Both the position numbers and the translations under genes were made by a program. From positions 1 through 61,699 of the IMG/VR virus record IMGVR_UViG_3300020141_000500: a stretch of DNA of 61,699 bases. The stretch is one strand, 5' to 3'. Source of the DNA: a virus (lineage: Duplodnaviria > Caudoviricetes). Shown in pieces: positions 1-61,699 of the stretch. The notes below the pieces were generated by a model. That model was given only the letters and a program-made list of their open reading frames with translations, had not been told where the DNA came from and did not search any database. Positions within the stretch are counted from its first letter, which is position 1. The number at the start of each line of letters is the position of its first letter.

Positions 1-1
1 A

Positions 2-135
2 ACTCCCACAGATACGCCAACGCCAACGCCAACGCCAACTCCCACAGATACGCCAACGCCAACACCAACGCCAACTCCCACAGATACGCCAACGCCAACA
101 CCAACGCCAACTCCCACAGATACGCCAACGCCAAC
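2..135 (+). repeat. 36-bp coding tandem repeat, about 3.7 copies ([12 protein letters not shown])
   Basis: Units start at 2, 38, 74 and 110 with actcccacagatacgccaacgccaac. Confidence 0.9.
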
Positions 136-439
136 ATACAATTTGGCAATTGATCCCGTTTTGCACGGAGTTGCCACTTTTGGTCTTGGACCAGAATATG
201 TGATACCGTATAATTATAAATTTGTAAACGGTGAAAAGGTGATGTTGACCTGCACACAAAATCATTATAGTTTTGACTATTATGAAATTCGTTATCCCAT
301 AACCATTGCAAATTCAAATTTTTGGTTTGTGACAAATCTAGGTTTTACCGCATCATTTGACCCAAGAACAGAAGTTTCTCTCAATTATAATGGAGATATT
401 GTTGGAAAGAACTCTCTTATTATAGCAAGATATAGATAA
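2..439 (+). CDS. 5'-truncated Pro/Thr-repeat protein (probable fibre/decoration protein), C-terminal part
   Basis: The frame of ORF 143..439 stays open back to position 2 and reads [12 protein letters not shown] repeats, so the TTG at 143 is not the true start. Confidence 0.8.
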   Translation, partial: TPTDTPTPTPTPTPTDTPTPTPTPTPTDTPTPTPTPTPTDTPTPTYNLAIDPVLHGVATFGLGPEYVIPYNYKFVNGEKVMLTCTQNHYSFDYYEIRYPITIANSNFWFVTNLGFTASFDPRTEVSLNYNGDIVGKNSLIIARYR

Positions 440-462
440 GTTTCATATACTTATTCGTATAT

Positions 463-657
463 ATGAAACCTAATATCTCTGAAATTGGAAAAATTGTAAA
501 AGACATGACCAAAGATGTCACGTCTGCACCAAACTATAATGCAGCTGCTGCTGAAATTGTGAAGCAAGGTATTGTTGACAAGACCAATGCTCGCATGGGT
601 TATCAAACAGTTTTGACCAAGCCACTGGGTAGAGTAACACCACCAAAGACATTATAA
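463..657 (+). CDS. hypothetical protein, 64 aa
   Basis: ATG ORF fills the gap between neighbours; ATACTTAT motif at 447-454. Confidence 0.7.
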   Translation: MKPNISEIGKIVKDMTKDVTSAPNYNAAAAEIVKQGIVDKTNARMGYQTVLTKPLGRVTPPKTL

Positions 658-700
658 AGTTGGTGCGATATAATCGCGGTATAGGCATATATTTATATGT

Positions 701-1582
701 ATGAGCAAACCTAGACTGCCATTAGACATAGAGTTTTTATTAGAAAACGTTTTAGATGAAACGCCGGACACTGTATATAATCAAGACGACGAATGGGTTG
801 CTGATTATAAGGACCGTGACGGTGTTGCGTTTATGCTAACTCCAAATTTTTCTGCTATATGTAGACGCGGAGTTCATTTTGACATTGTTGACGCTTTAAG
901 ATTTGCATATAACAATTTAGATAAACTAGAAAACGATGTTGCATTAAAAGACGAATTAAAATTTTGGTCTGTAAAAGTGGCAAACTTAAAAGGTTTGCGT
1001 AACGATTTAAAATCCGGACCAATGGCTGATTATTTTAGCAAACCAAAAAGTTCCGAAGCAGTTTCTGTTAGAAAAATTCCGGGTACAATCTCCGGTCGTC
1101 TTTGGATTAATAGAAAAATAATTTCATTTTGGAACAACTCAAAAACAGTTGTAAAAAACTGGGATATGGTAAAGGATCTTTTTATTGAAAATAGTTTGAT
1201 GGTTGGAAAATTGGAAAATTATAGAGTTGATTGGATAGAACGAGCTTTAAATAGTCGAGGCAGTCCTATGACACCGGCTGGCAGTGTGACAAGTGACACT
1301 AAAAAAGATGATCCAAATCAAGGCGACTTTATAGCAAAACTTTTTGGTGATAAAAATAAACTACAATCACTTCCTCAAGAAAAACTGGATGATATTGTAA
1401 AAAAAATTCATCTATTATCACCAGCAAAAAAAAGAGAAGCATTGCTGGCAATGGGATATAAAAATATTAAGGCTATAGAGATTGCTGAAATACTTGGTAT
1501 GACCGTGGCAGAGTTCAATAATATAATGAACGTCAACGAGTCAATAAAGTTGAGCGAGATTGTTAAAAAATTACAAAAATAA
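701..1582 (+). CDS. hypothetical protein, one copy of an E-[TSD]-PD...GR[LI]W...SFW domain; paralog of 1670..3406
   Basis: N-terminus MSKPRLPLDIEFLLE and C-terminus KKREALLAMGYKNIKAIEIA..LGMTVAEFNNIMNVNE are nearly identical to the next gene; ATATTTATA at 689-697. Confidence 0.85.
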   Translation: MSKPRLPLDIEFLLENVLDETPDTVYNQDDEWVADYKDRDGVAFMLTPNFSAICRRGVHFDIVDALRFAYNNLDKLENDVALKDELKFWSVKVANLKGLRNDLKSGPMADYFSKPKSSEAVSVRKIPGTISGRLWINRKIISFWNNSKTVVKNWDMVKDLFIENSLMVGKLENYRVDWIERALNSRGSPMTPAGSVTSDTKKDDPNQGDFIAKLFGDKNKLQSLPQEKLDDIVKKIHLLSPAKKREALLAMGYKNIKAIEIAEILGMTVAEFNNIMNVNESIKLSEIVKKLQK

Positions 1583-1586
1583 ATTT

Positions 1587-1664
1587 ATGTCAAAGTATAT
1601 AAGACCATATGGCAATCCAAACGGAAACGTGTTTGGCAAACTCGGTGAAACATTATATACATAA
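1587..1664 (+). pseudogene. 25-codon relic of the fibre N-terminal module
   Basis: Translates as MSKYIRPYGNPNGNVFGKLGETLYT*, matching the starts of 3410 (YGNPNGQIFGTIG) and 5047 (GSVFGKLGE). Confidence 0.75.
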
Positions 1665-1669
1665 AATAT

Positions 1670-3406
1670 ATGAACAAACCTAGATTGCCATTTGATATAG
1701 AATTTTTGTTGGAAAGTATATTATATGAATCTCCTGACAGAATTGATTTGTCAGGAAATTCAAATGATAAAACAAAAAAATCTGATGCAGAAAGACTAAA
1801 CAGTCTTGGTGCAGCTGTGCCAAAAACTGGTGCAACATTCAAATATTTATCTGATGATGATTATGCGTTTTTCTTTGATGTTGAAACTGGTGTAATAATG
1901 TATGCAGAAAAAAATACCCATGGCAGCATGGAGGAAATGTTGCAAAATGCCGCACACAAAGCCACTTTATATGCCGCCACGTTCAAAAACATGTATAACA
2001 TCAAACGTGATGTGTTTGGTAATATATCTGCATATTCATACCACGAGAAAGAGGATGACGGTGATGATGCAGCAACTGTGGGGTTTGTTGGATTGCAGCA
2101 ACAAGGTGATGATGTTGAAACAGTTAGAAATTATTTACACAACAACAGAATACGTTTTCGTCAATTGAATATTCGAGGTAACTGGGACGATTCAGCCACT
2201 GTTCCGGCTGGTAGAATTTGGGTCAAAAAAAATGCAATTAGTTTTTGGAACAGCAAGGATGAAATTGTAAATGAAAATTTCCAACGTGTTGAAAAGTTGA
2301 TGAGTGCAATGAAACTTGATAAAACAAAGTTTGCTTATGAATTTATAGACACGAAAGGTTTGTTTGCATATTCAGAACTTGTGGGCAATTCAAACAAAGA
2401 AAAATTGAGTCCTGAAGAAATAAAAAAACTATTGGCGGCTCAACATCTGGATTCAAAAGCAAAGAAAAAATTGGCTGGATCAACATATAAAGCAGATCAC
2501 TTGAAAAAAGGTGCCAAAGGATTTGATTATGCTGCTCAAGCAAATGCAGCTGTACCAGCACTGGAAGGTCATATCAAACTAAAAGATTTGATAAATGAAG
2601 ATCCGGACGAAGTGGTTGATATGACAGGTCAAGAAATTTCTGACTGGACAGATGCAGATGCTGTTGCTTTTATTATCACAGAAAAATGCAGCATCATCAA
2701 TATGGGTGGAGTGCACAGTGACATTATGGATGCAATGGAAAATTTGTATATATATTTACTGGACCGCCCAAGTGCCAACGACGCAAGTTTGCAAAGAAGA
2801 CTTGAAAAGAATGGCATGGCTACCGACAATATAGTTGCGTTAAGAGAATTGTTGACGCAACCAAGTGCATTTCATGAATATTTAAAAAATGGTGGCAGAT
2901 CCGGAAACCAAGGTATCAATGTCAGAACCATACAAGGAACAATTTTTGGTCGTTTGTGGTATAGAAAGAAATTGATGAGTTTTTGGATCACTACACAAAA
3001 AGTTGTGAAAAATTGGAATTGGGTAAAAAACTTTTTCAACAACATGAACAAATTAACTGGAAACTTGAATGATTATGAAATTGATTGGTTGGAAAGAAGT
3101 CGTAATGCATCAATGACGCCATTGACCAAAGCAAGTGATGTTGATGCCAACACTGGCAAGCCAGATGCAAATCAAAAAGATTTTATTTCTACACTGTTTG
3201 GTGATGTAGAAAAAATCAAATCATTGCCACCAGAAGAAATTGAAAAATTGAATAAAAAAATTCATCTATTACCACCATCAAAAAAACGTGAAGCATTGTT
3301 GGCAATGGGATACAAAAATATAAAAGCAATTGAAATTGCAGATGCACTTGGCATGACTGTGGCAGAATTTAATAACATCATGAATGTGAATGAAGGAGAT
3401 ATATAA
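1670..3406 (+). CDS. hypothetical protein with two tandem copies of the same domain as 701..1582
   Basis: Copy 1 ESPD...GRIWVKKNAISFW and copy 2 EDPD...GRLWYRKKLMSFW are joined by IKLKDLINE (2573-2599). Confidence 0.85.
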   Translation: MNKPRLPFDIEFLLESILYESPDRIDLSGNSNDKTKKSDAERLNSLGAAVPKTGATFKYLSDDDYAFFFDVETGVIMYAEKNTHGSMEEMLQNAAHKATLYAATFKNMYNIKRDVFGNISAYSYHEKEDDGDDAATVGFVGLQQQGDDVETVRNYLHNNRIRFRQLNIRGNWDDSATVPAGRIWVKKNAISFWNSKDEIVNENFQRVEKLMSAMKLDKTKFAYEFIDTKGLFAYSELVGNSNKEKLSPEEIKKLLAAQHLDSKAKKKLAGSTYKADHLKKGAKGFDYAAQANAAVPALEGHIKLKDLINEDPDEVVDMTGQEISDWTDADAVAFIITEKCSIINMGGVHSDIMDAMENLYIYLLDRPSANDASLQRRLEKNGMATDNIVALRELLTQPSAFHEYLKNGGRSGNQGINVRTIQGTIFGRLWYRKKLMSFWITTQKVVKNWNWVKNFFNNMNKLTGNLNDYEIDWLERSRNASMTPLTKASDVDANTGKPDANQKDFISTLFGDVEKIKSLPPEEIEKLNKKIHLLPPSKKREALLAMGYKNIKAIEIADALGMTVAEFNNIMNVNEGDI

Positions 3407-3409
3407 TTT

Positions 3410-4366
3410 ATGGTAAGAACAATACCACTATATGGAAATCCAAATGGCCAAATTTTTGGTACAATAGGTTCATTGATAGAAATGAACGATGGATTGAAAT
3501 ATGTGAAAATATCCGGAGATTCTTCCAATGTTGGATGGCAAGTGTATAATGTTGCACCAACACCCACGCCTACGCCTACGCCAACTGCAACGCCAACTCC
3601 GACTGCAACGCCAACTCCGACGCCAACTCCGACGCCTACACCAACGACGGGTGGATCAACGCCAACGCCAACGCCAACAACATCAACGCTGTCAATAACA
3701 TATCAAACTCCGGATAATCAAACAGTGAGTGTTGGTTATTCGGTAGCGGGTGCTACTGTTTACGCTCCGGCTGGAGGAGCGTACACGGTGACTTGGGTAG
3801 TTTGGAACGGTAATGGTAGCCACAGTCCTAGAACTGTTTCAACTATCGGCGGAACTTTAACTGCGGGTGCGATACAAGGTTTTTCCGGTCCATCTGCAAT
3901 CGACGGTACTTTCACGGACAATGGTTCTGTCCACTACAACGACAGTGGTGGGGCGGGGTATTATAAATTTACAATAACTGTTGGTGCTGTTTCTATAAAT
4001 ACCGGATTTATTAGAGTAAATACACAAACCGTGACACTGGTTGGCACAGAGGAATGCAACTGCGCGTGCAAGGATGGTGGGGGTAACGTGGTTGGAACTT
4101 GGACACAGGGTGATACAATTTGCGAAGATGATTGCTGCAACTATGACTGCGATAATAACGGTGTGGGTTGCGTGGATGTGACCGGTGACATATCGCAATG
4201 CTGTAAGCGTTGTTGTGGCGGCGTTGATGAATATGACAACTGCGATTCTGCTGGTACGGCGTGCGGTCTGAAGTGCTACACTGACTGGTATTGCACCAGT
4301 GGAGATCGTATTTGCGAAACGTGCGATGTTTATGGATATGGTACTGTGAACAATCCACAGTTTTAA
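3410..4366 (+). CDS. putative fibre/decoration protein: N-terminal GxPxG...YxK...NxGW module, PT linker, beta-rich domain, Cys-rich C-terminus
   Basis: Long (PT)n run; 18 Cys in the region 4055-4324. Confidence 0.7.
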   Translation: MVRTIPLYGNPNGQIFGTIGSLIEMNDGLKYVKISGDSSNVGWQVYNVAPTPTPTPTPTATPTPTATPTPTPTPTPTPTTGGSTPTPTPTTSTLSITYQTPDNQTVSVGYSVAGATVYAPAGGAYTVTWVVWNGNGSHSPRTVSTIGGTLTAGAIQGFSGPSAIDGTFTDNGSVHYNDSGGAGYYKFTITVGAVSINTGFIRVNTQTVTLVGTEECNCACKDGGGNVVGTWTQGDTICEDDCCNYDCDNNGVGCVDVTGDISQCCKRCCGGVDEYDNCDSAGTACGLKCYTDWYCTSGDRICETCDVYGYGTVNNPQF

Positions 4367-4378
4367 TAAAAATTATTT

Positions 4379-5005
4379 ATGAACCCAGAAAATACAGACA
4401 ACAAAAATTTCCCATCATTGTTTGTTCAGGCTGAAAATTTAGTAAAGCAAGCAATATCCAGCGGCACAGACGCTTTGAAAGGAAAGCCGTTGGTCGCATC
4501 CACAGAAAAAGCCAAAGCTAGGCTGGACATATGTGCTGCATGTGAATTTTTTCATCAGGGCCGTTGCTTAAAATGTGGATGTTTTATGAATAAAAAAGCT
4601 CATTTGGAATCTGCCCAATGCCCACTAAACAAGTGGGGAGATTTGCAAAACCCATATTTACAGAAGTCAATCGCTGTGAACATTGATGATTTTCCTTCGC
4701 AAGAAAGAGAAACTATTCTTGCAATAGCCAATCATGCTGCTGATATTGGTAATACATTTTATCATAACAATATACCTTACAAGTCAAAGAAAAATGAAGA
4801 TGGTGGTGTGAGTATATTTTTATACAACAATGAACCAAGGCGGCACACAGGAACTATTACTTCGGGTTTTACTGCCGAAGAATTGATAGAATTTAACCAA
4901 TTGGTTCGAACATCAAAAAACACAGAAGATAAAGTGTTTTCTTTCAAAGACTCAAATTATAAAATCACCGTTGATGGAAACAAAATATCCATAAAGTATG
5001 CTTAA
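4379..5005 (+). CDS. Cys-cluster protein (DUF6171-like, CxxC...CxxCGC...CPxxKW)
   Basis: RLDICAACEF...RCLKCGCFM...CPLNKW motif. Confidence 0.65.
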   Translation: MNPENTDNKNFPSLFVQAENLVKQAISSGTDALKGKPLVASTEKAKARLDICAACEFFHQGRCLKCGCFMNKKAHLESAQCPLNKWGDLQNPYLQKSIAVNIDDFPSQERETILAIANHAADIGNTFYHNNIPYKSKKNEDGGVSIFLYNNEPRRHTGTITSGFTAEELIEFNQLVRTSKNTEDKVFSFKDSNYKITVDGNKISIKYA

Positions 5006-5046
5006 TATATTAACTATTGATTATCGCGACGGCATTATCACAATTT

Positions 5047-6462
5047 ATGTCTAACACAATTGCATCACATGGAGCACCATCGGGTAGCGTATTTGGAAAA
5101 CTTGGAGAAATTATTGGCACAGACGAAGGACTCGCTTATCTAAAACGAGAATTTGATTCTCGTAATATTGGCTGGGGAGATCCGTATGTTTCAACCACAA
5201 CACCGACGCCAACTCCCACCCCAACGCCAACTCCAACAACTGGTGGAAACACGTTTCCACCGTTTTCTTGCGATGAAATACAAGTCACCGGTTCAACAAA
5301 ATGCTATGGTAATGAAGTAAAGTTGGTGTGGCGATTGGACTCACAATCTGTTACAACATGCAGCCTGAGTTGGGACCGTGCCGCAACAGCACTTGATCCT
5401 GTGGTTTTCGGTGGAAATGTAGTCGCAGCAACATTAACAAGTGGACAACAATCTTATATATTTAAATCAACTAAACAGGCTGACACATATATTATTTCAT
5501 ATATGCGCACAACAAATGTTCCAGATACTGTAAGAATGCAGGTGCGTACATCTTTTCCGTCGCGTGCCGTGAAAAAGGCACAACTATTTTCATATCGTTC
5601 TGGTTCATACACAACAAATTTGAAAGTTTTTAATGCTTTTGGATATTATCAATATCATACCAGAAATCTTACTACAGGTGGATCTGATAATGTCAGTCAA
5701 ATTATCAGTGGCTCCGTAACTCAATTTTTAACAGGTTCTGGAGCATTTCCATGTGTTGATTTGTTGGAAGTTGTGAGTTATGATGATGTTTTTTCATTTG
5801 ATCCAGAAGATGTTGTGGACTGTGTTGCCGCACCAACTCCAACTCCAACAGCAACGCCAACAGCAACGCCAACGTCCACTCCGACACCAACACCAACGCC
5901 GACACCAACTCCAACAGCAACTGCGGGTGGATCAACCCCAACGCCGACACCAACTGGTGGAACAACCCCAACACCGACTCCCACACCAACAGCAACGCCT
6001 ACGCCTACGCCTACGGCAACGCCTACACCGACGCCAACGGCCACTCCGGTTCCAAGTCAACGAATATGGATGGACTATGATTCGGTTGGTCGAGTATCTG
6101 CATCGTGGGAGAATTCCGGTGGAGGATCGACGAATGTGTCTTCAACTGGAACTCCATACACCACTGCTGTTGACGGAGTTTGTATTGTTCAAAATTCATT
6201 GCGTCTTGTGTATGGAACAAATTTGAGAACTTCCGCATGTGCATCAACATCAGACCCAAGAAACGATGCTTCGCGTCAAATTGATGCAACTTGCAATCAG
6301 CAGGGTTATTACAATTTTGATTATACCGACTCGTATGGTGTAACCAGAAACGCAAGTAGCACGTCCGGAACTCCAAATGGAAAAGTATATTCTGTTGCGT
6401 GTGGAGTTGCGATAACAGCCCAGTACACAGGAACCGCTGCCACGTCATCTCGTGTTTGTTAA
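5047..6462 (+). CDS. putative fibre/decoration protein with the same N-terminal module as 3410 and two PT linkers
   Basis: ATG at 5047 aligns with the start of 3410 ([13 protein letters not shown]...YLK...NIGW); PT runs at about 5190-5240 and 5830-6050. Confidence 0.7.
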
Positions 6463-6644
6463 TACTTTATAGTAAATAATGTACGGCACAATCCTTTGAT
6501 ATAAAACATAGGATTTCTCTTTAAATATATACATTTTATTATGCACAAACAATGCATACCAGCATGCCTCATTCTATCAAAAAATGTGTATATACTATTT
6601 TTCACTTGGGGTTATTATAAATAGTATATTTACGAAAAAAGTGG

Positions 6645-6673
6645 TTGACTTTTATTAAATGTGCGGACAGTAT
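6645..6673 (+). promoter_or_regulatory. sigma70-like promoter candidate (TTGACT-17-CAGTAT)
   Basis: Good -35 box and weak -10 box; ATG follows at 6681. Confidence 0.45.
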
Positions 6674-6680
6674 ATACAAG

Positions 6681-6869
6681 ATGAATAAAACATCCAATAC
6701 AACTAAACAAACTCGCGGCGTTGGTCGTCCCAAGAACAATGTTTCTGTAGACACTGAACAGCCTGTTAAGATGGTTGGTCTACCAGCCATGATTGAGCCC
6801 ACAATTCATGACATTACAGACGAACTGTCTATGCTCGACAGTTATGCCTATTCTCAGTATAACGACTAA
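6681..6869 (+). CDS. small hypothetical protein with AT-hook-like GRP motif
   Basis: ATG at 6681 preferred to the TTG inside the -35 box; contains RGVGRPK. Confidence 0.65.
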   Translation: MNKTSNTTKQTRGVGRPKNNVSVDTEQPVKMVGLPAMIEPTIHDITDELSMLDSYAYSQYND

Positions 6870-6884
6870 AAAAAAACAAAAAGT

Positions 6885-7079
6885 ATGCAAAATAACACAG
6901 TTGACAATCAAACTGAAACTACAATGTATGCCATTTTTCGGAACGGCATCCGCGTGAGCGATTCGGAGTATGACTCCAAGCTAGACGCCCAAAGGGAGTA
7001 TGAGTATTGGGCGGGTATTATCAAGCGTAATCCGGATGGTAGCAAGCTTGATGTTCGTCAACTCAACTATCGTCGTTAA
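6885..7079 (+). CDS. small hypothetical protein, 64 aa
   Basis: ATG ORF closely packed in an operon. Confidence 0.7.
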   Translation: MQNNTVDNQTETTMYAIFRNGIRVSDSEYDSKLDAQREYEYWAGIIKRNPDGSKLDVRQLNYRR

Positions 7080-7082
7080 TTT

Positions 7083-7286
7083 ATGAATGGACTAAAGCAA
7101 AAAATCCTGCTGGCAACCTCCGAGGACGAGGTGAAAAGTCTGCTGGCAGAAGGTAAAACATACGAGTTTGCCAGTCGCAGGACTCGCAACTCGTGGGTAA
7201 ATGCAGCACGCAGAAAGTCTGCTGGTGAGAAGTATGTTGCCACCAAGACCGAGAGGCCCAAGAAAAAGGCTCGCCGTAGCCGATAA
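7083..7286 (+). CDS. small basic hypothetical protein, 67 aa
   Basis: ATG ORF with K/R-rich tail, followed by a terminator. Confidence 0.7.
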   Translation: MNGLKQKILLATSEDEVKSLLAEGKTYEFASRRTRNSWVNAARRKSAGEKYVATKTERPKKKARRSR

Positions 7287-7291
7287 AATAT

Positions 7292-7320
7292 AGGGGAGCA
7301 TATGCTCCCCTTTTTTATTT
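7292..7320 (+). terminator. intrinsic terminator
   Basis: Palindrome aggggagcatatgctcccct followed by a T tract. Confidence 0.85.
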
Positions 7321-7776
7321 ATGAAAAAATTGAACAATAAAGATTTCGATTGGTTGTCAATGCAACTTTTGAGCGTCAATCCATTGTTTGATGGTATGTG
7401 GAAAACATTTGAACATATGGTATTTAACAAAGACACTGAGAGTGTTGAGTTAGAAATACACAACAATAATTTTAGAATTGTTGCTAATCCAAATTTTTGG
7501 AAGAAATGCAACGATACAAAAAAAGTATTTGTTATTTGCCATGAAATGTGTCATGTTATGTTTGGTCATTGGCTAATCAATCCAAAGCATGACAGAGAAT
7601 GGTCAAACATAGCACAAGACATTGTAGTAAATGAATATCTTTCAACAATGTTTGATACAGAAAAAATTGGAGACGATTTTGTTACTATAAAAAGTGTATT
7701 CAAGCACAAATCCGACATGATTGAACGCAGAATGGATTATACTTATTATTATAAACTTTTGATGAAGTGTATATAA
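7321..7776 (+). CDS. putative metallopeptidase-like protein (HExxH; resembles DUF2201 N-terminal domain)
   Basis: FVICHEMCHVMFGH...NIAQDIVVNE motif. Confidence 0.65.
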   Translation: MKKLNNKDFDWLSMQLLSVNPLFDGMWKTFEHMVFNKDTESVELEIHNNNFRIVANPNFWKKCNDTKKVFVICHEMCHVMFGHWLINPKHDREWSNIAQDIVVNEYLSTMFDTEKIGDDFVTIKSVFKHKSDMIERRMDYTYYYKLLMKCI

Positions 7777-7851
7777 TAGTTACGGCAGTTCCTAAACTTT
7801 TTGCTTTGTCAACTAAATTAGGTTCTTTTCTATTTTCCATGATACTTATAT

Positions 7852-8232
7852 GTGGTGCTAAATCCAAATAAAAAAATCAATATTCCAAAAGAATTTACGC
7901 TACTTGGACACAAATATACCGTAGTTATAAAAAAAGATTTGTTTGAAACAGAAGATTGTTACGGAAACGCGGACGAAGACTTGAAGTTGATTCAAATTCA
8001 AGATTTGGGAGAAGTAACAAAACGGTATAAAGAAGACGGCAAAATGGTGGAACGAAAGTTGATCATTACAGAAGAAACAATGATAGAAACATTTTTTCAC
8101 GAAGTTGTGCATATTATATTGGATTCCACAGGGGAACTAAAACTTTCTCAGAACGAAAAATTTGTTAATATGATGGGTAAAGCATGGCTAGAGATATATT
8201 TATCTTCAGTATATGAAAAAGACTCCGCGTAA
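7852..8232 (+). CDS. small HExxH phage protein (zincin-like)
   Basis: ETFFHEVVHIIL...NEKFV; GTG start after ATACTTATA (7842-7850). Confidence 0.6.
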   Translation: MVLNPNKKINIPKEFTLLGHKYTVVIKKDLFETEDCYGNADEDLKLIQIQDLGEVTKRYKEDGKMVERKLIITEETMIETFFHEVVHIILDSTGELKLSQNEKFVNMMGKAWLEIYLSSVYEKDSA

Positions 8233-8584
8233 AAAGAAGTCTAATAAAGTTTTAAATTCAAAATATGAAGTTGTTGAACTTCCATGTGATAATTCCGAAA
8301 TGGAAAAGTATGTTCTGGAAAACAGAAAAGAAATAAATATCAATATTGTAAATACAATAGAGTATGCTATATCAAACAAACTTGGAGGAATAGAATTATT
8401 CTGTTTTAAAAATTCAAGTTTTGTGGTGGTCTTGCAAAGAAAAGATTTCAAGGAAAGTTTAGAAACCGTCTTTGAGTTCAGTATGGACCATCAACAGTTT
8501 CAAATTTGTGCAAGAATTAAAAAAATCATAAGTAAATTGGATAAATTGAGTACTATATTCACATACAAAAAAATAAAAAAATAA
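8213..8584 (+). CDS. hypothetical protein, 123 aa
   Basis: ATG ORF coupled to phoH; ATATTTAT at 8196-8203. Confidence 0.7.
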   Translation: MKKTPRKKKSNKVLNSKYEVVELPCDNSEMEKYVLENRKEININIVNTIEYAISNKLGGIELFCFKNSSFVVVLQRKDFKESLETVFEFSMDHQQFQICARIKKIISKLDKLSTIFTYKKIKK

Positions 8585-8585
8585 T

Positions 8586-9365
8586 ATGTCAAAACAAAAA
8601 CGACTGAGCAACAAGAAGAAAAATAACGCACCAAGCCAAACTCCAACTTCATCTCAACAAACTACTAAAGATAAAAGTCCAGTCGTTCATCAAAGAAATA
8701 AAATAGATCATTATTTAACCATATTGCACAGAGAACTAACTCCAAAGCAGAAAGCTTTCATTGAGTTGGCAATGGATCGTAAAGTAAAACTGTTGCTCAT
8801 ATCTGGTCCGGCAGGTTCTACAAAAACATATTTGTCTGTACTAGCATCATTGATGCTCATGAATGAGAAAAAAGTAAGTGATATACTTTATGTAAGAAGT
8901 ATTGTTGAAAGTGCAGATGTTAAGATGGGTACATTGCCAGGTGAAGCCGAAGACAAATTGTCTCCATTCAAACGACCACTAATAGACAAAATGGATGAAC
9001 TTCTGCCAAAAGAAGATATTCAATATTTGATAAAAGAAAACAGAGTAGAAGGATTGCCAATTGGATATTTGAGAGGATTGAACTGGAATGCAAAAGCTGT
9101 GGTTGGTGATGAATTGCAGAATTGCACACAGAAAGAATTGATTACTATGATGACAAGAACTGGAGAATTTTGTAAAGTATTTATGTGCGGAGATCCACAG
9201 CAATCTGACATTGGAACAAGGTCTGGTTTCAGAGATATATTCAATCTGTTCAATGATGATGACAGCAAAGAAAATGGCATATATACATTTGAATTCACAG
9301 ATGATGATATTCTTCGCAGTGCATTGACCAAGTTTATTGTAAAAAAGATAAAGACCTTGGGATGA
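8586..9365 (+). CDS. phoH: PhoH-family ATPase
   Basis: GPAGSTKT, GTLPG...KLSP, YLRG, DELQN, MTRTG and GDPQQSD motifs. Confidence 0.9.
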   Translation: MSKQKRLSNKKKNNAPSQTPTSSQQTTKDKSPVVHQRNKIDHYLTILHRELTPKQKAFIELAMDRKVKLLLISGPAGSTKTYLSVLASLMLMNEKKVSDILYVRSIVESADVKMGTLPGEAEDKLSPFKRPLIDKMDELLPKEDIQYLIKENRVEGLPIGYLRGLNWNAKAVVGDELQNCTQKELITMMTRTGEFCKVFMCGDPQQSDIGTRSGFRDIFNLFNDDDSKENGIYTFEFTDDDILRSALTKFIVKKIKTLG

Positions 9366-9444
9366 TATAAAAAGTTCTTGTTATAAAATGATCTGATTGA
9401 TATATATTTTTCAATTAGATTGATATTTATAATGAAAAGATACT

Positions 9445-12093
9445 ATGTCTAATCAGAAAACATCTCAACTTCGCAGGGTAAGTGGTAGCCAGCTTGTTTA
9501 TGGCGATTTGATTCCGTTGATTGATGTTAGTGAAAACACATCGCCAACCGGAGAAACCAAAGCAATTTCTGCTGGTGATTTGGCTTCATATGTTGTATCT
9601 GGTGGATTCTTGGAAGTATTCACGCCAATGCATGGCTATCAATCCGCTAATGGACTTGTGTTTGACCAAAATATTGCACCGGAGTCAGATTTGAATTTGC
9701 GTTGTTATGGAGAATTTCCAGAAGTTGGAACAGAATTTAGTTTGATGGTTCGTGCATTTATTCCTTCTTCCATGTATCCCGATCCACCAGTATCTCGTGC
9801 AATTTTTGGTATAGGAGAATCTCAAGAAACACTAACGTCTGGCAGTCTGGTTGTGTCTGCCAGTCAAGCCGCATATATTGGAATGGAAGACAATGATTTG
9901 ATTTGTTATACATACGATGGAATTGCTGAGAAAAAAATCCCAGTGACCAATTTTATGTGTGATTACGAAGACAAAGTTTTTGAGGCAGTTCTAACCAGAG
10001 ATTCTTCTGGTACTTTGAAGTTGTATTTGAACAGTACATTGATTGGTACATTGAGCGGTTCTGCAACACCAATTTCATCATCATATGTGGTTATGGGCAA
10101 TGGACATTCTACTGCGTTCAATATTGATTGTACCATTTATGAAGCTCATGTATTTAATACAGAATTGACCGCCAACAAAATTAAAAGCATGTTTTATAGT
10201 GGTGTAAATAATTCAGATACAACATTGATTGCTTCTTATACTTCACCAAATTTAAATCCAGGACCAACTCAATGGTTGGATTCAAAAGGAACAAATCATA
10301 TTTTATTACCAGTGTCTGGTGCAAGAGCAAGCAATCCAGATAAAGAATTTAGTTTGAGATTCAAGAGTGATGGAACATCTAGTTATCTTGGAAATGGAAC
10401 AGAAAGAGATATTCTTCCAGATAATTATGTTTTGACAGATGCATTTGTTTATTCAACTGGTTCTCCATTGTTGTCAATTGGATCAACATCTTCTGTTGCG
10501 CCAGTTGGAGCAAGTGGAATACATTCATGGAACAACAATAGAGTTCCATTGACCAATGCAATTTACAGCAGAAACAATCTGCAATTATTGGAATTGGGTG
10601 TAGCACATACTGATAAATCAATTTATGTGTTTTATAGTTCAAGTGCAGCACCATGCACATTTAGTTTTGAAGGATATATTTCTGATTATGGTCCATCAAC
10701 ATATTTTCCACCAGCACCTGTAATCGTAAGCAGTTTGTATGAAACTGCAACAAATACTATACCATATAGTTATCAAATTTTGGCTACAAATTATCCACTG
10801 ATTTATAGTGCATCCAATTTACCAAATGGTCTTTCGTTGAATAATTTAACCGGTGTTATTTCTGGTACTCCATCCGCCGCTGCAAATATATACTATGTTC
10901 ATCTGTTTGCTGCAAACTATGATGCAACTGGAAGTGCGTTTATGACCATGTCGCTGGCACCTGCTCCAACACCAACACCAACACCTACTCCGACAGCAAC
11001 GCCGACGCCTACTCCGACAGCAACACCTACACCAACCAGTGGTGCAACGGCAACTCCTACGCCAACCAGTGGCGCAACAGCAACGCCGACGCCGACTCCG
11101 ACAGCAACCAGCGTTGGACCAACAGCAACACCGACAGCAACCAGCGTTGGACCAACAGCAACACCGACAGCAACGCCGACAGCAACAGCAACGGCAACGC
11201 CGACCCCAACGGCTACATCACAGACACCATTCGTAGATGTTGGATTTATAATAGAACCCTCTCCTGGTAGATTTGACGTGCATTCTTCGGCATATGCATA
11301 CTCACAAACATTTAGTTCACATACAATAGAATTGAAGTCTGCCGCATCGGAAGCCGGTCTTGCCGCTGCGGGATATGTTGCAATTGGAACAAACAACGCT
11401 CCTCCAAGCAATGTTCCCACAAACAGCGATTACTTGATTGTTATAAATGCCCAAACTGGGATCGGATCGACTCCTCCGTATTGGATCAGAGCCAGAGCAA
11501 GCGTTACAACTAATACCGGAACTTATTATAGTAGTGAACAAACTTACAATTTTGGGACCGGTGTACCAATGACGGCAACGCCGACGCCAACAGCAACGGA
11601 AACACCAACGGCAACACCAACGGCAAGTCCGACTCCGACGCCGACCCCAACAAACACGGCGGGCGGTCCAACTGACACGCCAACAGCAACACCAACGGAA
11701 ACGCCAACTCCAACCGACACGCCAACAGCAACGGCAACTCCCACTCCGTCTCCGACCCCAACAAACACGGCGGGCGGTCCAACTGACACGCCAACAGCAA
11801 CACCAACGGAAACGCCAACTCCAACCGACACGCCAACAGCAACGGCAACGGAAACGCCAACTCCAACCGACACGCCAACAGCAACACCAACGGAAACGCC
11901 AACTCCAACGCCAACGGAAGCGCCATGTCATTTATGGACATCTACGGGCGATGGACAAAGTGTAGTTATGAGTGGCGCGGGCTGTGGTGGTGGCAATATC
12001 AACGGGATGTTTAACACTGGTGATACTATATGCTTGGCGAGCGGTTTCTCGCCAGCGGGATCTTGGACTGACGGCGGCGGGGGATCTTGCTAA
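9445..12093 (+). CDS. virion fibre-like protein: LamG/concanavalin-like domain, He_PIG-type Ig repeat, two long PT linkers, small Cys-containing tip
   Basis: [14 protein letters not shown]...[12 protein letters not shown] (LamG-like); [23 protein letters not shown] (Ig-like); PT tracts; ATATTTATA at 9423. Confidence 0.75.
11641..11849 (+). repeat. coding direct repeat, period 111 bp (98 bp identical)
   Basis: ccgaccccaacaaacacggcgggcggtcca... occurs at 11641 and 11752. Confidence 0.85.
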
Positions 12094-12107
12094 TAAAATT
12101 AACTCCT

Positions 12108-12302
12108 ATGCTAACATACAACGAAATTCAAGACGCATTGATGTCAAACCCCCCTACCAAAGTTGCCATTAGCAGCGGCGGCGAAGATATTCCTATATAC
12201 GGCGCTGGAAAAAGCCCCGCGAATCCATATATCTGGGTATCCCCGTATAACGACAATGCATTTAAAATAACAGAAGAACATGCAATTAAAATTTTACCAT
12301 AA
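12108..12302 (+). CDS. small hypothetical protein, 64 aa
   Basis: ATG at 12108 directly after the fibre-like gene. Confidence 0.6.
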   Translation: MLTYNEIQDALMSNPPTKVAISSGGEDIPIYGAGKSPANPYIWVSPYNDNAFKITEEHAIKILP

Positions 12303-12454
12303 ATTGTATCAAATCACACAGCGTCGGAAGACGAACTTTATTACAACTCGGTCTTATAAAATTCTGCCGGTGCGTTTTTAATGTTGTTTTATATATTTCA
12401 TCAATTATTATTTATAACTTGTATATATACAAGTAAACACTATAAAGGTTATAT

Positions 12455-13705
12455 ATGAATGATTTAATATTTGTACAAATTGCGTCGTATCGTGATCCAG
12501 AGCTTGTTCCTACAATAAAGGACATGATCTCCAAATCAAAATATCCAGAGAAACTGACCTTTGGTGTTTGCTGGCAAAAAGATGATACAGAAAATATGGA
12601 CGAGTTTCTTAATAACCCAGCATTCAGAATAGAAGCGTATGATTATACTCAAAGCCAAGGATTGGGGTGGGCAAGAAACATCACCAACAAGTTGTATCGT
12701 GGTGAAAAGTATACATTGCAAATAGATAGCCATCATCGTTTTGTACAAGATTGGGATGTTTTGGTGCTCGAAGATTATGCACAGGCTTTGACCATGTGCA
12801 AAAAGCCAATCATCAGTACATATTGTACCCCGTTTGATACTCACGAGCCTGTGGAAAAAGCAAGTCAAGTTCCTTCATTAATGTCTCAATATGAGTTCAG
12901 CAATGACAAGCTTTTGATGAGTATGCCACATTACATTGGTGATCACAAAATTCGCAACAAAGTTATTCGCGCTCGTACACTCAGCGGACACTTCTATTTT
13001 GTTGAGGGAAAGTTCATTGAAGAAGTTCCATACGATCCAAACATTTACTTTGGTGGATATACTGAAGAAACAACTATGAGTGTTCGTGCGTTTACTCATG
13101 GGTATGATTTCTTTAGCCCATATCGTATGATCATGTGGCACGAATATACTCGTAAGTATCGTCCAAAACACTGGGATGATCACGGTAAAGAAAGTGCCAC
13201 CAAGAAGACCAGTGGAGAACGAGATGTGTATGCTCGCAACAAGACTCGTCAGATGTTTGGACAAGAGGAGCATAATATTGAAATGGGAATTTATGGTCTT
13301 GGAACTGAACGCACACTGCATGACTATGAAGTGTATGGTGGATTTAATTTCAAAAAATGTTTGATTCAAGATTACACATTGTTGGTAAAAGAAGCGCCCA
13401 ACCCACCCGATTGGGAAGAACAGTTCAAAAAGCTAAAAGTCAAAATGAATGTGGCATGGGATGTTGGACATTTTATATCGGAAGATATCGGAGATTTTGA
13501 ATTCATTACTCTCGGAGTTGTTGACAAGTATGATACAAATTTGTATCGTGTTGATTTTAAACCAGTGACACATCCAGAAATTTTTCAATACAAAAAAAGT
13601 TCGTTGGATATTAATATAATATCGGACAACAAACCCGAAAAGCTAATTATGTATTCATTTAGCAAATCTAAACAGTGGGGTCAACGCTATGAAAAGAAAC
13701 TATGA
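12455..13705 (+). CDS. GT60-like glycosyltransferase (Pfam GlcNAc-type; Skp1/polypeptide alpha-GlcNAc transferase family)
   Basis: IFVQIASYRDPEL, G.GWARN, YTLQIDSHHRF (DSH) and EVPYDP..YF...EE....VRAFTHGYD motifs. Confidence 0.8.
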   Translation: MNDLIFVQIASYRDPELVPTIKDMISKSKYPEKLTFGVCWQKDDTENMDEFLNNPAFRIEAYDYTQSQGLGWARNITNKLYRGEKYTLQIDSHHRFVQDWDVLVLEDYAQALTMCKKPIISTYCTPFDTHEPVEKASQVPSLMSQYEFSNDKLLMSMPHYIGDHKIRNKVIRARTLSGHFYFVEGKFIEEVPYDPNIYFGGYTEETTMSVRAFTHGYDFFSPYRMIMWHEYTRKYRPKHWDDHGKESATKKTSGERDVYARNKTRQMFGQEEHNIEMGIYGLGTERTLHDYEVYGGFNFKKCLIQDYTLLVKEAPNPPDWEEQFKKLKVKMNVAWDVGHFISEDIGDFEFITLGVVDKYDTNLYRVDFKPVTHPEIFQYKKSSLDINIISDNKPEKLIMYSFSKSKQWGQRYEKKL

Positions 13706-15555
13706 GAATCGCATTCATTGTTGTTGGAAACGTTGAGAGGGGAGGTCTAATCAACGGGGAGAGTATAAGATATGGCGGAACCAGTGCATCTGGAACGGAT
13801 TCAAGTGCCATATTGGTTGCGGAATATCTATCAAAAGTTGGACATGATGTTGTGTTTGCGGTTGAAGGTGTCACCGATTTTGGAATCTGCCGTGGAGTCA
13901 AATATACCAACTTGAAGTTTGACACGGTTGATAATAAGGAGTTTGATGTTCTAGTCAGTTGCCTGTGGTTTGACAAGTATAACGATTTAAACATAAAAGT
14001 TACAAAATCTTTGATTTATTGGTGCCATTTGGCTTGGATGTATGGTATTAAAGAAATGACGGAATATGCAAAAGAAAATAATCTGCATCTTGGAATTGTT
14101 CATGTATCTGAATGGGAGAAGAAACACAACAACCAAACAATTGAGGTCATGCGCAGAGACTATAAAAATATCAGTCAAATTACTATTCCAAATTCAATTT
14201 GTGTGGATGTTGTTGAGGAAATATTGAAAGAGAAAATACAAAAGAAGTCAAAAAAAACCATCTTTCACGCACAGTGGTCAAGAGGCGGACCAACCGCACT
14301 TGAGATTGTAAAACGTCTTGGTTGGGATGAGTCCAATTTCACTTCATTTGATTATTTAAATACCGCCGGTGGTCGGGTAGATAAAAAACAATTGTTCCGA
14401 GAGTTGGCGGAAAGTGAATATTTTATATTTCCAAGTTTCACGCACGGACGGCTTGTTTACAAGGACACTTTTTCTTGTGCTGTCGCAGAAGCACTTGCGA
14501 TGGGAGTTATTGTCGTGGCATATCCATTGGGGGCTTTACCAGAATACTACAACAACTATTGCGAGTGGGTCGATTTTCCGGTTGGAACGGATTTGGAAAA
14601 AATTAAGTCCGAGAAGGTGTCAGAACTTCCGGCGATGGGAAATACGGATAATATGACGGATGCTGTTAACCGGATGGAAATGAACTTGGAAAAAAAGAAG
14701 GCACTTTCATCTAACGGCAATTCCATCATAAATTCTTTTAACATAAAAAAAATAGGTCCGATCTGGGAAATGTATCTGAAAAATCCCACCGTTCCAAAAA
14801 AAGATCATAGGTTCTTTGAACTCAAACCTTTCATTGGAGCATCTTCTCTGTCCGTTGTTGAAAAAATAGTATATATAAACTTGGATTCAAGAAAAGATCG
14901 ATTTGAACAAGCTCAAACTGAATTTCGTAAATACAATATAACAGCGGAGAGATTTCCGGCAGTTTGTATGAGCATAGAAGAGAGCAACGAAATAACGAGA
15001 AATGGTGGGGCGACATGGGACATCAATGTGTTAAAAATGGCACAGGATGAATTGGAAAGAAAACTCAGAGCACAGCGGTCTTGTACAAAATCTCACATAG
15101 AAATAATAAAAAAAGCCAAAAAAGATGGAACCAGAAACATTTTGATATTTGAAGATGATGTTATTTTCAATGACGAAATTGATTTAAATTTTGAGTTGAG
15201 AAACTGTTTATCGGAGTTGCAAGAAAAACAGTGGGATTTGTTTGTTCTTGGGTGCAATCCCAGAACTCCATTCAAACTGGATGGAAAATATTTGGCAAAA
15301 CTTGGTGGATTTTATAATGCACATGCCGTTCTAGTGAATAATACTGCATATGATGAAATTATAAAATTTCCATTTAATACTCACATAGTAATTGACCAGT
15401 TCTATTTTGGAATGTCGATTGAAAATCGCTTCAAAGTTTATACCCCTAAAATTCCACTGGCATATCAACGAGACAGTTTTTCCGATATCGAAGGTCGTAC
15501 CTACGAAACAAAATATATTCAGAAAGACGCTTATAAAACTTTTCTCACAACATGA
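13702..15555 (+). CDS. fused glycosyltransferase: GT-B (GT4-like) plus GT25-like
   Basis: YFIFPS...DTFSCAVAEALAMG...GALPE in the N-terminal part; YINLDSRKDR, SH and ILIFEDD in the C-terminal part. Confidence 0.8.
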   Translation: MRIAFIVVGNVERGGLINGESIRYGGTSASGTDSSAILVAEYLSKVGHDVVFAVEGVTDFGICRGVKYTNLKFDTVDNKEFDVLVSCLWFDKYNDLNIKVTKSLIYWCHLAWMYGIKEMTEYAKENNLHLGIVHVSEWEKKHNNQTIEVMRRDYKNISQITIPNSICVDVVEEILKEKIQKKSKKTIFHAQWSRGGPTALEIVKRLGWDESNFTSFDYLNTAGGRVDKKQLFRELAESEYFIFPSFTHGRLVYKDTFSCAVAEALAMGVIVVAYPLGALPEYYNNYCEWVDFPVGTDLEKIKSEKVSELPAMGNTDNMTDAVNRMEMNLEKKKALSSNGNSIINSFNIKKIGPIWEMYLKNPTVPKKDHRFFELKPFIGASSLSVVEKIVYINLDSRKDRFEQAQTEFRKYNITAERFPAVCMSIEESNEITRNGGATWDINVLKMAQDELERKLRAQRSCTKSHIEIIKKAKKDGTRNILIFEDDVIFNDEIDLNFELRNCLSELQEKQWDLFVLGCNPRTPFKLDGKYLAKLGGFYNAHAVLVNNTAYDEIIKFPFNTHIVIDQFYFGMSIENRFKVYTPKIPLAYQRDSFSDIEGRTYETKYIQKDAYKTFLTT

Positions 15556-16667
15556 GCTATGATTATCTTATAGTAGGTGCCGGATTCTTTGGTGCGATTT
15601 GTGCTTACGAACTTAATAAAATAGGCAAGAAAGTTATTGTTATAGATTCTCGTGATCATGTTGGAGGAAATTGTTATACAGAAAACAGAGACAACATAAA
15701 TCTTCATGTATATGGTCCGCACATTTTTCATACATCAAACGAAGAAGTGTGGAAGTGGATAAATCAGTTTGCCACATTCAACAACTTTGTATATACCCCC
15801 GTCGCAAACTATAAAGAAAAATTATATGCTCTTCCATTCAACATGTGGACGTTTTATCAAATGTGGGGAGCAACTTCGGAAATAGAAGTAAAAGAAATTA
15901 TTGAAAAACAATCATCTGTTATAACAGGCGAGCCGAAAAATCTTGAAGAGCAAGCAATCAAACTTGTTGGACATGATGTATACAACACACTTATTAAAGG
16001 TTACACAGAAAAACAATGGAGAAAATCGGCCAAAGAACTTCCTAAAGAAATTATAAAACGACTACCTGTTCGTTATACATTTGATAATAATTATTTCAAT
16101 GATAAGTATCAAGGTATACCCGTTGGTGGATATACAAAAATATTTGAGAAGTTGCTTGAAGGCATTGAAGTAAGATTAAACACGGATTATTTTACAGCGG
16201 AACTACCAGAACACATCAAAGTTATTTATACTGGTCCTATTGACAAATATTTTGGTTATAAGCACGGCAAACTTGAATATAAAACTGTTGAACTTGATCA
16301 TATGAAAATAAACACTTCAAACTATCAAGGCGTTGCTGTGATAAATCACACAGATAAAGATGTGCCTCACACTCGTACCATAGAACACAAACACTTCGAG
16401 AAATCGGACAGCCCAGTTTCTTGGGTTAGCTGGGAAACTCCGGTTGAATATATTCCAGAAAAAACTGAACCATATTATCCAGTGAATGATGCCAAGAATA
16501 CAGAAATATATAACAAGTATAAAGCAGATGCTTTACTTGAAGATAAAGTTATTTTTGGTGGAAGACTTGGTGAATATAAATACTATGACATGCACCAAGT
16601 AATTGCCAGTGCATTGGAGTGTGCCAAACAATTGACATATCTCAATACGTGGCATCCAAACTTATAA
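15552..16667 (+). CDS. glf: UDP-galactopyranose mutase
   Basis: DYLIVGAGFFG, HVGGNCY, YGPHIFHT, YTEKQW, EPYYPVND and GRLGEYKYYDMH motifs. Confidence 0.95.
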   Translation: MSYDYLIVGAGFFGAICAYELNKIGKKVIVIDSRDHVGGNCYTENRDNINLHVYGPHIFHTSNEEVWKWINQFATFNNFVYTPVANYKEKLYALPFNMWTFYQMWGATSEIEVKEIIEKQSSVITGEPKNLEEQAIKLVGHDVYNTLIKGYTEKQWRKSAKELPKEIIKRLPVRYTFDNNYFNDKYQGIPVGGYTKIFEKLLEGIEVRLNTDYFTAELPEHIKVIYTGPIDKYFGYKHGKLEYKTVELDHMKINTSNYQGVAVINHTDKDVPHTRTIEHKHFEKSDSPVSWVSWETPVEYIPEKTEPYYPVNDAKNTEIYNKYKADALLEDKVIFGGRLGEYKYYDMHQVIASALECAKQLTYLNTWHPNL

Positions 16668-16844
16668 TTGATATATTTTATTGAGACATGTAGTCTCATG
16701 CATGTGACAAAATGATACACATAAAATATGTATTTTTTATTTGTTACGAGGTAAGAGTGTGACATTACATTTGGCACGAAACATGATAATGTGTATGTGC
16801 CGATGTTCATAATGAAGTCGGCATAAATAAAGGATACAATAAAT

Positions 16845-17291
16845 ATGTCACTAACTAAATACACACGGGATGAGTTTCTCACCCCTTTTGATAGATTGTT
16901 TGATGAAGTTTTCAATAACTTCGGAGTAACACCATATGCTGGTTCATATACAAAAACCAGTTTTCCCAAAGTGGATGTGGTTGAATATATAGATAAACTT
17001 GTTCTAGAAGCAGATGTTGCTGGACTAGACAAGGAAGATGTAAGTGTTGAACTAGAAGGCGATACTCTCACCATTCGTGGTGGAAAGAAGCCAGCATCAA
17101 CTGAAACAGACAATAATGCTCGTTATGTTTATAGAGAAATAAAGCGTTCAAGTTTTGTTCGCTCTTTTGCTGTTGGCGAGGGTATTGATAAAAGTAACAT
17201 AAAGGTTGATTATCAAAATGGAGCAATCAAGATTATATTACCCAGAATTAAGATTGAAGAACAAAAGCCACAAAAAATCAAGTTGCTATAA
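16845..17291 (+). CDS. hsp20: Hsp20/alpha-crystallin small heat-shock protein
   Basis: PKVDVVE, ADVAGLDKEDVSV, REIKRSSFVRSF and YQNGAIKIILPR motifs. Confidence 0.92.
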   Translation: MSLTKYTRDEFLTPFDRLFDEVFNNFGVTPYAGSYTKTSFPKVDVVEYIDKLVLEADVAGLDKEDVSVELEGDTLTIRGGKKPASTETDNNARYVYREIKRSSFVRSFAVGEGIDKSNIKVDYQNGAIKIILPRIKIEEQKPQKIKLL

Positions 17292-17329
17292 GATAAATGT
17301 TGACAATTGATATATCTTCATACAATATA

Positions 17330-17447
17330 TCAGTCTTAAAGGTTATATAAAGTTCCAATTCTTATGATAATTGGATGGTGGAGGGTGATGTTGAGTTCAA
17401 CCACCCCTAATTAAGCCCCACAGAAATGTGGGGTTTTTTGTTTTTTT
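17330..17447 (+). ncRNA. candidate small structured RNA
   Basis: TTGACA at 17300 upstream, two hairpins and a terminator; no long ORF. Confidence 0.3.
17413..17447 (+). terminator. intrinsic terminator
   Basis: gccccaca-gaaa-tgtggggt followed by T tracts. Confidence 0.85.
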
Positions 17448-17528
17448 CTATGAGTTGTATATATTTATTGTTATAACTTTATACAAAAATATATGAAAAA
17501 ATCAGAATTAAAGCAGTTGATTAGAGAA
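17429..17528 (+). repeat. 100-bp direct repeat, copy 1 (terminator tail, promoter motif, first 12 codons)
   Basis: 99/100 identical to 18220..18319. Confidence 0.92.
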
Positions 17529-18170
17529 GTTGTGCGAGAAGTATATTCTCAACAAGACGAAGGTCTTGTTGATAAGATTGGAGATTTTTTGACAGATCCA
17601 ACCGGAAGAAAGAGAAAAGCGGCGGATGCGGAAAGTCGCGAGGAAGAAAAATCTAAAAATGAAAAATTTAAACAATTTAAAGATACGATTCAACATAACT
17701 TAAAATCTATTCCTAAATATGTTGAGGCATTTACTGCCAAAGCACGTGAGGTTTATAAAGACGCGGAAGAAGCAAGAGAACGCGGTCACGGTAGGTCCGG
17801 ACCACAGTATCATCAAGGAAACGGCTATTATTCACGTGACGCTGGTCAAGATTATGAGTATTGGGAAAAACGCACTAAGGAACAAGACGCGGCACAAAAA
17901 GATAGTTATGACAATTGGAGAAGAAATTTGAAATCAATAGAACAAAAGTATGAAGATATCAAAAAATTTATTGATTATATTCAGGGACAATTTAGAACTG
18001 GTATAAAAGAGCTTGAACAATATGATAGCTATGATTCCGCCAAAAACATGTTTGCAAACTCCGAAGAATACACCAACGACCGGATTGACCGCATAGAGGA
18101 ATTTCGCAGTGAATATAGTATAAGACCCATAGGATATGAAAATGAATTTAAAAAGCTAGAAAAATTTTAA
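17493..18170 (+). CDS. MKKSELKQLIRE-leader protein (putative internal head protein)
   Basis: Leader shared with 18284 and 40703; highly charged helical body. Confidence 0.7.
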   Translation: MKKSELKQLIREVVREVYSQQDEGLVDKIGDFLTDPTGRKRKAADAESREEEKSKNEKFKQFKDTIQHNLKSIPKYVEAFTAKAREVYKDAEEARERGHGRSGPQYHQGNGYYSRDAGQDYEYWEKRTKEQDAAQKDSYDNWRRNLKSIEQKYEDIKKFIDYIQGQFRTGIKELEQYDSYDSAKNMFANSEEYTNDRIDRIEEFRSEYSIRPIGYENEFKKLEKF

Positions 18171-18201
18171 TAACTTAATATAACACACATATTACACAAA
18201 G

Positions 18202-18238
18202 AACCCCAAACATAAAGTTTGGGGTTTTTTGTTTTTTT
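18202..18238 (+). terminator. intrinsic terminator (26 bp identical to 18937..18962)
   Basis: aaccccaaac-ataaa-gtttggggtt plus T tract. Confidence 0.85.
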
Positions 18239-18319
18239 CTATGAGTTGTATATATTTATTGTTATAACTTTATACAAAAATATATGAAAAAATCGGAATT
18301 AAAGCAGTTGATTAGAGAA
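18220..18319 (+). repeat. 100-bp direct repeat, copy 2
   Basis: 99/100 identical to 17429..17528. Confidence 0.92.
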
Positions 18320-18883
18320 ACCGTTGAAGAAGTGCGCGTCATCAGCGAAGCCAATAAGATTGCAGCATATCTTAAATCAAATCCAAGATTGGTTAAATCG
18401 TTAATGGCACATGGTGTATTAACAGAAGCAGAAATGGGTCGTCGTGATTTTCTTAAAAAAATGGGAATGGGTCTTGCTGGGGCGGGACTTACCGCTTCCG
18501 GACTTAAGGGAGCTACTACTGGTGAAGGCTTGCCAGATATGAAGAGAGCATACACGGCACTGGACAGTAAATGGGCGCAAGACGCAATAATGAAAGAATT
18601 TAATTATGACGATACTCCAAGTTTACGAAAAGCATTCATGGCAGAACTGCGTAAAGTGTTTAATATAATGGAAAAATCTCTAAAAGACGTTTCTTCAAAA
18701 TCATTTGGCCAAGCTATAGCTGTACGAGTAGATGCTATCAATGACGAAGCCGAGCAGGGTCGCGCACATTCTGGTAAAAACCTAGAAAATTTGGATCTGG
18801 GATTAAAACGACTAGTCATTCGGGAACTTGAACGTGTTCAAAAAGATCTGCACTTCGCGTTGGCAGAAATATGTGGTTGGTAA
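18284..18883 (+). CDS. MKKSELKQLIRE-leader protein with internal twin-arginine signal-like segment
   Basis: LTEAE-MGRRDFLKKMGMGLAGAGLTASGLKGA. Confidence 0.75.
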   Translation: MKKSELKQLIRETVEEVRVISEANKIAAYLKSNPRLVKSLMAHGVLTEAEMGRRDFLKKMGMGLAGAGLTASGLKGATTGEGLPDMKRAYTALDSKWAQDAIMKEFNYDDTPSLRKAFMAELRKVFNIMEKSLKDVSSKSFGQAIAVRVDAINDEAEQGRAHSGKNLENLDLGLKRLVIRELERVQKDLHFALAEICGW

Positions 18884-18936
18884 TTATTCTAATTAGTTAA
18901 ATTCAAAATCTAATAACATTATAGTACAATCAACAA

Positions 18937-18969
18937 AACCCCAAACATAAAGTTTGGGGTTTCTTTTTT
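18937..18969 (+). terminator. intrinsic terminator
   Basis: Same hairpin as 18202, followed by a T tract. Confidence 0.85.
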
Positions 18970-18994
18970 ATAGTATATACTATACTTATATACT

Positions 18995-20512
18995 ATGAAC
19001 TTTTTAGCATTTTTAGTATTATTGAGTGCAATAGCAATATCTGCATGCGGTGCATATTTTAGTATCGTTGGATTAAAGTTGTTGTTTGTTGGTGGCGGCA
19101 TATCCATTATAATAATGGGAATTGCTCTTGAAGTTGGCAAATTTATTACCGCTACGTTTTTAAAACAAAAATGGAATGATATAACTTTGTGGATGAAAAC
19201 ATATATGGTTTTAGCCACAATGATACTTATGCTCATAACATCAATAGGTATATATGGATATTTGAGTGCGGGATATACCGCCACTTCTATTGCTGTACAA
19301 GGCTATGAACATCAAATAGAAGCAAATATAACCAATATAAAAGATATTGAGAAAGAAATAGCGTCTTTGAAGACATCAACTTATAATGAAGCAGAAACAC
19401 GGTCTATCGAGGACAACAGAAAGAAAATAATTGAACAGCGTACTTTGCTTATAAATCAAAAGAATCAGCAAGCAGAAACTATAAGAAAATCAACTGATAC
19501 AAACAGAGATGCGTCGTCTGATATAATGTCGGCAAAACAAGCATTGGAATTATCTAAATCATCTACAGATTCTGATATTGGTAGAGAACTTGAACAAATC
19601 AAGCTGTATAATTCACGACTTGAGATATTGGACAAAGAAGTACAAAAATGGATAGACCAAGGAAGTGGAAACATGTTCAAAAAAGGTGGCTTGGATAAAG
19701 CCCGAGAAATCAAACAATCGCAGCAGAAAGAACGTGATGACATTGATGCTCAAATAAAATCTTCACAAGACAGAATGGAAAAACTTCGTCAGCAATATGC
19801 TGGTCAAGTAAAAGAATATAATGATCGTGTGGCAGCAATTGAATCTCGTAGCAGATCTCAAAGAAGTGAAATTGACGCTAATATAAAAAATACTGAAAAA
19901 GAAGCTGCCGAAATTGCTGCGTCTATAATAGCATACAACAAAGAAACAGATGAAAAGATTGTTGCATTAAACACCAAAAAAGGTGAAATGACTGAACAAA
20001 GTAAACAAAAGATAACCGAATATCAAAATAATATACAAACGTTGCGAGCACAAAATACCGAAACACAAGAAAAGATTGTTCATACAGATGTTGGTACATT
20101 CAAGTTTATTGCGAAAAGTCTAAACATTCCATTGGACGATGCAGTTAATTATTTTATTTGGGCAATTATTGGAGTGTTTGATCCATTGGCAATATGTTTA
20201 ATTTTGGCGTTTAATGCATTGATTAAAAAAGATGAAAAATCCGAAAATAAACAACAACCAAAGACTGTGACAGAGCCAGAACCAACATCAACGCCGACTC
20301 CGACTCCGACGCCGACACCAAATCCAACCCCGACTGCATCATCCGAACCATCATCCACGCTGGTCGTAGAAAATATTTTGGTACAAGAACCAATTGCAAT
20401 TGATGCTATATCATCAGAGTCAGTTGATATAGACATACCACACATAGCATCGCCGCCCAAAGCACCAACCGCTCCACACGGAATAAAAAGCGGAAAAGTG
20501 TCTCCAAGATAA
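18995..20512 (+). CDS. membrane protein with about 3 N-terminal TM helices, long coiled coil, C-terminal TM helix and PT tail
   Basis: Hydrophobic segments at the N-terminus and at YFIWAIIGVFDPLAICLILAF; E/K/Q-rich middle. Confidence 0.75.
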   Translation: MNFLAFLVLLSAIAISACGAYFSIVGLKLLFVGGGISIIIMGIALEVGKFITATFLKQKWNDITLWMKTYMVLATMILMLITSIGIYGYLSAGYTATSIAVQGYEHQIEANITNIKDIEKEIASLKTSTYNEAETRSIEDNRKKIIEQRTLLINQKNQQAETIRKSTDTNRDASSDIMSAKQALELSKSSTDSDIGRELEQIKLYNSRLEILDKEVQKWIDQGSGNMFKKGGLDKAREIKQSQQKERDDIDAQIKSSQDRMEKLRQQYAGQVKEYNDRVAAIESRSRSQRSEIDANIKNTEKEAAEIAASIIAYNKETDEKIVALNTKKGEMTEQSKQKITEYQNNIQTLRAQNTETQEKIVHTDVGTFKFIAKSLNIPLDDAVNYFIWAIIGVFDPLAICLILAFNALIKKDEKSENKQQPKTVTEPEPTSTPTPTPTPTPNPTPTASSEPSSTLVVENILVQEPIAIDAISSESVDIDIPHIASPPKAPTAPHGIKSGKVSPR

Positions 20513-20598
20513 AATTCTTTAAATTTTATTTTTTATATATTGACAATATAAACATTTAGCATATATATGTGAATTGTATATACGACTATTCACAAAAT

Positions 20599-21213
20599 AT
20601 GAGTTACAAAATTGTCAAAAATAAAGATATTCTACACAAAAAAACCGAACCAGTATCAACAATACAAGAAGGTGAAGAAATAGCCAAAAAATTGATCGAG
20701 GCTTTGGATACACTTTCACATGGTATTGGTCTTTCTGCTATACAAATAGGAATACCCAAGGCGGTATCAATTGTAAGAGTTCGTAAAGATAATCCTCCGA
20801 TTATTCTCATGAATCCTACTATTGTAGAAGCAAGTAAAGAAAAGCTCATCTTTACTGAAGGTTGTATAAGTTTGCCAGGCAAGCTTACCAACACAGTTCG
20901 TTCATTGAAAGTTACTGTATCCACTCTGAATCATGCCAATCCTCTTTCATTTGGTCCAGATACAGACCCAATCACGCAAGAATCTGTTGGCAAGGACTTG
21001 GGTTTGCTTGAAAGCATCTGCATTCAACATGAAACTGACCATACCAATGGTGTATTGATGATTGATGAAGGTGTTCGTTTTGTTCCTGTAGTAGATAAAA
21101 AAGTGAAATATGGAAGAAATGATAAAGTTATGGTAGAAAAAGCTGGAGAAACTCAATATATAAAATACAAGAAAGCCTTGGAACTCGTGGAGCAAGGCTG
21201 GGCAATTCTATAA
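20599..21213 (+). CDS. def: peptide deformylase
   Basis: All three PDF motifs present: GIGLSAIQ, EGCIS, QHETDH. ATG at 20599 preferred. Confidence 0.92.
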   Translation: MSYKIVKNKDILHKKTEPVSTIQEGEEIAKKLIEALDTLSHGIGLSAIQIGIPKAVSIVRVRKDNPPIILMNPTIVEASKEKLIFTEGCISLPGKLTNTVRSLKVTVSTLNHANPLSFGPDTDPITQESVGKDLGLLESICIQHETDHTNGVLMIDEGVRFVPVVDKKVKYGRNDKVMVEKAGETQYIKYKKALELVEQGWAIL

Positions 21214-21214
21214 T

Positions 21215-21367
21215 ATGAACATTGACATTGATAACCTTGAAGAAATAAAAGAACTACTTAAACACGCACTTGAACGACACAGTTGGCCAGCCGTTGAAGA
21301 TGCTCTAACAATACTGAAAGAAGAACTCGGTTATGAAGCCGATGAACTTGAAGAAGAGGAGCAATAA
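21215..21367 (+). CDS. small acidic hypothetical protein, 50 aa (not in ORF track)
   Basis: MNIDIDNLEEIKELLKHALERHSWPAVEDALTILKEELGYEADELEEEEQ exactly fills the gap between def and 21371. Confidence 0.7.
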   Translation: MNIDIDNLEEIKELLKHALERHSWPAVEDALTILKEELGYEADELEEEEQ

Positions 21368-21370
21368 TTT

Positions 21371-21646
21371 ATGTGGATAATAGTAACATTAATGGTTTTG
21401 TTTTTCATCTCAACATGTGCGTTGGGATTTGCGTGCTATAACATGCTAAAAAAGATTGAAGTTCACGAAGAGTGGATTGAAGAATATCGCACAGAAATAG
21501 ACAAATATCGTACAGAAATAGAAAATGTGTATAAACGCTTAAAAATGGTCGATGACAAAAACTTGTTTGAAAAAGACGATGATGTTGGATTTGTTTTTTC
21601 CGAAATACAAAGAGTGATACAAGAGTTTAATGACAGCATAAAATAA
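21371..21646 (+). CDS. small membrane-anchored coiled-coil protein
   Basis: N-terminal hydrophobic helix followed by a charged heptad region. Confidence 0.7.
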   Translation: MWIIVTLMVLFFISTCALGFACYNMLKKIEVHEEWIEEYRTEIDKYRTEIENVYKRLKMVDDKNLFEKDDDVGFVFSEIQRVIQEFNDSIK

Positions 21647-21647
21647 A

Positions 21648-22541
21648 ATGAAGAAAATTAAAAAAACTGGTAAGCAGAATAAAGTTGTAAAAAAGTCCAA
21701 GCCAACAAAAAAAGTTGTCAAAGCTCAAAATCCTAAAAATAAAATAAAGAAGCAAATTGTACATACAGCAGAATTTCATGTAAATGAAAAGATTTCGCGT
21801 CCGCGTGGTAGACCAAAGGGAAAAAAGAACACAAAAGAACCAGTTGAGGGGGTTGAAAAAAAGGTTTCTAATGTATACTTTACTCCAGATACAGAATCGG
21901 CCATTGTTGCTTATAATGAAACAGAAGACTCAAGAGAAAAAGATAAAATATACAACGAAAAGATACAAGGTGCATTTGGTAAAATAGCCGAGAATATTTA
22001 TAATACATTCAAGTTTAGTTATGCTGATGTAAGTCCTCTTGATATTCAGAAGCAAGCCATTTCACATATGGTCGCAAACATGAGCAAATATGAAAAAGGA
22101 AAAGGCAAGGCATTCAGTTATTTTAGTATTGTAGCCAAACATTGGTTTATTTTAGACAACAATACAACACATCGTCGTTTCAAGAAACATGTTGAGATTT
22201 GTGAACAAGCTGGAGAATCTGGAGAATTTGTGGTTGAACCAGAACACCAAAAGCAAGAAAGCGAAACACGCGAGTTTATCAAACTCATGGTTGAATATTG
22301 GGACAAAAATGTTGGCAAGCATTTTACCAAAGAACGCGACTTGAAGATTGCCAATGCGGTCATTGAAATATTCAGAAATGCTGATCGTATCGATGTATTC
22401 AATAAAAAAGCATTGTATCTATATATACGAGAGATCGCAGATTGCCAGACACAACATATCACAAAAGTTATAAACAAGATGACAGGACCGCAGTCAGTTA
22501 TAAAAACAGAATATCTAAACCGTGGTACGGTTGCTCTCTAA
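21648..22541 (+). CDS. putative phage sigma factor (T4 gp55-like, late) with Lys-rich N-terminal extension
   Basis: YF...AIVAYN...KIAENI...FKFSY...KYE..KGKAFSYFSIVAKHWF resembles sigma region 2 of gp55-type proteins. Confidence 0.6.
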   Translation: MKKIKKTGKQNKVVKKSKPTKKVVKAQNPKNKIKKQIVHTAEFHVNEKISRPRGRPKGKKNTKEPVEGVEKKVSNVYFTPDTESAIVAYNETEDSREKDKIYNEKIQGAFGKIAENIYNTFKFSYADVSPLDIQKQAISHMVANMSKYEKGKGKAFSYFSIVAKHWFILDNNTTHRRFKKHVEICEQAGESGEFVVEPEHQKQESETREFIKLMVEYWDKNVGKHFTKERDLKIANAVIEIFRNADRIDVFNKKALYLYIREIADCQTQHITKVINKMTGPQSVIKTEYLNRGTVAL

Positions 22542-22570
22542 ATATATACAAATTAGACTATTTATAGGAT

Positions 22571-22951
22571 ATGGAAACATATGAATTTGAGATTTATAAG
22601 GGAAAAAGCTTTGCTTCTTTGTGCAAAGATATTATAAATAACTCAGAACAAAAGAAAGACCAGTTGGATATATTGATCACAGACCTAAAAGACATGATCA
22701 AGACTGTAAATGACGCTGTTACAATTGTTCCTTTGCTCAAAGAATACTTTGATGTGTCTGTGCGCAATGATGAGCAACTAATCAAACTTGCTGCCATTAT
22801 TCAACGATTAATGTCTGGTAAGGTTGGACCAGAAGGTGAAGGTGGTGGCACTATGCTAACAGATGAAGAAAAAAAGCAACTCATGTCGGCTATAGAAGAA
22901 ACAGCAAAGACCATGAAGTCTCCAGAAAAATCTAAAGAAGAAAGTAAATAA
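22571..22951 (+). CDS. hypothetical helical protein, 126 aa
   Basis: ATG ORF after CTATTTATA (22558-22566). Confidence 0.7.
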   Translation: METYEFEIYKGKSFASLCKDIINNSEQKKDQLDILITDLKDMIKTVNDAVTIVPLLKEYFDVSVRNDEQLIKLAAIIQRLMSGKVGPEGEGGGTMLTDEEKKQLMSAIEETAKTMKSPEKSKEESK

Positions 22952-22953
22952 TA

Positions 22954-24390
22954 ATGGCACACTCAATCATCAATCGCAAAAGTGATTTGAACGTCAAGCA
23001 AGACGATTTGTTGGCGTCTAAAAGATATGTAATAGAACGTAAACCGGATTTTCCACTTTTTTATGAACTTGAAGAAGCGGTGGTTTTGGATGTTATATTG
23101 GACCAAAACCATCCGGAAATGAAACAATCTCAAGCAAATCCGGACGATTGGCCAAAGAACATAGACGGTTCCCAAGTCACGGGAAATGATTTGGATTATG
23201 GAATGATTGGCAAGATCAAGTTTAGATTCTTATATGGTGAACGTGGCCAACCAAAAGAATCATTGAATTGGGCATATCCTATTGAAAATACCGGCATAAC
23301 TGAGTGGCCGTTGATGAATGAAATTGTAATCATTGCAAAATATCTAAACAAGTATTACTATTCCAAGAAGCTGAATTTCAAGTCAGTGGTCAATAGCGAT
23401 GCATCTTTTATTACCGAACGTGTAGCTGGTCACGCGGAGGAAAATCGTAATGAATATGACCCCAACGGAAAATATCATGGTCCAACGTCCACCATGAATG
23501 CAACGGGTGGAACAAAAAATTATCAAGGAATTTTGGGAAGTTACTTTAAATTTAATCCAAACGTCCGTTCATTGAAGCGATACGAGGGTGATACAATATT
23601 AGAATCCAGATTTGGGTCTTCTATAAGATTTGGAGCATATGACGATAATCGTGGGAATGATAATGGAAAAGATGATTATGCAGATGGTGGCGGAAATCCA
23701 ATGGTGTTGATTCGAAATAAACAAGCGCCAGTAAAAAATCCAGAAGGAAAAACGGCCAAGGGATATGTATCAGAAGATATCAATAAAGATGGATCATCTA
23801 TGCATATGACATCAGGGAAAACTGTTTCTGGTTTTAGGCCACCAATAAATATTCCGAATGTTGTAAAGGGTTCAACTGCTAAATTACCAACATTGGATGG
23901 TGATCAAATAATCATAAACAGCGATAGACTTGTTTTTTCATCAAGATCAAAAGAGACATTGATATTCTCAAAAGGACTGATAGGTATGACTACAGAAAGT
24001 CATTTGAGCGGAACGGCAAAAGGGGCAGTAACATTTAACTCGTTGGAAGACAATATTTATCTCAACGCCAAGAAGATCTATCTGGGATTTAATAAGTCAG
24101 GAGCATCCGACCAACCAGTTATTTTAGGAGGAGAACTTACCCAATGGTTAGATACTTTGACGGATGTAGTGATGTATATACTAAATTCCAACGTTGAAAT
24201 GGCGGCGTCTCTGGCCACCCACATTCACGTGGCGACAGGTCCGCTTGCTCCAACAACCCCACCGCCACCACCTTGGAGTGTATTGTTCATCGACGAGGCT
24301 CAATCATATTATGGCGCCATTGTTCAATTAAAGGTACTGCAATCTCAAATAGCAGCATTGCAAAGTACTCGTGCATTTGTTGGAAAATAA
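22954..24390 (+). CDS. putative baseplate central spike/hub (gp5/gpV-like)
   Basis: OB-fold-like start (WAYP...WPLMNEIV), short beta repeats, C-terminal HxH (THIH) then Pro-rich segment; upstream of gp25. Confidence 0.6.
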   Translation: MAHSIINRKSDLNVKQDDLLASKRYVIERKPDFPLFYELEEAVVLDVILDQNHPEMKQSQANPDDWPKNIDGSQVTGNDLDYGMIGKIKFRFLYGERGQPKESLNWAYPIENTGITEWPLMNEIVIIAKYLNKYYYSKKLNFKSVVNSDASFITERVAGHAEENRNEYDPNGKYHGPTSTMNATGGTKNYQGILGSYFKFNPNVRSLKRYEGDTILESRFGSSIRFGAYDDNRGNDNGKDDYADGGGNPMVLIRNKQAPVKNPEGKTAKGYVSEDINKDGSSMHMTSGKTVSGFRPPINIPNVVKGSTAKLPTLDGDQIIINSDRLVFSSRSKETLIFSKGLIGMTTESHLSGTAKGAVTFNSLEDNIYLNAKKIYLGFNKSGASDQPVILGGELTQWLDTLTDVVMYILNSNVEMAASLATHIHVATGPLAPTTPPPPPWSVLFIDEAQSYYGAIVQLKVLQSQIAALQSTRAFVGK

Positions 24391-24393
24391 ATT

Positions 24394-25473
24394 ATGCTAC
24401 TGGAAATAGCAGGAATACCAAAAGTAGAAGCTCCGAAAATTTCGGCAACTCTACCTACATTTACCACTACCAACACAGTGTCGATTGGATCTTCCGGATT
24501 TTCAACTCCTTCGAATGGAAATTTGATAAATGTTTCTTCATTGGCTTCAAATGGCATAAAAACGAGCATTGCACCCCCATTGGATTTTAAGTCTGTAACA
24601 CCATCATTAAATTTGAATGGAAAGGTTAATGTAGCTGCCGACACATTGAAAGCTATGACTACAAAGGCTGGTATAACTGCTACAATAGGTACAATTGCAT
24701 CTGGAATGAATATACCAATCGGACTTCCATCGACCACTGATGCATTAAAAACTTTGGGAGTTCCCACGGATCTGGCAAGTTTGCAAAAGGCTCTTGATTT
24801 CAAACTTCCAGAAATTCCGGCATTTCCAGGAATCAATTTTGCACTTTTATTTGGAAAAAGTCCACAATTTATCGCAGAAGTTGTATTGAAGTATAAGACA
24901 ATCTGCTTACCTCATATTCCCGGCGTGAAAATCAATATGGCACAAGCATTGGCTGCTATATCTATCATAAAAGCAGTTGCGTCTGGACAGGGTGGTGCAA
25001 TTATAAAACATTTATTGGAAGGAATTACTGGAGAATTAAAAGCAGAACTAATTCAAGGATTGGAAAAATCTATTAGTGCTGGATTGAATGAAAGTGCAAA
25101 CAGCCTACAATCGGTTTTGAAAGAATCAATAAAGTTGGATATATCAGTTAAAACGAAAAATCAAAAAGCCGAATATGACCAAGAAGGTGAGTTAATTCAA
25201 ATGGATGCAATTGAGCCGGATTTTAATCCAGAAGACTATGATACCACTCAAATGCGAGAAGAATCTTCTCCGAACTCTACATTACAAGATTCCAACAATG
25301 AAAACATTGGACAATTCTCTGAGAACCACGAATCACCAGCCCCCAACAATATACAGACCGAGCAGACTGTAGCTACCTCCCCTATTGCAGAGGCGGTAGC
25401 TACTCCAGTGACAAAACCCGATACAAATGCTACAGTAGCACCAACTCCAGTAACACCACCTACCCGTGGGTAA
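24394..25473 (+). CDS. hypothetical protein in the baseplate block
   Basis: 359-aa ORF coupled to the spike gene. Confidence 0.65.
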   Translation: MLLEIAGIPKVEAPKISATLPTFTTTNTVSIGSSGFSTPSNGNLINVSSLASNGIKTSIAPPLDFKSVTPSLNLNGKVNVAADTLKAMTTKAGITATIGTIASGMNIPIGLPSTTDALKTLGVPTDLASLQKALDFKLPEIPAFPGINFALLFGKSPQFIAEVVLKYKTICLPHIPGVKINMAQALAAISIIKAVASGQGGAIIKHLLEGITGELKAELIQGLEKSISAGLNESANSLQSVLKESIKLDISVKTKNQKAEYDQEGELIQMDAIEPDFNPEDYDTTQMREESSPNSTLQDSNNENIGQFSENHESPAPNNIQTEQTVATSPIAEAVATPVTKPDTNATVAPTPVTPPTRG

Positions 25474-25530
25474 TTTAAATTTAACTAAAAAAAGATCAAA
25501 CAACCCTTATATTTATAGAAAGACATATAT

Positions 25531-25980
25531 ATGAACAAGAAAGAACTTGTAGAAATCATCAGAACAGTTGTACGAGAAGAAATCAATGAATCTCTTCCTC
25601 AGTATCTCATGGAAGTATTGGCTGAACGAATCACCGCACAGCCGGTTATTACTGAGAGAAAAGAGTCAGATATACCAGTTGCACAAAGAAAAAAGCCTTC
25701 GGTCGCGTTTGAAGCGCCGATCAAGCAAGTTCCTGTTCAAGCACCAAGAACATTTTCTTCAAACCCAATATTTAACCAAATATTGAACGAGACAGTTGGA
25801 GGAATACCGGACGAAAGTTCTGTGTCTGCTCCATCTGCAATAGACACTATTAAAAATTTACCAAAAGAAGTGTTGGCAGAAAACAAGGACGTTGCTGCTG
25901 TAGCAAACGCCATGACCAGAGACTATTCAAAATTGATGAAGGCGATTGACTCCAAAGCCAAATCCAACAGACCGTTATAA
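25531..25980 (+). CDS. hypothetical protein with KELVEIIRTVVREE leader-like start
   Basis: ATATTTATA at 25509; overlaps the gp25 start. Confidence 0.7.
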   Translation: MNKKELVEIIRTVVREEINESLPQYLMEVLAERITAQPVITERKESDIPVAQRKKPSVAFEAPIKQVPVQAPRTFSSNPIFNQILNETVGGIPDESSVSAPSAIDTIKNLPKEVLAENKDVAAVANAMTRDYSKLMKAIDSKAKSNRPL

Positions 25981-26384
25981 TGATAACTGACACACAAACT
26001 TTTGGTATAACTTTACCCATCCAACATGGGCCTCGTGGTTATTTTAACCAAAGCAGAAATGTGTCGGAACAAGTAAAATCAAATCTTACTTTATTGTTAA
26101 AAACAAAAAAGGGAGAAAGAAGAATGAATCCAGAATTTGGTTCTGGTCTTTGGAGTGTATTATTTGAAAACATTACCGACGATCTGAAACCAATTATCGA
26201 ATCAACAATTCGCAAAGATATATCAAATTGGCTTAACTATATTACCGTGCAATCTGTTGATGTTCAGTACAACACAGACAACAATTATAATCGTGTGAGT
26301 GTTTCAGTCAAATATGTTGCCGCCTCAGCGGGTATATATGACCAGCAAGTTTTGAATGTACAGATGATAACAAATAACATATGA
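25980..26384 (+). CDS. baseplate wedge subunit, gp25/GPW family
   Basis: NLTLLLKTKKGERRMNPEFGSGLWSVLFE motif. Confidence 0.9.
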   Translation: MITDTQTFGITLPIQHGPRGYFNQSRNVSEQVKSNLTLLLKTKKGERRMNPEFGSGLWSVLFENITDDLKPIIESTIRKDISNWLNYITVQSVDVQYNTDNNYNRVSVSVKYVAASAGIYDQQVLNVQMITNNI

Positions 26385-28336
26385 TTTTAGACACGCCAAA
26401 ATCCTTTCAACCGGGTAAAAAAGATATAAAATACCTCAGCAAAGATTTTGCTCAATTGAAGCAAACACTTACTCAGTTTGCTCAAGTATATTATCCAAAC
26501 ACATACAAAGACTTTAGTGATGCATCTACAGGTATGATGTTTATAGAAATGGCGGCATATGTTGGAGACGTTTTGTCTTATTATATTGATTATCAATTTA
26601 AAGAATCTATGTTGGTGAATGCCGAGGAAAGACAAAATATCATTGATTCTGCTCGTTCGCTTGGGTACAAAACAAAATCAACGGCACCAAGTGTAACCAA
26701 TTTGGACGTTTATCAATTGGTTCCATCAAAAATATCAGAAGATGGTAGCATGGTTCCAGACATGAATTATGCACAGATTATAAAACCGGGTATGGCAACT
26801 GTGAGTGACAATGGAGTTCCATTCTTAACCAATGCTCCTGTAGATTTTACCGTTGATACAAAAAATGACCCACTGGAAGTCAGTGTTTATCAAAGAAACA
26901 ACGCTGGACAAGCTGAGTTTTATGTATTGAAAAAGAATGTTGATGCTTTTTCCGGACAACTATTGAGTAAAGATGTGTCAATTGGTGCACCATCTTCATT
27001 CTACAAAATTTATTTGGATGAAACAAACATCATTGAAGTTTTTGATATCTATGATTCTGACGGAAATCGCTGGTATGAAACAGACTATCTTGCACAAGAT
27101 TTGGTGCCAATTGAAAATGAGAATATATACAAAAACGATATGTCACTCTCTTCACACAGAGACACTGTTCCGTTCTTGTTGAAGTATCTTCGCACATCAA
27201 AGAGATTTGTCTCCGGAGTTGAATCTGACAATACAACTTTCATAGAATTTGGCTCAGGTACTAATATTTCCGATGATGAAATTATTATACCAAATGTTTA
27301 CACAGTTGGAAAACCTTCAACTTTCAGAAATGAAAGCGTGAATTATGACCCAGATAATTTCTTGTCATCAAGAGCGTTTGGTCAGGCACCTGCAAACACT
27401 ACATTAACAATAAGATATATTACAGGCGGTGGAATTAATAGTAATGTTAACGCCAATACAATAAAGAATACTACCAATATAGAATTCTTTGGAGATATTA
27501 CAGAATTGCCAGTGTTTGATCAGGGACTGACAAATTTGGTTAGACGTTCTGTGAAAGTAAACAATCCCGTCCCAGCAACCGGTGGTCGTGGATCTGAAAC
27601 CAACGACGAAATTAGAAATAACGCATTGTCAAGTTTTTCTGCTCAAGGACGTATAGTGACTCAAAAAGATTACGTGGTACGAACATATGCAATGCCCTCC
27701 AAGTATGGTTCAATTGCCAAAGCATATGCGGCTGCGGATACCAACTTGGATTTACCAAATATACAAGCATTTCCAAATGATCTTTCTACAAGCTCACTTG
27801 GTCCTGAAAATACAAATCGTAAGAATATCAACCAGAATAATCCGTTCGCTATCAATCTATATTTGCTTGGTTATGATACGAACCAACGTTTGATAAATAC
27901 CAATGAGGCAATTCGTCAAAATCTCAAGAACTATCTCAATCAATATCGTATGTTGACAGACAGTGTAAATCTATTGGATGGATATATAATAAATATTGGA
28001 GTGGACTTCACTATCATTGCTTATAAAAATTATAACAAACGCGAAGTGTTGGCAAACTGTTTAACTTTGGTTCAACAATTCTTTGATATCAACAACATTC
28101 AATTCTGCCAACCAATAAATCTCAGTCGTTTGGAGCTTGAAATTGCCAAGGTTGATGGTGTACAATCTGTTTCTTCATTGAAAATCAAAAATTTGACATT
28201 GCGAGATGGTGATTATTCTCCATATGAATATGACATTTCCAAAGCCACATTAGACAAAGTTGTATATCCGTCAATCGACCCGTCAATATTTGAAGTAAGA
28301 TTTCCAACAAAAGACATTGTGGGACGTGTGAGTTAA
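26381..28336 (+). CDS. baseplate wedge subunit (T4 gp6/baseplate J-like)
   Basis: KDFAQLK...AYVGDVLSYY...ARSLGYK; ATGGRGSET..EIR...AQGRIVTQKDY. Confidence 0.88.
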   Translation: MILDTPKSFQPGKKDIKYLSKDFAQLKQTLTQFAQVYYPNTYKDFSDASTGMMFIEMAAYVGDVLSYYIDYQFKESMLVNAEERQNIIDSARSLGYKTKSTAPSVTNLDVYQLVPSKISEDGSMVPDMNYAQIIKPGMATVSDNGVPFLTNAPVDFTVDTKNDPLEVSVYQRNNAGQAEFYVLKKNVDAFSGQLLSKDVSIGAPSSFYKIYLDETNIIEVFDIYDSDGNRWYETDYLAQDLVPIENENIYKNDMSLSSHRDTVPFLLKYLRTSKRFVSGVESDNTTFIEFGSGTNISDDEIIIPNVYTVGKPSTFRNESVNYDPDNFLSSRAFGQAPANTTLTIRYITGGGINSNVNANTIKNTTNIEFFGDITELPVFDQGLTNLVRRSVKVNNPVPATGGRGSETNDEIRNNALSSFSAQGRIVTQKDYVVRTYAMPSKYGSIAKAYAAADTNLDLPNIQAFPNDLSTSSLGPENTNRKNINQNNPFAINLYLLGYDTNQRLINTNEAIRQNLKNYLNQYRMLTDSVNLLDGYIINIGVDFTIIAYKNYNKREVLANCLTLVQQFFDINNIQFCQPINLSRLELEIAKVDGVQSVSSLKIKNLTLRDGDYSPYEYDISKATLDKVVYPSIDPSIFEVRFPTKDIVGRVS

Positions 28337-28391
28337 TTTAGGTCAAATTTATTGGTTGGGGTGTATATTTATAATGTAAAGAACATAGTAT

Positions 28392-29738
28392 ATGCATTAC
28401 TTTTTATATCCAACTAAAGACACTACCATCAGCAACGATCCGTCATATATGTTCAAGAACATGGGGTTGGATGAAATTCTTGAAGTAGAAAAGAAGATTT
28501 CCGTCAATAGTTGTTCAAGCACATCTACGTTTCCTATACTTATTTCTTACACCAGTTCTAGCATAGGACTTTTGAGTGGATCTATGTCTGCTTCTTATGC
28601 ATCAGGATCAACAGACTCAAGTATAGTGTCCAGCTCTTATCGACTTGTGTCTGGAGCGGTCACAGCGGGATCGGTTTTATCAAGGGCATTATTGAACTTT
28701 GATTTGACCGAGATATCAAAATCAATTTCATCCAACGATGAATACAGACCAGTAAATCCAAAGTTTTATTTAAACTTGAAAGTGTGTGAGTCCGAAGAAG
28801 TTCCGGTTAAATATACGTTGGCTGCATATCCGGTATCACAGTCTTGGGAAATGGGGACTGGATACAAGTATGATGGACAAGCTAATTCGGATGGTGCAAA
28901 TTGGAAGTTCTCTGACGGATATTCAAAGCCTTGGTATAGTGGTTCTTTGACCGATTGTTCTGGCGGAGGTGCGTGGTGGATTGAAAGTGGATCAATTGCA
29001 TACGGCGTCGGTTACGCCGATCCTCCGTATGTAACTGCGTCCGCGTATTATGCGGATTGTCACATTGCTCCATACGTTCCGCCGGTTCCAAGTCCAATTC
29101 CGCATGTAACGGGTTCGTATACTTGTTATCAAAATTTTGATTATCAAACTTCGGACGTAAGAATGGATGTTACCACGATAGTAAATGCTTGGTTAACGGG
29201 AGAAATCCGAAACAATGGTTTGATATTAATGCACAGCGATGAGTCCAGTTCAATAGATTATGGTAAATTGCGTTTTTTCTCAAAAGAAACCAACACTGTA
29301 TATTCTCCGTGTATTGATATGGCATGGGAAGACGCAACGATTGCTACCGGCAGTGCCGACCCAATTCAAATTCGCGATGCTGTTGTTAACATGAAAAACA
29401 TGTCAAAAGAATATAAGTTTGGATCTATATTAAGAATGGATGTATCAGCAAGAAAACGTTATCCAGTCAAAACATTCACAAATAAATTTTCTGATTATCT
29501 GGCTCCATATTATCTTCCAACGGGCAGTTTTTATTCTATAAAAGACGCAGAAAGTGAAGAAACCGTGATGCCATACGACAAATATACCAGATTGAGTTTT
29601 GATGGAAATGGAAATTATTTTATGTTGGACACAACTTGCCTTCCTCAAGAAAGATATTTCAAAGTGGAAATTCGTTCGGAGCAAAGCGGTTCTATAGTGA
29701 CATTCACCGTTCCAACCGCATTCAAAATTTCTAGATGA
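28392..29738 (+). CDS. putative virion structural protein
   Basis: In the baseplate block; SRALLNFD...VSQSWEMGTG...NNGLIL...FFSKET pattern (DNRLRE-like); late motif at 28365. Confidence 0.6.
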   Translation: MHYFLYPTKDTTISNDPSYMFKNMGLDEILEVEKKISVNSCSSTSTFPILISYTSSSIGLLSGSMSASYASGSTDSSIVSSSYRLVSGAVTAGSVLSRALLNFDLTEISKSISSNDEYRPVNPKFYLNLKVCESEEVPVKYTLAAYPVSQSWEMGTGYKYDGQANSDGANWKFSDGYSKPWYSGSLTDCSGGGAWWIESGSIAYGVGYADPPYVTASAYYADCHIAPYVPPVPSPIPHVTGSYTCYQNFDYQTSDVRMDVTTIVNAWLTGEIRNNGLILMHSDESSSIDYGKLRFFSKETNTVYSPCIDMAWEDATIATGSADPIQIRDAVVNMKNMSKEYKFGSILRMDVSARKRYPVKTFTNKFSDYLAPYYLPTGSFYSIKDAESEETVMPYDKYTRLSFDGNGNYFMLDTTCLPQERYFKVEIRSEQSGSIVTFTVPTAFKISR

Positions 29739-29956
29739 ACGCAAATCCAAATCTAACAGGTTATAATCAAGATGACGTACAGAAGCTATATCAAAGCGGG
29801 TCTATTGTACCAAACATTGATTCATATGGCAATTTGATCATACAAAACGTACAAGGTCAGCTATATTCATCTTCGATAACTATTCCTTTACAGAACGTAG
29901 TATATAATCCAACCAAGGTACAGACAAGATACAACGTACAATTTACAGAGCTATGA
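29735..29956 (+). CDS. small hypothetical protein, 73 aa
   Basis: ATGA overlaps with both neighbours. Confidence 0.75.
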   Translation: MNANPNLTGYNQDDVQKLYQSGSIVPNIDSYGNLIIQNVQGQLYSSSITIPLQNVVYNPTKVQTRYNVQFTEL

Positions 29957-32900
29957 AATTTTCTGATATAAAATATATAACACAATCCACATCTTCTTTG
30001 AACGTAGGTTCAACTTTGTATGAACCCGACTTGATGTTTTATACTGACGGAAATACTTCAGTAAATTTTCCATTTGGATACTCGGACAAAGATATTGTAA
30101 AATTGGGAGTATATAATCTTGACGGAACTCCTATCACATCGTCTGTAATATATGGTACCGGAACTTATATAGAACACACTCGTTCATTTCGAGATGTTCT
30201 AAACAAGAACATCACATATTCATATTCTTCGTTTCAAAGTGATTGGCCATTGTTGCAATCTGAAACAAAGTCATTGTTTTTGGACGTTGCTAAAGAATTC
30301 AAGAAAATGGCAATTCTTGACGGCAACTACACTACCACGATTGAATTGAACAGAAACATGGTTGGTTCAAATTTCTCGTCCGAAGACAAACTAATAATTG
30401 ACAAAATTTCCACATTAAGAGATGAAATTTCAGTTATTCCAAAATCTCTGGTTGGTGTAGATTCTCAAATAAATTCAGAATATACAATATATCGCAACAA
30501 CCAGACACAAGTAAAAGAGGTTGCCGAAGAGTTGGTCACAAAGCTTGCATCTCCCGAAATATACTCGGCATACTATACCGCAGTTTCTCAAGACAAAACA
30601 GGATCTGAATATTTCAAGTATTACTACGGGTTCACAAACAGAGAAAATGAAACTAATAATGACGTTGATGTAATATCGTTCATCACAGACATGTATTACG
30701 GTGTTAAAAAAGGAAACTTAAAAAATGGTGGAGACATTGCCACCAATGACATACTTGGTGTATATGACCAATTCAAAAATTGGTTATATCAAAATTATGA
30801 AGCGGGTGCATTGTTTCAGGATTTTCGCGACTATTACTATAGTTTGTTTAAGTTTGTTGCGGACCAAGAACTGAATAGAATAACAAACAAAAAACCGGCG
30901 GAATATGAAGCAATTATCAGTTTCTTGCAAAAAATTTATTACAATATTATTTTTTATCCGGTAATATATTTAATAGAGTACAAATATGATGTAGATTTGT
31001 CCGGTTACTTCAAGCATTATGTGAACTTTGATTCTGGTTTGAGTGTATCGGTAATCAACAAACGTTCACAAGCAGCAATTGCCGAAAACTATTGGGATAA
31101 GTTGCTACTGAAACTTGATAGTCCTCTTCCGTTGGGAATTGAAGTTGGTGACGAATTGTGGATTAGTAATAGCTTTGGCTTCTTACCAATTGTTCAAAAT
31201 GTATACTACTTTACCAAACCGTATGCAAACATCATTCGTTTGAAGGGTCCAAACTTCTTGGTCAGGGTGGAAAATCAAGGAAACTCTACCGAAACACTTT
31301 CTATGGACCAGTTGGTAAATCAAACAGGTAGCGCGTTTGATGACATTGTATCAAAAATAACTGCACCGGCTGATGGTATAGTAGACAACACCAATTATAG
31401 AAAATTTGAAAATTTTGTAAATTTTTCTTCGGCCAATTTGAGAATGGAGGCATTTGACATCAAAGCGGCACAAATAGAAGAACAAAATAAAGTACTTGAT
31501 GATTTGACCAATTACATCAGCAGCAATTCTACGCAAAGACCGGAACCTCCGGATATTGCAATATTTTTTACGTCAAGTCAAGACGCCAATACCTATAATA
31601 CTGTAGATAAATATCATTATAGCCAACTAAACAAGGCTAACCAAGAAATAACAAGGATAGAAGTTAGTATGGATGGATATGAAAAGTTCTTGTATAATAA
31701 TCCCACGTGGTATCAACAACACGCCGCATCGGCTTCAATATATGATCGCGAAAATAGAAATTCTTTAATTAACAATCTTCCACAATTCATGGTTGAAGAA
31801 TCGGATGCCAACATTGATTATATAAAATTTGTTGGCATGGTTGGTCATTTCTTTGATAATATGTCATTGACCATCAAACAAATTACTGAGAAAAACAATT
31901 ATTCCAATAGTTCAAATTATGGTATTTCCGTGGACATTGTTGAAGACATGTTGGCATCGCTTGGATGGGAAGCTGAGATTTCCAAAGAAAATCTACCGTT
32001 ATTATTGTCGTCATTTAATCAAAATGATTTTGATATTGGTACCGAGTTGTATAATCAAACTAGACAACTGTCCGAAGAACAGCGGAATCAAATCATCTGG
32101 AAGCGTATTCTCAACACCCTGCCTTATATCTACAAGACCAAAGGTACAGAAGCTTCGTTATCATCATTGTTGAGTTGTTTTGGAATACCAAAGAATATCA
32201 TAAAAATAAAAGAGTATGGTGGAATTCATAATATACATAATCTGCAAGATACTTCTGAGTATGTGATAGACGAAGTAAAATATGAACCATATTTTGGTGG
32301 AAATTCGGAATATTTTAAGGTCAACTGGACTGGAAGTGCTCAAACATTGGAATTCAACTTTGCGTTTGACAAAACCAACACAAGTGAGGAAGGACATGTA
32401 TTCAGATTGGCTGAATGTCCAGGTAGTTGGTTATTGGGTGTATATAGAGACAAAGGATTGGATTGGGGAAAACTGTTCTTTAGCTTGGACGATGGTTCCG
32501 GTAGCGTGAAGACTATCATGACCAACAAGGCACCGATGTTTGATGGCAATACCTATCACGCCATGCTTCGCCGCCATGATGCATCTCAAGAATTTTCCGT
32601 TTACAATTTCACTCCGTCGCAAATAGATCAATACCCAATCAAGTATGATGTACAACTGCAACGAGCTGAGGATTCCAGAATAACATTCTTCGCGACGGCA
32701 AGCCAATATTTGAGTGGAAGTTGTAATACACAATTCCGTTCTGGTTCACATGTTTATATTGGTAACTATAACCAGAACACCGCTTCATTAAATGTTGATC
32801 CAGAAGCATTCTTTGGAAACATTGATGAAATAAAAATTTGGGAATCTCCTATCAGCGATTCTGTTTTTGAAAATCACACATTGCATCAGAATGCATATGA

Positions 32901-34653
32901 TATGAATTCACCTACGGATATGATTTCTGACAATCTAATCAGAATATCGTTTGAACGTCCATTGGAATTACATGCACCTTCAAATTCCACCACCTTAAAC
33001 AATTTGTCTTTCCGTAGTGATTTTCCGACGTTTGATGCAGTAAACTTCCCAGAAAATAATATTCCTATAAAGCAAGAAACCGAATGCGATCCTACAAATG
33101 GACCTGGATTTCCGTGGCAGTTTACTCGCAAGGATTCAAGACAGACCATAAAATTACCTGACTATGGTGCCGGTAAGTTCGGAAGCAATAAAATCAATTA
33201 TGTTGAACAAGAGTTGATATCAAGCTTGTCTTCGACCGAACGCTCGTCCCTGCAATCAAGCGAACTTGTTGGCGTGGGATCTAATAGACTTGGTATATTC
33301 TTTTCTCCTTCCGAAATTCAAAACACAGAAATAATCAAGTTCTTTGGAAATTATCCGTTATCTGAACTAATTGGAGACCCCTCATATGTGTATGCAAGTT
33401 CATATACTCGATTTGAAAAGTTTAGGCAAATATTCTATGACCAAGGATTTGGTGCAATAGACTATCAGCTGTTTATGAACGTTGTAAGATTCTATTTTGA
33501 TAAGGCAATGTTCAAATATATCAAGTCGGTTGTTCCAGCCAGAGCCAACCTCGTTGATGGTATTTTGATTGAACCGTCAATTTTGGAGCGTCCAAAGATT
33601 CAGTTGAAGCCAATGGTTCAAGAAACCATTCAACAAAAAGAATCGCACATAGAAGTTAATCGCGGAATTGCCGGAACGCAAATTCATAAATTGGAAGATA
33701 CTTTGGTGACAAAAAATAAAGGAACATCAATTTTAAGTGATGTAAATCAAATATTTTTTCCAACCGATGAAGACCGGTACGGATTTGGAGTATATTCAGA
33801 CAATGGAGTTACATATTACAACGGAGAATATTATCGCGCAGATGTAATCAAAGTCAAGAAGCAGTATCAAGTATACAACAAATACAATTTACCATCGTCT
33901 TCATTCAATGACCGTGAGATAAATGTCAATTTAAATGGAACTGTTCAAACAATGTCGTCTTCTTATTACAAAATTAATATGGCAAAATTGCCAGAATTAA
34001 CTTCATATATCACGACAATTTCCTATGAAGATATATACTACAGCGGAAGCGTCAGCTTTGTTCCATCTTCAATTGGGTCGCCAACATCTTTCACTACATC
34101 ATCAGCACATTCATTAAATGGCACAATATTATCCGGTTCTGTGTGGGGATCGACAGGAAATGGTGTAATATCATCAACCGGCATTTCTATAACTGCTGAT
34201 TATGTTTCATCATATCCTATGATTTATACCGGAACTTTTACATATTCTGGTGGAATATATCATTTTGTTGGAAGTATATTTGGCGGAGTTCCGGCCACAT
34301 TGAATCTTGCAAAATATAATACCACATTTTTGTCATCTGGGACTGGTCCCGTCACCGACGACTTCAAATATAGAACATCGGGCACATTCTTCGGTTCTTT
34401 GTCTTCTGGTATTGATTATAAAAAAGCACTATCTATGGAATATTACCCCCAGAACGCTGAATTGCTGAATGGGTATTTTAACAATCACCATAAATACGGC
34501 AAACGACAGTTTTCTTTAAAGGAAATAAACTCATACGACAATGTAAAAGTCCGTTTTAAATGGAAAAAGCACAGTCAAAATAAAAAAACTACTGTTGATG
34601 TAAATACGGGCTTGTTGAATAACTCTGAGCCAATTGAAACAAAAACGGTTTAA
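29953..34653 (+). CDS. large baseplate protein (gp7/P2 gpI-like core plus LamG-like domain)
   Basis: LINNLPQF and ILNTLPYIYKTKGTEASL..LL..FG motifs; FFGNIDEIKIWE LamG-like end. Confidence 0.7.
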   Translation: MKFSDIKYITQSTSSLNVGSTLYEPDLMFYTDGNTSVNFPFGYSDKDIVKLGVYNLDGTPITSSVIYGTGTYIEHTRSFRDVLNKNITYSYSSFQSDWPLLQSETKSLFLDVAKEFKKMAILDGNYTTTIELNRNMVGSNFSSEDKLIIDKISTLRDEISVIPKSLVGVDSQINSEYTIYRNNQTQVKEVAEELVTKLASPEIYSAYYTAVSQDKTGSEYFKYYYGFTNRENETNNDVDVISFITDMYYGVKKGNLKNGGDIATNDILGVYDQFKNWLYQNYEAGALFQDFRDYYYSLFKFVADQELNRITNKKPAEYEAIISFLQKIYYNIIFYPVIYLIEYKYDVDLSGYFKHYVNFDSGLSVSVINKRSQAAIAENYWDKLLLKLDSPLPLGIEVGDELWISNSFGFLPIVQNVYYFTKPYANIIRLKGPNFLVRVENQGNSTETLSMDQLVNQTGSAFDDIVSKITAPADGIVDNTNYRKFENFVNFSSANLRMEAFDIKAAQIEEQNKVLDDLTNYISSNSTQRPEPPDIAIFFTSSQDANTYNTVDKYHYSQLNKANQEITRIEVSMDGYEKFLYNNPTWYQQHAASASIYDRENRNSLINNLPQFMVEESDANIDYIKFVGMVGHFFDNMSLTIKQITEKNNYSNSSNYGISVDIVEDMLASLGWEAEISKENLPLLLSSFNQNDFDIGTELYNQTRQLSEEQRNQIIWKRILNTLPYIYKTKGTEASLSSLLSCFGIPKNIIKIKEYGGIHNIHNLQDTSEYVIDEVKYEPYFGGNSEYFKVNWTGSAQTLEFNFAFDKTNTSEEGHVFRLAECPGSWLLGVYRDKGLDWGKLFFSLDDGSGSVKTIMTNKAPMFDGNTYHAMLRRHDASQEFSVYNFTPSQIDQYPIKYDVQLQRAEDSRITFFATASQYLSGSCNTQFRSGSHVYIGNYNQNTASLNVDPEAFFGNIDEIKIWESPISDSVFENHTLHQNAYDMNSPTDMISDNLIRISFERPLELHAPSNSTTLNNLSFRSDFPTFDAVNFPENNIPIKQETECDPTNGPGFPWQFTRKDSRQTIKLPDYGAGKFGSNKINYVEQELISSLSSTERSSLQSSELVGVGSNRLGIFFSPSEIQNTEIIKFFGNYPLSELIGDPSYVYASSYTRFEKFRQIFYDQGFGAIDYQLFMNVVRFYFDKAMFKYIKSVVPARANLVDGILIEPSILERPKIQLKPMVQETIQQKESHIEVNRGIAGTQIHKLEDTLVTKNKGTSILSDVNQIFFPTDEDRYGFGVYSDNGVTYYNGEYYRADVIKVKKQYQVYNKYNLPSSSFNDREINVNLNGTVQTMSSSYYKINMAKLPELTSYITTISYEDIYYSGSVSFVPSSIGSPTSFTTSSAHSLNGTILSGSVWGSTGNGVISSTGISITADYVSSYPMIYTGTFTYSGGIYHFVGSIFGGVPATLNLAKYNTTFLSSGTGPVTDDFKYRTSGTFFGSLSSGIDYKKALSMEYYPQNAELLNGYFNNHHKYGKRQFSLKEINSYDNVKVRFKWKKHSQNKKTTVDVNTGLLNNSEPIETKTV

Positions 34654-34703
34654 AAATAGTAAAAAAGTAATCAGATATATATTTATTGAGAAAGTAACAC
34701 TAT

Positions 34704-35345
34704 ATGGCGTATATCAATAATGAAATAATAACAGTGGATGCGGTCTTGACAAAGAAGGGTAGAGAGCTACTTGCGGCAAATGGCGGATTGAATATCAAGT
34801 CATATGCCTTGGCTGACGACGAAATTGATTATCGTCTGTATCAACCAAATCATCCACAAGGTTCAGCCTACTATGATTTGGCTATTCGCAACACACCGGT
34901 ATTTGAAGCATTCACCGACGAAACTCAGTTGCTAAAATACAAGCTTGTTACTCTGCCTTCCGGAGTCACTTCTATCCCAGTCATTTCTCTTGGACAAAGT
35001 GCGATTTATGTAGACAAGGACTATAAGGGTGAAGTGATCATTGTTCCGTCTACCAACCCCGTTTACAACACAACTCTTGGTTATACAGCAATTTTGTCCA
35101 ACAAGTCGGCTGGCACAATAATTGGCGAACAACTTCAGAATGTTACAAATGCAACGATCCCAACTTTTATTGGAGATGTTTCTTCAACAACTGCTCAAGT
35201 TAGCCTCGGTCTTCGTTTCCGTTTTGTTCCAAACTCAGCATTGACACAAACCTTGAGTGCAACGCTCACGGTGGTTGGAAATGAAAGTGGTGGATCGGTA
35301 ACAATACCAGTTAATGTGAATGTAAAGGGAACTACAACCTCTTAA
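34704..35345 (+). CDS. putative baseplate/tail structural protein
   Basis: DAVLTKKGRELLA...YALADDEIDY; late motif at 34679. Confidence 0.6.
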   Translation: MAYINNEIITVDAVLTKKGRELLAANGGLNIKSYALADDEIDYRLYQPNHPQGSAYYDLAIRNTPVFEAFTDETQLLKYKLVTLPSGVTSIPVISLGQSAIYVDKDYKGEVIIVPSTNPVYNTTLGYTAILSNKSAGTIIGEQLQNVTNATIPTFIGDVSSTTAQVSLGLRFRFVPNSALTQTLSATLTVVGNESGGSVTIPVNVNVKGTTTS

Positions 35346-35355
35346 TTTTACCACA

Positions 35356-36495
35356 ATGATTTTCAAACAATTTGATTCAACGGACATAGTAGCGGGAAGA
35401 ACTCAACCAGTTTCCACTGGATTGTGGAGTGACGGTGAAGCGATATGGGGAAGTGGTTCCGTATCTGTGGGTTCGTCATTTTACACCAGCAGCCGTCAAA
35501 CCCAACAATCTTCTTCATTGTTTGAGCCATTGAATGGTCTTTACTATACCAATGTTTATGATGCTCCAACCGGATCATTAAATTCTGATATTTATTTTTC
35601 AATTGCATATGGTCATTATGCGGGGTCGGGTTCTTCTACTTTCGACACAAATTCTTCGCAAGGAAGTTTGTTGTTTCCAACCAAGGCAATATACAATCAG
35701 TACAGAAATTTGTTGCTGTCACCTGGTGACGACAAGTTCACGTTTAAATCTTCTTCACTCACCGATCCGAAACCAGACGCGAATGATATATATGCAATTT
35801 CTTTTAGAAATGCTAAGTACAAAGACAGATTAGATCCCGGTCAATTTGAAATGACACTGAGTGGTTCTGGTGTGGGTGGTGCCGGAACCAGTATCACGAT
35901 AATTGATGACTCCAGAATTAATACAGACCCAGACGTTCAAACTGGTGGCAAGCGATACAACCTGTTACGAGGAACATTGGCTGATGGTCCTTCTGCTACA
36001 AGAAATTATGAAGCAATTGGATTGATGTATCCAGACTTGGGTATTATTATTCTAAATGCCAAGAAGATACATGAATTGATTGGTAAAGTTGATGGATACT
36101 CGTTGTACTGGACGGCTGGTGAGTGGGGATCGCAATTTGCTCGCATGACCAATGTGTTGTTTAGTTCTATAAAGAACGGTGCGGTAAATAGTGGTATGAA
36201 AGCCAGAGTAACTGAATATGTTCCTGCTCGGCACTTCTTTGTAAGAGTGAAGAATCAAGAATACAACTATAGCAACAATCCTACCTTTGTTATATCCGAG
36301 AACGACAATCCAAGTAATTCTCAAGACATTGGTAAGCTAAGATTTACCGACTTTTATACCAATCCAAAGGCGTATATCACCACGGTTGGTTTGTATAACG
36401 ACAACAACGATCTTGTCGCAGTTGCCAAGTTGAGTCAGCCGTTGCTAAAAGACTTTACCAACGAATGCCTTATAAAAATAAAAATTGATGTTTGA
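35356..36495 (+). CDS. putative baseplate/tail structural protein, paralog of 36537
   Basis: C-terminal YITTVGLYNDNNDLVAVAKLSQP motif. Confidence 0.6.
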   Translation: MIFKQFDSTDIVAGRTQPVSTGLWSDGEAIWGSGSVSVGSSFYTSSRQTQQSSSLFEPLNGLYYTNVYDAPTGSLNSDIYFSIAYGHYAGSGSSTFDTNSSQGSLLFPTKAIYNQYRNLLLSPGDDKFTFKSSSLTDPKPDANDIYAISFRNAKYKDRLDPGQFEMTLSGSGVGGAGTSITIIDDSRINTDPDVQTGGKRYNLLRGTLADGPSATRNYEAIGLMYPDLGIIILNAKKIHELIGKVDGYSLYWTAGEWGSQFARMTNVLFSSIKNGAVNSGMKARVTEYVPARHFFVRVKNQEYNYSNNPTFVISENDNPSNSQDIGKLRFTDFYTNPKAYITTVGLYNDNNDLVAVAKLSQPLLKDFTNECLIKIKIDV

Positions 36496-36536
36496 GTAAC
36501 GGGCAAATCCCAGTGTAGACAAATATTTATGTCTAT

Positions 36537-39500
36537 ATGATTAAGCAGTTTTCTGCGGGAGACATCACAGTACGGCCATTTAGCACGTTCAAGCATTGGA
36601 CATTACAAAGTATTGATTCTGCGAGCGTAAACACATATGGTGATAGTACTTATTATAATGGTAGAATAGAAGTGAATGAAGGTCTTAAACTTTCAACTCC
36701 ATTTTATCCTTCTGGTAGCATACACTATGTATCAACCAATGAACCAATAAACTCTTCTGGTAAATATGCCAGAAATATACATAGTATGACTGATGCTATG
36801 TTTTATAAGAATGCTGGCGAACCAATCAAGTTATTTGGTGTTGAAGAATATACACAAGATCCAAAAACTGGAAAAGAAGAAGTGAGAGAAATTCATGATC
36901 GTATCATTACTGCAACATTGAAACATAATGTATATGGTGAAAAAATTATACCAAATACGGTTAAACTTGTGGATGATTCTGATATTCACCAGACTCTAAA
37001 AATTCATGACGATGGTTACACCAATTTGTATGTGACAGGATCTCACTTTCCATCAACGGCGGAGATACAAGCCATAAGAGACACTCATGTATCAATTTCA
37101 CAGTGGGATACAGGCAGTGGTTTATTTTATGTAACATTTAGTAATGGTACTACGCAATATGTTGATTATGTAAATGCCAAACAATATATGGCGATGGGGC
37201 TTCAAGTAACATATGTTCCGCCAGTATCAAGTGGATCTGAGTGGGTATTAAACACAGGAAGTCACCAGGATTTATTTTTTCCCGAAAATGAACACTTTGG
37301 TGAATCTGTGAGTTGTTGGTCCAAATATGTTGCGGTTGGTTCATCTATGGATGCTTATAGTTTATCAGATGCTCGCGTTGGTCATGCGGCATTGTTCAAG
37401 TATGATGAAACTAACGGTGTTCATCGCCCAATTGCAAAGATTCATTTTCCATTTACTCAAAGTTTGACAGACACATCGTCATATTTTAAAGATTCTTTTG
37501 GAACATCTGTATGTGTGCGAGATAATTTTTTGGCGGTTGGTTCTCCAACGGGGTCTGTTTGTTCTTCAAGTATGTATCCAGGTTTTGTGTGTGTTTATGA
37601 CAGATACAAGGGTGGTGAAGATAATTGGGGAATAATTAATATTCTAAAAGGAAAAAGCAACGGCGACAGATTTGGTACTTCAGTTGCAATAGACAATGAT
37701 ATATTAGCGGTTGGTGCTACGGGTGTTAGCGGCAGTAAGGGTGCAGTATATTTGTACAGAAAGAAAAGATACATGGATTCTGAATATCCATGTCAAAATA
37801 TTGATACGGGATCTGTATGGATGCAGATTGTTACTCAAGAAGATTTTTGCAAAGAGCTACAAACAGGTTCGTATATTGCGTCACAAAGTTATACTCCAAC
37901 ATTTGTTTCTGGTAACTATACATGGGTGTATGAAACTACAATCACGTCTAGCAATCAGTCGGCTGGTGACAATTTTGGTTGGTGTGTATCTTTAGATTCA
38001 AACCGGTTGGTTGTGGGAACAAACAAAACCGGCAAAGGCTACGCGGCTGTGTTCACCTGTTCTTATCACTCAGCATCTTTATCCGCATGTCCAACTGCAT
38101 CTTGGAGCCAAAATCAACTATTCACTGCAACTTCAGATTATGGTGATTTGAATGTTGATGCACCGGAATATTCTGTTGATGTTTCTGATACTGTATCAGA
38201 TATGTTTGGTTATAGCGTAGATGTGAGCGGAAAAAATGTAATCATTGGGTGCAAAGCAGACAAGGCGTTTAAGCCATATTATGGATATACAGGAAGTGCA
38301 ATGATTCTTGGTGCGGCTTATTTATACACTTATAGATATGATGCCGATTGTTTAGCGTGGCAATATGACCTTCTGACCAAAACATTTGGAAACAGAGAAT
38401 ATTTGACCAATAATAATTTTGGACATGCTGTGTCTATTGATGGCACAATAGCGGCGGTGACATCTCTACCAGATACACTTGCAAGATCGGTGGGATATTC
38501 CGGTAGTTTATATACATTGGAAAATTATTCTTACGAATCATCCGCATCACTTGATTCTGTGTTGGGTAGAGTAACATTGTATAATTTTGATTTCACAAAT
38601 GATGCTTGGTATAGAGCTGGTGAATTGAGAAGAAACAAAGAAGAAAATCATCCATACAATATCTACGGATATTCTGTTTCTATTGCATCTGATTTTATGT
38701 GCGTTGGTGCACCAATTGTGAACACTGCATCGCTGGCATCTTATTCACAGATAATTAATCCAGTAAATCAATCTGGTTCATTTCCATCATCATATTCTGG
38801 TTCTGTGTTTGTGTATGATATGAACAAATATGAAGCTGATCCAAAGATTGGCAATGTATTTTATAAGAATGGACATTTGGTCATCACCAATACATCATCA
38901 ATGTATCATGATGTAATGACAGGAACTGGTTCTCGTGGATTTACTTTGGATTATCAAGGTGCTCATACAATATATGAACATGAATATCTTGTATCAATAA
39001 GACCGGGTGAATTTAATTATAGTACCAACCCAACTTCGTTGCAGCCAAACCCTCTTACATTTGATGTAAATCAAGATGGTGTATTCGACTATAAAGATGT
39101 TGATCTTATCATGAGATACTTGAAACTCAAGAAGTTTTATGCAGATTATGTGTTGGATGATAATGGTATTGTTTTGGAACAAGACACAAACACTGATTTT
39201 AGTTGGTGGGCAAATGATATTATTCAAACAGAAGCCGGTGATGTATTACAACAAGAGGATGATACAGCATCCAGCGTCAAATATTCATATTTGTCTGCAT
39301 TTACAAATACCGCATATATGTTTATAACAAACAATTTATATGATACTGGTTTATTGGATATTGATGGTGATGGAAAAATCAATGTGGATGATGGTTATAT
39401 ATTGGCACTATATGTGTTGAAGAGATTAAATCCAGATTCATTGGCTCAATATCTCACATCAGATTCAACTCGTAGATATGTCAAAGATATTGAAGATTAT

Positions 39501-39722
39501 CTAAATCCATATTGCGGCAACAATCCATTCAGAGTAAATCCAACATTTCTTGGTTATCAATATAGTTCATCATATGACGCAACTGGTTCATTCTTGTCAC
39601 CATGTGTTACTACGATTGGATTATATCAAGACAATCAACTTGTGGCAGTTGGTAAACTTGGCCGTCCTATAAAAAATTTAATTGATTGGCCAGTCAATAT
39701 TGTCGTCCGTTTTGATACATAA
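36537..39722 (+). CDS. structural protein with seven FG-GAP repeats and a dockerin/EF-hand-like pair
   Basis: FGESVS, FGTSVC, FGTSVA, FGWCVS, FGYSVD, FGHAVS, YGYSVS; DVNQDGVFDYKD and DIDGDGKINVDD. Confidence 0.75.
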   Translation: MIKQFSAGDITVRPFSTFKHWTLQSIDSASVNTYGDSTYYNGRIEVNEGLKLSTPFYPSGSIHYVSTNEPINSSGKYARNIHSMTDAMFYKNAGEPIKLFGVEEYTQDPKTGKEEVREIHDRIITATLKHNVYGEKIIPNTVKLVDDSDIHQTLKIHDDGYTNLYVTGSHFPSTAEIQAIRDTHVSISQWDTGSGLFYVTFSNGTTQYVDYVNAKQYMAMGLQVTYVPPVSSGSEWVLNTGSHQDLFFPENEHFGESVSCWSKYVAVGSSMDAYSLSDARVGHAALFKYDETNGVHRPIAKIHFPFTQSLTDTSSYFKDSFGTSVCVRDNFLAVGSPTGSVCSSSMYPGFVCVYDRYKGGEDNWGIINILKGKSNGDRFGTSVAIDNDILAVGATGVSGSKGAVYLYRKKRYMDSEYPCQNIDTGSVWMQIVTQEDFCKELQTGSYIASQSYTPTFVSGNYTWVYETTITSSNQSAGDNFGWCVSLDSNRLVVGTNKTGKGYAAVFTCSYHSASLSACPTASWSQNQLFTATSDYGDLNVDAPEYSVDVSDTVSDMFGYSVDVSGKNVIIGCKADKAFKPYYGYTGSAMILGAAYLYTYRYDADCLAWQYDLLTKTFGNREYLTNNNFGHAVSIDGTIAAVTSLPDTLARSVGYSGSLYTLENYSYESSASLDSVLGRVTLYNFDFTNDAWYRAGELRRNKEENHPYNIYGYSVSIASDFMCVGAPIVNTASLASYSQIINPVNQSGSFPSSYSGSVFVYDMNKYEADPKIGNVFYKNGHLVITNTSSMYHDVMTGTGSRGFTLDYQGAHTIYEHEYLVSIRPGEFNYSTNPTSLQPNPLTFDVNQDGVFDYKDVDLIMRYLKLKKFYADYVLDDNGIVLEQDTNTDFSWWANDIIQTEAGDVLQQEDDTASSVKYSYLSAFTNTAYMFITNNLYDTGLLDIDGDGKINVDDGYILALYVLKRLNPDSLAQYLTSDSTRRYVKDIEDYLNPYCGNNPFRVNPTFLGYQYSSSYDATGSFLSPCVTTIGLYQDNQLVAVGKLGRPIKNLIDWPVNIVVRFDT

Positions 39723-39758
39723 CACTATATTTATAATAAACAACAGGAAAAATTATAT

Positions 39759-40115
39759 ATGCATCCAACAAAAACAGCAACAAAACCAGATCCAACGTCG
39801 GCAATTCAAAGACATTCACTAACCGACGGAGGTCTTGAAGGTATTTATAAAAACTCAGCCGAATTGGCGGTTGCACGGGGGCTTAATGGTAGAAATTTCA
39901 ACGCCAAAGACGCTGGAACAGAAACGTCAGCCGTGGATTCTATCAATGGCACTGCACCAAATTCTGGTGGACAATACGTTGGAAATGACATTGTTCAGAA
40001 AAATTTTAAGATCGAGCAACCGATCAAAGTTACTCAATTTACGGGTGCTGGACTTAATTACGCCGACACGCTCAAGGTAAATACCACGCAGTACGCACCA
40101 TCTGGTCGTTTGTAA
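39759..40115 (+). CDS. hypothetical protein, 118 aa
   Basis: ATG ORF after ATATTTATA (39727). Confidence 0.7.
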   Translation: MHPTKTATKPDPTSAIQRHSLTDGGLEGIYKNSAELAVARGLNGRNFNAKDAGTETSAVDSINGTAPNSGGQYVGNDIVQKNFKIEQPIKVTQFTGAGLNYADTLKVNTTQYAPSGRL

Positions 40116-40138
40116 TATAGTTTTTATAAAATGGTTAT

Positions 40139-40630
40139 ATGAAAGTATTGGGACTTGATCTCTCAACCACGACATGTGGTTGGGCTATAGCAGAAAATAA
40201 GATTATTCTTGGTGCTGGATTTGTTGATATTTCAGATGTGGTAGATTATGCTGCTAAAGCAGACCTTATTATAACTGCTTTAAAAGGTCAAACTTTTGAG
40301 AAAATAATGATTGAAGAAAGCTTGTTTGGTTTTGCCGGTGGAGGTACTTCTCAGCAAGTTATAATCAAACTTGTGAAAAACAAAGCAGTGGTTGGTTATA
40401 TACTAGAAAATCATTATAAATTGAAAATAGAGAGCATACATGCCCAAACAGCAAGAAAGAAAGCATTTGGTGTAGCAAGAATAAAAGGAATAAAACCCAA
40501 GGTGTTTGTAAAAGAACAAGTTGAGAAACTATATGATATGACAGCTTGGACTATTTATAATAAGATAAAAAATCCTGATAAAAGAATGGAAGATGTTAGA
40601 GATGCTATAGTATTAAGTTTAGCGGGTTGA
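40139..40630 (+). CDS. ruvC: RuvC-like Holliday junction resolvase
   Basis: VLGLDLSTTTCGWA, IMIEE and EDVRDAI acidic catalytic pattern. Confidence 0.8.
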   Translation: MKVLGLDLSTTTCGWAIAENKIILGAGFVDISDVVDYAAKADLIITALKGQTFEKIMIEESLFGFAGGGTSQQVIIKLVKNKAVVGYILENHYKLKIESIHAQTARKKAFGVARIKGIKPKVFVKEQVEKLYDMTAWTIYNKIKNPDKRMEDVRDAIVLSLAG

Positions 40631-40702
40631 TATATATTTCGTTTTTTTTTTGATATTATCATATATTTATTGATATAAGATTTAACAAACAAGCATAATA
40701 TT

Positions 40703-41269
40703 ATGAAAAGAAGCGAACTAAAACAATTGATTAGAGAAGCTATTGAAGAGCAAATGATCCAAGAATCGGAAGCCGTTGACAACTTAGTAAAACAAATTCA
40801 AGCATTGTCAAAAGAAGAACAGGGAATTCTTCAAAAGAAATTGACCGACTTGTTCAAAGCATCAAAGTCTGGTTCCTTGCAGGACGCATATAATGAGCTT
40901 GCAAAAAATGGTAAGATAGTTATCATGCGCAGCGAAAAAAATAGAAATCAATTGATTGGATTTTTACAGTATAAAGATCAATTTTTGAACGACGAAAAAT
41001 GCATAACCAGTAAAGAACACGTAAAATATAATGCGAACGCATTTGCGGAAGAATATCCAAACCTTGCGTTTGCGTTTAAAAATAATCCAGAATTGATGAT
41101 TCCGTCGGTCGGCGGCGGTGACGACAGAGTTCCCAGCCCGCTCAGAGGATATGGCACTTCTATGAAAGATCAAATAAATGGTCTCACGCGCTCTTGGAAA
41201 AAAAGACTTGGTGGGGCAGACATAAAAGTGGAACTTGATAAAAATCTTGAGCGTGACATGCCGAAGTAA
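40703..41269 (+). CDS. MKRSELKQLIRE-leader protein (putative internal head protein)
   Basis: Leader matches 17493 and 18284; has its own late motif (40663) and terminator. Confidence 0.7.
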   Translation: MKRSELKQLIREAIEEQMIQESEAVDNLVKQIQALSKEEQGILQKKLTDLFKASKSGSLQDAYNELAKNGKIVIMRSEKNRNQLIGFLQYKDQFLNDEKCITSKEHVKYNANAFAEEYPNLAFAFKNNPELMIPSVGGGDDRVPSPLRGYGTSMKDQINGLTRSWKKRLGGADIKVELDKNLERDMPK

Positions 41270-41311
41270 AATCGCCGATATTATAACTTCTTAACAGCAT
41301 TGTCAGTTCAT

Positions 41312-41343
41312 AAACCCGCCAAAATACGGCGGGTTTTTTATTT
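41312..41343 (+). terminator. intrinsic terminator
   Basis: aaacccgcc-aaaatac-ggcgggttt plus T tract. Confidence 0.85.
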
Positions 41344-41344
41344 G

Positions 41345-41372
41345 TTGACCATATAACACTTTTGTGTATAGT
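41345..41372 (+). promoter_or_regulatory. sigma70-like promoter candidate (TTGACC-16-TATAGT)
   Basis: Directly upstream of the primase ATG at 41383. Confidence 0.55.
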
Positions 41373-41382
41373 GATATGGTAA

Positions 41383-42354
41383 ATGTCGTCGCTGAAAATT
41401 TCAGAACTAACAATTTTAGTAAATAATGTTCTCAAAGAGAATGGGCGACTGCGTAAAGGACTCAATCTACAGTATCATTGTCCAAAATGTCATCATCGCA
41501 AGCGAAAATTGGAAGTGTGTCTTGATGCTCCAAATGCTTGGCATTGTTGGACATGTAATATAAAAGGCAGAGGATTATATTGGTTGTTGAAACTTGCGCA
41601 AGCCACGCAAGAACAATTCAACAAGTTGGAATCTCTGATAGGACCACATGTTTCTAAAAATAGTTTATCAGAGTTTGATAAAAAAATTGCTTCACTAACT
41701 TCAAATAAAGTATATGAAGATCATGGTGAAATATTATGTTTGCCAAATGAGTTTAAAAGTTTGGCTGAAAATGATGCTAGTATAGAATATCGCGTTGCAT
41801 TTAACTATGCGAAAAAACGCAAACTATCATTTTGTGATATTATCAAATACAATATTGGATATTGTGCAACAGGTCCATTTGCCAATCGTCTTGTATTTCC
41901 GTCATATGATAAAAACAACAACTTAAACTTTTATAGTTGCCGCAGTTATTATGATGATGGCTACAAATACAAGAACAGCGAGTTTAGTAAAAATATTGTA
42001 GGATTTGAGAACCTTGTTGATTTTGATTTTCCAATTTATTTATGCGAGGGTGCTTTGGATGCAATCTCAATAAAAAGAAATGCAATTCCATTATTTGGCA
42101 AAAGCATGAGTCAAAAACTCAAGACATCTATTATACAAAGCAAATGTCCAGAAGTAAATATTGTGTTGGATGATGATGCATTGAATAATGCAATTCGCAT
42201 CGCAGAATATATAAACTCTATTGGTAAAATAGCCAAGTTGGTTCGACTGCAAGGTAAAGATCCAAACACATTGGGCTTTGTTGAAACAATGAAGCAGATT
42301 AGAAAAACAGATGTGCTTGACTTTAGAGCACTAACAATGCTAAGATTGGAATAA
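41383..42354 (+). CDS. DNA primase (zinc finger plus TOPRIM)
   Basis: CPKC...WHCWTC, RLVFP, LCEGALDA and VLDDDA motifs. Confidence 0.85.
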   Translation: MSSLKISELTILVNNVLKENGRLRKGLNLQYHCPKCHHRKRKLEVCLDAPNAWHCWTCNIKGRGLYWLLKLAQATQEQFNKLESLIGPHVSKNSLSEFDKKIASLTSNKVYEDHGEILCLPNEFKSLAENDASIEYRVAFNYAKKRKLSFCDIIKYNIGYCATGPFANRLVFPSYDKNNNLNFYSCRSYYDDGYKYKNSEFSKNIVGFENLVDFDFPIYLCEGALDAISIKRNAIPLFGKSMSQKLKTSIIQSKCPEVNIVLDDDALNNAIRIAEYINSIGKIAKLVRLQGKDPNTLGFVETMKQIRKTDVLDFRALTMLRLE

Positions 42355-42357
42355 CAT

Positions 42358-45300
42358 ATGATAGATACATACGAAAAACTGAATACATCCTTTGCTCGCG
42401 TAGATTATATTGTTCATCTATCGGATGTTCATATTCGTTTGACAAAACGACATCAAGAATATCGCGAAGTGTTTGCTAAGATATATGAAGAAGTGAAAAA
42501 AACACCAGCAAACACAGTCATTATAAATACCGGAGATAGTTTTCACTCAAAATGCGACCTTTCGCCCGAGGCTGTGCAGATTGCAAGTGAGTTCTTCAAG
42601 AGTTTATCCGACTTGCGTCCTACAGTTGTTATTGCTGGCAATCATGATTGTTTGCTCACAAATGTTACTCGACTTGACAGCATTTCTCCTATTGTAGAAA
42701 ATTTGGCTCATGACAATCTTTATTATCTAAAAGAAAGCAAGTTGTATTCATTTGCCAATATTCTTATAAATAACATGTCTATTTTCACCGACCATACTTC
42801 ATTTATAAAGATGAAGGACGTGTCAAAGAAAATCAAGATAGAGTTTGATACAAAGATTGCTTTATTTCATGGTGGTGTATTTGACGCCAAGACTGATGTA
42901 GGTTATACAGTAACCAACAAGAGTATCATGAATGATATGTTTGATGGTCATGATATGGCATTGTTGGGTGATATTCATTTGGCACAAAATCTACAAATGT
43001 GTGATATAGCAGCAGAAAAACCAATCATTCGTTATGCTGGTTCGGTTATTCAACAAAATCATGGCGAAGCATTGCTTGGTCACGGCATTTGTTTGTGGGA
43101 CGTAAAGAACAGAGCATACAAGCATGTAGAAATACCAAATGATTATGGTTATTTTACTATTGATATTGATGACGGCAAGTTGATGACTGATATAAGCACA
43201 ATGCCCAAGAAGCCAAAACTTCGTGTGCGTTGCAAAGAAACTATTGCTACTGAACTAAAAAAGGTAGTAAATGAAATCAAAAAGACGCATGAAATCAGCG
43301 ACATTATTTATATGCGAGTTGATGGCGATGATGCTTCCAAAGTTGTGAGTGTTCAAGCTGCTGCCAACTTGAGTCAGATTGGCAATGTTGATTATCAAAA
43401 TAAACTTATTAGTGAAACACTCAAAGCTAAATATCCAGATATTATGGATGATGACACACTTGAGTCTGTTCATAAAATCAACAAAGACCTCAATACTGAT
43501 TTGAGTAAAGATGATACTGCTCGCAATATTCGTTGGAAGCCAATCAAGTTTGAGTTTAGTAATATGTTTAGTTATGGTGAAAACAATGTGATTGACTTTA
43601 CAAAATTATCAGATGTATACGGATTGTTTGCGTCGAATGCAAGTGGAAAATCTTCTCTTTTTGACGCATTGTGCTTTATCGCATTTGATAAATCTGCTAA
43701 AGCATTCAAAGCAACTCATGTGATGAACTCACAAAAAATGTCTTTTCATGGCAAGTTCACATTTGAGATAAATGATGTTCAATATATCATTGAGCGTAAA
43801 GGCATCAGAGATAAAAAAGGCAATGTAAAAGTTGATGTAAACTTCTATAAGATGGAGAAAGAAGAAAAGATTAGCCTCAACAGCGAAGCTCGCAGAAGCA
43901 CAAATGAAATCATTCGCGATTATATTGGTGATTATGATGACTTTGTATTGACCTCTCTTGCATTACAAGGCAATCAAGGTTCATTTGTTGAAATGGGTCA
44001 AACTGAACGTAAGGATTTGTTGTGCCAGTTCATTGGTCTAAATGTGTTTGATAAACTTGTAGTAAAAGGCAATGACAAACTAAAAGAACTAACAGGTGCC
44101 ATCAAGTCATTCAACAAAGAAAGCAATCAAGTCAAGATTGAGTCGAACAAAAATGATTTGGGATTGGCAGAGTCCAAACTTATTGATTTGACCACTCAAA
44201 AAGATTTTTACACAACAAAAAAGAATGAGTTTGACAACAAAATCAGCGAACAACAATCCAAGATTGTAAAACTTGAAAATGTGCCAACAAATGTAGTGGC
44301 TCTAAAGAAAGAACGCGAAACTTTGGAAACAAAAAATAGTCAATCCGTTGATGCCATTTCAGTTATTGACACAAACACAGAGTCAAAGAAAAAAGAATAT
44401 GTGGATGCGTCTAATAAAATATCTGCTTGTCCAAGTGATCTAAAAGAAAAATCAGACAAGCATGCAGGTTTGGTTCGTCAAAAAAATCGTCTTGAACAAG
44501 ACATGGAAAAGCTAAAGCTTGTGGTCAAAGAAAAACTCAAGAAGATAGAACATCTGTCCAACCACAAATATGATCCAAATTGTGAATATTGCTGTGATAA
44601 TGCGTTTGTAAAAGATGCTATATCTGCCAAAGATAGTTTGGAATCCGACAAAACTGATGCAAGAGAATTGTTTGATGCCATATCAACCATAAAAACACAG
44701 ATTGTAGAAGTTGAACCATTTGTAGCTCAATATGAACAAAGTGTGCTGCTCAAAGAAACCATCAATACACTCACAGCATTTATTTCCAAGAAAGAACTGG
44801 AGAAATCTAATCTAAACAATCTTATATCCAAAAACTCTAACAGAATAGTTGAGATTGATACTCTGGTTGAGTTGTATGAAAAGTCCAAAGAAATCGTAGA
44901 AAGCAACAAGATTGTTGAATCATCTATTTATGATTTGAAAAATGATGTTGCTACTATAACATCAAAACTAAAGAATATTGAACGAGAATATGTGGATGCT
45001 TATAGTCGTAAAGTATCATTGACTGACCAAATCAAAAGCATCGAAGAACAAATCAAAAAAGTAGAAGAGTATGAAAACGAGCTTGCTGCTTATCAATATT
45101 ATCTAACTTCAATTGGTAAAGATGGCGTGCCATACAAGATTATTTCAGATGCCATTCCAAGAATTGAACAAGAAGTAAATAATATATTATCTCAAATGGT
45201 TGAGTTTAGTATGAGCATTGAAACAGATGGCAAGAATGTCAATGTATATATCAAATATGATGATAAAAAATGGCCATTGGAACTATGTTCTGGCATGGAA

Positions 45301-45564
45301 AAGTTTGTTAGTGCTTTGGCTTTGAGAGTATCTTTGATCAACATCAGCAATCTACCGCGTTCCAACTTTTTGGTAGTTGACGAAGGAATGTCGGCCTTGG
45401 ATGCTTCAAATCTTCCTATGCTACATGCGCTGTTTGATTATCTAAAGAGCAGCTTTGATTTTATTATTATAATAAGCCATCTTGACGCTATGAGAGACAT
45501 GGTAGACAAGCAGCTGGAAATCAAGAAAGAAAACGGATTTAGCAAGATTGATAATAGCGTCTGA
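42358..45564 (+). CDS. fused SbcD/Mre11 nuclease and SbcC/Rad50 ATPase (gp47-gp46-like)
   Basis: SDVH, TGD, GNHD and GDIH phosphoesterase motifs; NASGKSS, Q-loop, CEYC hook, SGME, VVDEG and IISH. Confidence 0.9.
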   Translation: MIDTYEKLNTSFARVDYIVHLSDVHIRLTKRHQEYREVFAKIYEEVKKTPANTVIINTGDSFHSKCDLSPEAVQIASEFFKSLSDLRPTVVIAGNHDCLLTNVTRLDSISPIVENLAHDNLYYLKESKLYSFANILINNMSIFTDHTSFIKMKDVSKKIKIEFDTKIALFHGGVFDAKTDVGYTVTNKSIMNDMFDGHDMALLGDIHLAQNLQMCDIAAEKPIIRYAGSVIQQNHGEALLGHGICLWDVKNRAYKHVEIPNDYGYFTIDIDDGKLMTDISTMPKKPKLRVRCKETIATELKKVVNEIKKTHEISDIIYMRVDGDDASKVVSVQAAANLSQIGNVDYQNKLISETLKAKYPDIMDDDTLESVHKINKDLNTDLSKDDTARNIRWKPIKFEFSNMFSYGENNVIDFTKLSDVYGLFASNASGKSSLFDALCFIAFDKSAKAFKATHVMNSQKMSFHGKFTFEINDVQYIIERKGIRDKKGNVKVDVNFYKMEKEEKISLNSEARRSTNEIIRDYIGDYDDFVLTSLALQGNQGSFVEMGQTERKDLLCQFIGLNVFDKLVVKGNDKLKELTGAIKSFNKESNQVKIESNKNDLGLAESKLIDLTTQKDFYTTKKNEFDNKISEQQSKIVKLENVPTNVVALKKERETLETKNSQSVDAISVIDTNTESKKKEYVDASNKISACPSDLKEKSDKHAGLVRQKNRLEQDMEKLKLVVKEKLKKIEHLSNHKYDPNCEYCCDNAFVKDAISAKDSLESDKTDARELFDAISTIKTQIVEVEPFVAQYEQSVLLKETINTLTAFISKKELEKSNLNNLISKNSNRIVEIDTLVELYEKSKEIVESNKIVESSIYDLKNDVATITSKLKNIEREYVDAYSRKVSLTDQIKSIEEQIKKVEEYENELAAYQYYLTSIGKDGVPYKIISDAIPRIEQEVNNILSQMVEFSMSIETDGKNVNVYIKYDDKKWPLELCSGMEKFVSALALRVSLINISNLPRSNFLVVDEGMSALDASNLPMLHALFDYLKSSFDFIIIISHLDAMRDMVDKQLEIKKENGFSKIDNSV

Positions 45565-45596
45565 GTCATATTTATCCATAGGCGTATATACAACCT

Positions 45597-47705
45597 ATGG
45601 ACACAGTACCGGATAGCAACTCGCAGAATACATATTTCATTTTATCCGACTTTAAGGATACGCTCAAATCTGGAAAAAATTCATTCATTGTAAATCCGAC
45701 TAACTTGGTTGTTCCAGATTCGGATATTACATTATCTGCGTATGATGTGGATGGTAATATATTATCTTCTGGTATTATACGTCCAACCGACGCAAAATAC
45801 AGTGAAGTTACTGATTCTGGTATGTTGTATTATGTTAATATTCCATCAACCACACCAACTGGCATTGGTAGGTTGGAAATACGTTCGATTGGACTTGATG
45901 TTGGAGATTATACTGGAAGAATTGCTTACTTTCGGGGCAATGGATATAAAATAGATAAAAATCAACGCCTTCCACTGATTCAATCTCCGTCGCCCACTCC
46001 GTTGACAAAAGTGAATGTATTATGGTCTAGCAATATATTAATTGATACAACAAAAAAGACCGACACCGAAGTAAGATTTTTTGATTATCCATATATTGAA
46101 GTATCGTCGGAAATATATGATTGTCCAATATATCCAACATCTTCGTATTGTATATCATCCGGTTCATTCTCATCAATTGCTGTATTTCCGAAAAATAATT
46201 CAGATGGCGATTATGATTATCAATACGACAAGCCAATTTATCAATTATATTGGAAAGGTGGAGCAAAATTCAGTTCATCTATGGAAAATGAACAAGTTCG
46301 TATCAAAAGTCCAACCATAAAGAAATTTACATATACCAATTATACAAACAATCAAATACAATACGAAGGATTGATTTCTACGGATTTTATAGCAAAAATT
46401 GATAGTGTAGTAAATGACACAACAATATTATTAGACATTCCTTTTTCAACTGTTTCAGAATTGATAGATCGTTCCAACCAAGATTCTTCATATGCCAAAA
46501 ACAATTTGGTGAATATAAAAGGATATGGTACAAGCAATGATCCATCAAAGCAGACCGTTAACCATAAAAAGAATTTTTACATATTGAGTATTGATGATGG
46601 TGAGTTTGAAATTATTCATAAAAATATTGTAACTGAATTGCCACGGGCAATTGTGTCCGGTTCCACTTTCTACAAAAAATCCATATTGGATATTGATTTT
46701 AATAATTTGCGAGTATTGTGTGGAGATCTGAATAGCTATAAAATTTACGGTCGCAGCTTAAATAGTCCAGAAACAAAAACATTGATTTGCGAAGGAAAGA
46801 TAAAACCTACAAATTTAATTTCAACAACCAAATTTGATAATGGACTATACAATAATCCAGGTGAATTTTACAATTCTACACATGTTTCAAAATATTGGCT
46901 GGTTCAAGGTAGTTGCGTATTTTCACAAACCAACCAAGTGTTTATTGACGGTGTTACTGTATCTCACACCGGAAATGAAAATCAAAACGATTATGTGATA
47001 TATAAAGATGCTACAAGTGTCGGTAGAACTGCGGCGTATATAAGTTATACCTTACTATCAAATTCTTATTGGTATGGTAAGTCCGACGCTTTTATAAATT
47101 TTGCGTCATATCCAACTGCATCATATCTTGGACTTAGCAATGCACCAGAATTGACTTCATATACCAACTCTCAAGAAAATTTGATACAAGGTGCTGTGCA
47201 TGACAGCAATCCAATTATATTGAAAGGAAATTCATTATATGAGTTTTCTATAAATGTAAAACCGGCAGCTGAAAATGCAAGTGTATCAGTGCTGTATGTT
47301 TATTTTGTAAGCGGCACTGACAAAATAAAGATTGCTACTATTGATAGTACATTTAAATTTGGCTCTGGTCAAATATACAAATCAACATTCTTTTCTGATA
47401 TAGAAAGATATGGCACAATCATATTGGTTCCTGTGTCTGGCAATTGGAGTATATCAAAACTCAAATTATGTTCATATCAGGCTTTGGATTATTCGGTGGA
47501 TAATTTTAAAATAAAGATTCCAATAAAAGCCACTCTGACAAACGAATTGTTTGAAATTGAAGCTGAACTATATGACAGTGCTCACCAACTTGCATATGGT
47601 GAAGATTCTTATACTTTTATATATAATCAAACGTTCCTACCATTAAAAAAACAAATATTTGTTGATCCAAACGGAACCACACTGGTTGTTAACAATTTGG
47701 GTTGA
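45597..47705 (+). CDS. hypothetical beta-rich protein, probably structural
   Basis: 702 aa, S/T/Y/N-rich; late motif at 45568. Confidence 0.6.
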   Translation: MDTVPDSNSQNTYFILSDFKDTLKSGKNSFIVNPTNLVVPDSDITLSAYDVDGNILSSGIIRPTDAKYSEVTDSGMLYYVNIPSTTPTGIGRLEIRSIGLDVGDYTGRIAYFRGNGYKIDKNQRLPLIQSPSPTPLTKVNVLWSSNILIDTTKKTDTEVRFFDYPYIEVSSEIYDCPIYPTSSYCISSGSFSSIAVFPKNNSDGDYDYQYDKPIYQLYWKGGAKFSSSMENEQVRIKSPTIKKFTYTNYTNNQIQYEGLISTDFIAKIDSVVNDTTILLDIPFSTVSELIDRSNQDSSYAKNNLVNIKGYGTSNDPSKQTVNHKKNFYILSIDDGEFEIIHKNIVTELPRAIVSGSTFYKKSILDIDFNNLRVLCGDLNSYKIYGRSLNSPETKTLICEGKIKPTNLISTTKFDNGLYNNPGEFYNSTHVSKYWLVQGSCVFSQTNQVFIDGVTVSHTGNENQNDYVIYKDATSVGRTAAYISYTLLSNSYWYGKSDAFINFASYPTASYLGLSNAPELTSYTNSQENLIQGAVHDSNPIILKGNSLYEFSINVKPAAENASVSVLYVYFVSGTDKIKIATIDSTFKFGSGQIYKSTFFSDIERYGTIILVPVSGNWSISKLKLCSYQALDYSVDNFKIKIPIKATLTNELFEIEAELYDSAHQLAYGEDSYTFIYNQTFLPLKKQIFVDPNGTTLVVNNLG

Positions 47706-47856
47706 AGTATGAGGTCAGATTTTTAATTTTTTATTACGCAATAAGTAATTATATAAATACAAAACTTGAAATTTGTTTTGCTATTCAATATATATGAACG
47801 AGCGATTGTTGTAAATTTCGCTTGACAAATAAAAATATGGTTATAATCTACCAAAG

Positions 47857-49809
47857 ATGAAAATTTTATATATAGCTCCGCATTTATCAACGGGTGGATG
47901 TCCACAATTTTTGTTTAAGAAGATACAGGTTTTACACAAAGACCATGAGATATATTGTATTGAATATGCAGACCACGGATGTTTCACAGTACAAAAGAAC
48001 AAAATAAAAGAAATTCTCAAAGACAGGTTGATTTCTGTGAATTATGATCGCTCAAAAATAGTTGATATAATCAAAGATTTGGACCCAGATGTGGTGCATC
48101 TGGAAGAAATGCCAGAATATTTCATGGACAATGACATTGCTAAAAAGATATACATCAAAGATAGACGATATAAAATCATTGAAACATCGCATGACAGCAG
48201 CTTTGATCCAAAAGGTAAAGTGTTCTTTCCAGACCGATTGATATATGTGAGCAAATATCAAAAAGAAAATCTCAAAGAAATTGATGTGCCATCCGAAGTT
48301 TGTGAATATCCTATTCTAATAAATCCAAGAAAGCCAAGAGAAGAAGCACTAAGAGTGTTGGGTCTTGATCCAAAGAAAAAGCATGTGATGCATGTTGGTT
48401 TGTTCACATCAAGAAAAAACCAAAAAGAAATTATTGAGTATGCCAGAATACTCAAAGACCAACCAATACAGTTCCATTTCATTGGAAATCAAGCGGACAA
48501 TTTTAGAAGCTATTGGGAACCATTGATGAAAAATTTTCCATCCAACTGCAAATGGTGGAATGAAAGAAAAGATGTAGATAATTTTTATCAAGCAGCCGAT
48601 TTGTTTCTGTTTGTGTCTAAGGATGAAAATGGAGACAAAGAAACAAGTCCATTGGTTATACGCGAAGCAATATCATACAATATACCAACGTTGATTTATA
48701 ATTCTCCTGTGTATATGGGAATGTATGACAAATATGAAAATATAAAATATCTTGATTATGATGACAAGGATGAAAATTTAAACAGAATACTAAAAACTCT
48801 AAATCTAACAGAACCAAAAAAAATGCACATATTTCAATCCAATTGGGACATGAACGAACAAAAGATGTACTACTCGGTGAATACCAATGTAGATTTTCCT
48901 ATAATAGTCGCGTTGAGAGAATACAAGTCCGACGCTGTGTTGTGGTCTACCACATACGAAACTTTTCCACCAAATTGCAATTTTTGGATGATTCCTGTCT
49001 CAAAGAGTAACCGAGATTACTCCACAGAAGAAACATTTTCTGGCATAAAGCTTTGCATATACAAAAAAGAAACGGGCGAACAGATTTACGAGCAACCATA
49101 TTTTTATAAATTTGCAAATGTTCCAACGGTCACTTTGAGCAATCGTGCTCCATACTATGATAACTATACAGAATTTTTTGTTCGCGACAAATACAAAGAA
49201 TGGTTGGGCAACAAGAAGTTTGATGTTGCGGTTGACGTTGGTGCAAATGTAGGCGTGTTTACGCGATATTTGATACACAATAAAATAGCAAAGAGGGTTG
49301 TGTCGGTTGAATGCGACTCCGCCGCTTTATTTGATTTGAAAAGAAACTACGAATTTAACGACAATGTGAAAATAATTGAAAAAGCATTAAGCGACACGAA
49401 CGATCCAATAACATTTTATCACTGCGAAGAAAATCCAATCGTAAGCAGCACAATTCCACCGGAAAAGCTAAAACAACACATGGCCGGTGTGAGGGGAAAT
49501 GTGAAAACCACGGTTGATGCTGTTACAATAAGGGATCTGGTTGATGAACTTGGTCAAATTGATTTGTTGAAGATTGACATCGAGGGAGGCGAATACAAAA
49601 TTATAGAAAAGTTGGAAACCAAGTTGTTTGACCATATAAATAACATATTCATTGAATGTCATTTTTTTGAGGAAGATTATAAAGAAAAGTATGTATCTCT
49701 ACTTGAAAAGTTGCGCAACAATGGATATGAAGTAAAAGAATATCTATCGAATCAGTCGAATAATGCCGGAACCAGTGAATGTATTTTTGCTACTAAAAAA
49801 TCTCAATAA
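47857..49809 (+). CDS. GT4-like glycosyltransferase fused to FkbM-family methyltransferase
   Basis: HLSTGG, RKNQ and ETSPLVIREA; VDVGANVG and LLKIDIEGGE. Confidence 0.85.
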   Translation: MKILYIAPHLSTGGCPQFLFKKIQVLHKDHEIYCIEYADHGCFTVQKNKIKEILKDRLISVNYDRSKIVDIIKDLDPDVVHLEEMPEYFMDNDIAKKIYIKDRRYKIIETSHDSSFDPKGKVFFPDRLIYVSKYQKENLKEIDVPSEVCEYPILINPRKPREEALRVLGLDPKKKHVMHVGLFTSRKNQKEIIEYARILKDQPIQFHFIGNQADNFRSYWEPLMKNFPSNCKWWNERKDVDNFYQAADLFLFVSKDENGDKETSPLVIREAISYNIPTLIYNSPVYMGMYDKYENIKYLDYDDKDENLNRILKTLNLTEPKKMHIFQSNWDMNEQKMYYSVNTNVDFPIIVALREYKSDAVLWSTTYETFPPNCNFWMIPVSKSNRDYSTEETFSGIKLCIYKKETGEQIYEQPYFYKFANVPTVTLSNRAPYYDNYTEFFVRDKYKEWLGNKKFDVAVDVGANVGVFTRYLIHNKIAKRVVSVECDSAALFDLKRNYEFNDNVKIIEKALSDTNDPITFYHCEENPIVSSTIPPEKLKQHMAGVRGNVKTTVDAVTIRDLVDELGQIDLLKIDIEGGEYKIIEKLETKLFDHINNIFIECHFFEEDYKEKYVSLLEKLRNNGYEVKEYLSNQSNNAGTSECIFATKKSQ

Positions 49810-49845
49810 TAAAATCTCAATAATAAAATCTCAATAATAAAATCT
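49797..49845 (+). repeat. 14-bp tandem repeat aaaatctcaataat x3.5
   Basis: Units at 49797, 49811, 49825 and a partial unit at 49839. Confidence 0.92.
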
Positions 49846-50664
49846 ATGGTTATATTTTTATATAGCGACAAAAACTGCGAACATCAAGCAATGGCTTGCA
49901 TCAAATCATTAACTCACAAAATTACAGATGATGTAAAGATTGTATACTATACAATCGGATTCGACAGCAGGTTTGAATTCAAGAACTTAAACAAAGTTCG
50001 TATTGAATACAAACCACAATATCCAACATTTCATTTTTATAAAGCCGAGCTGTCTTTACTTACTATGCAGATGTTTCCCAATGATTATTATCTATTTACA
50101 GACACCGACGTATTGTTCTCACGAAACTTCAACTTCAACGACCATAAATATAACGAGTCATATCCCATGGCAAGTTATGGTCCACATGAATATCCATTCA
50201 TTTGGCAAGAAGTAAACGGCGTTAAGATTATTTTTAATGAAAAGAAACTAATGACATACCACGGTGTAGCCGACAGAAGTATGAGATACTGCTGGTCTTG
50301 CTTTTTTGCATTTAATCCAAACTGCAAAGAGTTTTTTGAAGAATATACTTCAATTTGTCAGAACAAATATTTGCTTGATCGCCGCAAAGATTATTTTCCA
50401 TATGCCGACGAAACTGCATTTAATGTATGCTTGTGGAAGCGCGGGGCCACTAAGAATCTAAAACAAGGATTTGTAAACACACATTCACTAGAAACGGTAA
50501 AAATTGTGGAAGAAAGAAAAGCAAAAAATAAAGTGTTTATGAACAGTGTAGACGCATTTGGTTCAAGTTGGGAAGCCGTTGAAGATCCAGATAAAGTATT
50601 GCTATATCACGGATTTAAAGAAAAAATAGAAATGGATAAGACCGTTGATTATCTGTTGGCATGA
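49846..50664 (+). CDS. putative GT-A fold nucleotide-sugar transferase
   Basis: YLFTDTDV (DxD), DETAFNV and YHG motifs; located in the glycosylation cluster. Confidence 0.55.
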   Translation: MVIFLYSDKNCEHQAMACIKSLTHKITDDVKIVYYTIGFDSRFEFKNLNKVRIEYKPQYPTFHFYKAELSLLTMQMFPNDYYLFTDTDVLFSRNFNFNDHKYNESYPMASYGPHEYPFIWQEVNGVKIIFNEKKLMTYHGVADRSMRYCWSCFFAFNPNCKEFFEEYTSICQNKYLLDRRKDYFPYADETAFNVCLWKRGATKNLKQGFVNTHSLETVKIVEERKAKNKVFMNSVDAFGSSWEAVEDPDKVLLYHGFKEKIEMDKTVDYLLA

Positions 50665-50727
50665 AATTTAATAAAAATAAAATACTTGACCCAAAAAAAC
50701 GGAAGTTTTGCTAGATTGAAATAAAAT

Positions 50728-50763
50728 ACTTGACATTGAGTAAAACTTTAAATATATACACTG
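50728..50763 (+). promoter_or_regulatory. 36-bp repeat copy 1 containing TTGACA-17-TATATA
   Basis: 35/36 identical to 52846..52881. Confidence 0.7.
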
Positions 50764-50789
50764 GGAAATCAAGTAAAAATGAAAATATT

Positions 50790-51419
50790 ATGGCAAACGG
50801 AATATACAGAATAACAGAAGAGTTTGAAGAAAAATTAGCAAAATACACAGGAGCACAATACGCTGTCACACTTGACAACGCTAGTAATGCCTTGTTTTTA
50901 TCGTTATATTACGAAAATATTAAAGGTTCTACTATAACCATACCCACCAGAACATACCCAAGTGTTCCATGCGAAATCATACATGCTGGCGGCAAGGTTG
51001 CATTTGAACCAGTTGAAGGTGGAACTATAAAGGGTGCATATCAATTGAAACCAACCAGAACATGGGATAGTGCATTAAGATTTACATCAAATATGTATAT
51101 TCCAAATACATTTATGTGTATTTCATTCACTGGGCCATATAAGCACTTCAAATTAAGTAAGGGTGGAGCTATTCTTACGGACGATCTTAAAGCATATCAT
51201 TGGTTCAAGCGTGCAAGATATAGCGGAAGACGTGAGTGTTCATATCACGACGACAATCTGGACATGCTTGGGTGGAACTTTTATATGATGCCGGAATTGG
51301 CCGCACGTGGTGTTCTTCTCATGAATCAATTTTATAATATGGATGGTACGCCAAAACAAAATGATGATTTGGAAATGCCATATCCGGACTTGTCAAAATT
51401 TGAAATATATAAACAATGA
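50790..51419 (+). CDS. short DegT/DnrJ/EryC1/StrS-family PLP-dependent sugar aminotransferase
   Basis: FEEKLAKYTGAQYAV...NALFLSL, WDSA, CISF...KH...GGAILTDD, GWNFYM. ATG at 50790. Confidence 0.75.
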   Translation: MANGIYRITEEFEEKLAKYTGAQYAVTLDNASNALFLSLYYENIKGSTITIPTRTYPSVPCEIIHAGGKVAFEPVEGGTIKGAYQLKPTRTWDSALRFTSNMYIPNTFMCISFTGPYKHFKLSKGGAILTDDLKAYHWFKRARYSGRRECSYHDDNLDMLGWNFYMMPELAARGVLLMNQFYNMDGTPKQNDDLEMPYPDLSKFEIYKQ

Positions 51420-51967
51420 TTCGAGGATTTTCAAATTACACAAGAGAGGAACTGATAAACTCACTTCTTTCTATCGGAGAAAACGTCTATATTTCAGACG
51501 ACGTTATATTACACAATCCACAAAACATAATTATTGGAAATAATGTTAGAATAGATTCTCAGTGTATATTGATTACAGGTAAAAATACTAAAATAAAAAT
51601 TGGAAACGACGTACATATTTCTGCCGGATGTTATTATTATGGAAATTCTGGAAATATCACACTCGAAGATTCTGTGTGTACGTCGGCTCGGTGTACATTA
51701 TATACCGCAAATGATGATTACACCGAAGGATATATGGCAAACTCTATGGCACCCAAAGAGTACAAGAAAGTAACCACCGGCGATATATTACTAAAAAAAT
51801 ATAGTCTCGTGGGATGTTATACTGTGATATTGCCAAATGTAACACTCGAACATGCCACGTCGGTTGGTGCTCACTCACTGGTAACAAAATCAACTATTCC
51901 ATTTGATATTATAGCAGGCGTTCCTGCGAAATTTATAAAGAAGAGAAAAAACGTATATCTAAATTAA
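51416..51967 (+). CDS. hexapeptide-repeat (left-handed beta-helix) sugar acyltransferase
   Basis: IGENVYIS, IGNNVRID, IGNDVHIS and AGVPAKFIK motifs. Confidence 0.85.
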   Translation: MIRGFSNYTREELINSLLSIGENVYISDDVILHNPQNIIIGNNVRIDSQCILITGKNTKIKIGNDVHISAGCYYYGNSGNITLEDSVCTSARCTLYTANDDYTEGYMANSMAPKEYKKVTTGDILLKKYSLVGCYTVILPNVTLEHATSVGAHSLVTKSTIPFDIIAGVPAKFIKKRKNVYLN

Positions 51968-51968
51968 T

Positions 51969-52925
51969 ATGAAAAAATGCGCAATTATACCATGTTTTAT
52001 AAGTAATCAATATCGGCGAGATTTGATAATCAGTCAGACTAAATTCTTCAACGATCTAAATATAGACGTAGTGTTGGTGTCATCGAATCATATAGAAAAA
52101 ATTGAAGGTGTTAAAAATTATATTACCATAAACCACGTGATTAATAAAAAGTATTTATCGGAGGGAATTTTTCCATATTGCTGTATTGATGGAATTAAAT
52201 ACTATTCGGGCACTGCTTATAGTAATATTTCCGCGTCAAACTTTTTCGTAAAATTATTTCAAGCTTCTTTTAATTATTGTAAAAATTTGGGTTATGATTT
52301 TTGTTATGTTCTTGATTTTGATAATATAATAAAAGAAAGCCACGTTGATGTCGCATTTGGCAAAAATTTAGACTATTCAAAAATTTATTTTTATGATTTG
52401 CAAAAATCAAATGAATATCAAGGTGCATTTTTTTATGGCAATTTGAATGTGTTGGTTGATATTTTTTCGGAAAAAAATCTAAACTATATAGAAAAATTAG
52501 CAACTGAAAAAAAGGTAATAACCAATGAACAAGTATTATTTGAAATATCGCAATATTATAATAAATTTATAATAGTATTAAAACATAAAGACTTTGAAAT
52601 ATTTTCAACGAGAAACATGTTTTCCAGTAGAAATGTTGCGGATATATTTTACGATGGAGAACGCAAAGAATATTGGTTTTTACAATATAAAGGAGATACC
52701 TGTGAAAACGAGTTTGCGTGTGAATTATTTTTGGACGATGTTCTTATATATTCCAACCACTTCAAACACACTAGATATTGGAGCTTGCGTAAATTGGAAA
52801 ATAATAAAAATTATAAAATAAAATATTATGACGCCGCGATATCTGACTTGACATTGAGTAAAACTATAAATATATACACTGATACAAGTACGGTTACTAC
52901 ATCAAACTGGATACAAAGAACTTAA
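51969..52925 (+). CDS. hypothetical protein, possibly glycosyltransferase-like
   Basis: GYDFCYVLDFD DxD-like motif; cluster context. Confidence 0.5.
   Translation: MKKCAIIPCFISNQYRRDLIISQTKFFNDLNIDVVLVSSNHIEKIEGVKNYITINHVINKKYLSEGIFPYCCIDGIKYYSGTAYSNISASNFFVKLFQASFNYCKNLGYDFCYVLDFDNIIKESHVDVAFGKNLDYSKIYFYDLQKSNEYQGAFFYGNLNVLVDIFSEKNLNYIEKLATEKKVITNEQVLFEISQYYNKFIIVLKHKDFEIFSTRNMFSSRNVADIFYDGERKEYWFLQYKGDTCENEFACELFLDDVLIYSNHFKHTRYWSLRKLENNKNYKIKYYDAAISDLTLSKTINIYTDTSTVTTSNWIQRT
52846..52881 (+). repeat. 36-bp repeat copy 2 (promoter-like, inside the 3' end of 51969..52925)
   Basis: acttgacattgagtaaaactataaatatatacactg. Confidence 0.8.
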
Positions 52926-52926
52926 A

Positions 52927-55062
52927 ATGAAAATAATCAATATCACGCCGGGACTTATATCAATTCCACCAAATGGGTGGGGTGCAATCGAAAAAATTAT
53001 TTGGGATTATCATCTTGAATTGAACAAGCTGAACATCCGTAATGAGATAAAATATCTCAATGATGTTAAATATGACGAAAGTATGGTTGTGCATGTACAC
53101 GTGGCTAATCTCGCCAATATGCTTCATGAACGCGGTGTTCCATACATCTTTAGCATTCATGATCATCATGCTTTTTTGTATGGTAAAGATTCTCATGTAT
53201 ATAAAGAAAATTTGAAAGCAATTGAAAATAGTGTGTTTTCTTTGTCACCATGTAAGTTTTTGATACCATATTTTGGAAGCAAAAAGTTGAGATATGTATC
53301 TCACGCCGTCAATACAGATGTATTTGCCTACAAAGCAAGAGAAATGAGCAGCAATCCAAAGTTGTTGTGCGTAGCCAACAATGGATATGCTAATGACCAA
53401 AACAAAGACCGTAAAGGGTTTGCTATTGCAATTCAAGCGGCTAAACAGTTGGGACTACCGCTTACGATTGCCGGTCCACGCAACAATGATAACTTCTTCA
53501 AAACACTTGATCCTGAACTCAACAACTATGAACAACTAACCAAGATATATGACTTGGATGAAAAGTCTCTCATTGAGTTGTATAACAGCCATGATATATT
53601 TTTACATTTCTCTGAACTAGAAGCCGGTCATCCAAATCTTACATTGTTGGAAGCAATGGCATGTGGTTTGCCCGTGGTTGGTACGTTTGAAGAACAAAAA
53701 TATAAAGGTATGGTTGTTACTTCGCGTGATATATCTGAAGCAATTCGTGGTATTGAAGATGTGAGATTAAATTATAAAGCATACAAAAATGCCGCGTTGG
53801 AAAATGCCAAAGAAAATTCATACAGCAACAGAGTACATGATTTGGCCAAACTATACAGCGAATATCGTGAATGTATTTTTGGTAATCAATTGATTGATAG
53901 TTACAAAAACACAGATGTGGTATACAAAGAGCCAAAGAAACCAGAAAACAAAATTAAAATAACTTTCGATGATGGTGCCAAGGTGGATATACCCGGCCCA
54001 GTTGACAAGAGTTATAAGATCAAGTTTATTGATTTTCACACAGGTCATGTTGTGTATGAAACCAAACTTAAAAATAACATGTGGGCATCAACTTCCACAA
54101 AGTATTTCAACAAGTGGGTGGTTGAGGTATATGACATATCAGATGGTTATGATGTATTGGTAGAAAAACACACATTTGATCCAAAAAACAAAAAAGTTAA
54201 AGTTGTGTTAGACAGCGAAAGCCTTGGGGATTTGTTGGCATGGATTGGTGCCGTCGATGAGTTTCAAAAGAAACATCAATGTATAATGGAATGTGCAGTG
54301 TTTAATAAAGTACTTCGTCCAATGTTTGAGAAGAATTATCCAAATATAAAATTCTTGGCTGTGGATGTGTATACAGATCCATATTATGCTAAATACAAGA
54401 TTGGCTGTTTTGATGGAGAAAATAGCAAGAATCATATTCCAACCGACCCAAGATTGCTCAATCTATGTTCTATTGCCACAACCATACTGGGTTTGACCAA
54501 CATAGAATACAAACCAAAGATTACTTTTGATGCCAATAAGTATAAAAATGTAAAGAAGAAGTATGTGTGTATTGCTACTCAAAGTACTTGTCAAGCAAAG
54601 TATTGGAACAACAAAACTGGATGGAAGACCGTGGTGGATTATCTAAAACGCAATGGATATGAAGTATGGTGTATTGACCGACACAATAGTTTTGGCGTAG
54701 ACAAAAGTATGAATTATATGCCAGAAGGTTGTGTAGATAAAACCGGCGACTTTACACTGGACGAACGCATGGCTCAAATAGCAGGAGCACAGTTCTTTAT
54801 TGGACTAAGTTCCGGTTTGAGTTGGTTGGCATGGGCCGTAGGCAAGCCCGTGGTGTTGATCAGTGGATTTACCAAGAGTCTGTGCGAGTTCCATACTGAA
54901 TATAGAGTGATCAATGAAAATGTGTGTAATGGCTGTTGGAACGATGTGTCCTGCAAGTTTAGTCGCAATGATTGGTTTTGGTGCCCAAGGAACAAAAACT
55001 TCGAATGTTCCAAGGAAATATCAGCCGACATGGTATTGAAACAAGTCAAAAAATTGATATAA
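52927..55062 (+). CDS. GT4-like glycosyltransferase fused to Aah/TibC-type autotransporter O-heptosyltransferase domain
   Basis: IPPNGWGAIE and LLEAMACGLPV; SLGD, YVCIATQSTCQAKYWNN, FFIGLSSGLSWLAW, CNGCWND...WCPR...FECSK. Confidence 0.85.
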   Translation: MKIINITPGLISIPPNGWGAIEKIIWDYHLELNKLNIRNEIKYLNDVKYDESMVVHVHVANLANMLHERGVPYIFSIHDHHAFLYGKDSHVYKENLKAIENSVFSLSPCKFLIPYFGSKKLRYVSHAVNTDVFAYKAREMSSNPKLLCVANNGYANDQNKDRKGFAIAIQAAKQLGLPLTIAGPRNNDNFFKTLDPELNNYEQLTKIYDLDEKSLIELYNSHDIFLHFSELEAGHPNLTLLEAMACGLPVVGTFEEQKYKGMVVTSRDISEAIRGIEDVRLNYKAYKNAALENAKENSYSNRVHDLAKLYSEYRECIFGNQLIDSYKNTDVVYKEPKKPENKIKITFDDGAKVDIPGPVDKSYKIKFIDFHTGHVVYETKLKNNMWASTSTKYFNKWVVEVYDISDGYDVLVEKHTFDPKNKKVKVVLDSESLGDLLAWIGAVDEFQKKHQCIMECAVFNKVLRPMFEKNYPNIKFLAVDVYTDPYYAKYKIGCFDGENSKNHIPTDPRLLNLCSIATTILGLTNIEYKPKITFDANKYKNVKKKYVCIATQSTCQAKYWNNKTGWKTVVDYLKRNGYEVWCIDRHNSFGVDKSMNYMPEGCVDKTGDFTLDERMAQIAGAQFFIGLSSGLSWLAWAVGKPVVLISGFTKSLCEFHTEYRVINENVCNGCWNDVSCKFSRNDWFWCPRNKNFECSKEISADMVLKQVKKLI

Positions 55063-55088
55063 TAACGCAGTTATATATACTTATAAGC

Positions 55089-58000
55089 ATGGACATTTCT
55101 ATAAAGAACCTAAAAAAGTATATTTTTGAACCAAAAACAGAGTCTCTGCGTCTAAAAAGGGCCAATGAAATACTAAGTCAGAACATGGTCATCACCGAAA
55201 AGGTGGATGGAACAAAACTTACATTGGTACGTACACAGCAAGTTGATAAAGTAGATTATACCAAAAATTGGGTTGTGGCATATAAAGGAACTGTGTTATA
55301 TGCCAAAGAGTTTGCTCATTTGGGTGATAAAGAAAAGGGTGATATATCCCAATCTTCTGTTGGTATTGGTCAATATTCCATGATATTTGATCATTTGGCC
55401 AAGATAAACAATAAGATTAACAGCATTCCAAAGAGCACTGAGTTTAGTGTTGAGTTTGCTCAAAACAAAGACACATTGACTCGTACATATGTCAACAAGG
55501 GTGGCTTGTTCTTGAGAAGTTATGGTGAAGTGCAGTATCGTGTAGTTGGCGGAGATTTGCACACCATTCCAAAACAAGAAATAACAGATTACAAATCTGT
55601 GAATAAGATGGCAGAATTGTTGGAAATATCATCATTTCCCATATTCTTTCAAGGAAAACTCAGCAAGGAAAATCTGCTAAAGAATCCTTTGTTTGGATCA
55701 AAACTAACAAATGTTGATTGGTCCAATCCGACTGATGTTGTGACAAAATTTTCGGAGGCTATTCTGGCTGTTCCATCTACATTGGGTGGCACAACAGAGG
55801 GTGTGGTAATGAAGCTTGATAATGGAGAGTTCTTCAAGTTGGTGCAAGCCGATCAATATGATGCTGGAGTTCGTGGTGCAAAGAAGGACGCATATAAACT
55901 TGAACCAGAAGCCGCTTCAGCATACTTTCAACAAATCAGAGCATTGATTCAAAATATCTTTGCTGCGATTGGCACTGAAGGAAAATCCGAAGAAGATGTT
56001 ATTTCAGATTCTAATTTTTATATTGCCAAAAACGGTGCCAAGTTAAAGAAGTTCTTTGATGCTCTGCAAAAGATTGCTGGTGATAAAAAGAATATTGTTC
56101 AAATCAAAGATGACATTCACGACACTATTCGTTTGATGACATCAAAACAAGGTTTGCTTGGTTCAACGGGAAAAACTCTTGCTCTTATTCCAATTGCTGG
56201 CAAGCCGCTACACATTGGTCACTGGAAGCTTATTGAAAAAGCAGCCAATGAAAATGATAGAGTGATTGTTTATACATCATCTTCTGACAGAATAAAGAAG
56301 GGCGAGTTTCCTATAAAGGGAGATGACTTTGTGAAACTATGGAGTGATGTGTTTATTCCATCTTTACCAAATAATGTAAAAGTAAAGTTTGTTGATTCTC
56401 CAGTTCGCGCTGTTATGCATGAACTTGGATGGTTGGAACAAAGATTGACTCAAGACGCCGCAGATATGCCAACCATAAATTTGTATTCTGATAAAGACGA
56501 CGTTGAAACAAACTTTAAAGACGAAGATTTAAAAAAGTATCCAGAGTTGTTGGCGGCTAATAAAATTAAAAAAGTTGGTGTAGAAAGAACTGCTACTGTC
56601 AATGTCAGCGGAACCAAGATGCGTGAATTTTTGATGAACAATGATAAAGAATCATTCTTGAAAAATCTTCCACCGGTCAGCAACAAAGACAAAGAAGAAA
56701 TTTGGAATACTCTCATAGCAAACAAGCCAGAACCAGTATCAGAAGTTAATCCATATGCTGCTTTGGCAGAAGAATTGATACAAGCAGAAACAGAGTTGTT
56801 TCGTGAAGGTGGTTGGAGATCTACTGCTACACAATCAACTATTATAACTCCAAAGAAAGTGTCAAATATTTTGAGTACAATGAACAAGTTTGTATCAGAA
56901 TTCAATGCATATTCAAATCTTCCTCCTATAGAATCCAATGGTCCGGTAGGTTCAGCGATGTATTATAAACAAGATTTGGAAAAAGATGATGTAGAATATG
57001 GTGATATAGATATTCAAATTATATTGCCAGAAGAAAGCAATGATAGAACATCACAACTAGCATCCAATAAAAAATATTCAGACAAGATTATCCAGTTTAT
57101 TCAAGAAAAAAAACCGAGCTATATATATCCAAACTTTCAAGATAAAGACTTTGGCACAGGATATTTAATATTCAACGTTGGTGGTGAAAACATCCAAGTT
57201 GATTTGGTTTTGTCATATAAAGTATCATCAGAATGGACAAAAATTAGAACAACTCCAGAAAAAGGACTAAAAGGATTTGTTACTGGAAATCTATTGAGTG
57301 CATTGTCCGATGCTCTTAATGTTGTGCTGGGATCAAACACCAATCCATATATAAATACGATAGATGGTAAGGTTGCGTCATCTCTGATTAAAACAAACGC
57401 AAAGCCTGTGTTCTTTAGTCCAAATCAAGTATTTTTGGATATATTGAAGTTCTATGGCAATCTTGCAGGTGTTTCAAAAGTAAATTCATCAGTATTACAG
57501 GGTTATTATGGATTGGATGCAAACGATCCATCATTAAAGAAAAAATGCGAAACCGTGGTTGCTTTGAGTAAAGCACTTGATAATAACAGAGCATTTGATA
57601 AAGGAGTTGTTGTATCAAAGAATGGAACGGCATTTAAATCCAGAGAAGAATTTGTAAAATATGTATTAGATACATTCATAAAAAATATGAAATCGGCAGG
57701 CACTGCAAAAAAATTAGAAAAAGCAGAAACACCAGAAGCTATGAAAAATATTGAAAAGATAAAACGTGACGCAAATCTTGGTATAGAATTGGCAAAGCAA
57801 CTAATCAGAGAAGAAATTGCATTATTGACCGAGTCTGGTCAATCTGTTGCAATGGCATTCGATAAAAAAACAGAGACTGTCATTGGCCCAAAGACTGTCA
57901 ATGGTCAACCAGCCCAAGCCACCACAAAACTCAGGATTGTTGATCCACAAGGCAAAGACATTCGTTCTGCTGTATCTGGTGATGTGAAGGAACTTATATA

Positions 58001-59024
58001 TGCACTAAATAGTAAGGTAGGTTTTTGGAAAAAGAACAATCCATATATTGAAAATGGGTTTGTGTTCAACGGCAGTTCTCAATATCTAATGAACGGTGAT
58101 GCAAAATATAAAGATTTAGCTAAATACAAATCTGGATTTGGTGACATTGATGTGATCGTGCCAAAAGAAAAGTTGGACACAATGGAAGCATACTTGGATA
58201 ACATTGATGATAGAAAAGTGGAATGGACGCCAACACCAGAAAATAAAGTTAGTAAAAATTTTTATTATGTTGGTCGTACAAAAAATCAACGTGCTTTGGC
58301 CGGTCAAACAGTCACATTGTGGTATTATGCTCCAGTAAAACAAGTAGTACAAATTGACTTTGAAGGAGATGAAATGACACTTGATCCACAGGGATTTGAA
58401 AAACCATCTGAATGGAACAAGTTTATCAAAGATTCTCCATGGCAAGATTTGACCATAGGAATCAAAGGATTGGCAGGAGCTATTTTGTTGCGTGGTCTGA
58501 CACGAGCAGCAACCGCAATACCAAATGCTGTGTATGTCACCAACTCAACTGCACTCAAGATACAATCCGGTGAGTTGAAGAGTTTGGTTAATACCAAGGG
58601 CAAGAGCATGGTTTCTACAAACGCTATTCACTCACTGCTTTCGCAATATACATTGAATACAAGCGGTTCTGGTCATGCTGGTGTTCGCAAGGCATACCGC
58701 CTTGTTGCTAAGAACATGGATCATGAAGGTAAGAAAGTTGATGTTTATACCGACATTGCTGCCAGCGAAAGCAAACCAGAAGATCGTATCAACAGCGTAA
58801 ATAAAGTATTTGAACTAATTTTTAAACGCAAGCCAAGTAGTCAAGATGTTGAAAACTTCAGAAGTTATGTTGGATTGCTGACACTCATGAAGACTCTACC
58901 AAAAGATGTTCAAGTCAACGCGTTGGAAAAAGCCAAGGACGGTTTGACTCAAGCAGGTTTGGAACCGGCAGAATATGCTCCAATTCAAAAAGCAGCCAAA
59001 ACGATTTTGGGAATATCCATATAA
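55089..59024 (+). CDS. 1311-aa multidomain protein: ligase-type adenylyltransferase, HIGH-family nucleotidyltransferase, two Pol-beta-like nucleotidyltransferases
   Basis: TEKVDGT/EGVV/FK; KPLHIGH...SGTKMR; VGS...GDID...QVDL; NGSS...GDID...QIDF. ATG at 55089 after ATACTTATA. Confidence 0.75.
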   Translation: MDISIKNLKKYIFEPKTESLRLKRANEILSQNMVITEKVDGTKLTLVRTQQVDKVDYTKNWVVAYKGTVLYAKEFAHLGDKEKGDISQSSVGIGQYSMIFDHLAKINNKINSIPKSTEFSVEFAQNKDTLTRTYVNKGGLFLRSYGEVQYRVVGGDLHTIPKQEITDYKSVNKMAELLEISSFPIFFQGKLSKENLLKNPLFGSKLTNVDWSNPTDVVTKFSEAILAVPSTLGGTTEGVVMKLDNGEFFKLVQADQYDAGVRGAKKDAYKLEPEAASAYFQQIRALIQNIFAAIGTEGKSEEDVISDSNFYIAKNGAKLKKFFDALQKIAGDKKNIVQIKDDIHDTIRLMTSKQGLLGSTGKTLALIPIAGKPLHIGHWKLIEKAANENDRVIVYTSSSDRIKKGEFPIKGDDFVKLWSDVFIPSLPNNVKVKFVDSPVRAVMHELGWLEQRLTQDAADMPTINLYSDKDDVETNFKDEDLKKYPELLAANKIKKVGVERTATVNVSGTKMREFLMNNDKESFLKNLPPVSNKDKEEIWNTLIANKPEPVSEVNPYAALAEELIQAETELFREGGWRSTATQSTIITPKKVSNILSTMNKFVSEFNAYSNLPPIESNGPVGSAMYYKQDLEKDDVEYGDIDIQIILPEESNDRTSQLASNKKYSDKIIQFIQEKKPSYIYPNFQDKDFGTGYLIFNVGGENIQVDLVLSYKVSSEWTKIRTTPEKGLKGFVTGNLLSALSDALNVVLGSNTNPYINTIDGKVASSLIKTNAKPVFFSPNQVFLDILKFYGNLAGVSKVNSSVLQGYYGLDANDPSLKKKCETVVALSKALDNNRAFDKGVVVSKNGTAFKSREEFVKYVLDTFIKNMKSAGTAKKLEKAETPEAMKNIEKIKRDANLGIELAKQLIREEIALLTESGQSVAMAFDKKTETVIGPKTVNGQPAQATTKLRIVDPQGKDIRSAVSGDVKELIYALNSKVGFWKKNNPYIENGFVFNGSSQYLMNGDAKYKDLAKYKSGFGDIDVIVPKEKLDTMEAYLDNIDDRKVEWTPTPENKVSKNFYYVGRTKNQRALAGQTVTLWYYAPVKQVVQIDFEGDEMTLDPQGFEKPSEWNKFIKDSPWQDLTIGIKGLAGAILLRGLTRAATAIPNAVYVTNSTALKIQSGELKSLVNTKGKSMVSTNAIHSLLSQYTLNTSGSGHAGVRKAYRLVAKNMDHEGKKVDVYTDIAASESKPEDRINSVNKVFELIFKRKPSSQDVENFRSYVGLLTLMKTLPKDVQVNALEKAKDGLTQAGLEPAEYAPIQKAAKTILGISI

Positions 59025-59085
59025 TAAATGTTCGCAAAGAATAAATGAAGCGAACATTCATATATATACAAAAGGTTATAACATT

Positions 59086-59706
59086 ATGAAAAACACGGAT
59101 ATAATTAAGTCATATTTGGCAGGAGAAAGACCCTATATAAAAGTAGGATATACTGGCGATAAGGATAAGTTTATCGTTCGCAAAACAGGTGAACGCTGGA
59201 CTGATAGTAGCGGAAAAGAATGGGAACAAAAAGAATATGGTCCGTCAGCAGTAACCAGAGTTTCGGACATCATTAGAATAGAAACCAACGATAAATGTAA
59301 ATGCTGTGGCACTGAGGTTCGTTGGGGATCAAAGATTGATCGCAAAATGCATCTCAAAACCGGTAAATGTTTTGATTGTTTGATTGAAGAAGAAACTCAA
59401 CTGCGTCTCAAAGGCAAGTTCAAGCTATACGAAACCAAGAAACTGTTGGAGAATGAATTATCTTACTTGAATGATATAAAGCAGAAACTCAAAGAAAGCA
59501 AAGAATATTTGGCATCAAATGATTCAAAAAAACTAACATATGTCAATTCCAATGGATTTGTTGAAGAATGGGATAACAATGTGCGTGCTGAACTGACCAC
59601 GAGTATAGAAAAAGATTGGAAAACTTGTTTGAAGAAAATCAAAGAAGGTCAAAAAGAGTTAAAGAAAATCAACAATGAAATTGACTCAGTTCTTGCACCA
59701 GTCTGA
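59086..59706 (+). CDS. hypothetical protein with CxxC...CxxC zinc finger and coiled coil
   Basis: CKCC...CFDC; ATG at 59086 preferred. Confidence 0.7.
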   Translation: MKNTDIIKSYLAGERPYIKVGYTGDKDKFIVRKTGERWTDSSGKEWEQKEYGPSAVTRVSDIIRIETNDKCKCCGTEVRWGSKIDRKMHLKTGKCFDCLIEEETQLRLKGKFKLYETKKLLENELSYLNDIKQKLKESKEYLASNDSKKLTYVNSNGFVEEWDNNVRAELTTSIEKDWKTCLKKIKEGQKELKKINNEIDSVLAPV

Positions 59707-60058
59707 TATAATCGAAGGATTGGCAATCAGAGTAAAGAACAAATACCCAGAAAAAGGTATGTGTGAGTTTATTGCGAAAGATTTGGTAAAAGAACTAAAA
59801 AGTCGTGGTATAAATGCTAAACATGTTGAAGGTAATTTCACATTGGACGAACCAGCAGCATATCAATTTATTAGTCCATTGGATGAAGTAAATGATGAAT
59901 ATACCATAGACCATGATTGGGTGGAAGTAGAAGGTGTGATTGTTGATGCATCAGCTTCTCAATTTAGAAAATATGTGTATGAACAAATACCAGACATTGT
60001 AATGGCAAATTATACACATCCGTTATATACCAAATACGAACCGCACAATTATGTCTAA
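59675..60058 (+). CDS. small transglutaminase/papain-like fold protein
   Basis: GMC...HDWVE...IVDAS..QF gives a Cys-His-Asp order. Confidence 0.5.
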   Translation: MKLTQFLHQSDIIEGLAIRVKNKYPEKGMCEFIAKDLVKELKSRGINAKHVEGNFTLDEPAAYQFISPLDEVNDEYTIDHDWVEVEGVIVDASASQFRKYVYEQIPDIVMANYTHPLYTKYEPHNYV

Positions 60059-61699
60059 TACGACAAAAAATATTAGAGATGTAATTCGGGAAGAGTATAT
60101 AAAGTGTGCCAAAGATCCTATATACTTCATGAAGAAGTATGTAAAGATTCAACATCCTATTCGCGGCACATTGCCATTTCTTACTTATCCATTTCAAGAC
60201 AGAACTTTGACCGACTTGATCAAATATGATCAAAACATTATTCTCAAAAGTCGTCAGATGGGTATTACTACACTAGTTGCTGCATATTCATTGTGGCTCA
60301 TGGTGTTTCATGAAAACAAAGAAATCATTTGTTTGAGTATCACACAAGAAACATCCAAAGCAATTGTAACCAAAGTTCGTTTTGCCAATGACAATCTACC
60401 AAGTTGGTTGAAACTGAAAGAATCAGAAGACAATCGACTGTCATTGAAACTATCCAACGGTTCCAAGATTGTTGCTATTTCATCAGCCGGTACAGCCGGT
60501 CGTTCGGGTGCTGCATCTTTGCTGATCATTGACGAAGCTGCGTTCATCGACAATATCGACGAAATCTGGTTGTCTTCTCAATACACTTTGGCTACTGGTG
60601 GTAAAGCGGTTGTGTTGTCTACACCAAATGGTGTGGGTAATTGGTTTCACAAAATGTGGACAGAAAGCGAAGCTGGTCTAAACAACATGAATCGTATTAG
60701 CTTGCCTTGGAATCATCATCCAGAACGCGACCAAAAATGGCGCGATGAACAAACCAAGTTGTCTAGCGAAAAAGGAGCGGCACAAGAATGTGATTGTGAA
60801 TTTAGTACGTCAGGCAATACCGTTATTGATATTCCACTACTAGAATGGTATGAAAAAAATCATGCGATTGATCCAACAGAAAAGCGTGGATTTGATAAAG
60901 GATTGTGGATATACAAATATCCAGAAGCTGGTAAAAGTTATATGATAAGTGCCGACGTTGGTCGAGGAGATGCCGCCGACTTTAGTGCGTGTCAAGTGTT
61001 GGAAATAGAAACAATGGAACAAGTGGCAGAATACAAAGGAAAAATACCAACAAGTGATTATGCTCGGTTGCTCATGACAATTGCAACTGAATATAATCAA
61101 GCATTGCTTGTTATAGAAAATGCCAATGTAGGATGGGCAGTTATACAAGTTGTATTAGACAGCAACTATCCAAATCTATTTTATAGTTCATCAGATTTAC
61201 AATATGTGGATGTGGAATCGCAATCCACAAACAAGATAAATGCAGAAGAACGCAAAATGACACCGGGCTTTACTACATCCAACAAGTCTAGACCGCTTCT
61301 AATATCCAAGCTTGAAAGTTATATTCGCAATAAAGAAGTAATCATACACAGCAAGCGATTATTGGAAGAATTGAATGTATTCATATGGAAAAACACCGGT
61401 GGATCGTCTGCCAAAGCAGAAGCCATGACTGGTTATAATGATGACCTTGTATTGTCAATGGCTATTGGATTATGGATAAGAGATGTAGCATTGAGATTGA
61501 GAAAAGAAGCAGATGAATCTACTCGTCTTATAATATCAAAGATTGGTTCTACATCCAACGAACAGATAAAAAATAATATGGTGGCGTTGCATAAATCTGG
61601 GAATAATCCTTATGGAGTTTATAGCAATCCTTGGAAAATGAGTATTGGTGGACCAAGTGGTGTTGGTGGACAGAGTAAAACAGAAGATCTAACATGGCT
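60051..61699 (+). CDS. terL: terminase large subunit (T4 gp17-like), runs off the window end; absent from the ORF track
   Basis: KCAKDPIYF, YPFQ, LKSRQMGITT, LIIDEAAF, STPNG, ADVGRG..ADFS and DDLVLS motifs. Confidence 0.93.
   Translation, partial: MSNTTKNIRDVIREEYIKCAKDPIYFMKKYVKIQHPIRGTLPFLTYPFQDRTLTDLIKYDQNIILKSRQMGITTLVAAYSLWLMVFHENKEIICLSITQETSKAIVTKVRFANDNLPSWLKLKESEDNRLSLKLSNGSKIVAISSAGTAGRSGAASLLIIDEAAFIDNIDEIWLSSQYTLATGGKAVVLSTPNGVGNWFHKMWTESEAGLNNMNRISLPWNHHPERDQKWRDEQTKLSSEKGAAQECDCEFSTSGNTVIDIPLLEWYEKNHAIDPTEKRGFDKGLWIYKYPEAGKSYMISADVGRGDAADFSACQVLEIETMEQVAEYKGKIPTSDYARLLMTIATEYNQALLVIENANVGWAVIQVVLDSNYPNLFYSSSDLQYVDVESQSTNKINAEERKMTPGFTTSNKSRPLLISKLESYIRNKEVIIHSKRLLEELNVFIWKNTGGSSAKAEAMTGYNDDLVLSMAIGLWIRDVALRLRKEADESTRLIISKIGSTSNEQIKNNMVALHKSGNNPYGVYSNPWKMSIGGPSGVGGQSKTEDLTW

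Follow-up and report, generated by a model that had tools for sequence, protein, structure and literature searches.

A short N-terminal leader, MKKSELKQLIRE-x-I-x-E, is maintained at the protein level in hundreds of unrelated small proteins of one virus lineage, and recombination, in a shared module of about 100 nt or in a shared terminator, adds, removes and swaps the cassettes that carry it at fixed hot spots. Two such hot spots appear here: the gap between an hsp20 gene and the gene of a 505-aa protein, and the gap between a RuvC-like gene and the primase gene. Judging from the sequences, we estimate at about 65% the probability that the leader targets swappable cargo to the capsid in the manner of T4, with recombination exchanging the cassettes.

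The window, i.e. the whole stretch of 61,699 nt that was analysed, represents part of the genome of an uncultured T4-like freshwater myovirus. The head module is absent from it because the record stops within the terminase gene. The window contains no tRNA, and neither a DNA match to phage records (16800-19100) nor an Rfam match (16700-19100) was found around the first hot spot. The nearest cultured phages are Flavobacterium phage immuto and Microcystis phage Mel-JY01, with a TerL identity of about 50%. Contigs of the RNA-library run X13 span hsp20 and gene B (18287-18942) and not gene A, such contigs being no proof of transcription; the contig cover of run X3 has holes, and a stretch without cover proves nothing. 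The features discussed below are the following.

16845..17291, + strand: hsp20 gene (Pfam HSP20, 2.4e-18), 71-99% identical in relatives; conserved left flank of the hot spot
17413..17436, + strand: intrinsic terminator ahead of cassette A (-15.9 kcal/mol, z -3.8); its T-run opens the repeat
17429..17528, + strand: module copy 1, with the ATATTTAT box (17461-17468), the untranslated leader and codons 1-12 (17493-17528)
17440..18986, + strand: two-cassette insert, missing from empty-site relatives
17493..18170, + strand: gene A, 225 aa; leader and all-helical payload
18196..18232, + strand: cassette A terminator (-23 kcal/mol, z -6.7); module copy 2 begins in its tail
18220..18319, + strand: module copy 2, ATATTTAT box at 18252
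18284..18883, + strand: gene B, 199 aa; leader, conserved spacer, Tat-like signal and variable C-terminal part
18440..18505, + strand: Tat signal-like stretch of B, residues 53-74, GRRDFLKKMGMGLAGAGLTA, with V-L-T-E just before it
18936..18962, + strand: cassette B terminator, with a 26-nt core identical to that of cassette A
18995..20512, + strand: gene of a 505-aa membrane and coiled-coil protein; conserved right flank, in synteny with PDF and downstream genes
40637..40739, + strand: module copy 3, diverged (74% identity), ATATTTAT box at 40663; heads gene C
40703..41269, + strand: gene C, 188 aa (MKRSELKQLIREAIEE...), between the RuvC-like gene and the primase gene; second swap site
41312..41336, + strand: cassette C terminator (-15.9 kcal/mol, z -3.9)

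A preliminary description of this DNA had reported a 100-bp repeat, 99% identical, over a terminator tail, a motif and the first codons of two genes, each gene ending in the same 26-bp terminator. Both observations hold. The repeat (17429-17528 and 18220-18319, spacing 791 nt) carries the terminator T-run, the ATATTTAT box, the 5' UTR and the MKKSELKQLIRE codons, and a repeat search extends it to 119 nt at 92% identity; the sole mismatch between copies 1 and 2 is synonymous, a TCA/TCG Ser codon. A 24-nt core and a 36-nt leader pattern are each present exactly twice in the window, for an expectation of 0 in 100 shuffles. The two terminator stretches, 18202-18234 and 18937-18969, agree at 94% of their 33 nt and are the same throughout the first 26. 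The three hairpins of the A and B cassettes fold well beyond shuffles (z -3.8 to -6.7), and they are among the seven terminators found by a scan where 1.2 are expected. A search for further modules, which the preliminary description proposed, revealed the third copy that it had overlooked. Each cassette is a self-contained expression unit: a terminator hairpin with its T-run, a promoter-like ATATTTAT box, the fixed leader, a payload without known family and a terminator.

The ATATTTAT box is a putative late promoter, by its association with structural genes only: 12 of the 16 plus-strand boxes sit 12-40 nt upstream of gene starts, baseplate-region genes among them, and in the related contig G004 a box lies 14-39 nt upstream of the starts of the portal, o211 and o212 genes. 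Against our best explanation, a DNA scan found the box within 70 nt upstream in only 9 of 29 distinct leader genes. A sigma-70 scan listed no site in 17440-17492 or 18231-18283, and by eye no Shine-Dalgarno-like sequence is evident before the cassette start codons. A promoter of the Bacteroidota type, with TTTG about 19 nt upstream of the box, was considered and dropped because, by eye, TTTG occurs within 30 nt upstream of only 4 of the 12 gene-proximal boxes, both cassette copies counted in.

Beyond the leader, the proteins have nothing in common: the BLASTP alignment of A and B is confined to their N-termini, the profile-profile alignment to residues 1-17, and A, B and C share residues 1-16 or 17 only, so the earlier statement that identity stops after the leader and that the payloads are unrelated is borne out. 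Pfam, PHROGs and NCBIfam scans assigned none of A, B and C to a family; six homologs were found for A and four for B. The AlphaFold model of A (pLDDT 75.8) consists of long helices with no PDB fold match at E<=0.001, only generic coiled coils, and that of B is poor (pLDDT 49). The ESM Atlas returned no usable feature match for A or for residues 78-199 of B, its structural rows being sub-threshold generic helical bundles.

How far does the leader extend? Its pattern occurs in 36 viral-contig stretches which, with the three proteins of the window, give 31 distinct proteins and 21 payload clusters. In public data it heads protein clusters with 494 representatives at 50% identity (E<=0.001); it stands at the very N-terminus in 138 of the 147 representatives examined, 133 leader proteins fall into 99 payload clusters, and 88 of the 92 scanned have no Pfam family. 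Over the 138 sequences, residues I10 (137), R11 (132), E12 (137), I/V14 (121) and E16 (104) recur; the near-invariance of the leader in these searches is partly built into the queries. The codons, on the other hand, switch within synonymous families (Ser TCN/AGY, Leu CTN/TTR, Arg CGN/AGR), and since the peptide stays constant across them, it is the peptide that is under selection. The two nearest cultured phages lack the leader. Its DNA pattern, with up to 3 mismatches allowed, is absent from immuto and Mel-JY01; its profile has no match in immuto and one weak match in Mel-JY01 (E 0.026, a 548-aa ORF); and of 50,697 phage records none was matched by tblastn with either the 26-aa leader or a 99-aa leader protein of the head module. 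The leader string had no match in a full-text search of the literature, and the papers retrieved on capsid targeting, internal proteins, hypervariable loci or propeptides all dealt with T4 or giant phages.

The comparison of relatives, for which 15 related loci were retrieved through the 505-aa gene, shows the cassettes on the move. Four alleles exist at the hsp20/505-aa site: A and B in the window, A only in L045, B only in a contig of run X4, and the empty site in six relatives. In relatives whose flanks are 81-95% identical, 17440-18986 is missing, and the BLASTN alignments of L046, L047, L048 and L059 stop at about 17439-17453 to resume at 18963-18987. The A-only allele has the cassette A terminator joined to its copy at 18937 (boundary 18234/18937). 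The B-only contig, from a lake metagenome of another study (6,686 nt, depth 18.5), has the joint 17504|18296: 791 nt are skipped, 24 nt fit either side and the joint lies within the leader codons. This is the 791-bp deletion that the preliminary description had proposed to look for. The site holds instead an Hsp70 (4-5 relatives) or a CCA-adding-type enzyme in other relatives. The break points at this site lie within the shared module or the shared terminator, and the alleles directly support the recombination-driven plug-in array first proposed; and because four allelic states and other inserts are found there, gene content is far from the fixed one that would speak against such an array. At the RuvC-like/primase site, 29 relatives have a leader gene (22), other ORFs (3) or nothing (4), and its 23 leader proteins form 9 payload clusters, which adds to the payload catalogue that had been suggested; C and the protein of G004, for instance, have residues 1-16 in common and different payloads. 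As the repeat continues into the coding region, recombination leaves the protein tag in frame.

What the leader does is suggested by its neighbours in the head module. A gp21-type protease (Peptidase_S77, PF03420 above cut-off) is encoded in four of five long related or leader-bearing contigs, with a PHROG head maturation protease match at 1.5e-53, and the portal and protease genes of G004 and G005 flank a leader gene. T4 gp21 cleaves after L/I-X-E, and T4 capsid targeting sequences (CTSs) are N-terminal propeptides of 10-19 aa, according to PMC9026906. As a sequence pattern, the I-R-E/I-x-E end of the leader matches this motif. Similar N-terminal sites, QIIRE, KKIINE and LLKQLISE, occur in the head proteins adjoining leader genes in relatives; the lineage's major capsid protein has ILLE52 and KQLIDE61, and the mature N-terminus of T4 gp23 maps to about its residue 49. 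A complex prediction of the G004 leader protein with two scaffold-like neighbours scored 0.00 in a run without controls, and speaks neither for nor against an interaction. From these elements we propose that the leader plays the part that the capsid targeting sequence has in T4 internal proteins. It would fold as an amphipathic helix, resembling the LKQ-hydrophobic-I-x-E stretches at the N-termini of the lineage's own scaffold-like and capsid proteins, and would carry its protein into the prohead core, where the gp21-type protease may remove it after E12 and/or E16, both L/I-X-E sites; the payload would remain in the head and enter the host alongside the DNA.

The payloads might, by a weaker inference, be arms-race effectors, e.g. 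anti-defence proteins. The dN/dS of A against its L045 ortholog is 1.30, and 0.00-0.15 for three flanking genes; this could be an arms-race signature, yet only one pair was compared, and replacement of segments rather than selection could explain the patchy divergence. Protein B is peculiar. In its four homologs residues 1-75 are nearly invariant and the remainder is divergent, and the TIGR01409 Tat model gives B 15.1 bits for a cut-off of 16.7, and its homologs P0003, P0004 and P0005 17.1, 17.6 and 19.1 bits. The Tat-like stretch is internal (residues 53-74), not at the N-terminus of the protein, and only cleavage at V-L-T-E48 would bring it to the N-terminus. A bolder version of our proposal, to which we give only a small chance, is that the leader serves the whole lineage as a plug-and-play address label that sends hundreds of cargo families to heads, with B as a two-stage Tat cargo. 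The repeated DNA module would hold the label in frame at each cargo swap; B would be packed through its leader and trimmed by the head protease at V-L-T-E48, exposing the Tat signal N-terminally, then be injected with the DNA, exported by the host Tat system and act in the periplasm or envelope. To our knowledge, no phage-injected protein is routed through a trimmed, hidden Tat signal.

The head-module evidence also suits prohead core or scaffold accessories like T4 gp67 and gp68, which would be cut and cleared and have a role in assembly only: the leader genes of G004 and G005 occupy the gp67/gp68 position in the portal-protease gap, the LKQ..I.E stretch is common to scaffold-like neighbours, and the long helices modelled for A recall scaffolds. 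However, assembly proteins are core genes, whereas the payloads are non-homologous among close relatives and often missing; the number of payload clusters (99 for 133 proteins), the dN/dS of 1.30 and the situation of the cassettes outside the head module further make this reading unlikely. We consider it distinctly unlikely, too, that the leader directs its proteins elsewhere, as an address or binding tag for a chaperone, a phage compartment, a host target common to these proteins, or the membrane or Tat route. The hot spot does adjoin hsp20 and is filled by Hsp70 in some relatives, B has its Tat-like signal, and a predicted amphipathic helix (residues 3-18) could dock onto many partners; but the second hot spot has no chaperone neighbour, a regex scan found the Tat-like stretch only in the B family and one other among 157 proteins, a membrane-like segment is present in only 4 of the 157, and this reading offers no account of the I-x-E ends, the gp21-type protease or the location in the head module.

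The conserved start might alternatively be a nucleic-acid element, acting in translation initiation or mRNA stability of genes without Shine-Dalgarno and copied with the promoter. The A and B copies are indeed 99% identical as DNA, the untranslated part included, and by eye their start codons have no Shine-Dalgarno-like sequence ahead. Across contigs, though, the peptide is constant while codons vary, including two- and three-base switches of Ser and Arg families; the DNA upstream of leader genes differs widely, and some leaders are internal in longer ORFs: all this makes such an element very improbable. Hardly credible, finally, is that A and B are tandem paralogs diverged past recognition, whose starts were homogenised by gene conversion without any cassette exchange. 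They are in tandem, co-oriented, similar in size and both helical, but the profile-profile comparison is empty beyond residue 17, A-only, B-only and empty alleles occur, and nine unrelated payloads stand under the same leader at another fixed site.

If the tag loads heads, as in the capsid-targeting reading that we prefer, one 16-residue pattern would flag about 500 families as candidate injected proteins of environmental phages. Injected proteins with known targets are only three, T4 Ip1-3, all directed at restriction enzymes (PMC12373910). The question of what phages inject besides DNA would become directly searchable, and the Tat-bearing cargo would provide a testable idea on the destinations of injected proteins. 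The locus itself shows a swap caught in natural populations: with the recombination joint inside the tag codons, a payload can be replaced while its address stays in place, which gives the exchange a concrete mechanism.

The internal proteins (Ips) of T-even phages, to which the preliminary description compared the cassettes, are the closest known parallel to these putative head proteins. Both are unrelated small proteins alike only in a short N-terminal leader; both leaders end in hydrophobic-I-x-E, the gp21 motif (PMC9026906); both sets of genes lie in hot spots whose content varies from relative to relative (PMC12373910 and PMC3012670); and T4 and the relatives of our lineage both have a gp21-type protease. 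What speaks for the comparison is this L/I-X-E end, the protease of relatives, the leader genes of the head module and the box shared with structural genes; sequence similarity to the CTS does not. In the T4 record ipII and ipIII both open with MKTYQEFIAE, and the leader is only 21-26% identical to their N-termini over 30 aa, M1, K2 and two Glu columns being all that align: length (12-16 aa) and sequence differ, only MK and the hydrophobic-I-x-E end corresponding. The scale differs as well, 494 clusters at 50% identity against about 10 Ips reported in T-evens (PMC12373910). The payloads, of pI <6 in 55, 6-8 in 22 and >8 in 55 of 132, are acidic as often as basic, unlike the basic internal proteins of T4, and the lineage is one of freshwater phages distant from T-evens.

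For the DNA module, the parallel lies in the PeSL and PmSL elements (promoter-early and promoter-middle stem-loops), with which Arbiol 2010 and Comeau 2014 reportedly dealt as agents of shuffling in T4-like genomes. These elements drive modular shuffling there, according to PMC4122927, which also describes a stem-loop terminator followed by a promoter and a start codon, between variable ORFs and at the boundaries of indels and replacements of close relatives. Our module shares this structure and this location, its boundaries between relatives being 17439/18987, 18234/18937 and the joint 17504|18296. The PeSL promoter, however, is of the sigma-70-like early type (-35/-10 boxes, N17 spacer) where the cassette module has the ATATTTAT box; and unlike PeSL, our repeat enters the coding region and has no evident Shine-Dalgarno. 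In the giant phages phiKZ, 201phi2-1 and SPN3US, many of the proteins packaged into the head undergo cleavage after Glu in a minimal motif, and paralogs have identical N-terminal residues with two cut sites (PMC5694885). The ejection and inner-body proteins of these phages lose N-terminal propeptides to a gp21-like protease, as proposed here for the leader. The giant-phage motifs are S/A-X-E or A-X-E and the propeptides often exceed 100 aa, in which our leader differs; and, unlike these propeptide proteins, the leader genes are swappable stand-alone cassettes.

The 100 nt at 17429–17528 are repeated at 18220–18319 with 99% identity and a spacing of 791 nt, and the core motifs of this module have a chance expectation of 0 (100 shuffles). 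The module begins with the T-run of an intrinsic terminator, continues with a promoter-like ATATTTAT box and a 24-nt untranslated leader, and ends after codon 12 of the gene it precedes. The resemblance of the encoded proteins, A and B, is confined to their N-termini according to BLASTP and to residues 1–17 according to profile-profile comparison, while the hairpins closing both genes have an identical core of 26 nt. The preliminary description, which announced a 100-bp repeat at 99% identity, unrelated payloads and a common 26-bp terminator, is thus correct; it missed a third copy, which our search of the window revealed in front of gene C. The features are:

17493–18170, + strand: gene A, 225 aa
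18284–18883, + strand: gene B, 199 aa
40637–40739, + strand: third copy of the module, 74% identity, preceding gene C
40703–41269, + strand: gene C, 188 aa, starting MKRSELKQLIREAIEE... and followed by its own terminator

The hairpins ahead of A, after A and after B have folding z-scores of -3.8, -6.7 and -4.3, and are among the 7 terminators detected by a scan for which 1.2 were expected.

The window is an entire IMG/VR virus record of 61.7 kb (estimated completeness 27%), with all large ORFs on the + strand. PHROGs matches comprise baseplate wedge proteins, PhoH, a primase, a fused SbcC/SbcD-like nuclease, glycosyltransferases and, at the 3' end, the large terminase; Pfam adds Hsp20, peptide deformylase and UDP-galactopyranose mutase. 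Among cultured phages, the terminase is closest to that of Microcystis phage Mel-JY01 (51%), then to that of Flavobacterium phage immuto (50%) and, after these, to those of T4-like cyanophages. Several studies of freshwater and lake metagenomes contain near-identical DNA, and contigs of runs X2 and X3 (one study) and X4 (another) contain DNA of the window. This occurrence and the terminase kinship together indicate that the virus is an uncultured myovirus of fresh water and a distant relative of T4. Besides, the single 1068-aa ORF at 42358–45564, matching SbcD-like (residues 13–325) and SbcC-like (294–1066) nuclease subunits, looks like a fusion of the equivalents of T4 gp47 and gp46.

Genes A and B lie between hsp20 and a conserved 505-aa gene, through which 15 related loci were retrieved (two without upstream DNA). 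The relatives keep the order hsp20, variable stretch, 505-aa gene, peptide deformylase and further genes; only the variable stretch changes.

Content of the variable stretch in the window and in related loci
Window: A and B
L045: ortholog of A only
L046, L047, L048, L051, L052, L059: empty, about 170–230 nt
L050: CCA-adding/poly(A)-polymerase-type gene at 3654–4934, without leader
L054–L057, partly L058: Hsp70 gene, about 3023–4882 (Pfam 1e-258 for the full gene), without leader

In the relatives with an empty site BLASTN homology is limited at 17439 and 18987, so that the insert is 17440–18986. In L045 the terminator copies at 18234 and 18937 are joined, and exactly the B unit is missing. Conversely, a contig of run X4 (6,686 nt, depth 18.5, from a different study) follows the window from hsp20 to 17504, then continues at 18296 without extra letters into B and the 505-aa gene: 791 nt are skipped, 24 nt fit both sides, and the joint falls within the leader codons. 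As about 2% of positions differ, this contig belongs to a related strain and not to the same molecule; the 791-bp deletion that had been proposed exists in nature as a B-only allele. With A+B, A only, B only and empty alleles, the swapping by recombination suggested beforehand is borne out, and natural alleles show that cassettes are exchanged at the common module.

Between hsp20 and the insertion point, the intergenic DNA at 17296–17440 (about 145 nt) forms an element kept in 7 of 7 aligned sequences. Within it are an invariant GTTGACAATTGA...CATACA stretch, which is a sigma-70-like -35 box; a hairpin stem wholly different among relatives with its pairing kept (TCCAATT/AATTGGA, GTCTC/GAGAC, ACTTCT/AGAAGT); an invariant GGTGGAGGGTG...CACCCC hairpin; and a terminator with compensatory changes. 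In 7 of 40 predicted pairs both sides are changed. Rfam and tRNA searches gave no match for this element, which is a candidate phage small RNA.

Gene C occupies a second such site, between a RuvC-like gene and the primase gene. Thirty-nine loci were retrieved through the RuvC-like gene, 29 of which extend to the primase: 22 contain a leader gene, 3 other ORFs, and 4 are empty. These locus counts are upper bounds, the same virus being possibly sampled twice; this does not affect the number of payload clusters, which is 9, all unrelated, for the 22 leader proteins plus C. In contig G004 the protein found at this position agrees with C in residues 1–16 only. The cassettes are thus mobile units at two fixed hot spots. 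In three relatives (L066–L068, 3105–3908) a GIY-YIG/NUMOD3 homing-endonuclease-type gene adjoins the leader gene of this site and may be a further agent of exchange at that hot spot.

The leader extends far beyond these sites. A degenerate DNA pattern for its 12 residues detected 36 stretches in IMG/VR which, with the three proteins of the window, amount to 31 distinct proteins, whose payloads form 21 clusters. Leader codons differ across synonymous families (Ser TCN/AGY, Leu CTN/TTR, Arg CGN/AGR) while the peptide is constant; insofar as a search pattern admitting only this peptide allows, this speaks for selection at the level of the peptide, not of the DNA. A profile built from the N-terminal 32 residues of 27 leader proteins, searched against 1.84 billion cluster representatives, retrieved 494 of them with E<=0.001. 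Among the best 150 of these 494, the leader is at the very N-terminus in 138 of 147 new sequences and a few to 36 residues inward in 8, probably through mis-called starts; 7 of the 147 have a second, internal copy beginning with Met. Its consensus is M-K-K-S-E-L-K-Q-L-I-R-E-[VCET]-[IV]-x-E-[VI]. The 133 leader proteins of at least 60 aa from the same best 150 fall into 99 payload clusters (median length 112 aa), and a Pfam scan of 92 leader proteins gave no family for 88 and marginal matches for 4. Arrays also occur elsewhere, with two adjacent leader genes in contig G001 and three back-to-back in G003. The leader is a protein-level signal of the whole lineage. Searches of cultured phages (immuto, Mel-JY01, and tblastn over 50,697 phage records) did not recover it, and a full-text search for the leader string found no paper.

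The ORFs with an internal second full leader (P0012, P0014, P0018, P0040, P0113, P0117, P0128) could be cassettes that have fused, or polyproteins cut by a protease; in P0018 a Tat-like stretch follows the internal leader. In the window, the ORF at 25531–25980 (149 aa, start MNKKELVEIIRTVVREEI) lies shortly before the gp25-like baseplate gene. By eye, 10 of 17 positions agree with protein A; a ATATTTAT box stands upstream, and relatives keep the ORF (e.g. L059 at 6833: MKKQELVEIIRTLVKEE). It is not among the matches of the leader profile at E<=1, and it has no PHROG family. The adjacent genes at 701–1582 and 1670–3406 (293 and 578 aa) have the common N-terminus M(S/N)KPRLP(L/F)DIEFLLE... and differ thereafter, possibly another shared-start pair.

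Among the payloads, the model of A is all-helical, with no match in a fold search. Compared with its L045 ortholog, A has a dN of 0.20 and a dS of 0.155, i.e. dN/dS 1.30 (three flanking genes: 0.15, 0.00 and 0.05), and its divergence is patchy, residues 101–125 being identical and 126–150 only 24% identical; this crude estimate on a single pair agrees with diversifying selection or with segment replacement. Homologs of B number only four, nearly invariant over residues 1–75 and divergent in the remainder. The conserved part of B contains GRRDFLKKMGMGLAGAGLTA, a stretch scored by the NCBIfam Tat signal model at 15.1 bits in B (cut-off 16.7) and 17.1–19.1 in three homologs; V-L-T-E48 is located a little ahead of it.

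The ATATTTAT box is a genome-wide promoter-like box, with 16 occurrences on the + strand and 7 on the - strand. Twelve of the former are 12–40 nt upstream of gene starts, including the surroundings of the baseplate cluster and all three cassettes. In G004 the portal, o211 and o212 genes each have it 14–39 nt ahead of their starts. Only 9 of 29 distinct leader genes have it within 70 nt upstream (DNA scan), many others being within operons. By eye, most gene-proximal sites have no upstream -35-like box; T4 late promoters likewise have none. Also by eye, no Shine-Dalgarno precedes the start codons. At about 49790–49845, directly upstream of the gene at 49846, at least three head-to-tail copies of a unit of about 15 nt (AATCTCAATAATAAA) are found.

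The best-supported mechanism, to which we give a probability of about 0.65, is that the leader is a capsid-targeting, protease-cut tag: it would direct the protein to the head, and a gp21-type protease would cut it. According to PMC9026906, T4 internal proteins have N-terminal propeptides of 10–19 residues as capsid targeting sequences (CTS), and gp21 cleaves after L/I-X-E; in IPIII, residues 4 and 7 determine targeting, residues 8 and 10 processing. Our leader closes with I10-R11-E12 and, once more, with [IV]14-x-E16. Of five long related or leader-bearing contigs, four encode a gp21-type protease (Pfam Peptidase_S77, above cut-off), the fifth being a 27% fragment. The head module of G004 reads terminase and portal, o211, o105, o163, o171, protease, o212, o150, o415, major capsid protein, with o105 MTRNELKQIIRE..., o163 MKDTKQIIRELVEEVIEE..., o171 ...KKIINE and o212 ...LLKQLISE; the arrangement recurs, with MTKSELKQLIRE, in G005, a relative that matches the window at 89% in the 505-aa gene. 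Leader proteins thereby occupy the position that prohead core genes 67 and 68 have in the T4 gene order. The leader also resembles the N-terminal parts of head proteins encoded by the lineage itself. The major capsid protein has ILLE52 and KQLIDE61, its mature N-terminus mapping to about residue 49 by alignment to the mature T4 gp23 chain, and the isolate immuto has a matching ILENQAKQIVSE. In the AlphaFold model of A residues 3–18 are helical, which would put L6, L9, I10, V13 and I14 on one face. The occurrence of the ATATTTAT box in front of cassettes and virion genes alike is a further argument for this reading. Packaging, cleavage, injection and effector activity of the leader proteins are proposals read from sequence; the window is without its own head module.

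At the protein level the closest known system is that of the T-even internal proteins, which includes a variable Ip locus (PMC3012670, PMC9026906, PMC12373910). The two are alike by every sequence-level criterion testable here. The comparison with T4 made by the preliminary description gains support from the I-x-E end, the variable locus and the gp21-type protease of relatives, but not from sequence likeness: only MK and the I-x-E end are common to the leader and the T4 CTS, so that by sequence the leader falls outside that family. Moreover the charge of the payloads is widely spread, whereas T4 internal proteins are basic. Among DNA elements the nearest are the PeSL/PmSL promoter-terminator elements, found at indel boundaries in T4-like genomes (PMC4122927). 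They carry a sigma-70-like early promoter, while the promoter part of our module is a box common to structural genes; unlike them, the module has no evident Shine-Dalgarno, and its repeat reaches into the coding region, so that the tag is preserved on exchange.

Follow-up and report, generated by a model that had tools for sequence, protein, structure and literature searches.

A candidate modular pre-pro-protein with an internal Tat-type signal peptide in an uncultured jumbo T4-like phage

Introduction

What is a twin-arginine export signal doing some fifty residues inside the product of a phage gene? The question is raised by an open reading frame (ORF), 18284-18883, in a stretch of 61,699 nucleotides from an uncultured virus of the Caudoviricetes (IMG/VR record IMGVR_UViG_3300020141_000500), which is referred to here as the window. 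The window is a genome fragment, 27% complete, that ends in the terminase gene and holds no head genes. According to the excerpted text of two sources, prohead proteases of the T4 gp21 type cut after L/I-X-E, and T4 Alt is cut at LTE-619 (PMC9026906, PMC5694885); the excerpts of the first also describe a capsid-targeting sequence (CTS) of T4, ten residues long, as enough for the packaging of a foreign protein and its delivery into the host (PMC9026906). In this study, the layout, conservation, regulation and genomic company of the ORF were investigated, and we consider that it is best explained as a modular pre-pro-protein of an uncultured jumbo T4-like phage.

Results

Four modules can be recognized in the 199 residues: a leader of 12-20 residues, a helical linker, a signal peptide and a cargo (Table 1). 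The stretch ...VLTE48-AE-MGRRDFLKK-MGMGLAGAGLTASGLKGA, read at 18416-18514 (V45 to A77, with the Met51 codon at 18434), agrees exactly between the translation of the ORF and the first-pass annotation, which had seen in it a cryptic Tat signal behind a putative protease-cleaved leader.

Table 1. Features of the ORF 18284-18883 locus and of related loci in the window
Feature	Position	Strand	Remarks
Terminator-like stem-loop	17413-17436		
Tandem paralogous cassette	17493..18170	+	225-aa highly charged unrelated cargo, without signal peptide; same upstream element and leader
Terminator-like stem-loop at the end of the ORF 17493 cassette	18196..18232	+	16-pair stem, then T run
Upstream element, 45 nt	18239..18283	+	duplicated before ORF 17493
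Promoter-like motif TATATTTAT	18251-18259		33 nt before the ATG, within the 45-nt upstream element
Whole ORF	18284..18883	+	199 aa plus stop codon; full-length homologue P0001, 97% identical
Leader, MKKSELKQLIRE	18284..18319	+	residues 1-12, end I-R-E; capsid-targeting-like tag
Helical linker/propeptide	18320..18427	+	residues 13-48, end L46-T47-E48 (18419-18427, candidate prohead-protease cut site)
Tat-type signal peptide (predicted)	18428..18514	+	residues 49-77; R53-R54 at 18440-18445, h-region M60-L74, basic K75 in c-region
Cargo domain	18515..18880	+	residues 78-199, predicted helical, no family match
Terminator-like stem-loop after the gene	18936..18962	+	
ORF with divergent leader-like N-terminus MNKKELVEIIRTVVREEINE	25531..25980	+	just upstream of gp25/gp6 baseplate genes
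Third leader-bearing ORF, MKRSELKQLIREAIEE...	40703..41269	+	188 aa; same upstream motif

With reference to the Tat consensus that had been claimed, the RRxFLK core is present, and Gly52 occupies the position before the twin arginines where Ser or Thr is usual (G-R-R-D-F-L-K-K, residues 52-59). The weakly hydrophobic region noticed earlier was likewise recovered, as a 15-residue, uncharged, Gly/Ala-rich stretch with a mean Kyte-Doolittle value of 1.2 over 12 residues, followed by the basic residue. Against the NCBIfam profile TIGR01409 (TAT_signal_seq) the window copy scores 15.1 bits as a whole and 15.7 bits from Met51, below the cut-off of 16.7, which is exceeded by the homologues P0003 (17.6), P0008 (17.7), P0011 (24.7) and P0007 (34.3, over three stretches); the Pfam profile PF10518 gave no match to the window protein. 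RRDFLKK occurs in three modules of the 822-aa P0007, and in two of these it is preceded by I-I-E or V-M-E. Candidate signal-peptidase sites in the window protein are T-A-S/G or K-G-A/T, neither of them clear-cut. The signal begins at about residue 49-51 of 199 and is therefore internal in the translated protein, becoming N-terminal only if the chain is cut at E48 or initiated at Met51. In a sample of 2.27 Mb, comprising the window and the fetched phage loci (3050 ORFs of at least 80 aa), the pattern RR.[FL][LIVM] followed by an uncharged hydrophobic run was found four times in 774,588 residues, namely in the window, in its homologue at locus L131, in an N-terminal Tat-like leader in L039 and in one implausible ORF. 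This rarity, together with conservation in the family, rules out a chance origin of the motif.

A phmmer search of 1.84 billion representatives returned seven proteins, of which only P0001 has the cargo in common with the window protein, while in 50,697 deposited phage genomes neither the locus nor its protein, nor the leader protein beside gp21, was matched by blastn or tblastn. No longer or fused version of residues 18-90 turned up at E up to 0.01, which is weak evidence, and a scan of IMG/VR with the family alignment matched 593 pattern stretches, among them no confirmed relative. A Nif11-type leader was also considered, and the 14 bits recorded for P0011 against a cut-off of 32.3 were taken as noise. 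In P0002-P0005 and at L131, residues 1-78 are 75-88% identical to the window protein and the C-termini are unrelated. At L131, which is syntenic, DNA identity reaches 94.6% over 18210-18465, so that the upstream element and leader are far better conserved between the phages than the flanking genes (68-72%), and no DNA similarity to the window cargo was found in the gene there. The cargo is thus exchanged between related phages while leader, linker and signal stay. The whole gene is absent from the close relative G013 and from G016 (complete, 297 kb), which makes it dispensable.

Twin arginines are kept in 10 of the 17 family members; the other seven, all distant homologues, display the same layout with RR replaced by a more hydrophobic, Sec-type signal that has 47-60 residues ahead of it. 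The reservation of the first-pass annotation, that RR might be unconserved in homologues, applies to this Sec-type branch and fails for the close relatives, seven of seven of which have it. Homology runs over the full length across the two types (RR-type P0011 to Sec-type P0014, E 9e-20; P0008 to P0012, E 3e-19), and the hydrophobicity of the h-region is 1.2-2.2 in the ten RR members and 2.25-2.44 in the seven others, matching the known difference that Tat h-regions are less hydrophobic than Sec ones. The occurrence of Sec-type signals in 7 of 17 homologues favours real export over jamming of Tat, arguing that the predicted signal is genuine, and the earlier suggestion that the protein might jam TatBC fits poorly with it. 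Among the 12 aligned members, L30 and E48 never vary, and N33 and P34 hardly do; the signal lies behind an L/I-x-E whose E48 is kept in 12 of 12. The residue two before E48 is L or I in 14 of the 17 members and T or N in the other three. Were the chain cut after E48, each member would be left with a canonical signal peptide containing 2-4 basic residues.

The leader of ORF 18284 is common to ORFs 17493 and 40703, with a divergent form on ORF 25531. One Ser codon of the leader is TCG in one and AGC in the other of ORFs 18284 and 40703, which indicates that selection acts on the peptide. In the window and other viral contigs, at least 136 distinct leader ORFs were detected, at least 132 of them of 40 aa or more; complete genomes harbor 1-5 tagged genes each, which are scattered and carry variable cargo, and tblastn detected no leader in cultured phages (50,697 phage records). 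The peptide is conserved to about residue 20. Among the 132 leader ORFs listed, 53 have an [LIVM]xE end at position 16 and 69 have one at position 20, with 2.2 expected per position; position 12 was fixed by the search pattern. It should be noted that the L/I-x-E motif is short and has a background of 0.016 per position in these Glu-rich proteins. ORF 25531..25980 is an uncertain member of the leader set. Its homologue in Microcystis phage Mel-JY01 (E 1e-5) is the ORF that stands upstream of a gp25-like gene, and a leader-like N-terminus in the baseplate operon sits badly with a tag directed purely to the head. The tandem cassette 17493..18170 is missing from L131.

Several observations connect the leader with head genes. 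Of the fetched leader loci, 23 also contain the protease gene, and in 16 of these the gene directly downstream of it is the leader ORF; Peptidase_S77 was detected in 8 of the 10 longest leader-bearing contigs listed, the two misses being 65% and 38% complete. In L134, which is 93% identical to the window at the nucleotide level over 8.9 kb, Peptidase_S77 lies 5.4 kb past the terminase gene, at 17084-17710 of that locus, and it also occurs in the nearest isolates. A 99-aa ORF starting MTKSELKQLIRETINE stands in L134 between portal (Portal_T4) and protease (Peptidase_S77), which by gene order would be the position of T4 gp67/gp68. Moreover, the leader end ..KQLIRE resembles ..KQLIDE-A in gp23 of the relatives, a segment that aligns with ..FLTE-AE in T4 gp23, which we take to be the position of the T4 cut. 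It is thus indirectly supported that the leader may behave as the T4 capsid-targeting sequence does.

Upstream, the 81-nt stretch 18239-18319 is repeated at 17448-17528 with one mismatch, and ATATATTTATTGNTATAA stands ahead of exactly ORFs 17493, 18284 and 40703 (0.16 expected). The window contains 11 copies of the shorter TATATTTAT, where 2.0 are expected; each of the nine on the plus strand is found 13-41 nt ahead of a gene start, the baseplate operon included, and the motif also precedes the portal gene and scaffold region in four relatives. ORF 18284 is thus probably under late-type regulation, through a motif common to virion structural genes. A sigma-70 scan of 16600-21400 gave 20 sites against 20.8 in shuffled sequence, and is therefore uninformative on timing, while Rfam recorded only sub-threshold, terminator-like matches over 17200-19100. 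Shine-Dalgarno sequences are weak by eye across the genes of this phage, so start sites cannot be fixed from them.

For the cargo, Pfam and PHROGs gave no family with the whole protein as query. The ESM Atlas model has a pLDDT of 0.45, its nearest folds being generic helical bundles, and AlphaFold2 with a 12-row alignment produced a low-confidence model (mean pLDDT 53.3, pTM 0.35) in which a helix is predicted at 3-42, with pLDDT of 62-72 for residues 1-40. The role in superinfection exclusion that had been put forward is pure speculation for a cargo with no recognisable fold or family.

Discussion

The reading that we prefer is that of a packaged protein with a masked export signal. The protein would be synthesised late in infection and docked to the prohead core by its leader, as happens with the capsid-targeting sequence of T4. 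A T4-type prohead protease would then cut after E12 and E48, so that the virion copy would start AEMGRRDFLKK... and bear a normal N-terminal Tat signal, whereas in the producing cell the uncut, 48-residue propeptide would keep that signal internal. Upon ejection with the DNA into the next host, the cargo would be taken by the host Tat machinery to the periplasm or envelope, ahead of all phage gene expression. Packaging, E48 cleavage and export of the family members are all read from sequence, and as a whole explanation, from docking through the protease cuts and injection to host export of the cargo, we hold this tentatively, as plausible though short of probable. The first-pass model, a Tat signal exposed by head maturation, is in the same degree only partly supported. 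A protein with leader, cut site and export signal together suggests that the phage may inject proteins which the new host would export to its own envelope. It may be, and here we are more hesitant, that giant T4-like phages in general package secretory pre-proteins, in which a head-targeting propeptide keeps a Tat or Sec signal masked up to its removal by the prohead protease; upon injection, the export machinery of the new host would bring the effectors to the periplasm or envelope almost at once, ahead of phage transcription, and leader, linker and signal would form a portable cassette for recombined cargos.

As the main rival, we consider that the protein is exported in the ordinary way, or anchored in a membrane, in the infected, phage-producing cell. 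The ORF product would then be a late protein that is never packaged. Its internal signal would act either as a signal peptide of extended form or as a type II signal-anchor, and might be cut later by signal peptidase; its cargo would work in the periplasm (for example in lysis control, exclusion or envelope remodelling), and the leader would have some other function such as translation, stability or regulation. Signal peptides with long conserved N-terminal extensions do exist: TIGR04519, which describes extended Tat leaders of host oxidoreductases, matches P0008 with 22 bits over residues 29-59, marginally above its cut-off of 20.6, and P0011 falls below the cut-off. The window protein itself gave no match to this profile at E up to 10, so the idea of a captured extended host leader rests on one marginal match in a homologue. 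Extended Tat and Sec leaders that function without removal are known, and late phage genes often encode exported lysis proteins, which also counts toward ordinary export. The downstream neighbour 18995-20512 gives the locus an envelope flavour, its product being a coiled-coil, multi-pass membrane protein that weakly matches an Rz-like spanin (E 0.0033), and the net charge of residues 1-48, which is positive, is compatible with a cytoplasmic N-terminus. Ordinary export nevertheless leaves unexplained why the same leader stands on soluble, unrelated proteins and on head-module ORFs beside the protease, why E48 is invariant, and why basic residues come only after E48, with a canonical signal starting exactly there in all members; the length ahead of the signal in the Sec-type members is, besides, unusual for cleavable Sec signals. 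We regard it as somewhat less plausible than packaging with a masked signal.

Two further explanations share parts of the evidence. The protein might be packaged and cut as proposed, with the same leader-driven packaging evidence behind it, and its hydrophobic segment might insert in the inner membrane on ejection, as a conduit for DNA delivery or a tether of the cargo at the entry site; the excerpts of two sources describe ejection proteins of other phages that form trans-envelope conduits (PMC8402733, PMC13434306). A channel former should be conserved, yet the gene is missing from close relatives and its cargo is swapped, and the segment has the RR, a weakly hydrophobic h-region rich in Gly and Ala and AxA-type ends, which typify cleavable signals rather than stable membrane helices, so we judge a conduit or tether improbable. 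Translation might instead begin at the internal Met51 (18434), as the first-pass annotation had offered, giving a plain Tat pre-protein, with the upstream 150 nt as a leader-coding remnant of cassette recombination. The window protein and seven of the nine other RR-type members do have a Met two residues ahead of RR, and the weak Shine-Dalgarno sequences leave room for such a start. Within the family, a Met no more than three residues before the first basic residue is found in 10 of 17 and is absent in seven (P0008, P0011 and P0012-P0016); the protein sequence of residues 1-48 is conserved, and has invariant positions, among members sharing only 21-28% identity overall; and the promoter-like motif is placed for the first ATG. 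An internal start is accordingly disfavoured, and we consider it very unlikely.

Proteins injected by phages are known either to form the entry conduit or to work in the cytoplasm, where T4 IPI counters a restriction enzyme and Alt acts on RNA polymerase. If our preferred reading of a masked signal is true, a virion protein re-addressed by the Tat or Sec system of the host would be a new route for phages to the periplasm or envelope at time zero, with possible uses in excluding competing phages, countering periplasmic or envelope immunity and repairing the entry wound. Nature would then also provide a signal peptide that a propeptide holds silent and a viral maturation protease activates. For uncultured T4-like phages, proteins that are probably packaged can be listed from sequence by means of the leader alone. 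If the main rival is true, the interest is modest: the ORF product is then simply a late accessory protein that is exported and whose leader is unusually long.

Compared with known systems, the nearest likeness is to the internal proteins IPI, IPII, IPIII and Alt of T4, which carry a CTS and are processed by gp21. In both cases a short N-terminal peptide is found on otherwise unrelated, fast-evolving accessory proteins of one phage, the tagged genes are scattered, their cargo is variable, and a T4-type protease (Peptidase_S77) belongs to the lineage. IPII and IPIII start MKTYQEFIAE-A and the window protein MKKSELKQLIRE-T, so the common format is an MK start, about 10-12 residues and an I-x-E end; it is the format alone that is common, sequence homology of the leader to the T4 CTS being undetectable. 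Unlike its T4 counterparts, the window leader is longer, being conserved to about residue 20, the protein has a second candidate cut site 48 residues in, and its candidate mature part opens with a bacterial export signal, a feature that we did not find described in the literature on T4 internal proteins. Like bacterial Tat signal peptides, the window signal has the RRDFLK core, a weakly hydrophobic, Gly/Ala-rich h-region and a basic c-region residue; bacterial Tat signals, however, are N-terminal, whereas this one is encoded 50 residues inside, and its carrier is a phage gene with a promoter motif of the structural-gene type. With the TIGR04519 leaders it shares a conserved N-terminal extension of about 45 residues before RR, and it differs in that its first 12-20 residues are a separable tag, also present on signal-less proteins, and in that its cargo is no oxidoreductase. 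Finally, promoter/stem-loop cassettes mediate modular gene shuffling in T4-type phages, and the locus follows their plan of stem-loop, conserved upstream element, leader, variable cargo and stem-loop. In contrast to the early sigma-70 type of those cassettes, the window motif is the one that stands before structural genes, and the conserved unit extends into the coding region, through leader, linker and signal.

A predicted internal export signal behind a candidate cleavage site

The twin-arginine stretch that the first-pass annotation had placed at 18416-18514 agrees exactly, in residues and coordinates, with the 199-aa product of ORF 18284-18883 (the target gene), which there reads V45-L-T-E48-A-E-M51-G-R-R-D-F-L-K-K-M-G-M-G-L-A-G-A-G-L-T-A-S-G-L-K-G-A77, with the Met51 codon at 18434. 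On TIGR01409, the NCBIfam Tat signal model, this copy scored 15.1-15.7 bits, slightly below the cut-off of 16.7, and homologues scored 17.6, 17.7, 24.7 and 34.3 bits, all above it. In 3050 ORFs of at least 80 aa (774,588 residues) from the window and 2.2 Mb of fetched phage loci, 4 twin-arginine cores lead into an uncharged hydrophobic run: those of the window, of its homologue in locus L131, of one N-terminal Tat-like leader and of one implausible ORF.

Three protein searches and one metagenome scan yielded a family of at least 17 internal-signal members, window included. P0001 is a full-length copy at 97% identity, and P0002-P0005 and the L131 ORF match residues 1-78 at 75-88% identity and are unrelated beyond that. 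L131 is syntenic (hsp20, target homologue, membrane coiled-coil protein, deformylase), with DNA identity of 94.6% from 74 nt 5' of the ATG through codon 61, 68-72% in the flanking genes and nil in the cargo, the C-terminal domain behind the signal. This modular layout of leader, linker, signal and cargo keeps its order in the distant members P0006 and P0008-P0016 (21-28% overall identity), and M1, K2, K3, E5, L6, K7, L9, I10, R11, E12, E15, E16, L30, E48 and G68 are invariant in the 12 aligned members.

The residue at -2 of the invariant E48 is L or I in 14 of the 17 members listed; the exceptions, P0009, P0010 and P0015, have T or N. The distance from this Glu to the twin arginines (RR) is 4-5 residues in all 10 RR members, and no basic residue of the signal precedes the E48-equivalent Glu in any member. 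Cleavage after E48 would be predicted to yield a textbook signal peptide throughout the family. T4 gp23 is cut after the Glu of FLTE. Its sequence in NC_000866 reads ...FLTE-AEIGG; the T4 protease gp21 cleaves C-terminal to the Glu of L/I-X-E (PMC9026906), and the cleavage sites of Alt are ITE-6 and LTE-619 (PMC5694885).

Conservation of the twin arginines holds for part of the family: RR is kept in 10 of the 17 members listed, while the other 7 (P0009, P0010, P0012-P0016) carry 1-3 lysines in its place, and their signals have a core of higher hydrophobicity and finish with an A-x-A-type motif. Both types occur among proteins homologous over their full length (P0011, RR, and P0014, non-RR, E 9e-20; P0008, RR, and P0012, non-RR, E 3e-19), where the non-RR partner has S-T or S-G in the RR column and the rest of the signal is kept. 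Tat signals carry RR and are less hydrophobic, whereas Sec signals lack RR and are more hydrophobic. Measured as the best 12-residue stretch, hydrophobicity was 1.2-1.4 in the window group, 1.8-2.2 in P0006, P0008 and P0011, and 2.25-2.44 in the non-RR members. This argues for an export signal rather than specifically a Tat decoy, and since the signal is retained despite the switch of pathway, the cargo would be truly exported. The same switch, with the signal persisting, speaks against the suggested role of jamming TatBC.

Two proteins look like polyproteins destined for cutting. P0006 (545 aa) comprises two leader cassettes fused in frame, with the RR signal on the second, and P0007 (822 aa, from the representative search) carries a module of about 260 aa three times, each beginning RRDFLKK; its second and third modules directly follow I-I-E or V-M-E.

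A shared leader linked to head assembly

The leader, residues 1-12 of the target, also begins ORFs 17493 and 40703, with a divergent form on ORF 25531. Ser4 is encoded by TCG in 18284 but by AGC in 40703, which points to selection on the leader peptide and not on DNA alone. A degenerate 12-residue pattern matched at least 119 stretches in IMG/VR; together with earlier loci, at least 136 distinct leader ORFs were parsed, nearly all of 50-300 aa and unrelated behind the leader, and among these the window's is the only one with an RR signal. Conservation extends to about residue 20 in the 132 parsed ORFs of at least 40 aa. Of these, 53 have an [LIVM]-x-E that ends at position 16 and 69 have one that ends at position 20, where 2.2 would be expected for each position; the search pattern itself preset position 12, which lies outside this count. 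Complete genomes hold 1-5 leader ORFs.

Peptidase_S77, the T4-type prohead protease, was detected in 8 of the 10 longest leader-bearing contigs, including both that are at least 90% complete; the two without it are 65% and 38% complete. Among 23 loci holding leader and protease (retrieved by the leader pattern, and countable only where flanks reach the protease), 16 have a leader ORF starting within about 110 nt 3' of the protease, ahead of the major capsid gene. Locus L134 shares 93% nt identity with the last 8.9 kb of the window (terminase, 98% aa), and comparison of its gene order with that of T4 (20, 67, 68, 21, 22, 23) puts the leader ORF where prohead core proteins sit. In ten relatives, the gp23 segment aligned to the T4 ...FLTE-AE site reads ...AKQLIDE-ATRTG and is close to the leader's ...LKQLIRE-T.

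Further leader-like starts are given in the Table. The one in immuto belongs to a cultured phage, and that of the baseplate operon may mean either that the tag is older and broader than head targeting, or convergence. The L134 portal ORF, which bears an intein, is 1028 aa long, and those of L137, L138 and L145 have about 631-653 aa.

Cassettes, promoter-like motif and genomic setting

The target gene and its 5' neighbour form tandem cassettes of stem-loop, identical 45-nt upstream element and leader (repeat of 81 nt, 1 mismatch), with terminators present. The sequence ATATATTTATTGNTATAA stands 5' of exactly the three leader ORFs 17493, 18284 and 40703 in the window, and its core, TATATTTAT, has 11 copies there where 2.0 would be expected. 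Each of the nine on the plus strand is placed 13-41 nt 5' of a gene start, that of the baseplate-gene operon among them. In L134, L137, L138 and L145 the core is found directly 5' of the portal gene and of the acidic ORF past the protease, and also about 100 nt 5' of the scaffold-like gene. From these positions we infer a promoter of structural (late) genes, under which the target would be produced alongside virion proteins.

The window, a fragment from an uncultured virus, is an estimated 27% complete, and nearly all its genes are on the plus strand. By gp6 and terminase, amino-acid identity to cultured phages is highest for Microcystis phage Mel-JY01 (43-51%), together with the 'immuto' phages of Flavobacterium (38-50%); the genome of one complete uncultured relative is 297 kb. 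Three of the Pro-Thr-linker proteins have PHROG 15511 in common. The region between hsp20 and ORF 17493 is 96% identical in L131 and matched nothing in an Rfam search of the stretch around it; a small RNA or a leader transcript may be made from it.

Positions and gene orders of features in the window and related phage loci
Feature	Locus	Position or order	Strand
gp25-like T4-type baseplate gene	window	25980	
gp6-like T4-type baseplate gene	window	26381	
phoH, hsp20, peptide deformylase	window		
Glycosyltransferases (many)	window		
Terminase large subunit	window	runs off 3' end	
TATATTTAT copies	window	688, 8195, 17460, 18251, 25508, 28364, 34678, 39726, 40662	+
TATATTTAT copies	L134	11686, 18916, 20156	
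Gene order	L053	portal, protease, leader ORF, acidic scaffold-like ORF, gp23	
Gene order	L134	terminase, portal (Portal_T4 + intein), 291-aa ORF, 99-aa ORF MTKSELKQLIRETINE, 163-aa ORF MKDTKEILRELVEEVIEE, Peptidase_S77	
Portal gene with intein (Intein_splicing, E 1.2e-14)	L134	11724-14810	
Leader-like variant MKDTKEILRELVEEVIEE, start of head-module ORF 5' of protease	L134	16043-16534	
Leader-like start MKKSQIVKAVQEVLEE, small head-module ORF 5' of protease, Flavobacterium phage immuto	L010	142-363	
Amphipathic leader-like N-terminus MNKKELVEIIR..., just 5' of gp25-like gene	window	25531-25980	
Similar N-terminus, same position, Mel-JY01 and immuto phages	L008; L009	1973-2503; 2160-2579	
Sigma-70-like promoter (TTGACA, 17 nt, TACAAT; by eye), then about 100 nt without long ORF	window	17300-17440	
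Strong terminator after that stretch	window	17413-17436	
3' neighbour of target, 505 aa: several N-terminal membrane helices, long coiled coil, further hydrophobic helix, Pro/Thr-rich tail; weak Rz-like spanin match (E 0.0033); 72% nt identity in L131	window	18995-20512	
Long Pro-Thr repeat linkers	window	3410-4366, 5017-6462, 9445-12093, 20300-20460	
15-nt unit aatctcaataataaa, three in tandem	window	49800-49845, directly 5' of ORF 49846	

Proposed pathway and alternatives

We propose that the target protein would be produced late and docked by its leader onto the prohead core, where the prohead protease would cleave behind E12 and E48. The head would then carry a protein with the new N-terminus AEMGRRDFLKK..., which would leave together with the DNA and be exported by the new host through its Tat system, or through Sec for relatives with Sec-type signals. 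What the sequences show is the modular layout, its conservation, the tie of the leader to the head module and the promoter-like motif in common with structural genes; packaging, cleavage, ejection and export are each inferred here, and the whole chain, from late synthesis through export by the new host, is put forward tentatively. The earlier idea that head maturation would expose a Tat signal is partly supported.

In the main alternative, itself rather unlikely, the target would be exported or signal-anchored in the ordinary way in the producer cell, and its leader would have another purpose. In favour of this, extended signal peptides exist, P0008 gives a marginal TIGR04519 match, the target gene adjoins a membrane-protein gene, and a leader-like N-terminus is found on a baseplate-operon ORF; however, the invariant Glu and the leaders in the head module would be left unexplained. 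It is improbable that a packaged protein inserts its hydrophobic segment into the membrane during DNA delivery, because the target gene is dispensable, the cargo varies and the segment shows signal-type features. Translation beginning at Met51 is more improbable still, as this Met is missing in 7 of the 17 members listed and residues 1-48 are conserved at the protein level.

Comparison with known systems

A full-text literature search, as far as the texts were accessible, did not find an export signal behind a head-protease-type site described on a phage protein whose tag resembles the CTS (the T4 capsid targeting sequence). The nearest known system to the pathway proposed here is that of the T4 CTS and internal proteins. 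The CTS (MKTYQEFIAE-A in IPII and IPIII) has its format in common with the leader but no clear homology to it, and the number of leader ORFs per complete genome resembles the handful of CTS proteins in T4. The late promoter of T4, TATAAATA, differs from the TATATTTAT motif of this phage group. The family's Tat and Sec signals are of ordinary bacterial type; unlike both the T4 CTS system and bacterial signals, the export signal here immediately follows a head-protease-type site in a protein with a CTS-like tag. The target may be seen, with partial support, as a variation on the T4 internal-protein theme.

Follow-up and report, generated by a model that had tools for sequence, protein, structure and literature searches.

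A four-domain phage protein with ligase-fold, HIGH and Pol-beta-type domains carries candidate prohead-protease sites at its domain junctions

Does a phage protein that strings together four nucleotidyl-transfer domains work as one enzyme, or is it a precursor whose pieces travel in the capsid? This question was raised by a locus in a 61,699-nucleotide stretch of DNA from a tailed, T4-like phage (hereafter the window; IMG/VR record IMGVR_UViG_3300020141_000500), a record that represents 27% of a genome. The open reading frame at 54972..59024 on the plus strand proved to be real, and its conserved start is the ATG at 55089, which gives a protein of 1311 aa beginning with MDISI (Table 1). The original prediction of four nucleotidyl-transfer domains in a single ORF was borne out, and all four of its motif coordinates were exact. 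In an alignment with 19 full-length homologs (52-94% identity), the catalytic-type residues of every domain were invariant, comprising K38, D40, G41, E237, G238, H375, G377, H378, S507, G508, T509 and R512 in domains 1 and 2, and G621, S622, G638, D639, D641, D705, G995, S996, G1018, D1019, D1021 and D1090 in domains 3 and 4. This motif invariance extended to split relatives with 25-38% identity.

Table 1 Features of the locus in window coordinates (an arrow marks a candidate cleaved bond).
Feature	Position	Strand	Remarks
Sigma-70-like promoter match	55036-55063	+	TTGAAA-16-TATAAT with TG; 11/12 positions
TATATATAC motif	55072-55080	+	9-17 nt upstream of start codon; candidate promoter
Whole ORF (P0001)	55089..59024	+	1311 aa plus stop; MDISI start kept in 19/19 homologs
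Domain 1, predicted RNA-ligase-type adenylyltransferase with helical C-terminal part	55089..56159	+	residues ~1-357; T36-E-K38-V-D-G from 55194; motif I K38 at 55200-55202; motif IV E237-G238
Domain 2, predicted HIGH-superfamily nucleotidylyltransferase	56160..56723	+	residues ~358-545; H375-I-G-H378 at 56211-56222; S507-G-T-K-M-R512 at 56607-56624
Linker 1	56724..56807	+	residues 546-573; low-confidence loop, then helix ending L-F-R-E573
Candidate cleavage site 1, E573↓G574	56805..56810	+	…ELFRE↓GGWR…
Domain 3, Pol-beta-superfamily NTase	56808..57833	+	residues 574-915; helical tail ends …IALLTE915; G621-S622 at 56949-56954; G638-D-I-D641 at 57000-57011; D705 at 57201-57203
Candidate cleavage site 2, L913-T-E915↓S916	57825..57836	+	…ALLTE↓SGQSV…
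Domain 4, polymerase-X-like NTase	57834..59021	+	residues 916-1311; G995-S996 at 58071-58076; G1018-D-I-D1021 at 58140-58151; D1090 at 58356-58358

Domain 1 is predicted to be an RNA-ligase-fold adenylyltransferase. The stretch E37-K38-x-D40-G41-T42-K43, which holds the KxDG nucleophile, was invariant in 19/19 full-length homologs and in all 19 rows of a domain alignment (the window domain, one fused relative and 17 split ligase/HIGH proteins). E118/E122 (TEFxxE), E237-G238-x-V240 and K250 were also invariant, while K242 (the motif IV lysine) and the second motif V lysine varied; we take these segments to be motifs III, IIIa, IV and V by analogy with Rnl2. The predicted structure of residues 1-572 (pLDDT 87.9) matched RNA ligases as well as NMNAT/PPAT enzymes in Foldseek; the ligases concerned were Trl1 (E 3.7e-9) and T4 Rnl2 (E 1.4e-7; 2hvr), along with Rnl1, NgrRnl and Rnl3. 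The Pfam model PF09414 (RNA_ligase) hit the window protein with E 2.9e-4 and 21.5 bits, below its curated cut-off of 27, and a precomputed PF09414 match was present in 11 of 72 homologs among those listed. Profile searches gave no significant sequence match of domain 1 to solved RNA ligases, and hhalign against T4 Rnl2 was not significant (E 0.056). Domain 1 shares with T4 RNA ligase 2 (rnlB) and the Rnl2/Rnl5/Trl1 fold the KxDG lysine, the EGxV form of motif IV and the overall fold, but it differs from T4 Rnl2 in being always fused to a HIGH domain and in lacking a conserved motif IV lysine. T4 rnlB likewise adjoins head genes (23-24), though on the strand opposite to them.

For domain 2, a HIGH adenylyltransferase of the NMNAT/PPAT type is predicted from sequence and modelled structure. 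Its HxGH and SxTxxR motifs (H375-I-G377-H378 and S507-G-T509-K-M-R512) were invariant in 19/19 full-length homologs, and H378 and R512 were invariant in the split forms. The CTP_transf_like model (PF01467 clan) gave the window protein 13.4 bits, below the curated cut-off of 21, and a HIGH-NTase fusion relative (P0197) 22.5 bits. PHROGs matches were to cytidyltransferase families 3041/395 (4e-8) and to NMNAT family 3462 (5.8e-5); a PDB profile search returned M. jannaschii NMNAT (5.1e-5) and PPAT (1.3e-4), and Foldseek with residues 1-572 returned NMNAT, PPAT and ATP sulfurylase from E 8.7e-5. Across structure and profile searches, NMNAT, PPAT, NaMNAT and ATP sulfurylase matched at similar E values. 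Domain 2 has the two motifs and the Rossmann-like fold in common with archaeal-type NMNAT/PPAT, but the sequence matches span only its first 40-80 residues, and a partner Nampt or NAPRTase gene was found in 0/5 large related contigs, one of them 100% complete. The near-equal matches and the missing partner weaken the earlier suggestion of an NMNAT that rebuilds NAD+.

Domains 3 and 4 both carry the Pol-beta signature GS…GDxD…D, which was invariant across the 19 homologs; for domain 4 it was also invariant across 19 distant relatives. Six stand-alone relatives of domain 3, of 315-373 aa, were found. No relationship between the two domains was detectable with small alignments, but family-level comparison by hhalign (probability 83.9%, E 7.8e-6, 304 columns) identifies them as remote paralogs. 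The polymerase-X-like NTase had family X polymerases as its closest folds (the top nine rows), and family X DNA polymerases (Pol beta/lambda/mu, TdT and ASFV Pol X) are among the closest known systems to the NTase domains. Because of these fold matches, the idea of a CCA-type transferase was not supported. No Pfam model of the Pol-beta superfamily matched at E≤0.1 in the 19 domain-4 relatives, the six domain-3 relatives or the window domains, and neither NTase family is represented in Pfam.

The original prediction had also placed the start of both Pol-beta-type domains at protease-type Glu sites, and the junctions agree with this, less firmly at E573. At E915↓S916, [L/I]-x-E was present in 19/19 homologs, and only two [L/I]xE columns in the whole protein were fully conserved, E915 and E383, the latter inside the folded HIGH domain. 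At E573↓G574, [LIVMF]-x-E was present in 18/19 homologs, the window protein having a non-canonical F at P3, and E573-G574-G575-W576-R577 was invariant. The preceding linker had pLDDT below 50 at residues 550-554 and a helix at 555-571. The three module types have become fused repeatedly and independently, and each fusion form examined had an [L/I]xE-type motif where its domains join: …YLIE↓GGN, …KLFE↓GGN and …LIKE↓GGA in HIGH-NTase fusions and, 3-4 residues ahead of LDISI in NTase-ligase fusions, IRE↓S, LYE↓S and LKE↓S. The fused protein itself lacks an N-terminal leader resembling a capsid-targeting sequence (CTS) and starts with MDISI, like the unfused ligase proteins.

Site 2 is homologous to the start of stand-alone relatives, which reads either M-GGN or leader-[LI]xE↓GGN. 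Among 23 split NTases from viral contigs, five started with M-GGN and 18 had a leader ending in [LIV]xE↓GGN; in two of the five, the ATG followed the preceding stop codon at a distance of only 2-3 codons. A profile search gave 729 matches at E≤1e-3, of which 148 representatives were classified: 74 with an MGGN start, 58 with a leader of 4-42 aa ending in E↓GGN, and 16 others. P3 was L or I in 56/58 leaders, compared with 16.2% for all Glu in the same proteins, and only P1 and P3 were fixed. The second mature G was invariant across the domain-4 family, and GG stood at the exact N-terminus in 74/74 leaderless representatives. In CP220/CPt10-type phages the leader of the NTase reads …ILE↓GGN. The counterpart of site 1 in stand-alone domain-3 relatives is M-GGW or a leader with LxE↓GG[WL]: five of the six had a leader ending in E↓GG (P3 was L in four and T in one) and the sixth started with M-GGW. 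Both NTase families thus appear to have a fixed mature N-terminus, Gly-Gly, a new comparative result. In 10/58 leaders an FKE/QF-type core was present (e.g. MKSFKQFLLE), resembling MKTYQEFIAE of T4 IPII/IPIII and MKTFKEF… of IPI in the T4 record; such CTS-like leaders were seen only on unfused NTase relatives. Other leaders had merely 4-5 residues (MLLE, MLYE, MVLSE) and still held L-x-E. Since half of the stand-alone NTases are leaderless, packaging is either not family-wide or needs no leader.

The genetic context analysis indicated that the module is always placed among head genes, and synteny across clades upheld the head-gene neighbourhood proposed for this gene. In one clade the order was TerL-portal-protease-…-MCP-NTase-ligase/HIGH-adaptor-sheath; in that of the window, the gene under study was followed by two small genes, TerL, portal, … and protease. 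A gp21-type prohead protease (PF03420) was encoded in 5/5 large related contigs, one of which has a 93%-identical homolog, and none was found in the window, which covers 27% of the genome. On the 5' side, the window has genes for a glycosyltransferase, an FkbM methyltransferase, an aminotransferase-like protein and an acyltransferase. Homologs also occur in phage IBB_35, whose virion proteome comprises 38 proteins; GenBank notes make no mention of cleavage or of a place in the virion.

A late motif upstream of the gene had been proposed as well, which the sequence bears out only in part. What lies there is TATATATAC, which also precedes the next gene (59061-59069) and has seven copies in the window where 0.58 would be expected, a number reached in 0/100 shuffles; the canonical T4 late motif TATAAATA is absent upstream of the gene, as is ATATTTAT, which stands before many other ORFs of the window. 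The sigma-70-like match overlaps the end of the upstream glycosyltransferase gene and is a lead only, because the region holds no excess of such matches (13, where 20.5 would be expected).

Given the junction and leader motifs, the head-gene synteny and the gp21-type protease in relatives, cleavage by a prohead protease followed by capsid loading is the best reading, with a probability of roughly 55%. Processing and packaging, which the original prediction had proposed and which we too infer, gain strong comparative support from the alternation of M-GG starts with [L/I]xE↓GG leaders, the CTS-like leaders and the protease in relatives. The gene product would be a precursor of three enzyme units (ligase plus HIGH, residues 1-573; NTase, 574-915; NTase, 916-1311) expressed along with the head genes. 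A T4-type protease of the gp21 family would cut after E915 and probably also after E573, so that each freed NTase would start with Gly-Gly or Ser-Gly, like its stand-alone relatives. A gp21-type protease acts within the prohead, so the pieces would travel as capsid cargo and enter the next host with the DNA, like T4 Alt and IPI-III. There the enzyme set would most likely act on nucleic-acid ends, the NTases filling or tailing 3' ends and the ligase then sealing them. The anti-defence role of the original prediction would be speculative. Counting against the reading as a whole are the lack of a leader on the fused protein, the F at P3 of site 1, the window without a protease gene, the leaderless half of the stand-alone NTases, the lack of a significant sequence match between domain 1 and solved RNA ligases, and the small alignments that did not relate domains 3 and 4. 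Cleavage, packaging, ejection and substrate are what we infer, unlike the domain identities, the catalytic and junction motifs, the leader pattern, the synteny and the protease gene in relatives, which the analysis shows directly.

It is also conceivable, though unlikely, that the protein stays uncut as a multi-domain cytoplasmic enzyme acting late on phage or host nucleic acids in the producing cell, with [L/I]xE-GG as a structural element. Neither the fused protein nor the unfused ligase/HIGH proteins have an N-terminal targeting leader, 74/148 stand-alone NTases are leaderless, and the [L/I]xE motif by itself proves nothing, because the one at E383 is equally conserved within a folded domain. 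However, a structural element would persist in the M-GG forms too, whereas the Glu and the L/I occur only where residues precede GG. The variable leader length with only P1 and P3 fixed, the CTS-like cores and the position among head genes also speak against an uncut enzyme. That the neighbouring glycan-building cluster includes the gene, its HIGH domain supplying the glycosyltransferases next to it with an activated sugar, seems very improbable. The gene directly follows the glycan genes of the window, and nucleotidylyltransferases for sugar phosphates and glycerol phosphate belong to the HIGH enzymes. In other clades, however, the module is flanked by the major head protein on one side and neck/tail genes on the other, away from any glycan genes; in G001 such genes are on the other side; and the HIGH domain invariably occurs together with an RNA-ligase fold and Pol-beta NTases.

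The cut might instead, or in addition to loading, be an activation switch, if NTase activity depends on a free Gly-Gly at the N-terminus; we regard this as doubtful. Methionine removal would free GG in leaderless forms and the head protease in leader and fusion forms, so that among the latter only copies that entered the prohead would become active. The invariant second G and the exact GG terminus of the leaderless forms fit such a switch, as do the 4-5-residue leaders, which keep L-x-E although their shortness precludes any likeness to the 10-residue targeting sequence of T4. On the other hand, we know of no Pol-beta-fold enzyme that needs a free N-terminus, and GG may be conserved just as part of the fold's first strand.

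Cleavage and loading as the preferred reading has its closest parallels in known head-internal proteins. T4 gp21 is described as cleaving after Glu in I/LxE, and the first 10 residues of IPIII as enough for head targeting (PMC12991175, PMC9026906). Like T4 IPI, IPII, IPIII and Alt, the relatives combine short leaders that end in [L/I]-x-E, and in some cases contain a K-x-F/Y-K/Q-E-F core reminiscent of MKTYQEFIAE, with a gp21-family protease and a location among head genes, and the cargo would be enzymatic, as Alt is. Here, in contrast, whole enzyme domains occupy the leader position, giving a polyprotein with internal sites, and the cargo, as read from the genes, would consist of nucleotidyltransferases plus a ligase, where T4 has an ADP-ribosyltransferase and small basic proteins. 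In giant phages of the phiKZ/SPN3US type, a gp21-like protease processes the ejection proteins, and the cleavage logo is of the S/A/G-x-E type. Large head-internal proteins of these phages are described as cut after Glu at short motifs, sometimes at several sites (PMC9026906); their cargo includes RNA polymerase subunits, and no homology to the window protein was seen. Polyvalent proteins of phages and conjugative elements, as outlined by Iyer et al. 2017 (PMC5512222), join several unrelated enzyme domains, including Pol-beta NTases, in one phage polypeptide; its gene is close to those for virion proteins, and packaging, possible cleavage and delivery are predicted for it. The same outline has them built on MuF/portal, zincin peptidase, ART and other domains with self-processing peptidases, whereas the window protein has no peptidase domain and would be cut by a separate prohead protease. 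RNA ligases are said, in the part of that paper concerned, not to associate with its 2H domains.

At its most far-reaching, and with little likelihood, the NTases would be two unrecognised polymerase-X-like families of T4-like phages, zymogens that need a free Gly-Gly, and the head protease would be their switch, activating capsid-loaded copies alone. With an Rnl2-type ligase and an NMNAT-like adenylyltransferase they would form an injected machine for break repair or end modification, by tailing or gap-filling and then sealing. If true, this machine would work during the opening minutes of infection, either on host RNA or on the genome just delivered, and phage ligases of the Rnl2 type, which to our knowledge have no settled role, would gain a concrete biological setting.

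The listed reading frame of the target ORF opens at a TTG (54972) within the upstream gene. The start was assigned to the conserved ATG at 55089 (MDISI…), giving a product of 1311 residues in which all four motif positions named in the original prediction proved exact. The window, an entire IMG/VR virus record of 61.7 kb, was judged to be 27% complete. A large protein collection held 72 homologs, about 40 of them full length (1279-1372 aa), and the catalytic-type residues of all four domains proved invariant when 19 full-length homologs with 52-94% identity were aligned. Among 50,697 cultured-phage records, 25 matched the whole protein (17 from Campylobacter, 6 from Vibrio and 2 from Xanthomonas phages). 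Two stand-alone nucleotidyltransferases (NTases) used as queries matched 23 records each (15, 6 and 2, respectively), and all the matches to target and NTases were annotated as hypothetical. An NTase of the M-GGN type, 48% identical to a phage representative, was located on L076, a 427-kb contig labelled as a Thermoplasmatota MAG. Because a contig that large bears a phage NTase gene, L076 may be jumbo-phage DNA that was binned with an archaeon; it was the sole locus from a genome-contig scan with a narrower alignment and one narrow peptide pattern, which says little about absence from cellular genomes.

Features of the target gene and its surroundings, in window coordinates
Feature	Position	Strand	Details
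GT1 + FkbM methyltransferase fusion	within 47857-55062		650 aa
DegT-related ORF	within 47857-55062		229 aa; matches the DegT aminotransferase model at positions 24-94 only
Hexapeptide acyltransferase	within 47857-55062		
Glycosyltransferase fusion	within 47857-55062		711 aa; GT1, TibC-like N-terminal domain, GT9 heptosyltransferase-like domain
K38-x-D-G motif	about 55194-55211	+	domain 1
H375-I-G-H378 motif	from 56211	+	domain 2
G638-D-I-D641 motif	from 57000	+	domain 3
G1018-D-I-D1021 motif	from 58140	+	domain 4
Small gene 1, after target	58975-59706		about 206 aa; CxxC…CxxC; follows target in 30 related loci
Small gene 2, before TerL	59675-60058		127 aa; overlaps TerL start
ATATTTAT sites (examples)	689, 8196, 9423, 17461, 18252, 25509, 28365, 34679, 36523, 39727, 40663, 45568		

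The ligase/HIGH half was characterized by sequence and by structure. The Pfam RNA_ligase model matched the window protein at E 2.9e-4 (21.5 bits, below the 27-bit cut-off), matches to HIGH-type Pfam families were confined to residues 357-404, and the C-terminal 740 residues had no Pfam match. PHROGs placed residues 363-546 in cytidyltransferase and NMNAT families; the PHROGs families matched by residues 1-354 and 978-1270 have no assigned function. For residues 1-572, an AlphaFold model built from 19 sequences (pLDDT 87.9) was matched by Foldseek to the fungal tRNA ligase Trl1 (E 3.7e-9) and T4 RNA ligase 2 (E 1.4e-7), with further matches to T4 Rnl1, a Naegleria nick-sealing ligase and archaeal Rnl3. 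Its second domain matched an archaeal NMNAT (E 8.7e-5) as well as PPAT, NaMNAT and ATP sulfurylase. By sequence, the whole window protein had no match among PDB chains at E<=1. A profile of the ligase/HIGH half retrieved HIGH enzymes only (M. jannaschii NMNAT, 5.1e-5; PPAT, 1.3e-4), with RNA ligases absent from this PDB search at E<=0.1, and its hhalign comparison with T4 Rnl2 was not significant (E 0.056, probability 1%). The ligase assignment of domain 1 thus rests on fold and motifs rather than on sequence statistics.

Domain 3 (residues 574-915) carries the same GS…GDxD…D pattern as domain 4. Direct comparison of the two gave BLASTP E values of 0.025-0.035, and with small alignments neither hmmsearch (E about 0.1) nor hhalign (E 0.064) was significant. 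Their kinship became visible only in larger family alignments, where hhalign with 15 and 99 sequences gave a probability of 83.9% and E 7.8e-6 across 304 columns and aligned the catalytic motifs with each other. Pfam models of the Pol-beta superfamily matched neither family when 19 and 6 relatives were scanned. The domain-4 model had no Foldseek match in the PDB at E<=1e-3, and the nine matches in BFVD at that threshold were all unnamed or uncharacterised. Searched with a profile, 1.84 billion cluster representatives yielded 729 members of the domain-4 family with E<=1e-3, of which 462 reached E<=1e-30; the 729 are representatives at 50% identity.

Domain architectures were compared across 63 related viral loci, with HMM mapping of all fetched proteins. 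In distant relatives, the gene for a polymerase-X-like NTase (385-495 aa) adjoins, and precedes, a ligase/HIGH gene (about 525-620 aa). The pair is separated by a few small ORFs in Vibrio phage Va1, and its members lie far apart in Campylobacter phage CPt10. There, CPt10_0261, a 'possible virion structural protein' next to the ligase/HIGH gene, was considered as the NTase and rejected; the NTase is CPt10_1051, elsewhere in the genome. Nearer relatives encode ligase-HIGH-NTase as one protein of about 960-1000 aa, and the clade of the window has ligase-HIGH-NTase-NTase. Among the 229 proteins with a match to one or more of the four domain HMMs, three were NTase-before-ligase fusions (P0147 and P0182 with a HIGH domain, P0144 with none detected), three were HIGH-NTase fusions and one was NTase-HIGH. 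This recurrence of fusions, in both orders, argues that the three predicted enzyme types work together. Two viral contigs carry natural deletion forms: L018 has lost most of domain 3 with both junction motifs kept, and in L023 domain 3 is reduced to …SIDE↓GGWRVTDTQST, followed directly by …LLKE↓SGQSV (arrows mark candidate cuts). These forms show how domain 3 comes and goes between the two sites.

The main new evidence is a possible processing signal at the N-terminus of the unfused NTases. Of 23 from viral contigs, 18 had a leader such as MFSIANFIFGSYDGLVE↓GGN and five began M↓GGN; in two of the five, the ATG follows the upstream stop after just 2-3 codons, leaving no room for a hidden leader. 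In cultured phages of the CP220/CPt10/IBB_35 type the NTase has a leader ending …ILE↓GGN, and in those of the Vibrio phage Va1 type it is leaderless and begins M-GGN. Among the best 148 of the 729 domain-4 family members, MGGN is the start of 74, and in 58 a leader of 4-42 residues (median 13) puts a Glu directly before GGN; the 16 classed as other include some fusions and several proteins whose start seems to have been miscalled just upstream of MGGN. The P3 residue, two before this Glu, was L in 38 of the 58 leaders, I in 18, and V and M in one each; as a control, L or I stands two before Glu at 16.2% of the 5168 Glu in the same proteins. Six stand-alone relatives of domain 3 followed suit, one starting M↓GGW and five with leaders (MISFRGFLIE↓GGW, MRIFEILSE↓GGW, …NLLSE↓GGL, …AILNE↓GGL and …NTNE↓GGW). 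L/I-x-Glu thus occurs only where residues precede GG, and not in M-GG starts, which fits a cleavage site, unlike a structural element. Passages of PMC12991175 describe cleavage by gp21, the T4 prohead protease, after Glu in I/L-x-E motifs, and passages of PMC9026906 describe residues 1-10 of IPIII as directing proteins to the T4 head, processing being controlled by residues 8 and 10. In the T4 record, IPII and IPIII begin with MKTYQEFIAE and IPI with MKTFKEF…; a T4-IP-like core was found in 10 of the 58 leaders (e.g. MKSFKQFLLE, MKAFKQFVIEEKLLTE and MIKTFKEYRSLILE), and one viral locus has the T4-IP-like NTase leader MKNSKFKTYSEFLLE.

Comparable motifs mark the fusion junctions. HIGH-NTase fusions read …YYLIE↓GGN, …NKLFE↓GGN and …KLIKE↓GGA, and in NTase-ligase fusions the site (IRE↓S, LYE↓S or LKE↓S) lies 3-4 residues ahead of the ligase start LDISI. 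The window protein contains nine [L/I]xE motifs, of which only two were conserved in 19/19 homologs: E915, where domain 3 meets domain 4 (…IALLTE↓SGQSV), and E383, which is buried in the sequence of the folded HIGH domain. At the domain 2/3 junction, E573 (…ELFRE↓GGWR) has F at P3 in the window and conforms to [LIVMF]xE in 18 of 19 homologs; the linker ahead of it is predicted to be flexible, with pLDDT <50 at residues 550-554.

A gp21-family protease (PF03420, 89-99 bits) was encoded in all five large related contigs, including one of 297 kb, 100% complete, whose target homolog is 93% identical; none was found in the window fragment (27% of the genome). Gene orders were derived by clustering the genes that neighbour the 63 loci, with cluster names taken from PHROGs. 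One large clade has the order TerL-portal-…-protease-…-major head protein-NTase-ligase/HIGH-head-tail adaptor-…-sheath, and the clade of the window has target-two small genes-TerL-portal-…-protease, both indicating that the module belongs to the head gene block. T4 rnlB likewise lies beside genes 23-24, but on the opposite strand. Neither small gene between target and TerL had a Pfam or PHROG match; the second may be the small terminase. Directly upstream of the target lie glycan-building genes, a neighbourhood that other clades do not share. Since enzymes of the TibC type glycosylate proteins, the virion might be glycosylated. Further glycosyltransferases lie at 12455-15555, and a tandem repeat with unit AAAATCTCAATAAT (about 49786-49845) directly precedes the ORF at 49846.

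The late motif expected upstream of the target was partly borne out: TATATATAC lies just upstream, whereas the canonical T4 late promoter TATAAATA is not there, and neither is ATATTTAT. A good sigma-70-like match overlaps the end of the preceding gene. In the window as a whole, TATAAATA was enriched (23 versus 6.6 expected), much of the excess being ATATTTAT on the + strand. The latter was the commonest upstream motif (23 versus 9.6 expected, 17 on the + strand), with most copies 10-40 nt upstream of + strand ORF starts, and is a candidate phage promoter unlike the TATAAATA of T4. The ORFs starting at 17493 and 18284 are preceded by identical 60-nt stretches (17433-17492 and 18224-18283), which suggests a duplicated promoter-gene unit. 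Elsewhere, the 1068-aa product of ORF 42358-45564 is a predicted fusion of SbcD-like nuclease (residues 13-325) and SbcC-like ATPase (294-1066) subunits; in T4 these are separate genes, gp47/gp46. The 882-aa ORF 9445-12093 lies in a stretch with raised G+C (0.45 versus about 0.35) and negative GC skew, and has only a weak PHROG match, to a family of unknown function.

We propose that the target protein would be co-produced with head proteins and enter the prohead, where the head protease would cut the precursor after E915 and probably also after E573. Three products would result, the ligase/HIGH enzyme (about 66 kDa) and two NTases (about 39 and 44 kDa), and these would remain in the capsid and pass into the next cell with the DNA. 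The weakest links of this proposed chain are that the precursor has no N-terminal targeting leader, that the site at E573 is non-canonical and that half of the stand-alone NTases are leaderless. As to chemistry, the proposal that the HIGH domain is an NMNAT rebuilding NAD+ was weakened, because no Nampt/NAPRTase gene occurred in the five related contigs and the domain is equally like PPAT and ATP sulfurylase; CCA repair gained no specific support. In our judgement, polymerase-X-like enzymes alongside an RNA-ligase fold most plausibly form a set that would fill in or tail ends of RNA, DNA or hybrids and seal them.

The inferred loading and cutting logic is the same as that of the T4 IPs and Alt, and the idea of multi-enzyme delivered proteins is shared with the polyvalent proteins treated in passages of Iyer et al. 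(PMC5512222). New are two NTase families without a Pfam model, the apparently fixed Gly-Gly mature end of both, whole enzymes standing where leaders would at putative protease-type junctions, and the steady partnership that links these NTases to a HIGH enzyme and an Rnl-type ligase. Full-text searches of the literature turned up no account of the module. Head-carried enzymes act ahead of all phage gene expression and decide the first minutes of infection; to our knowledge, few are known, namely T4 Alt and IPI, P1 Dar, and the RNA polymerases of N4 and phiKZ. Should the proposal hold, the T4-like phages that load a ligase plus nucleotidyltransferases would be a large and unannotated group, and the pattern 'M-GG or leader-[L/I]xE↓GG' would be a simple, testable predictor of head cargo and protease sites. 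The proposal would also give biochemists new small enzymes of polymerase-X-like and RNA-ligase-like type, and would point to a step of nucleic-acid end repair or end modification during genome entry.
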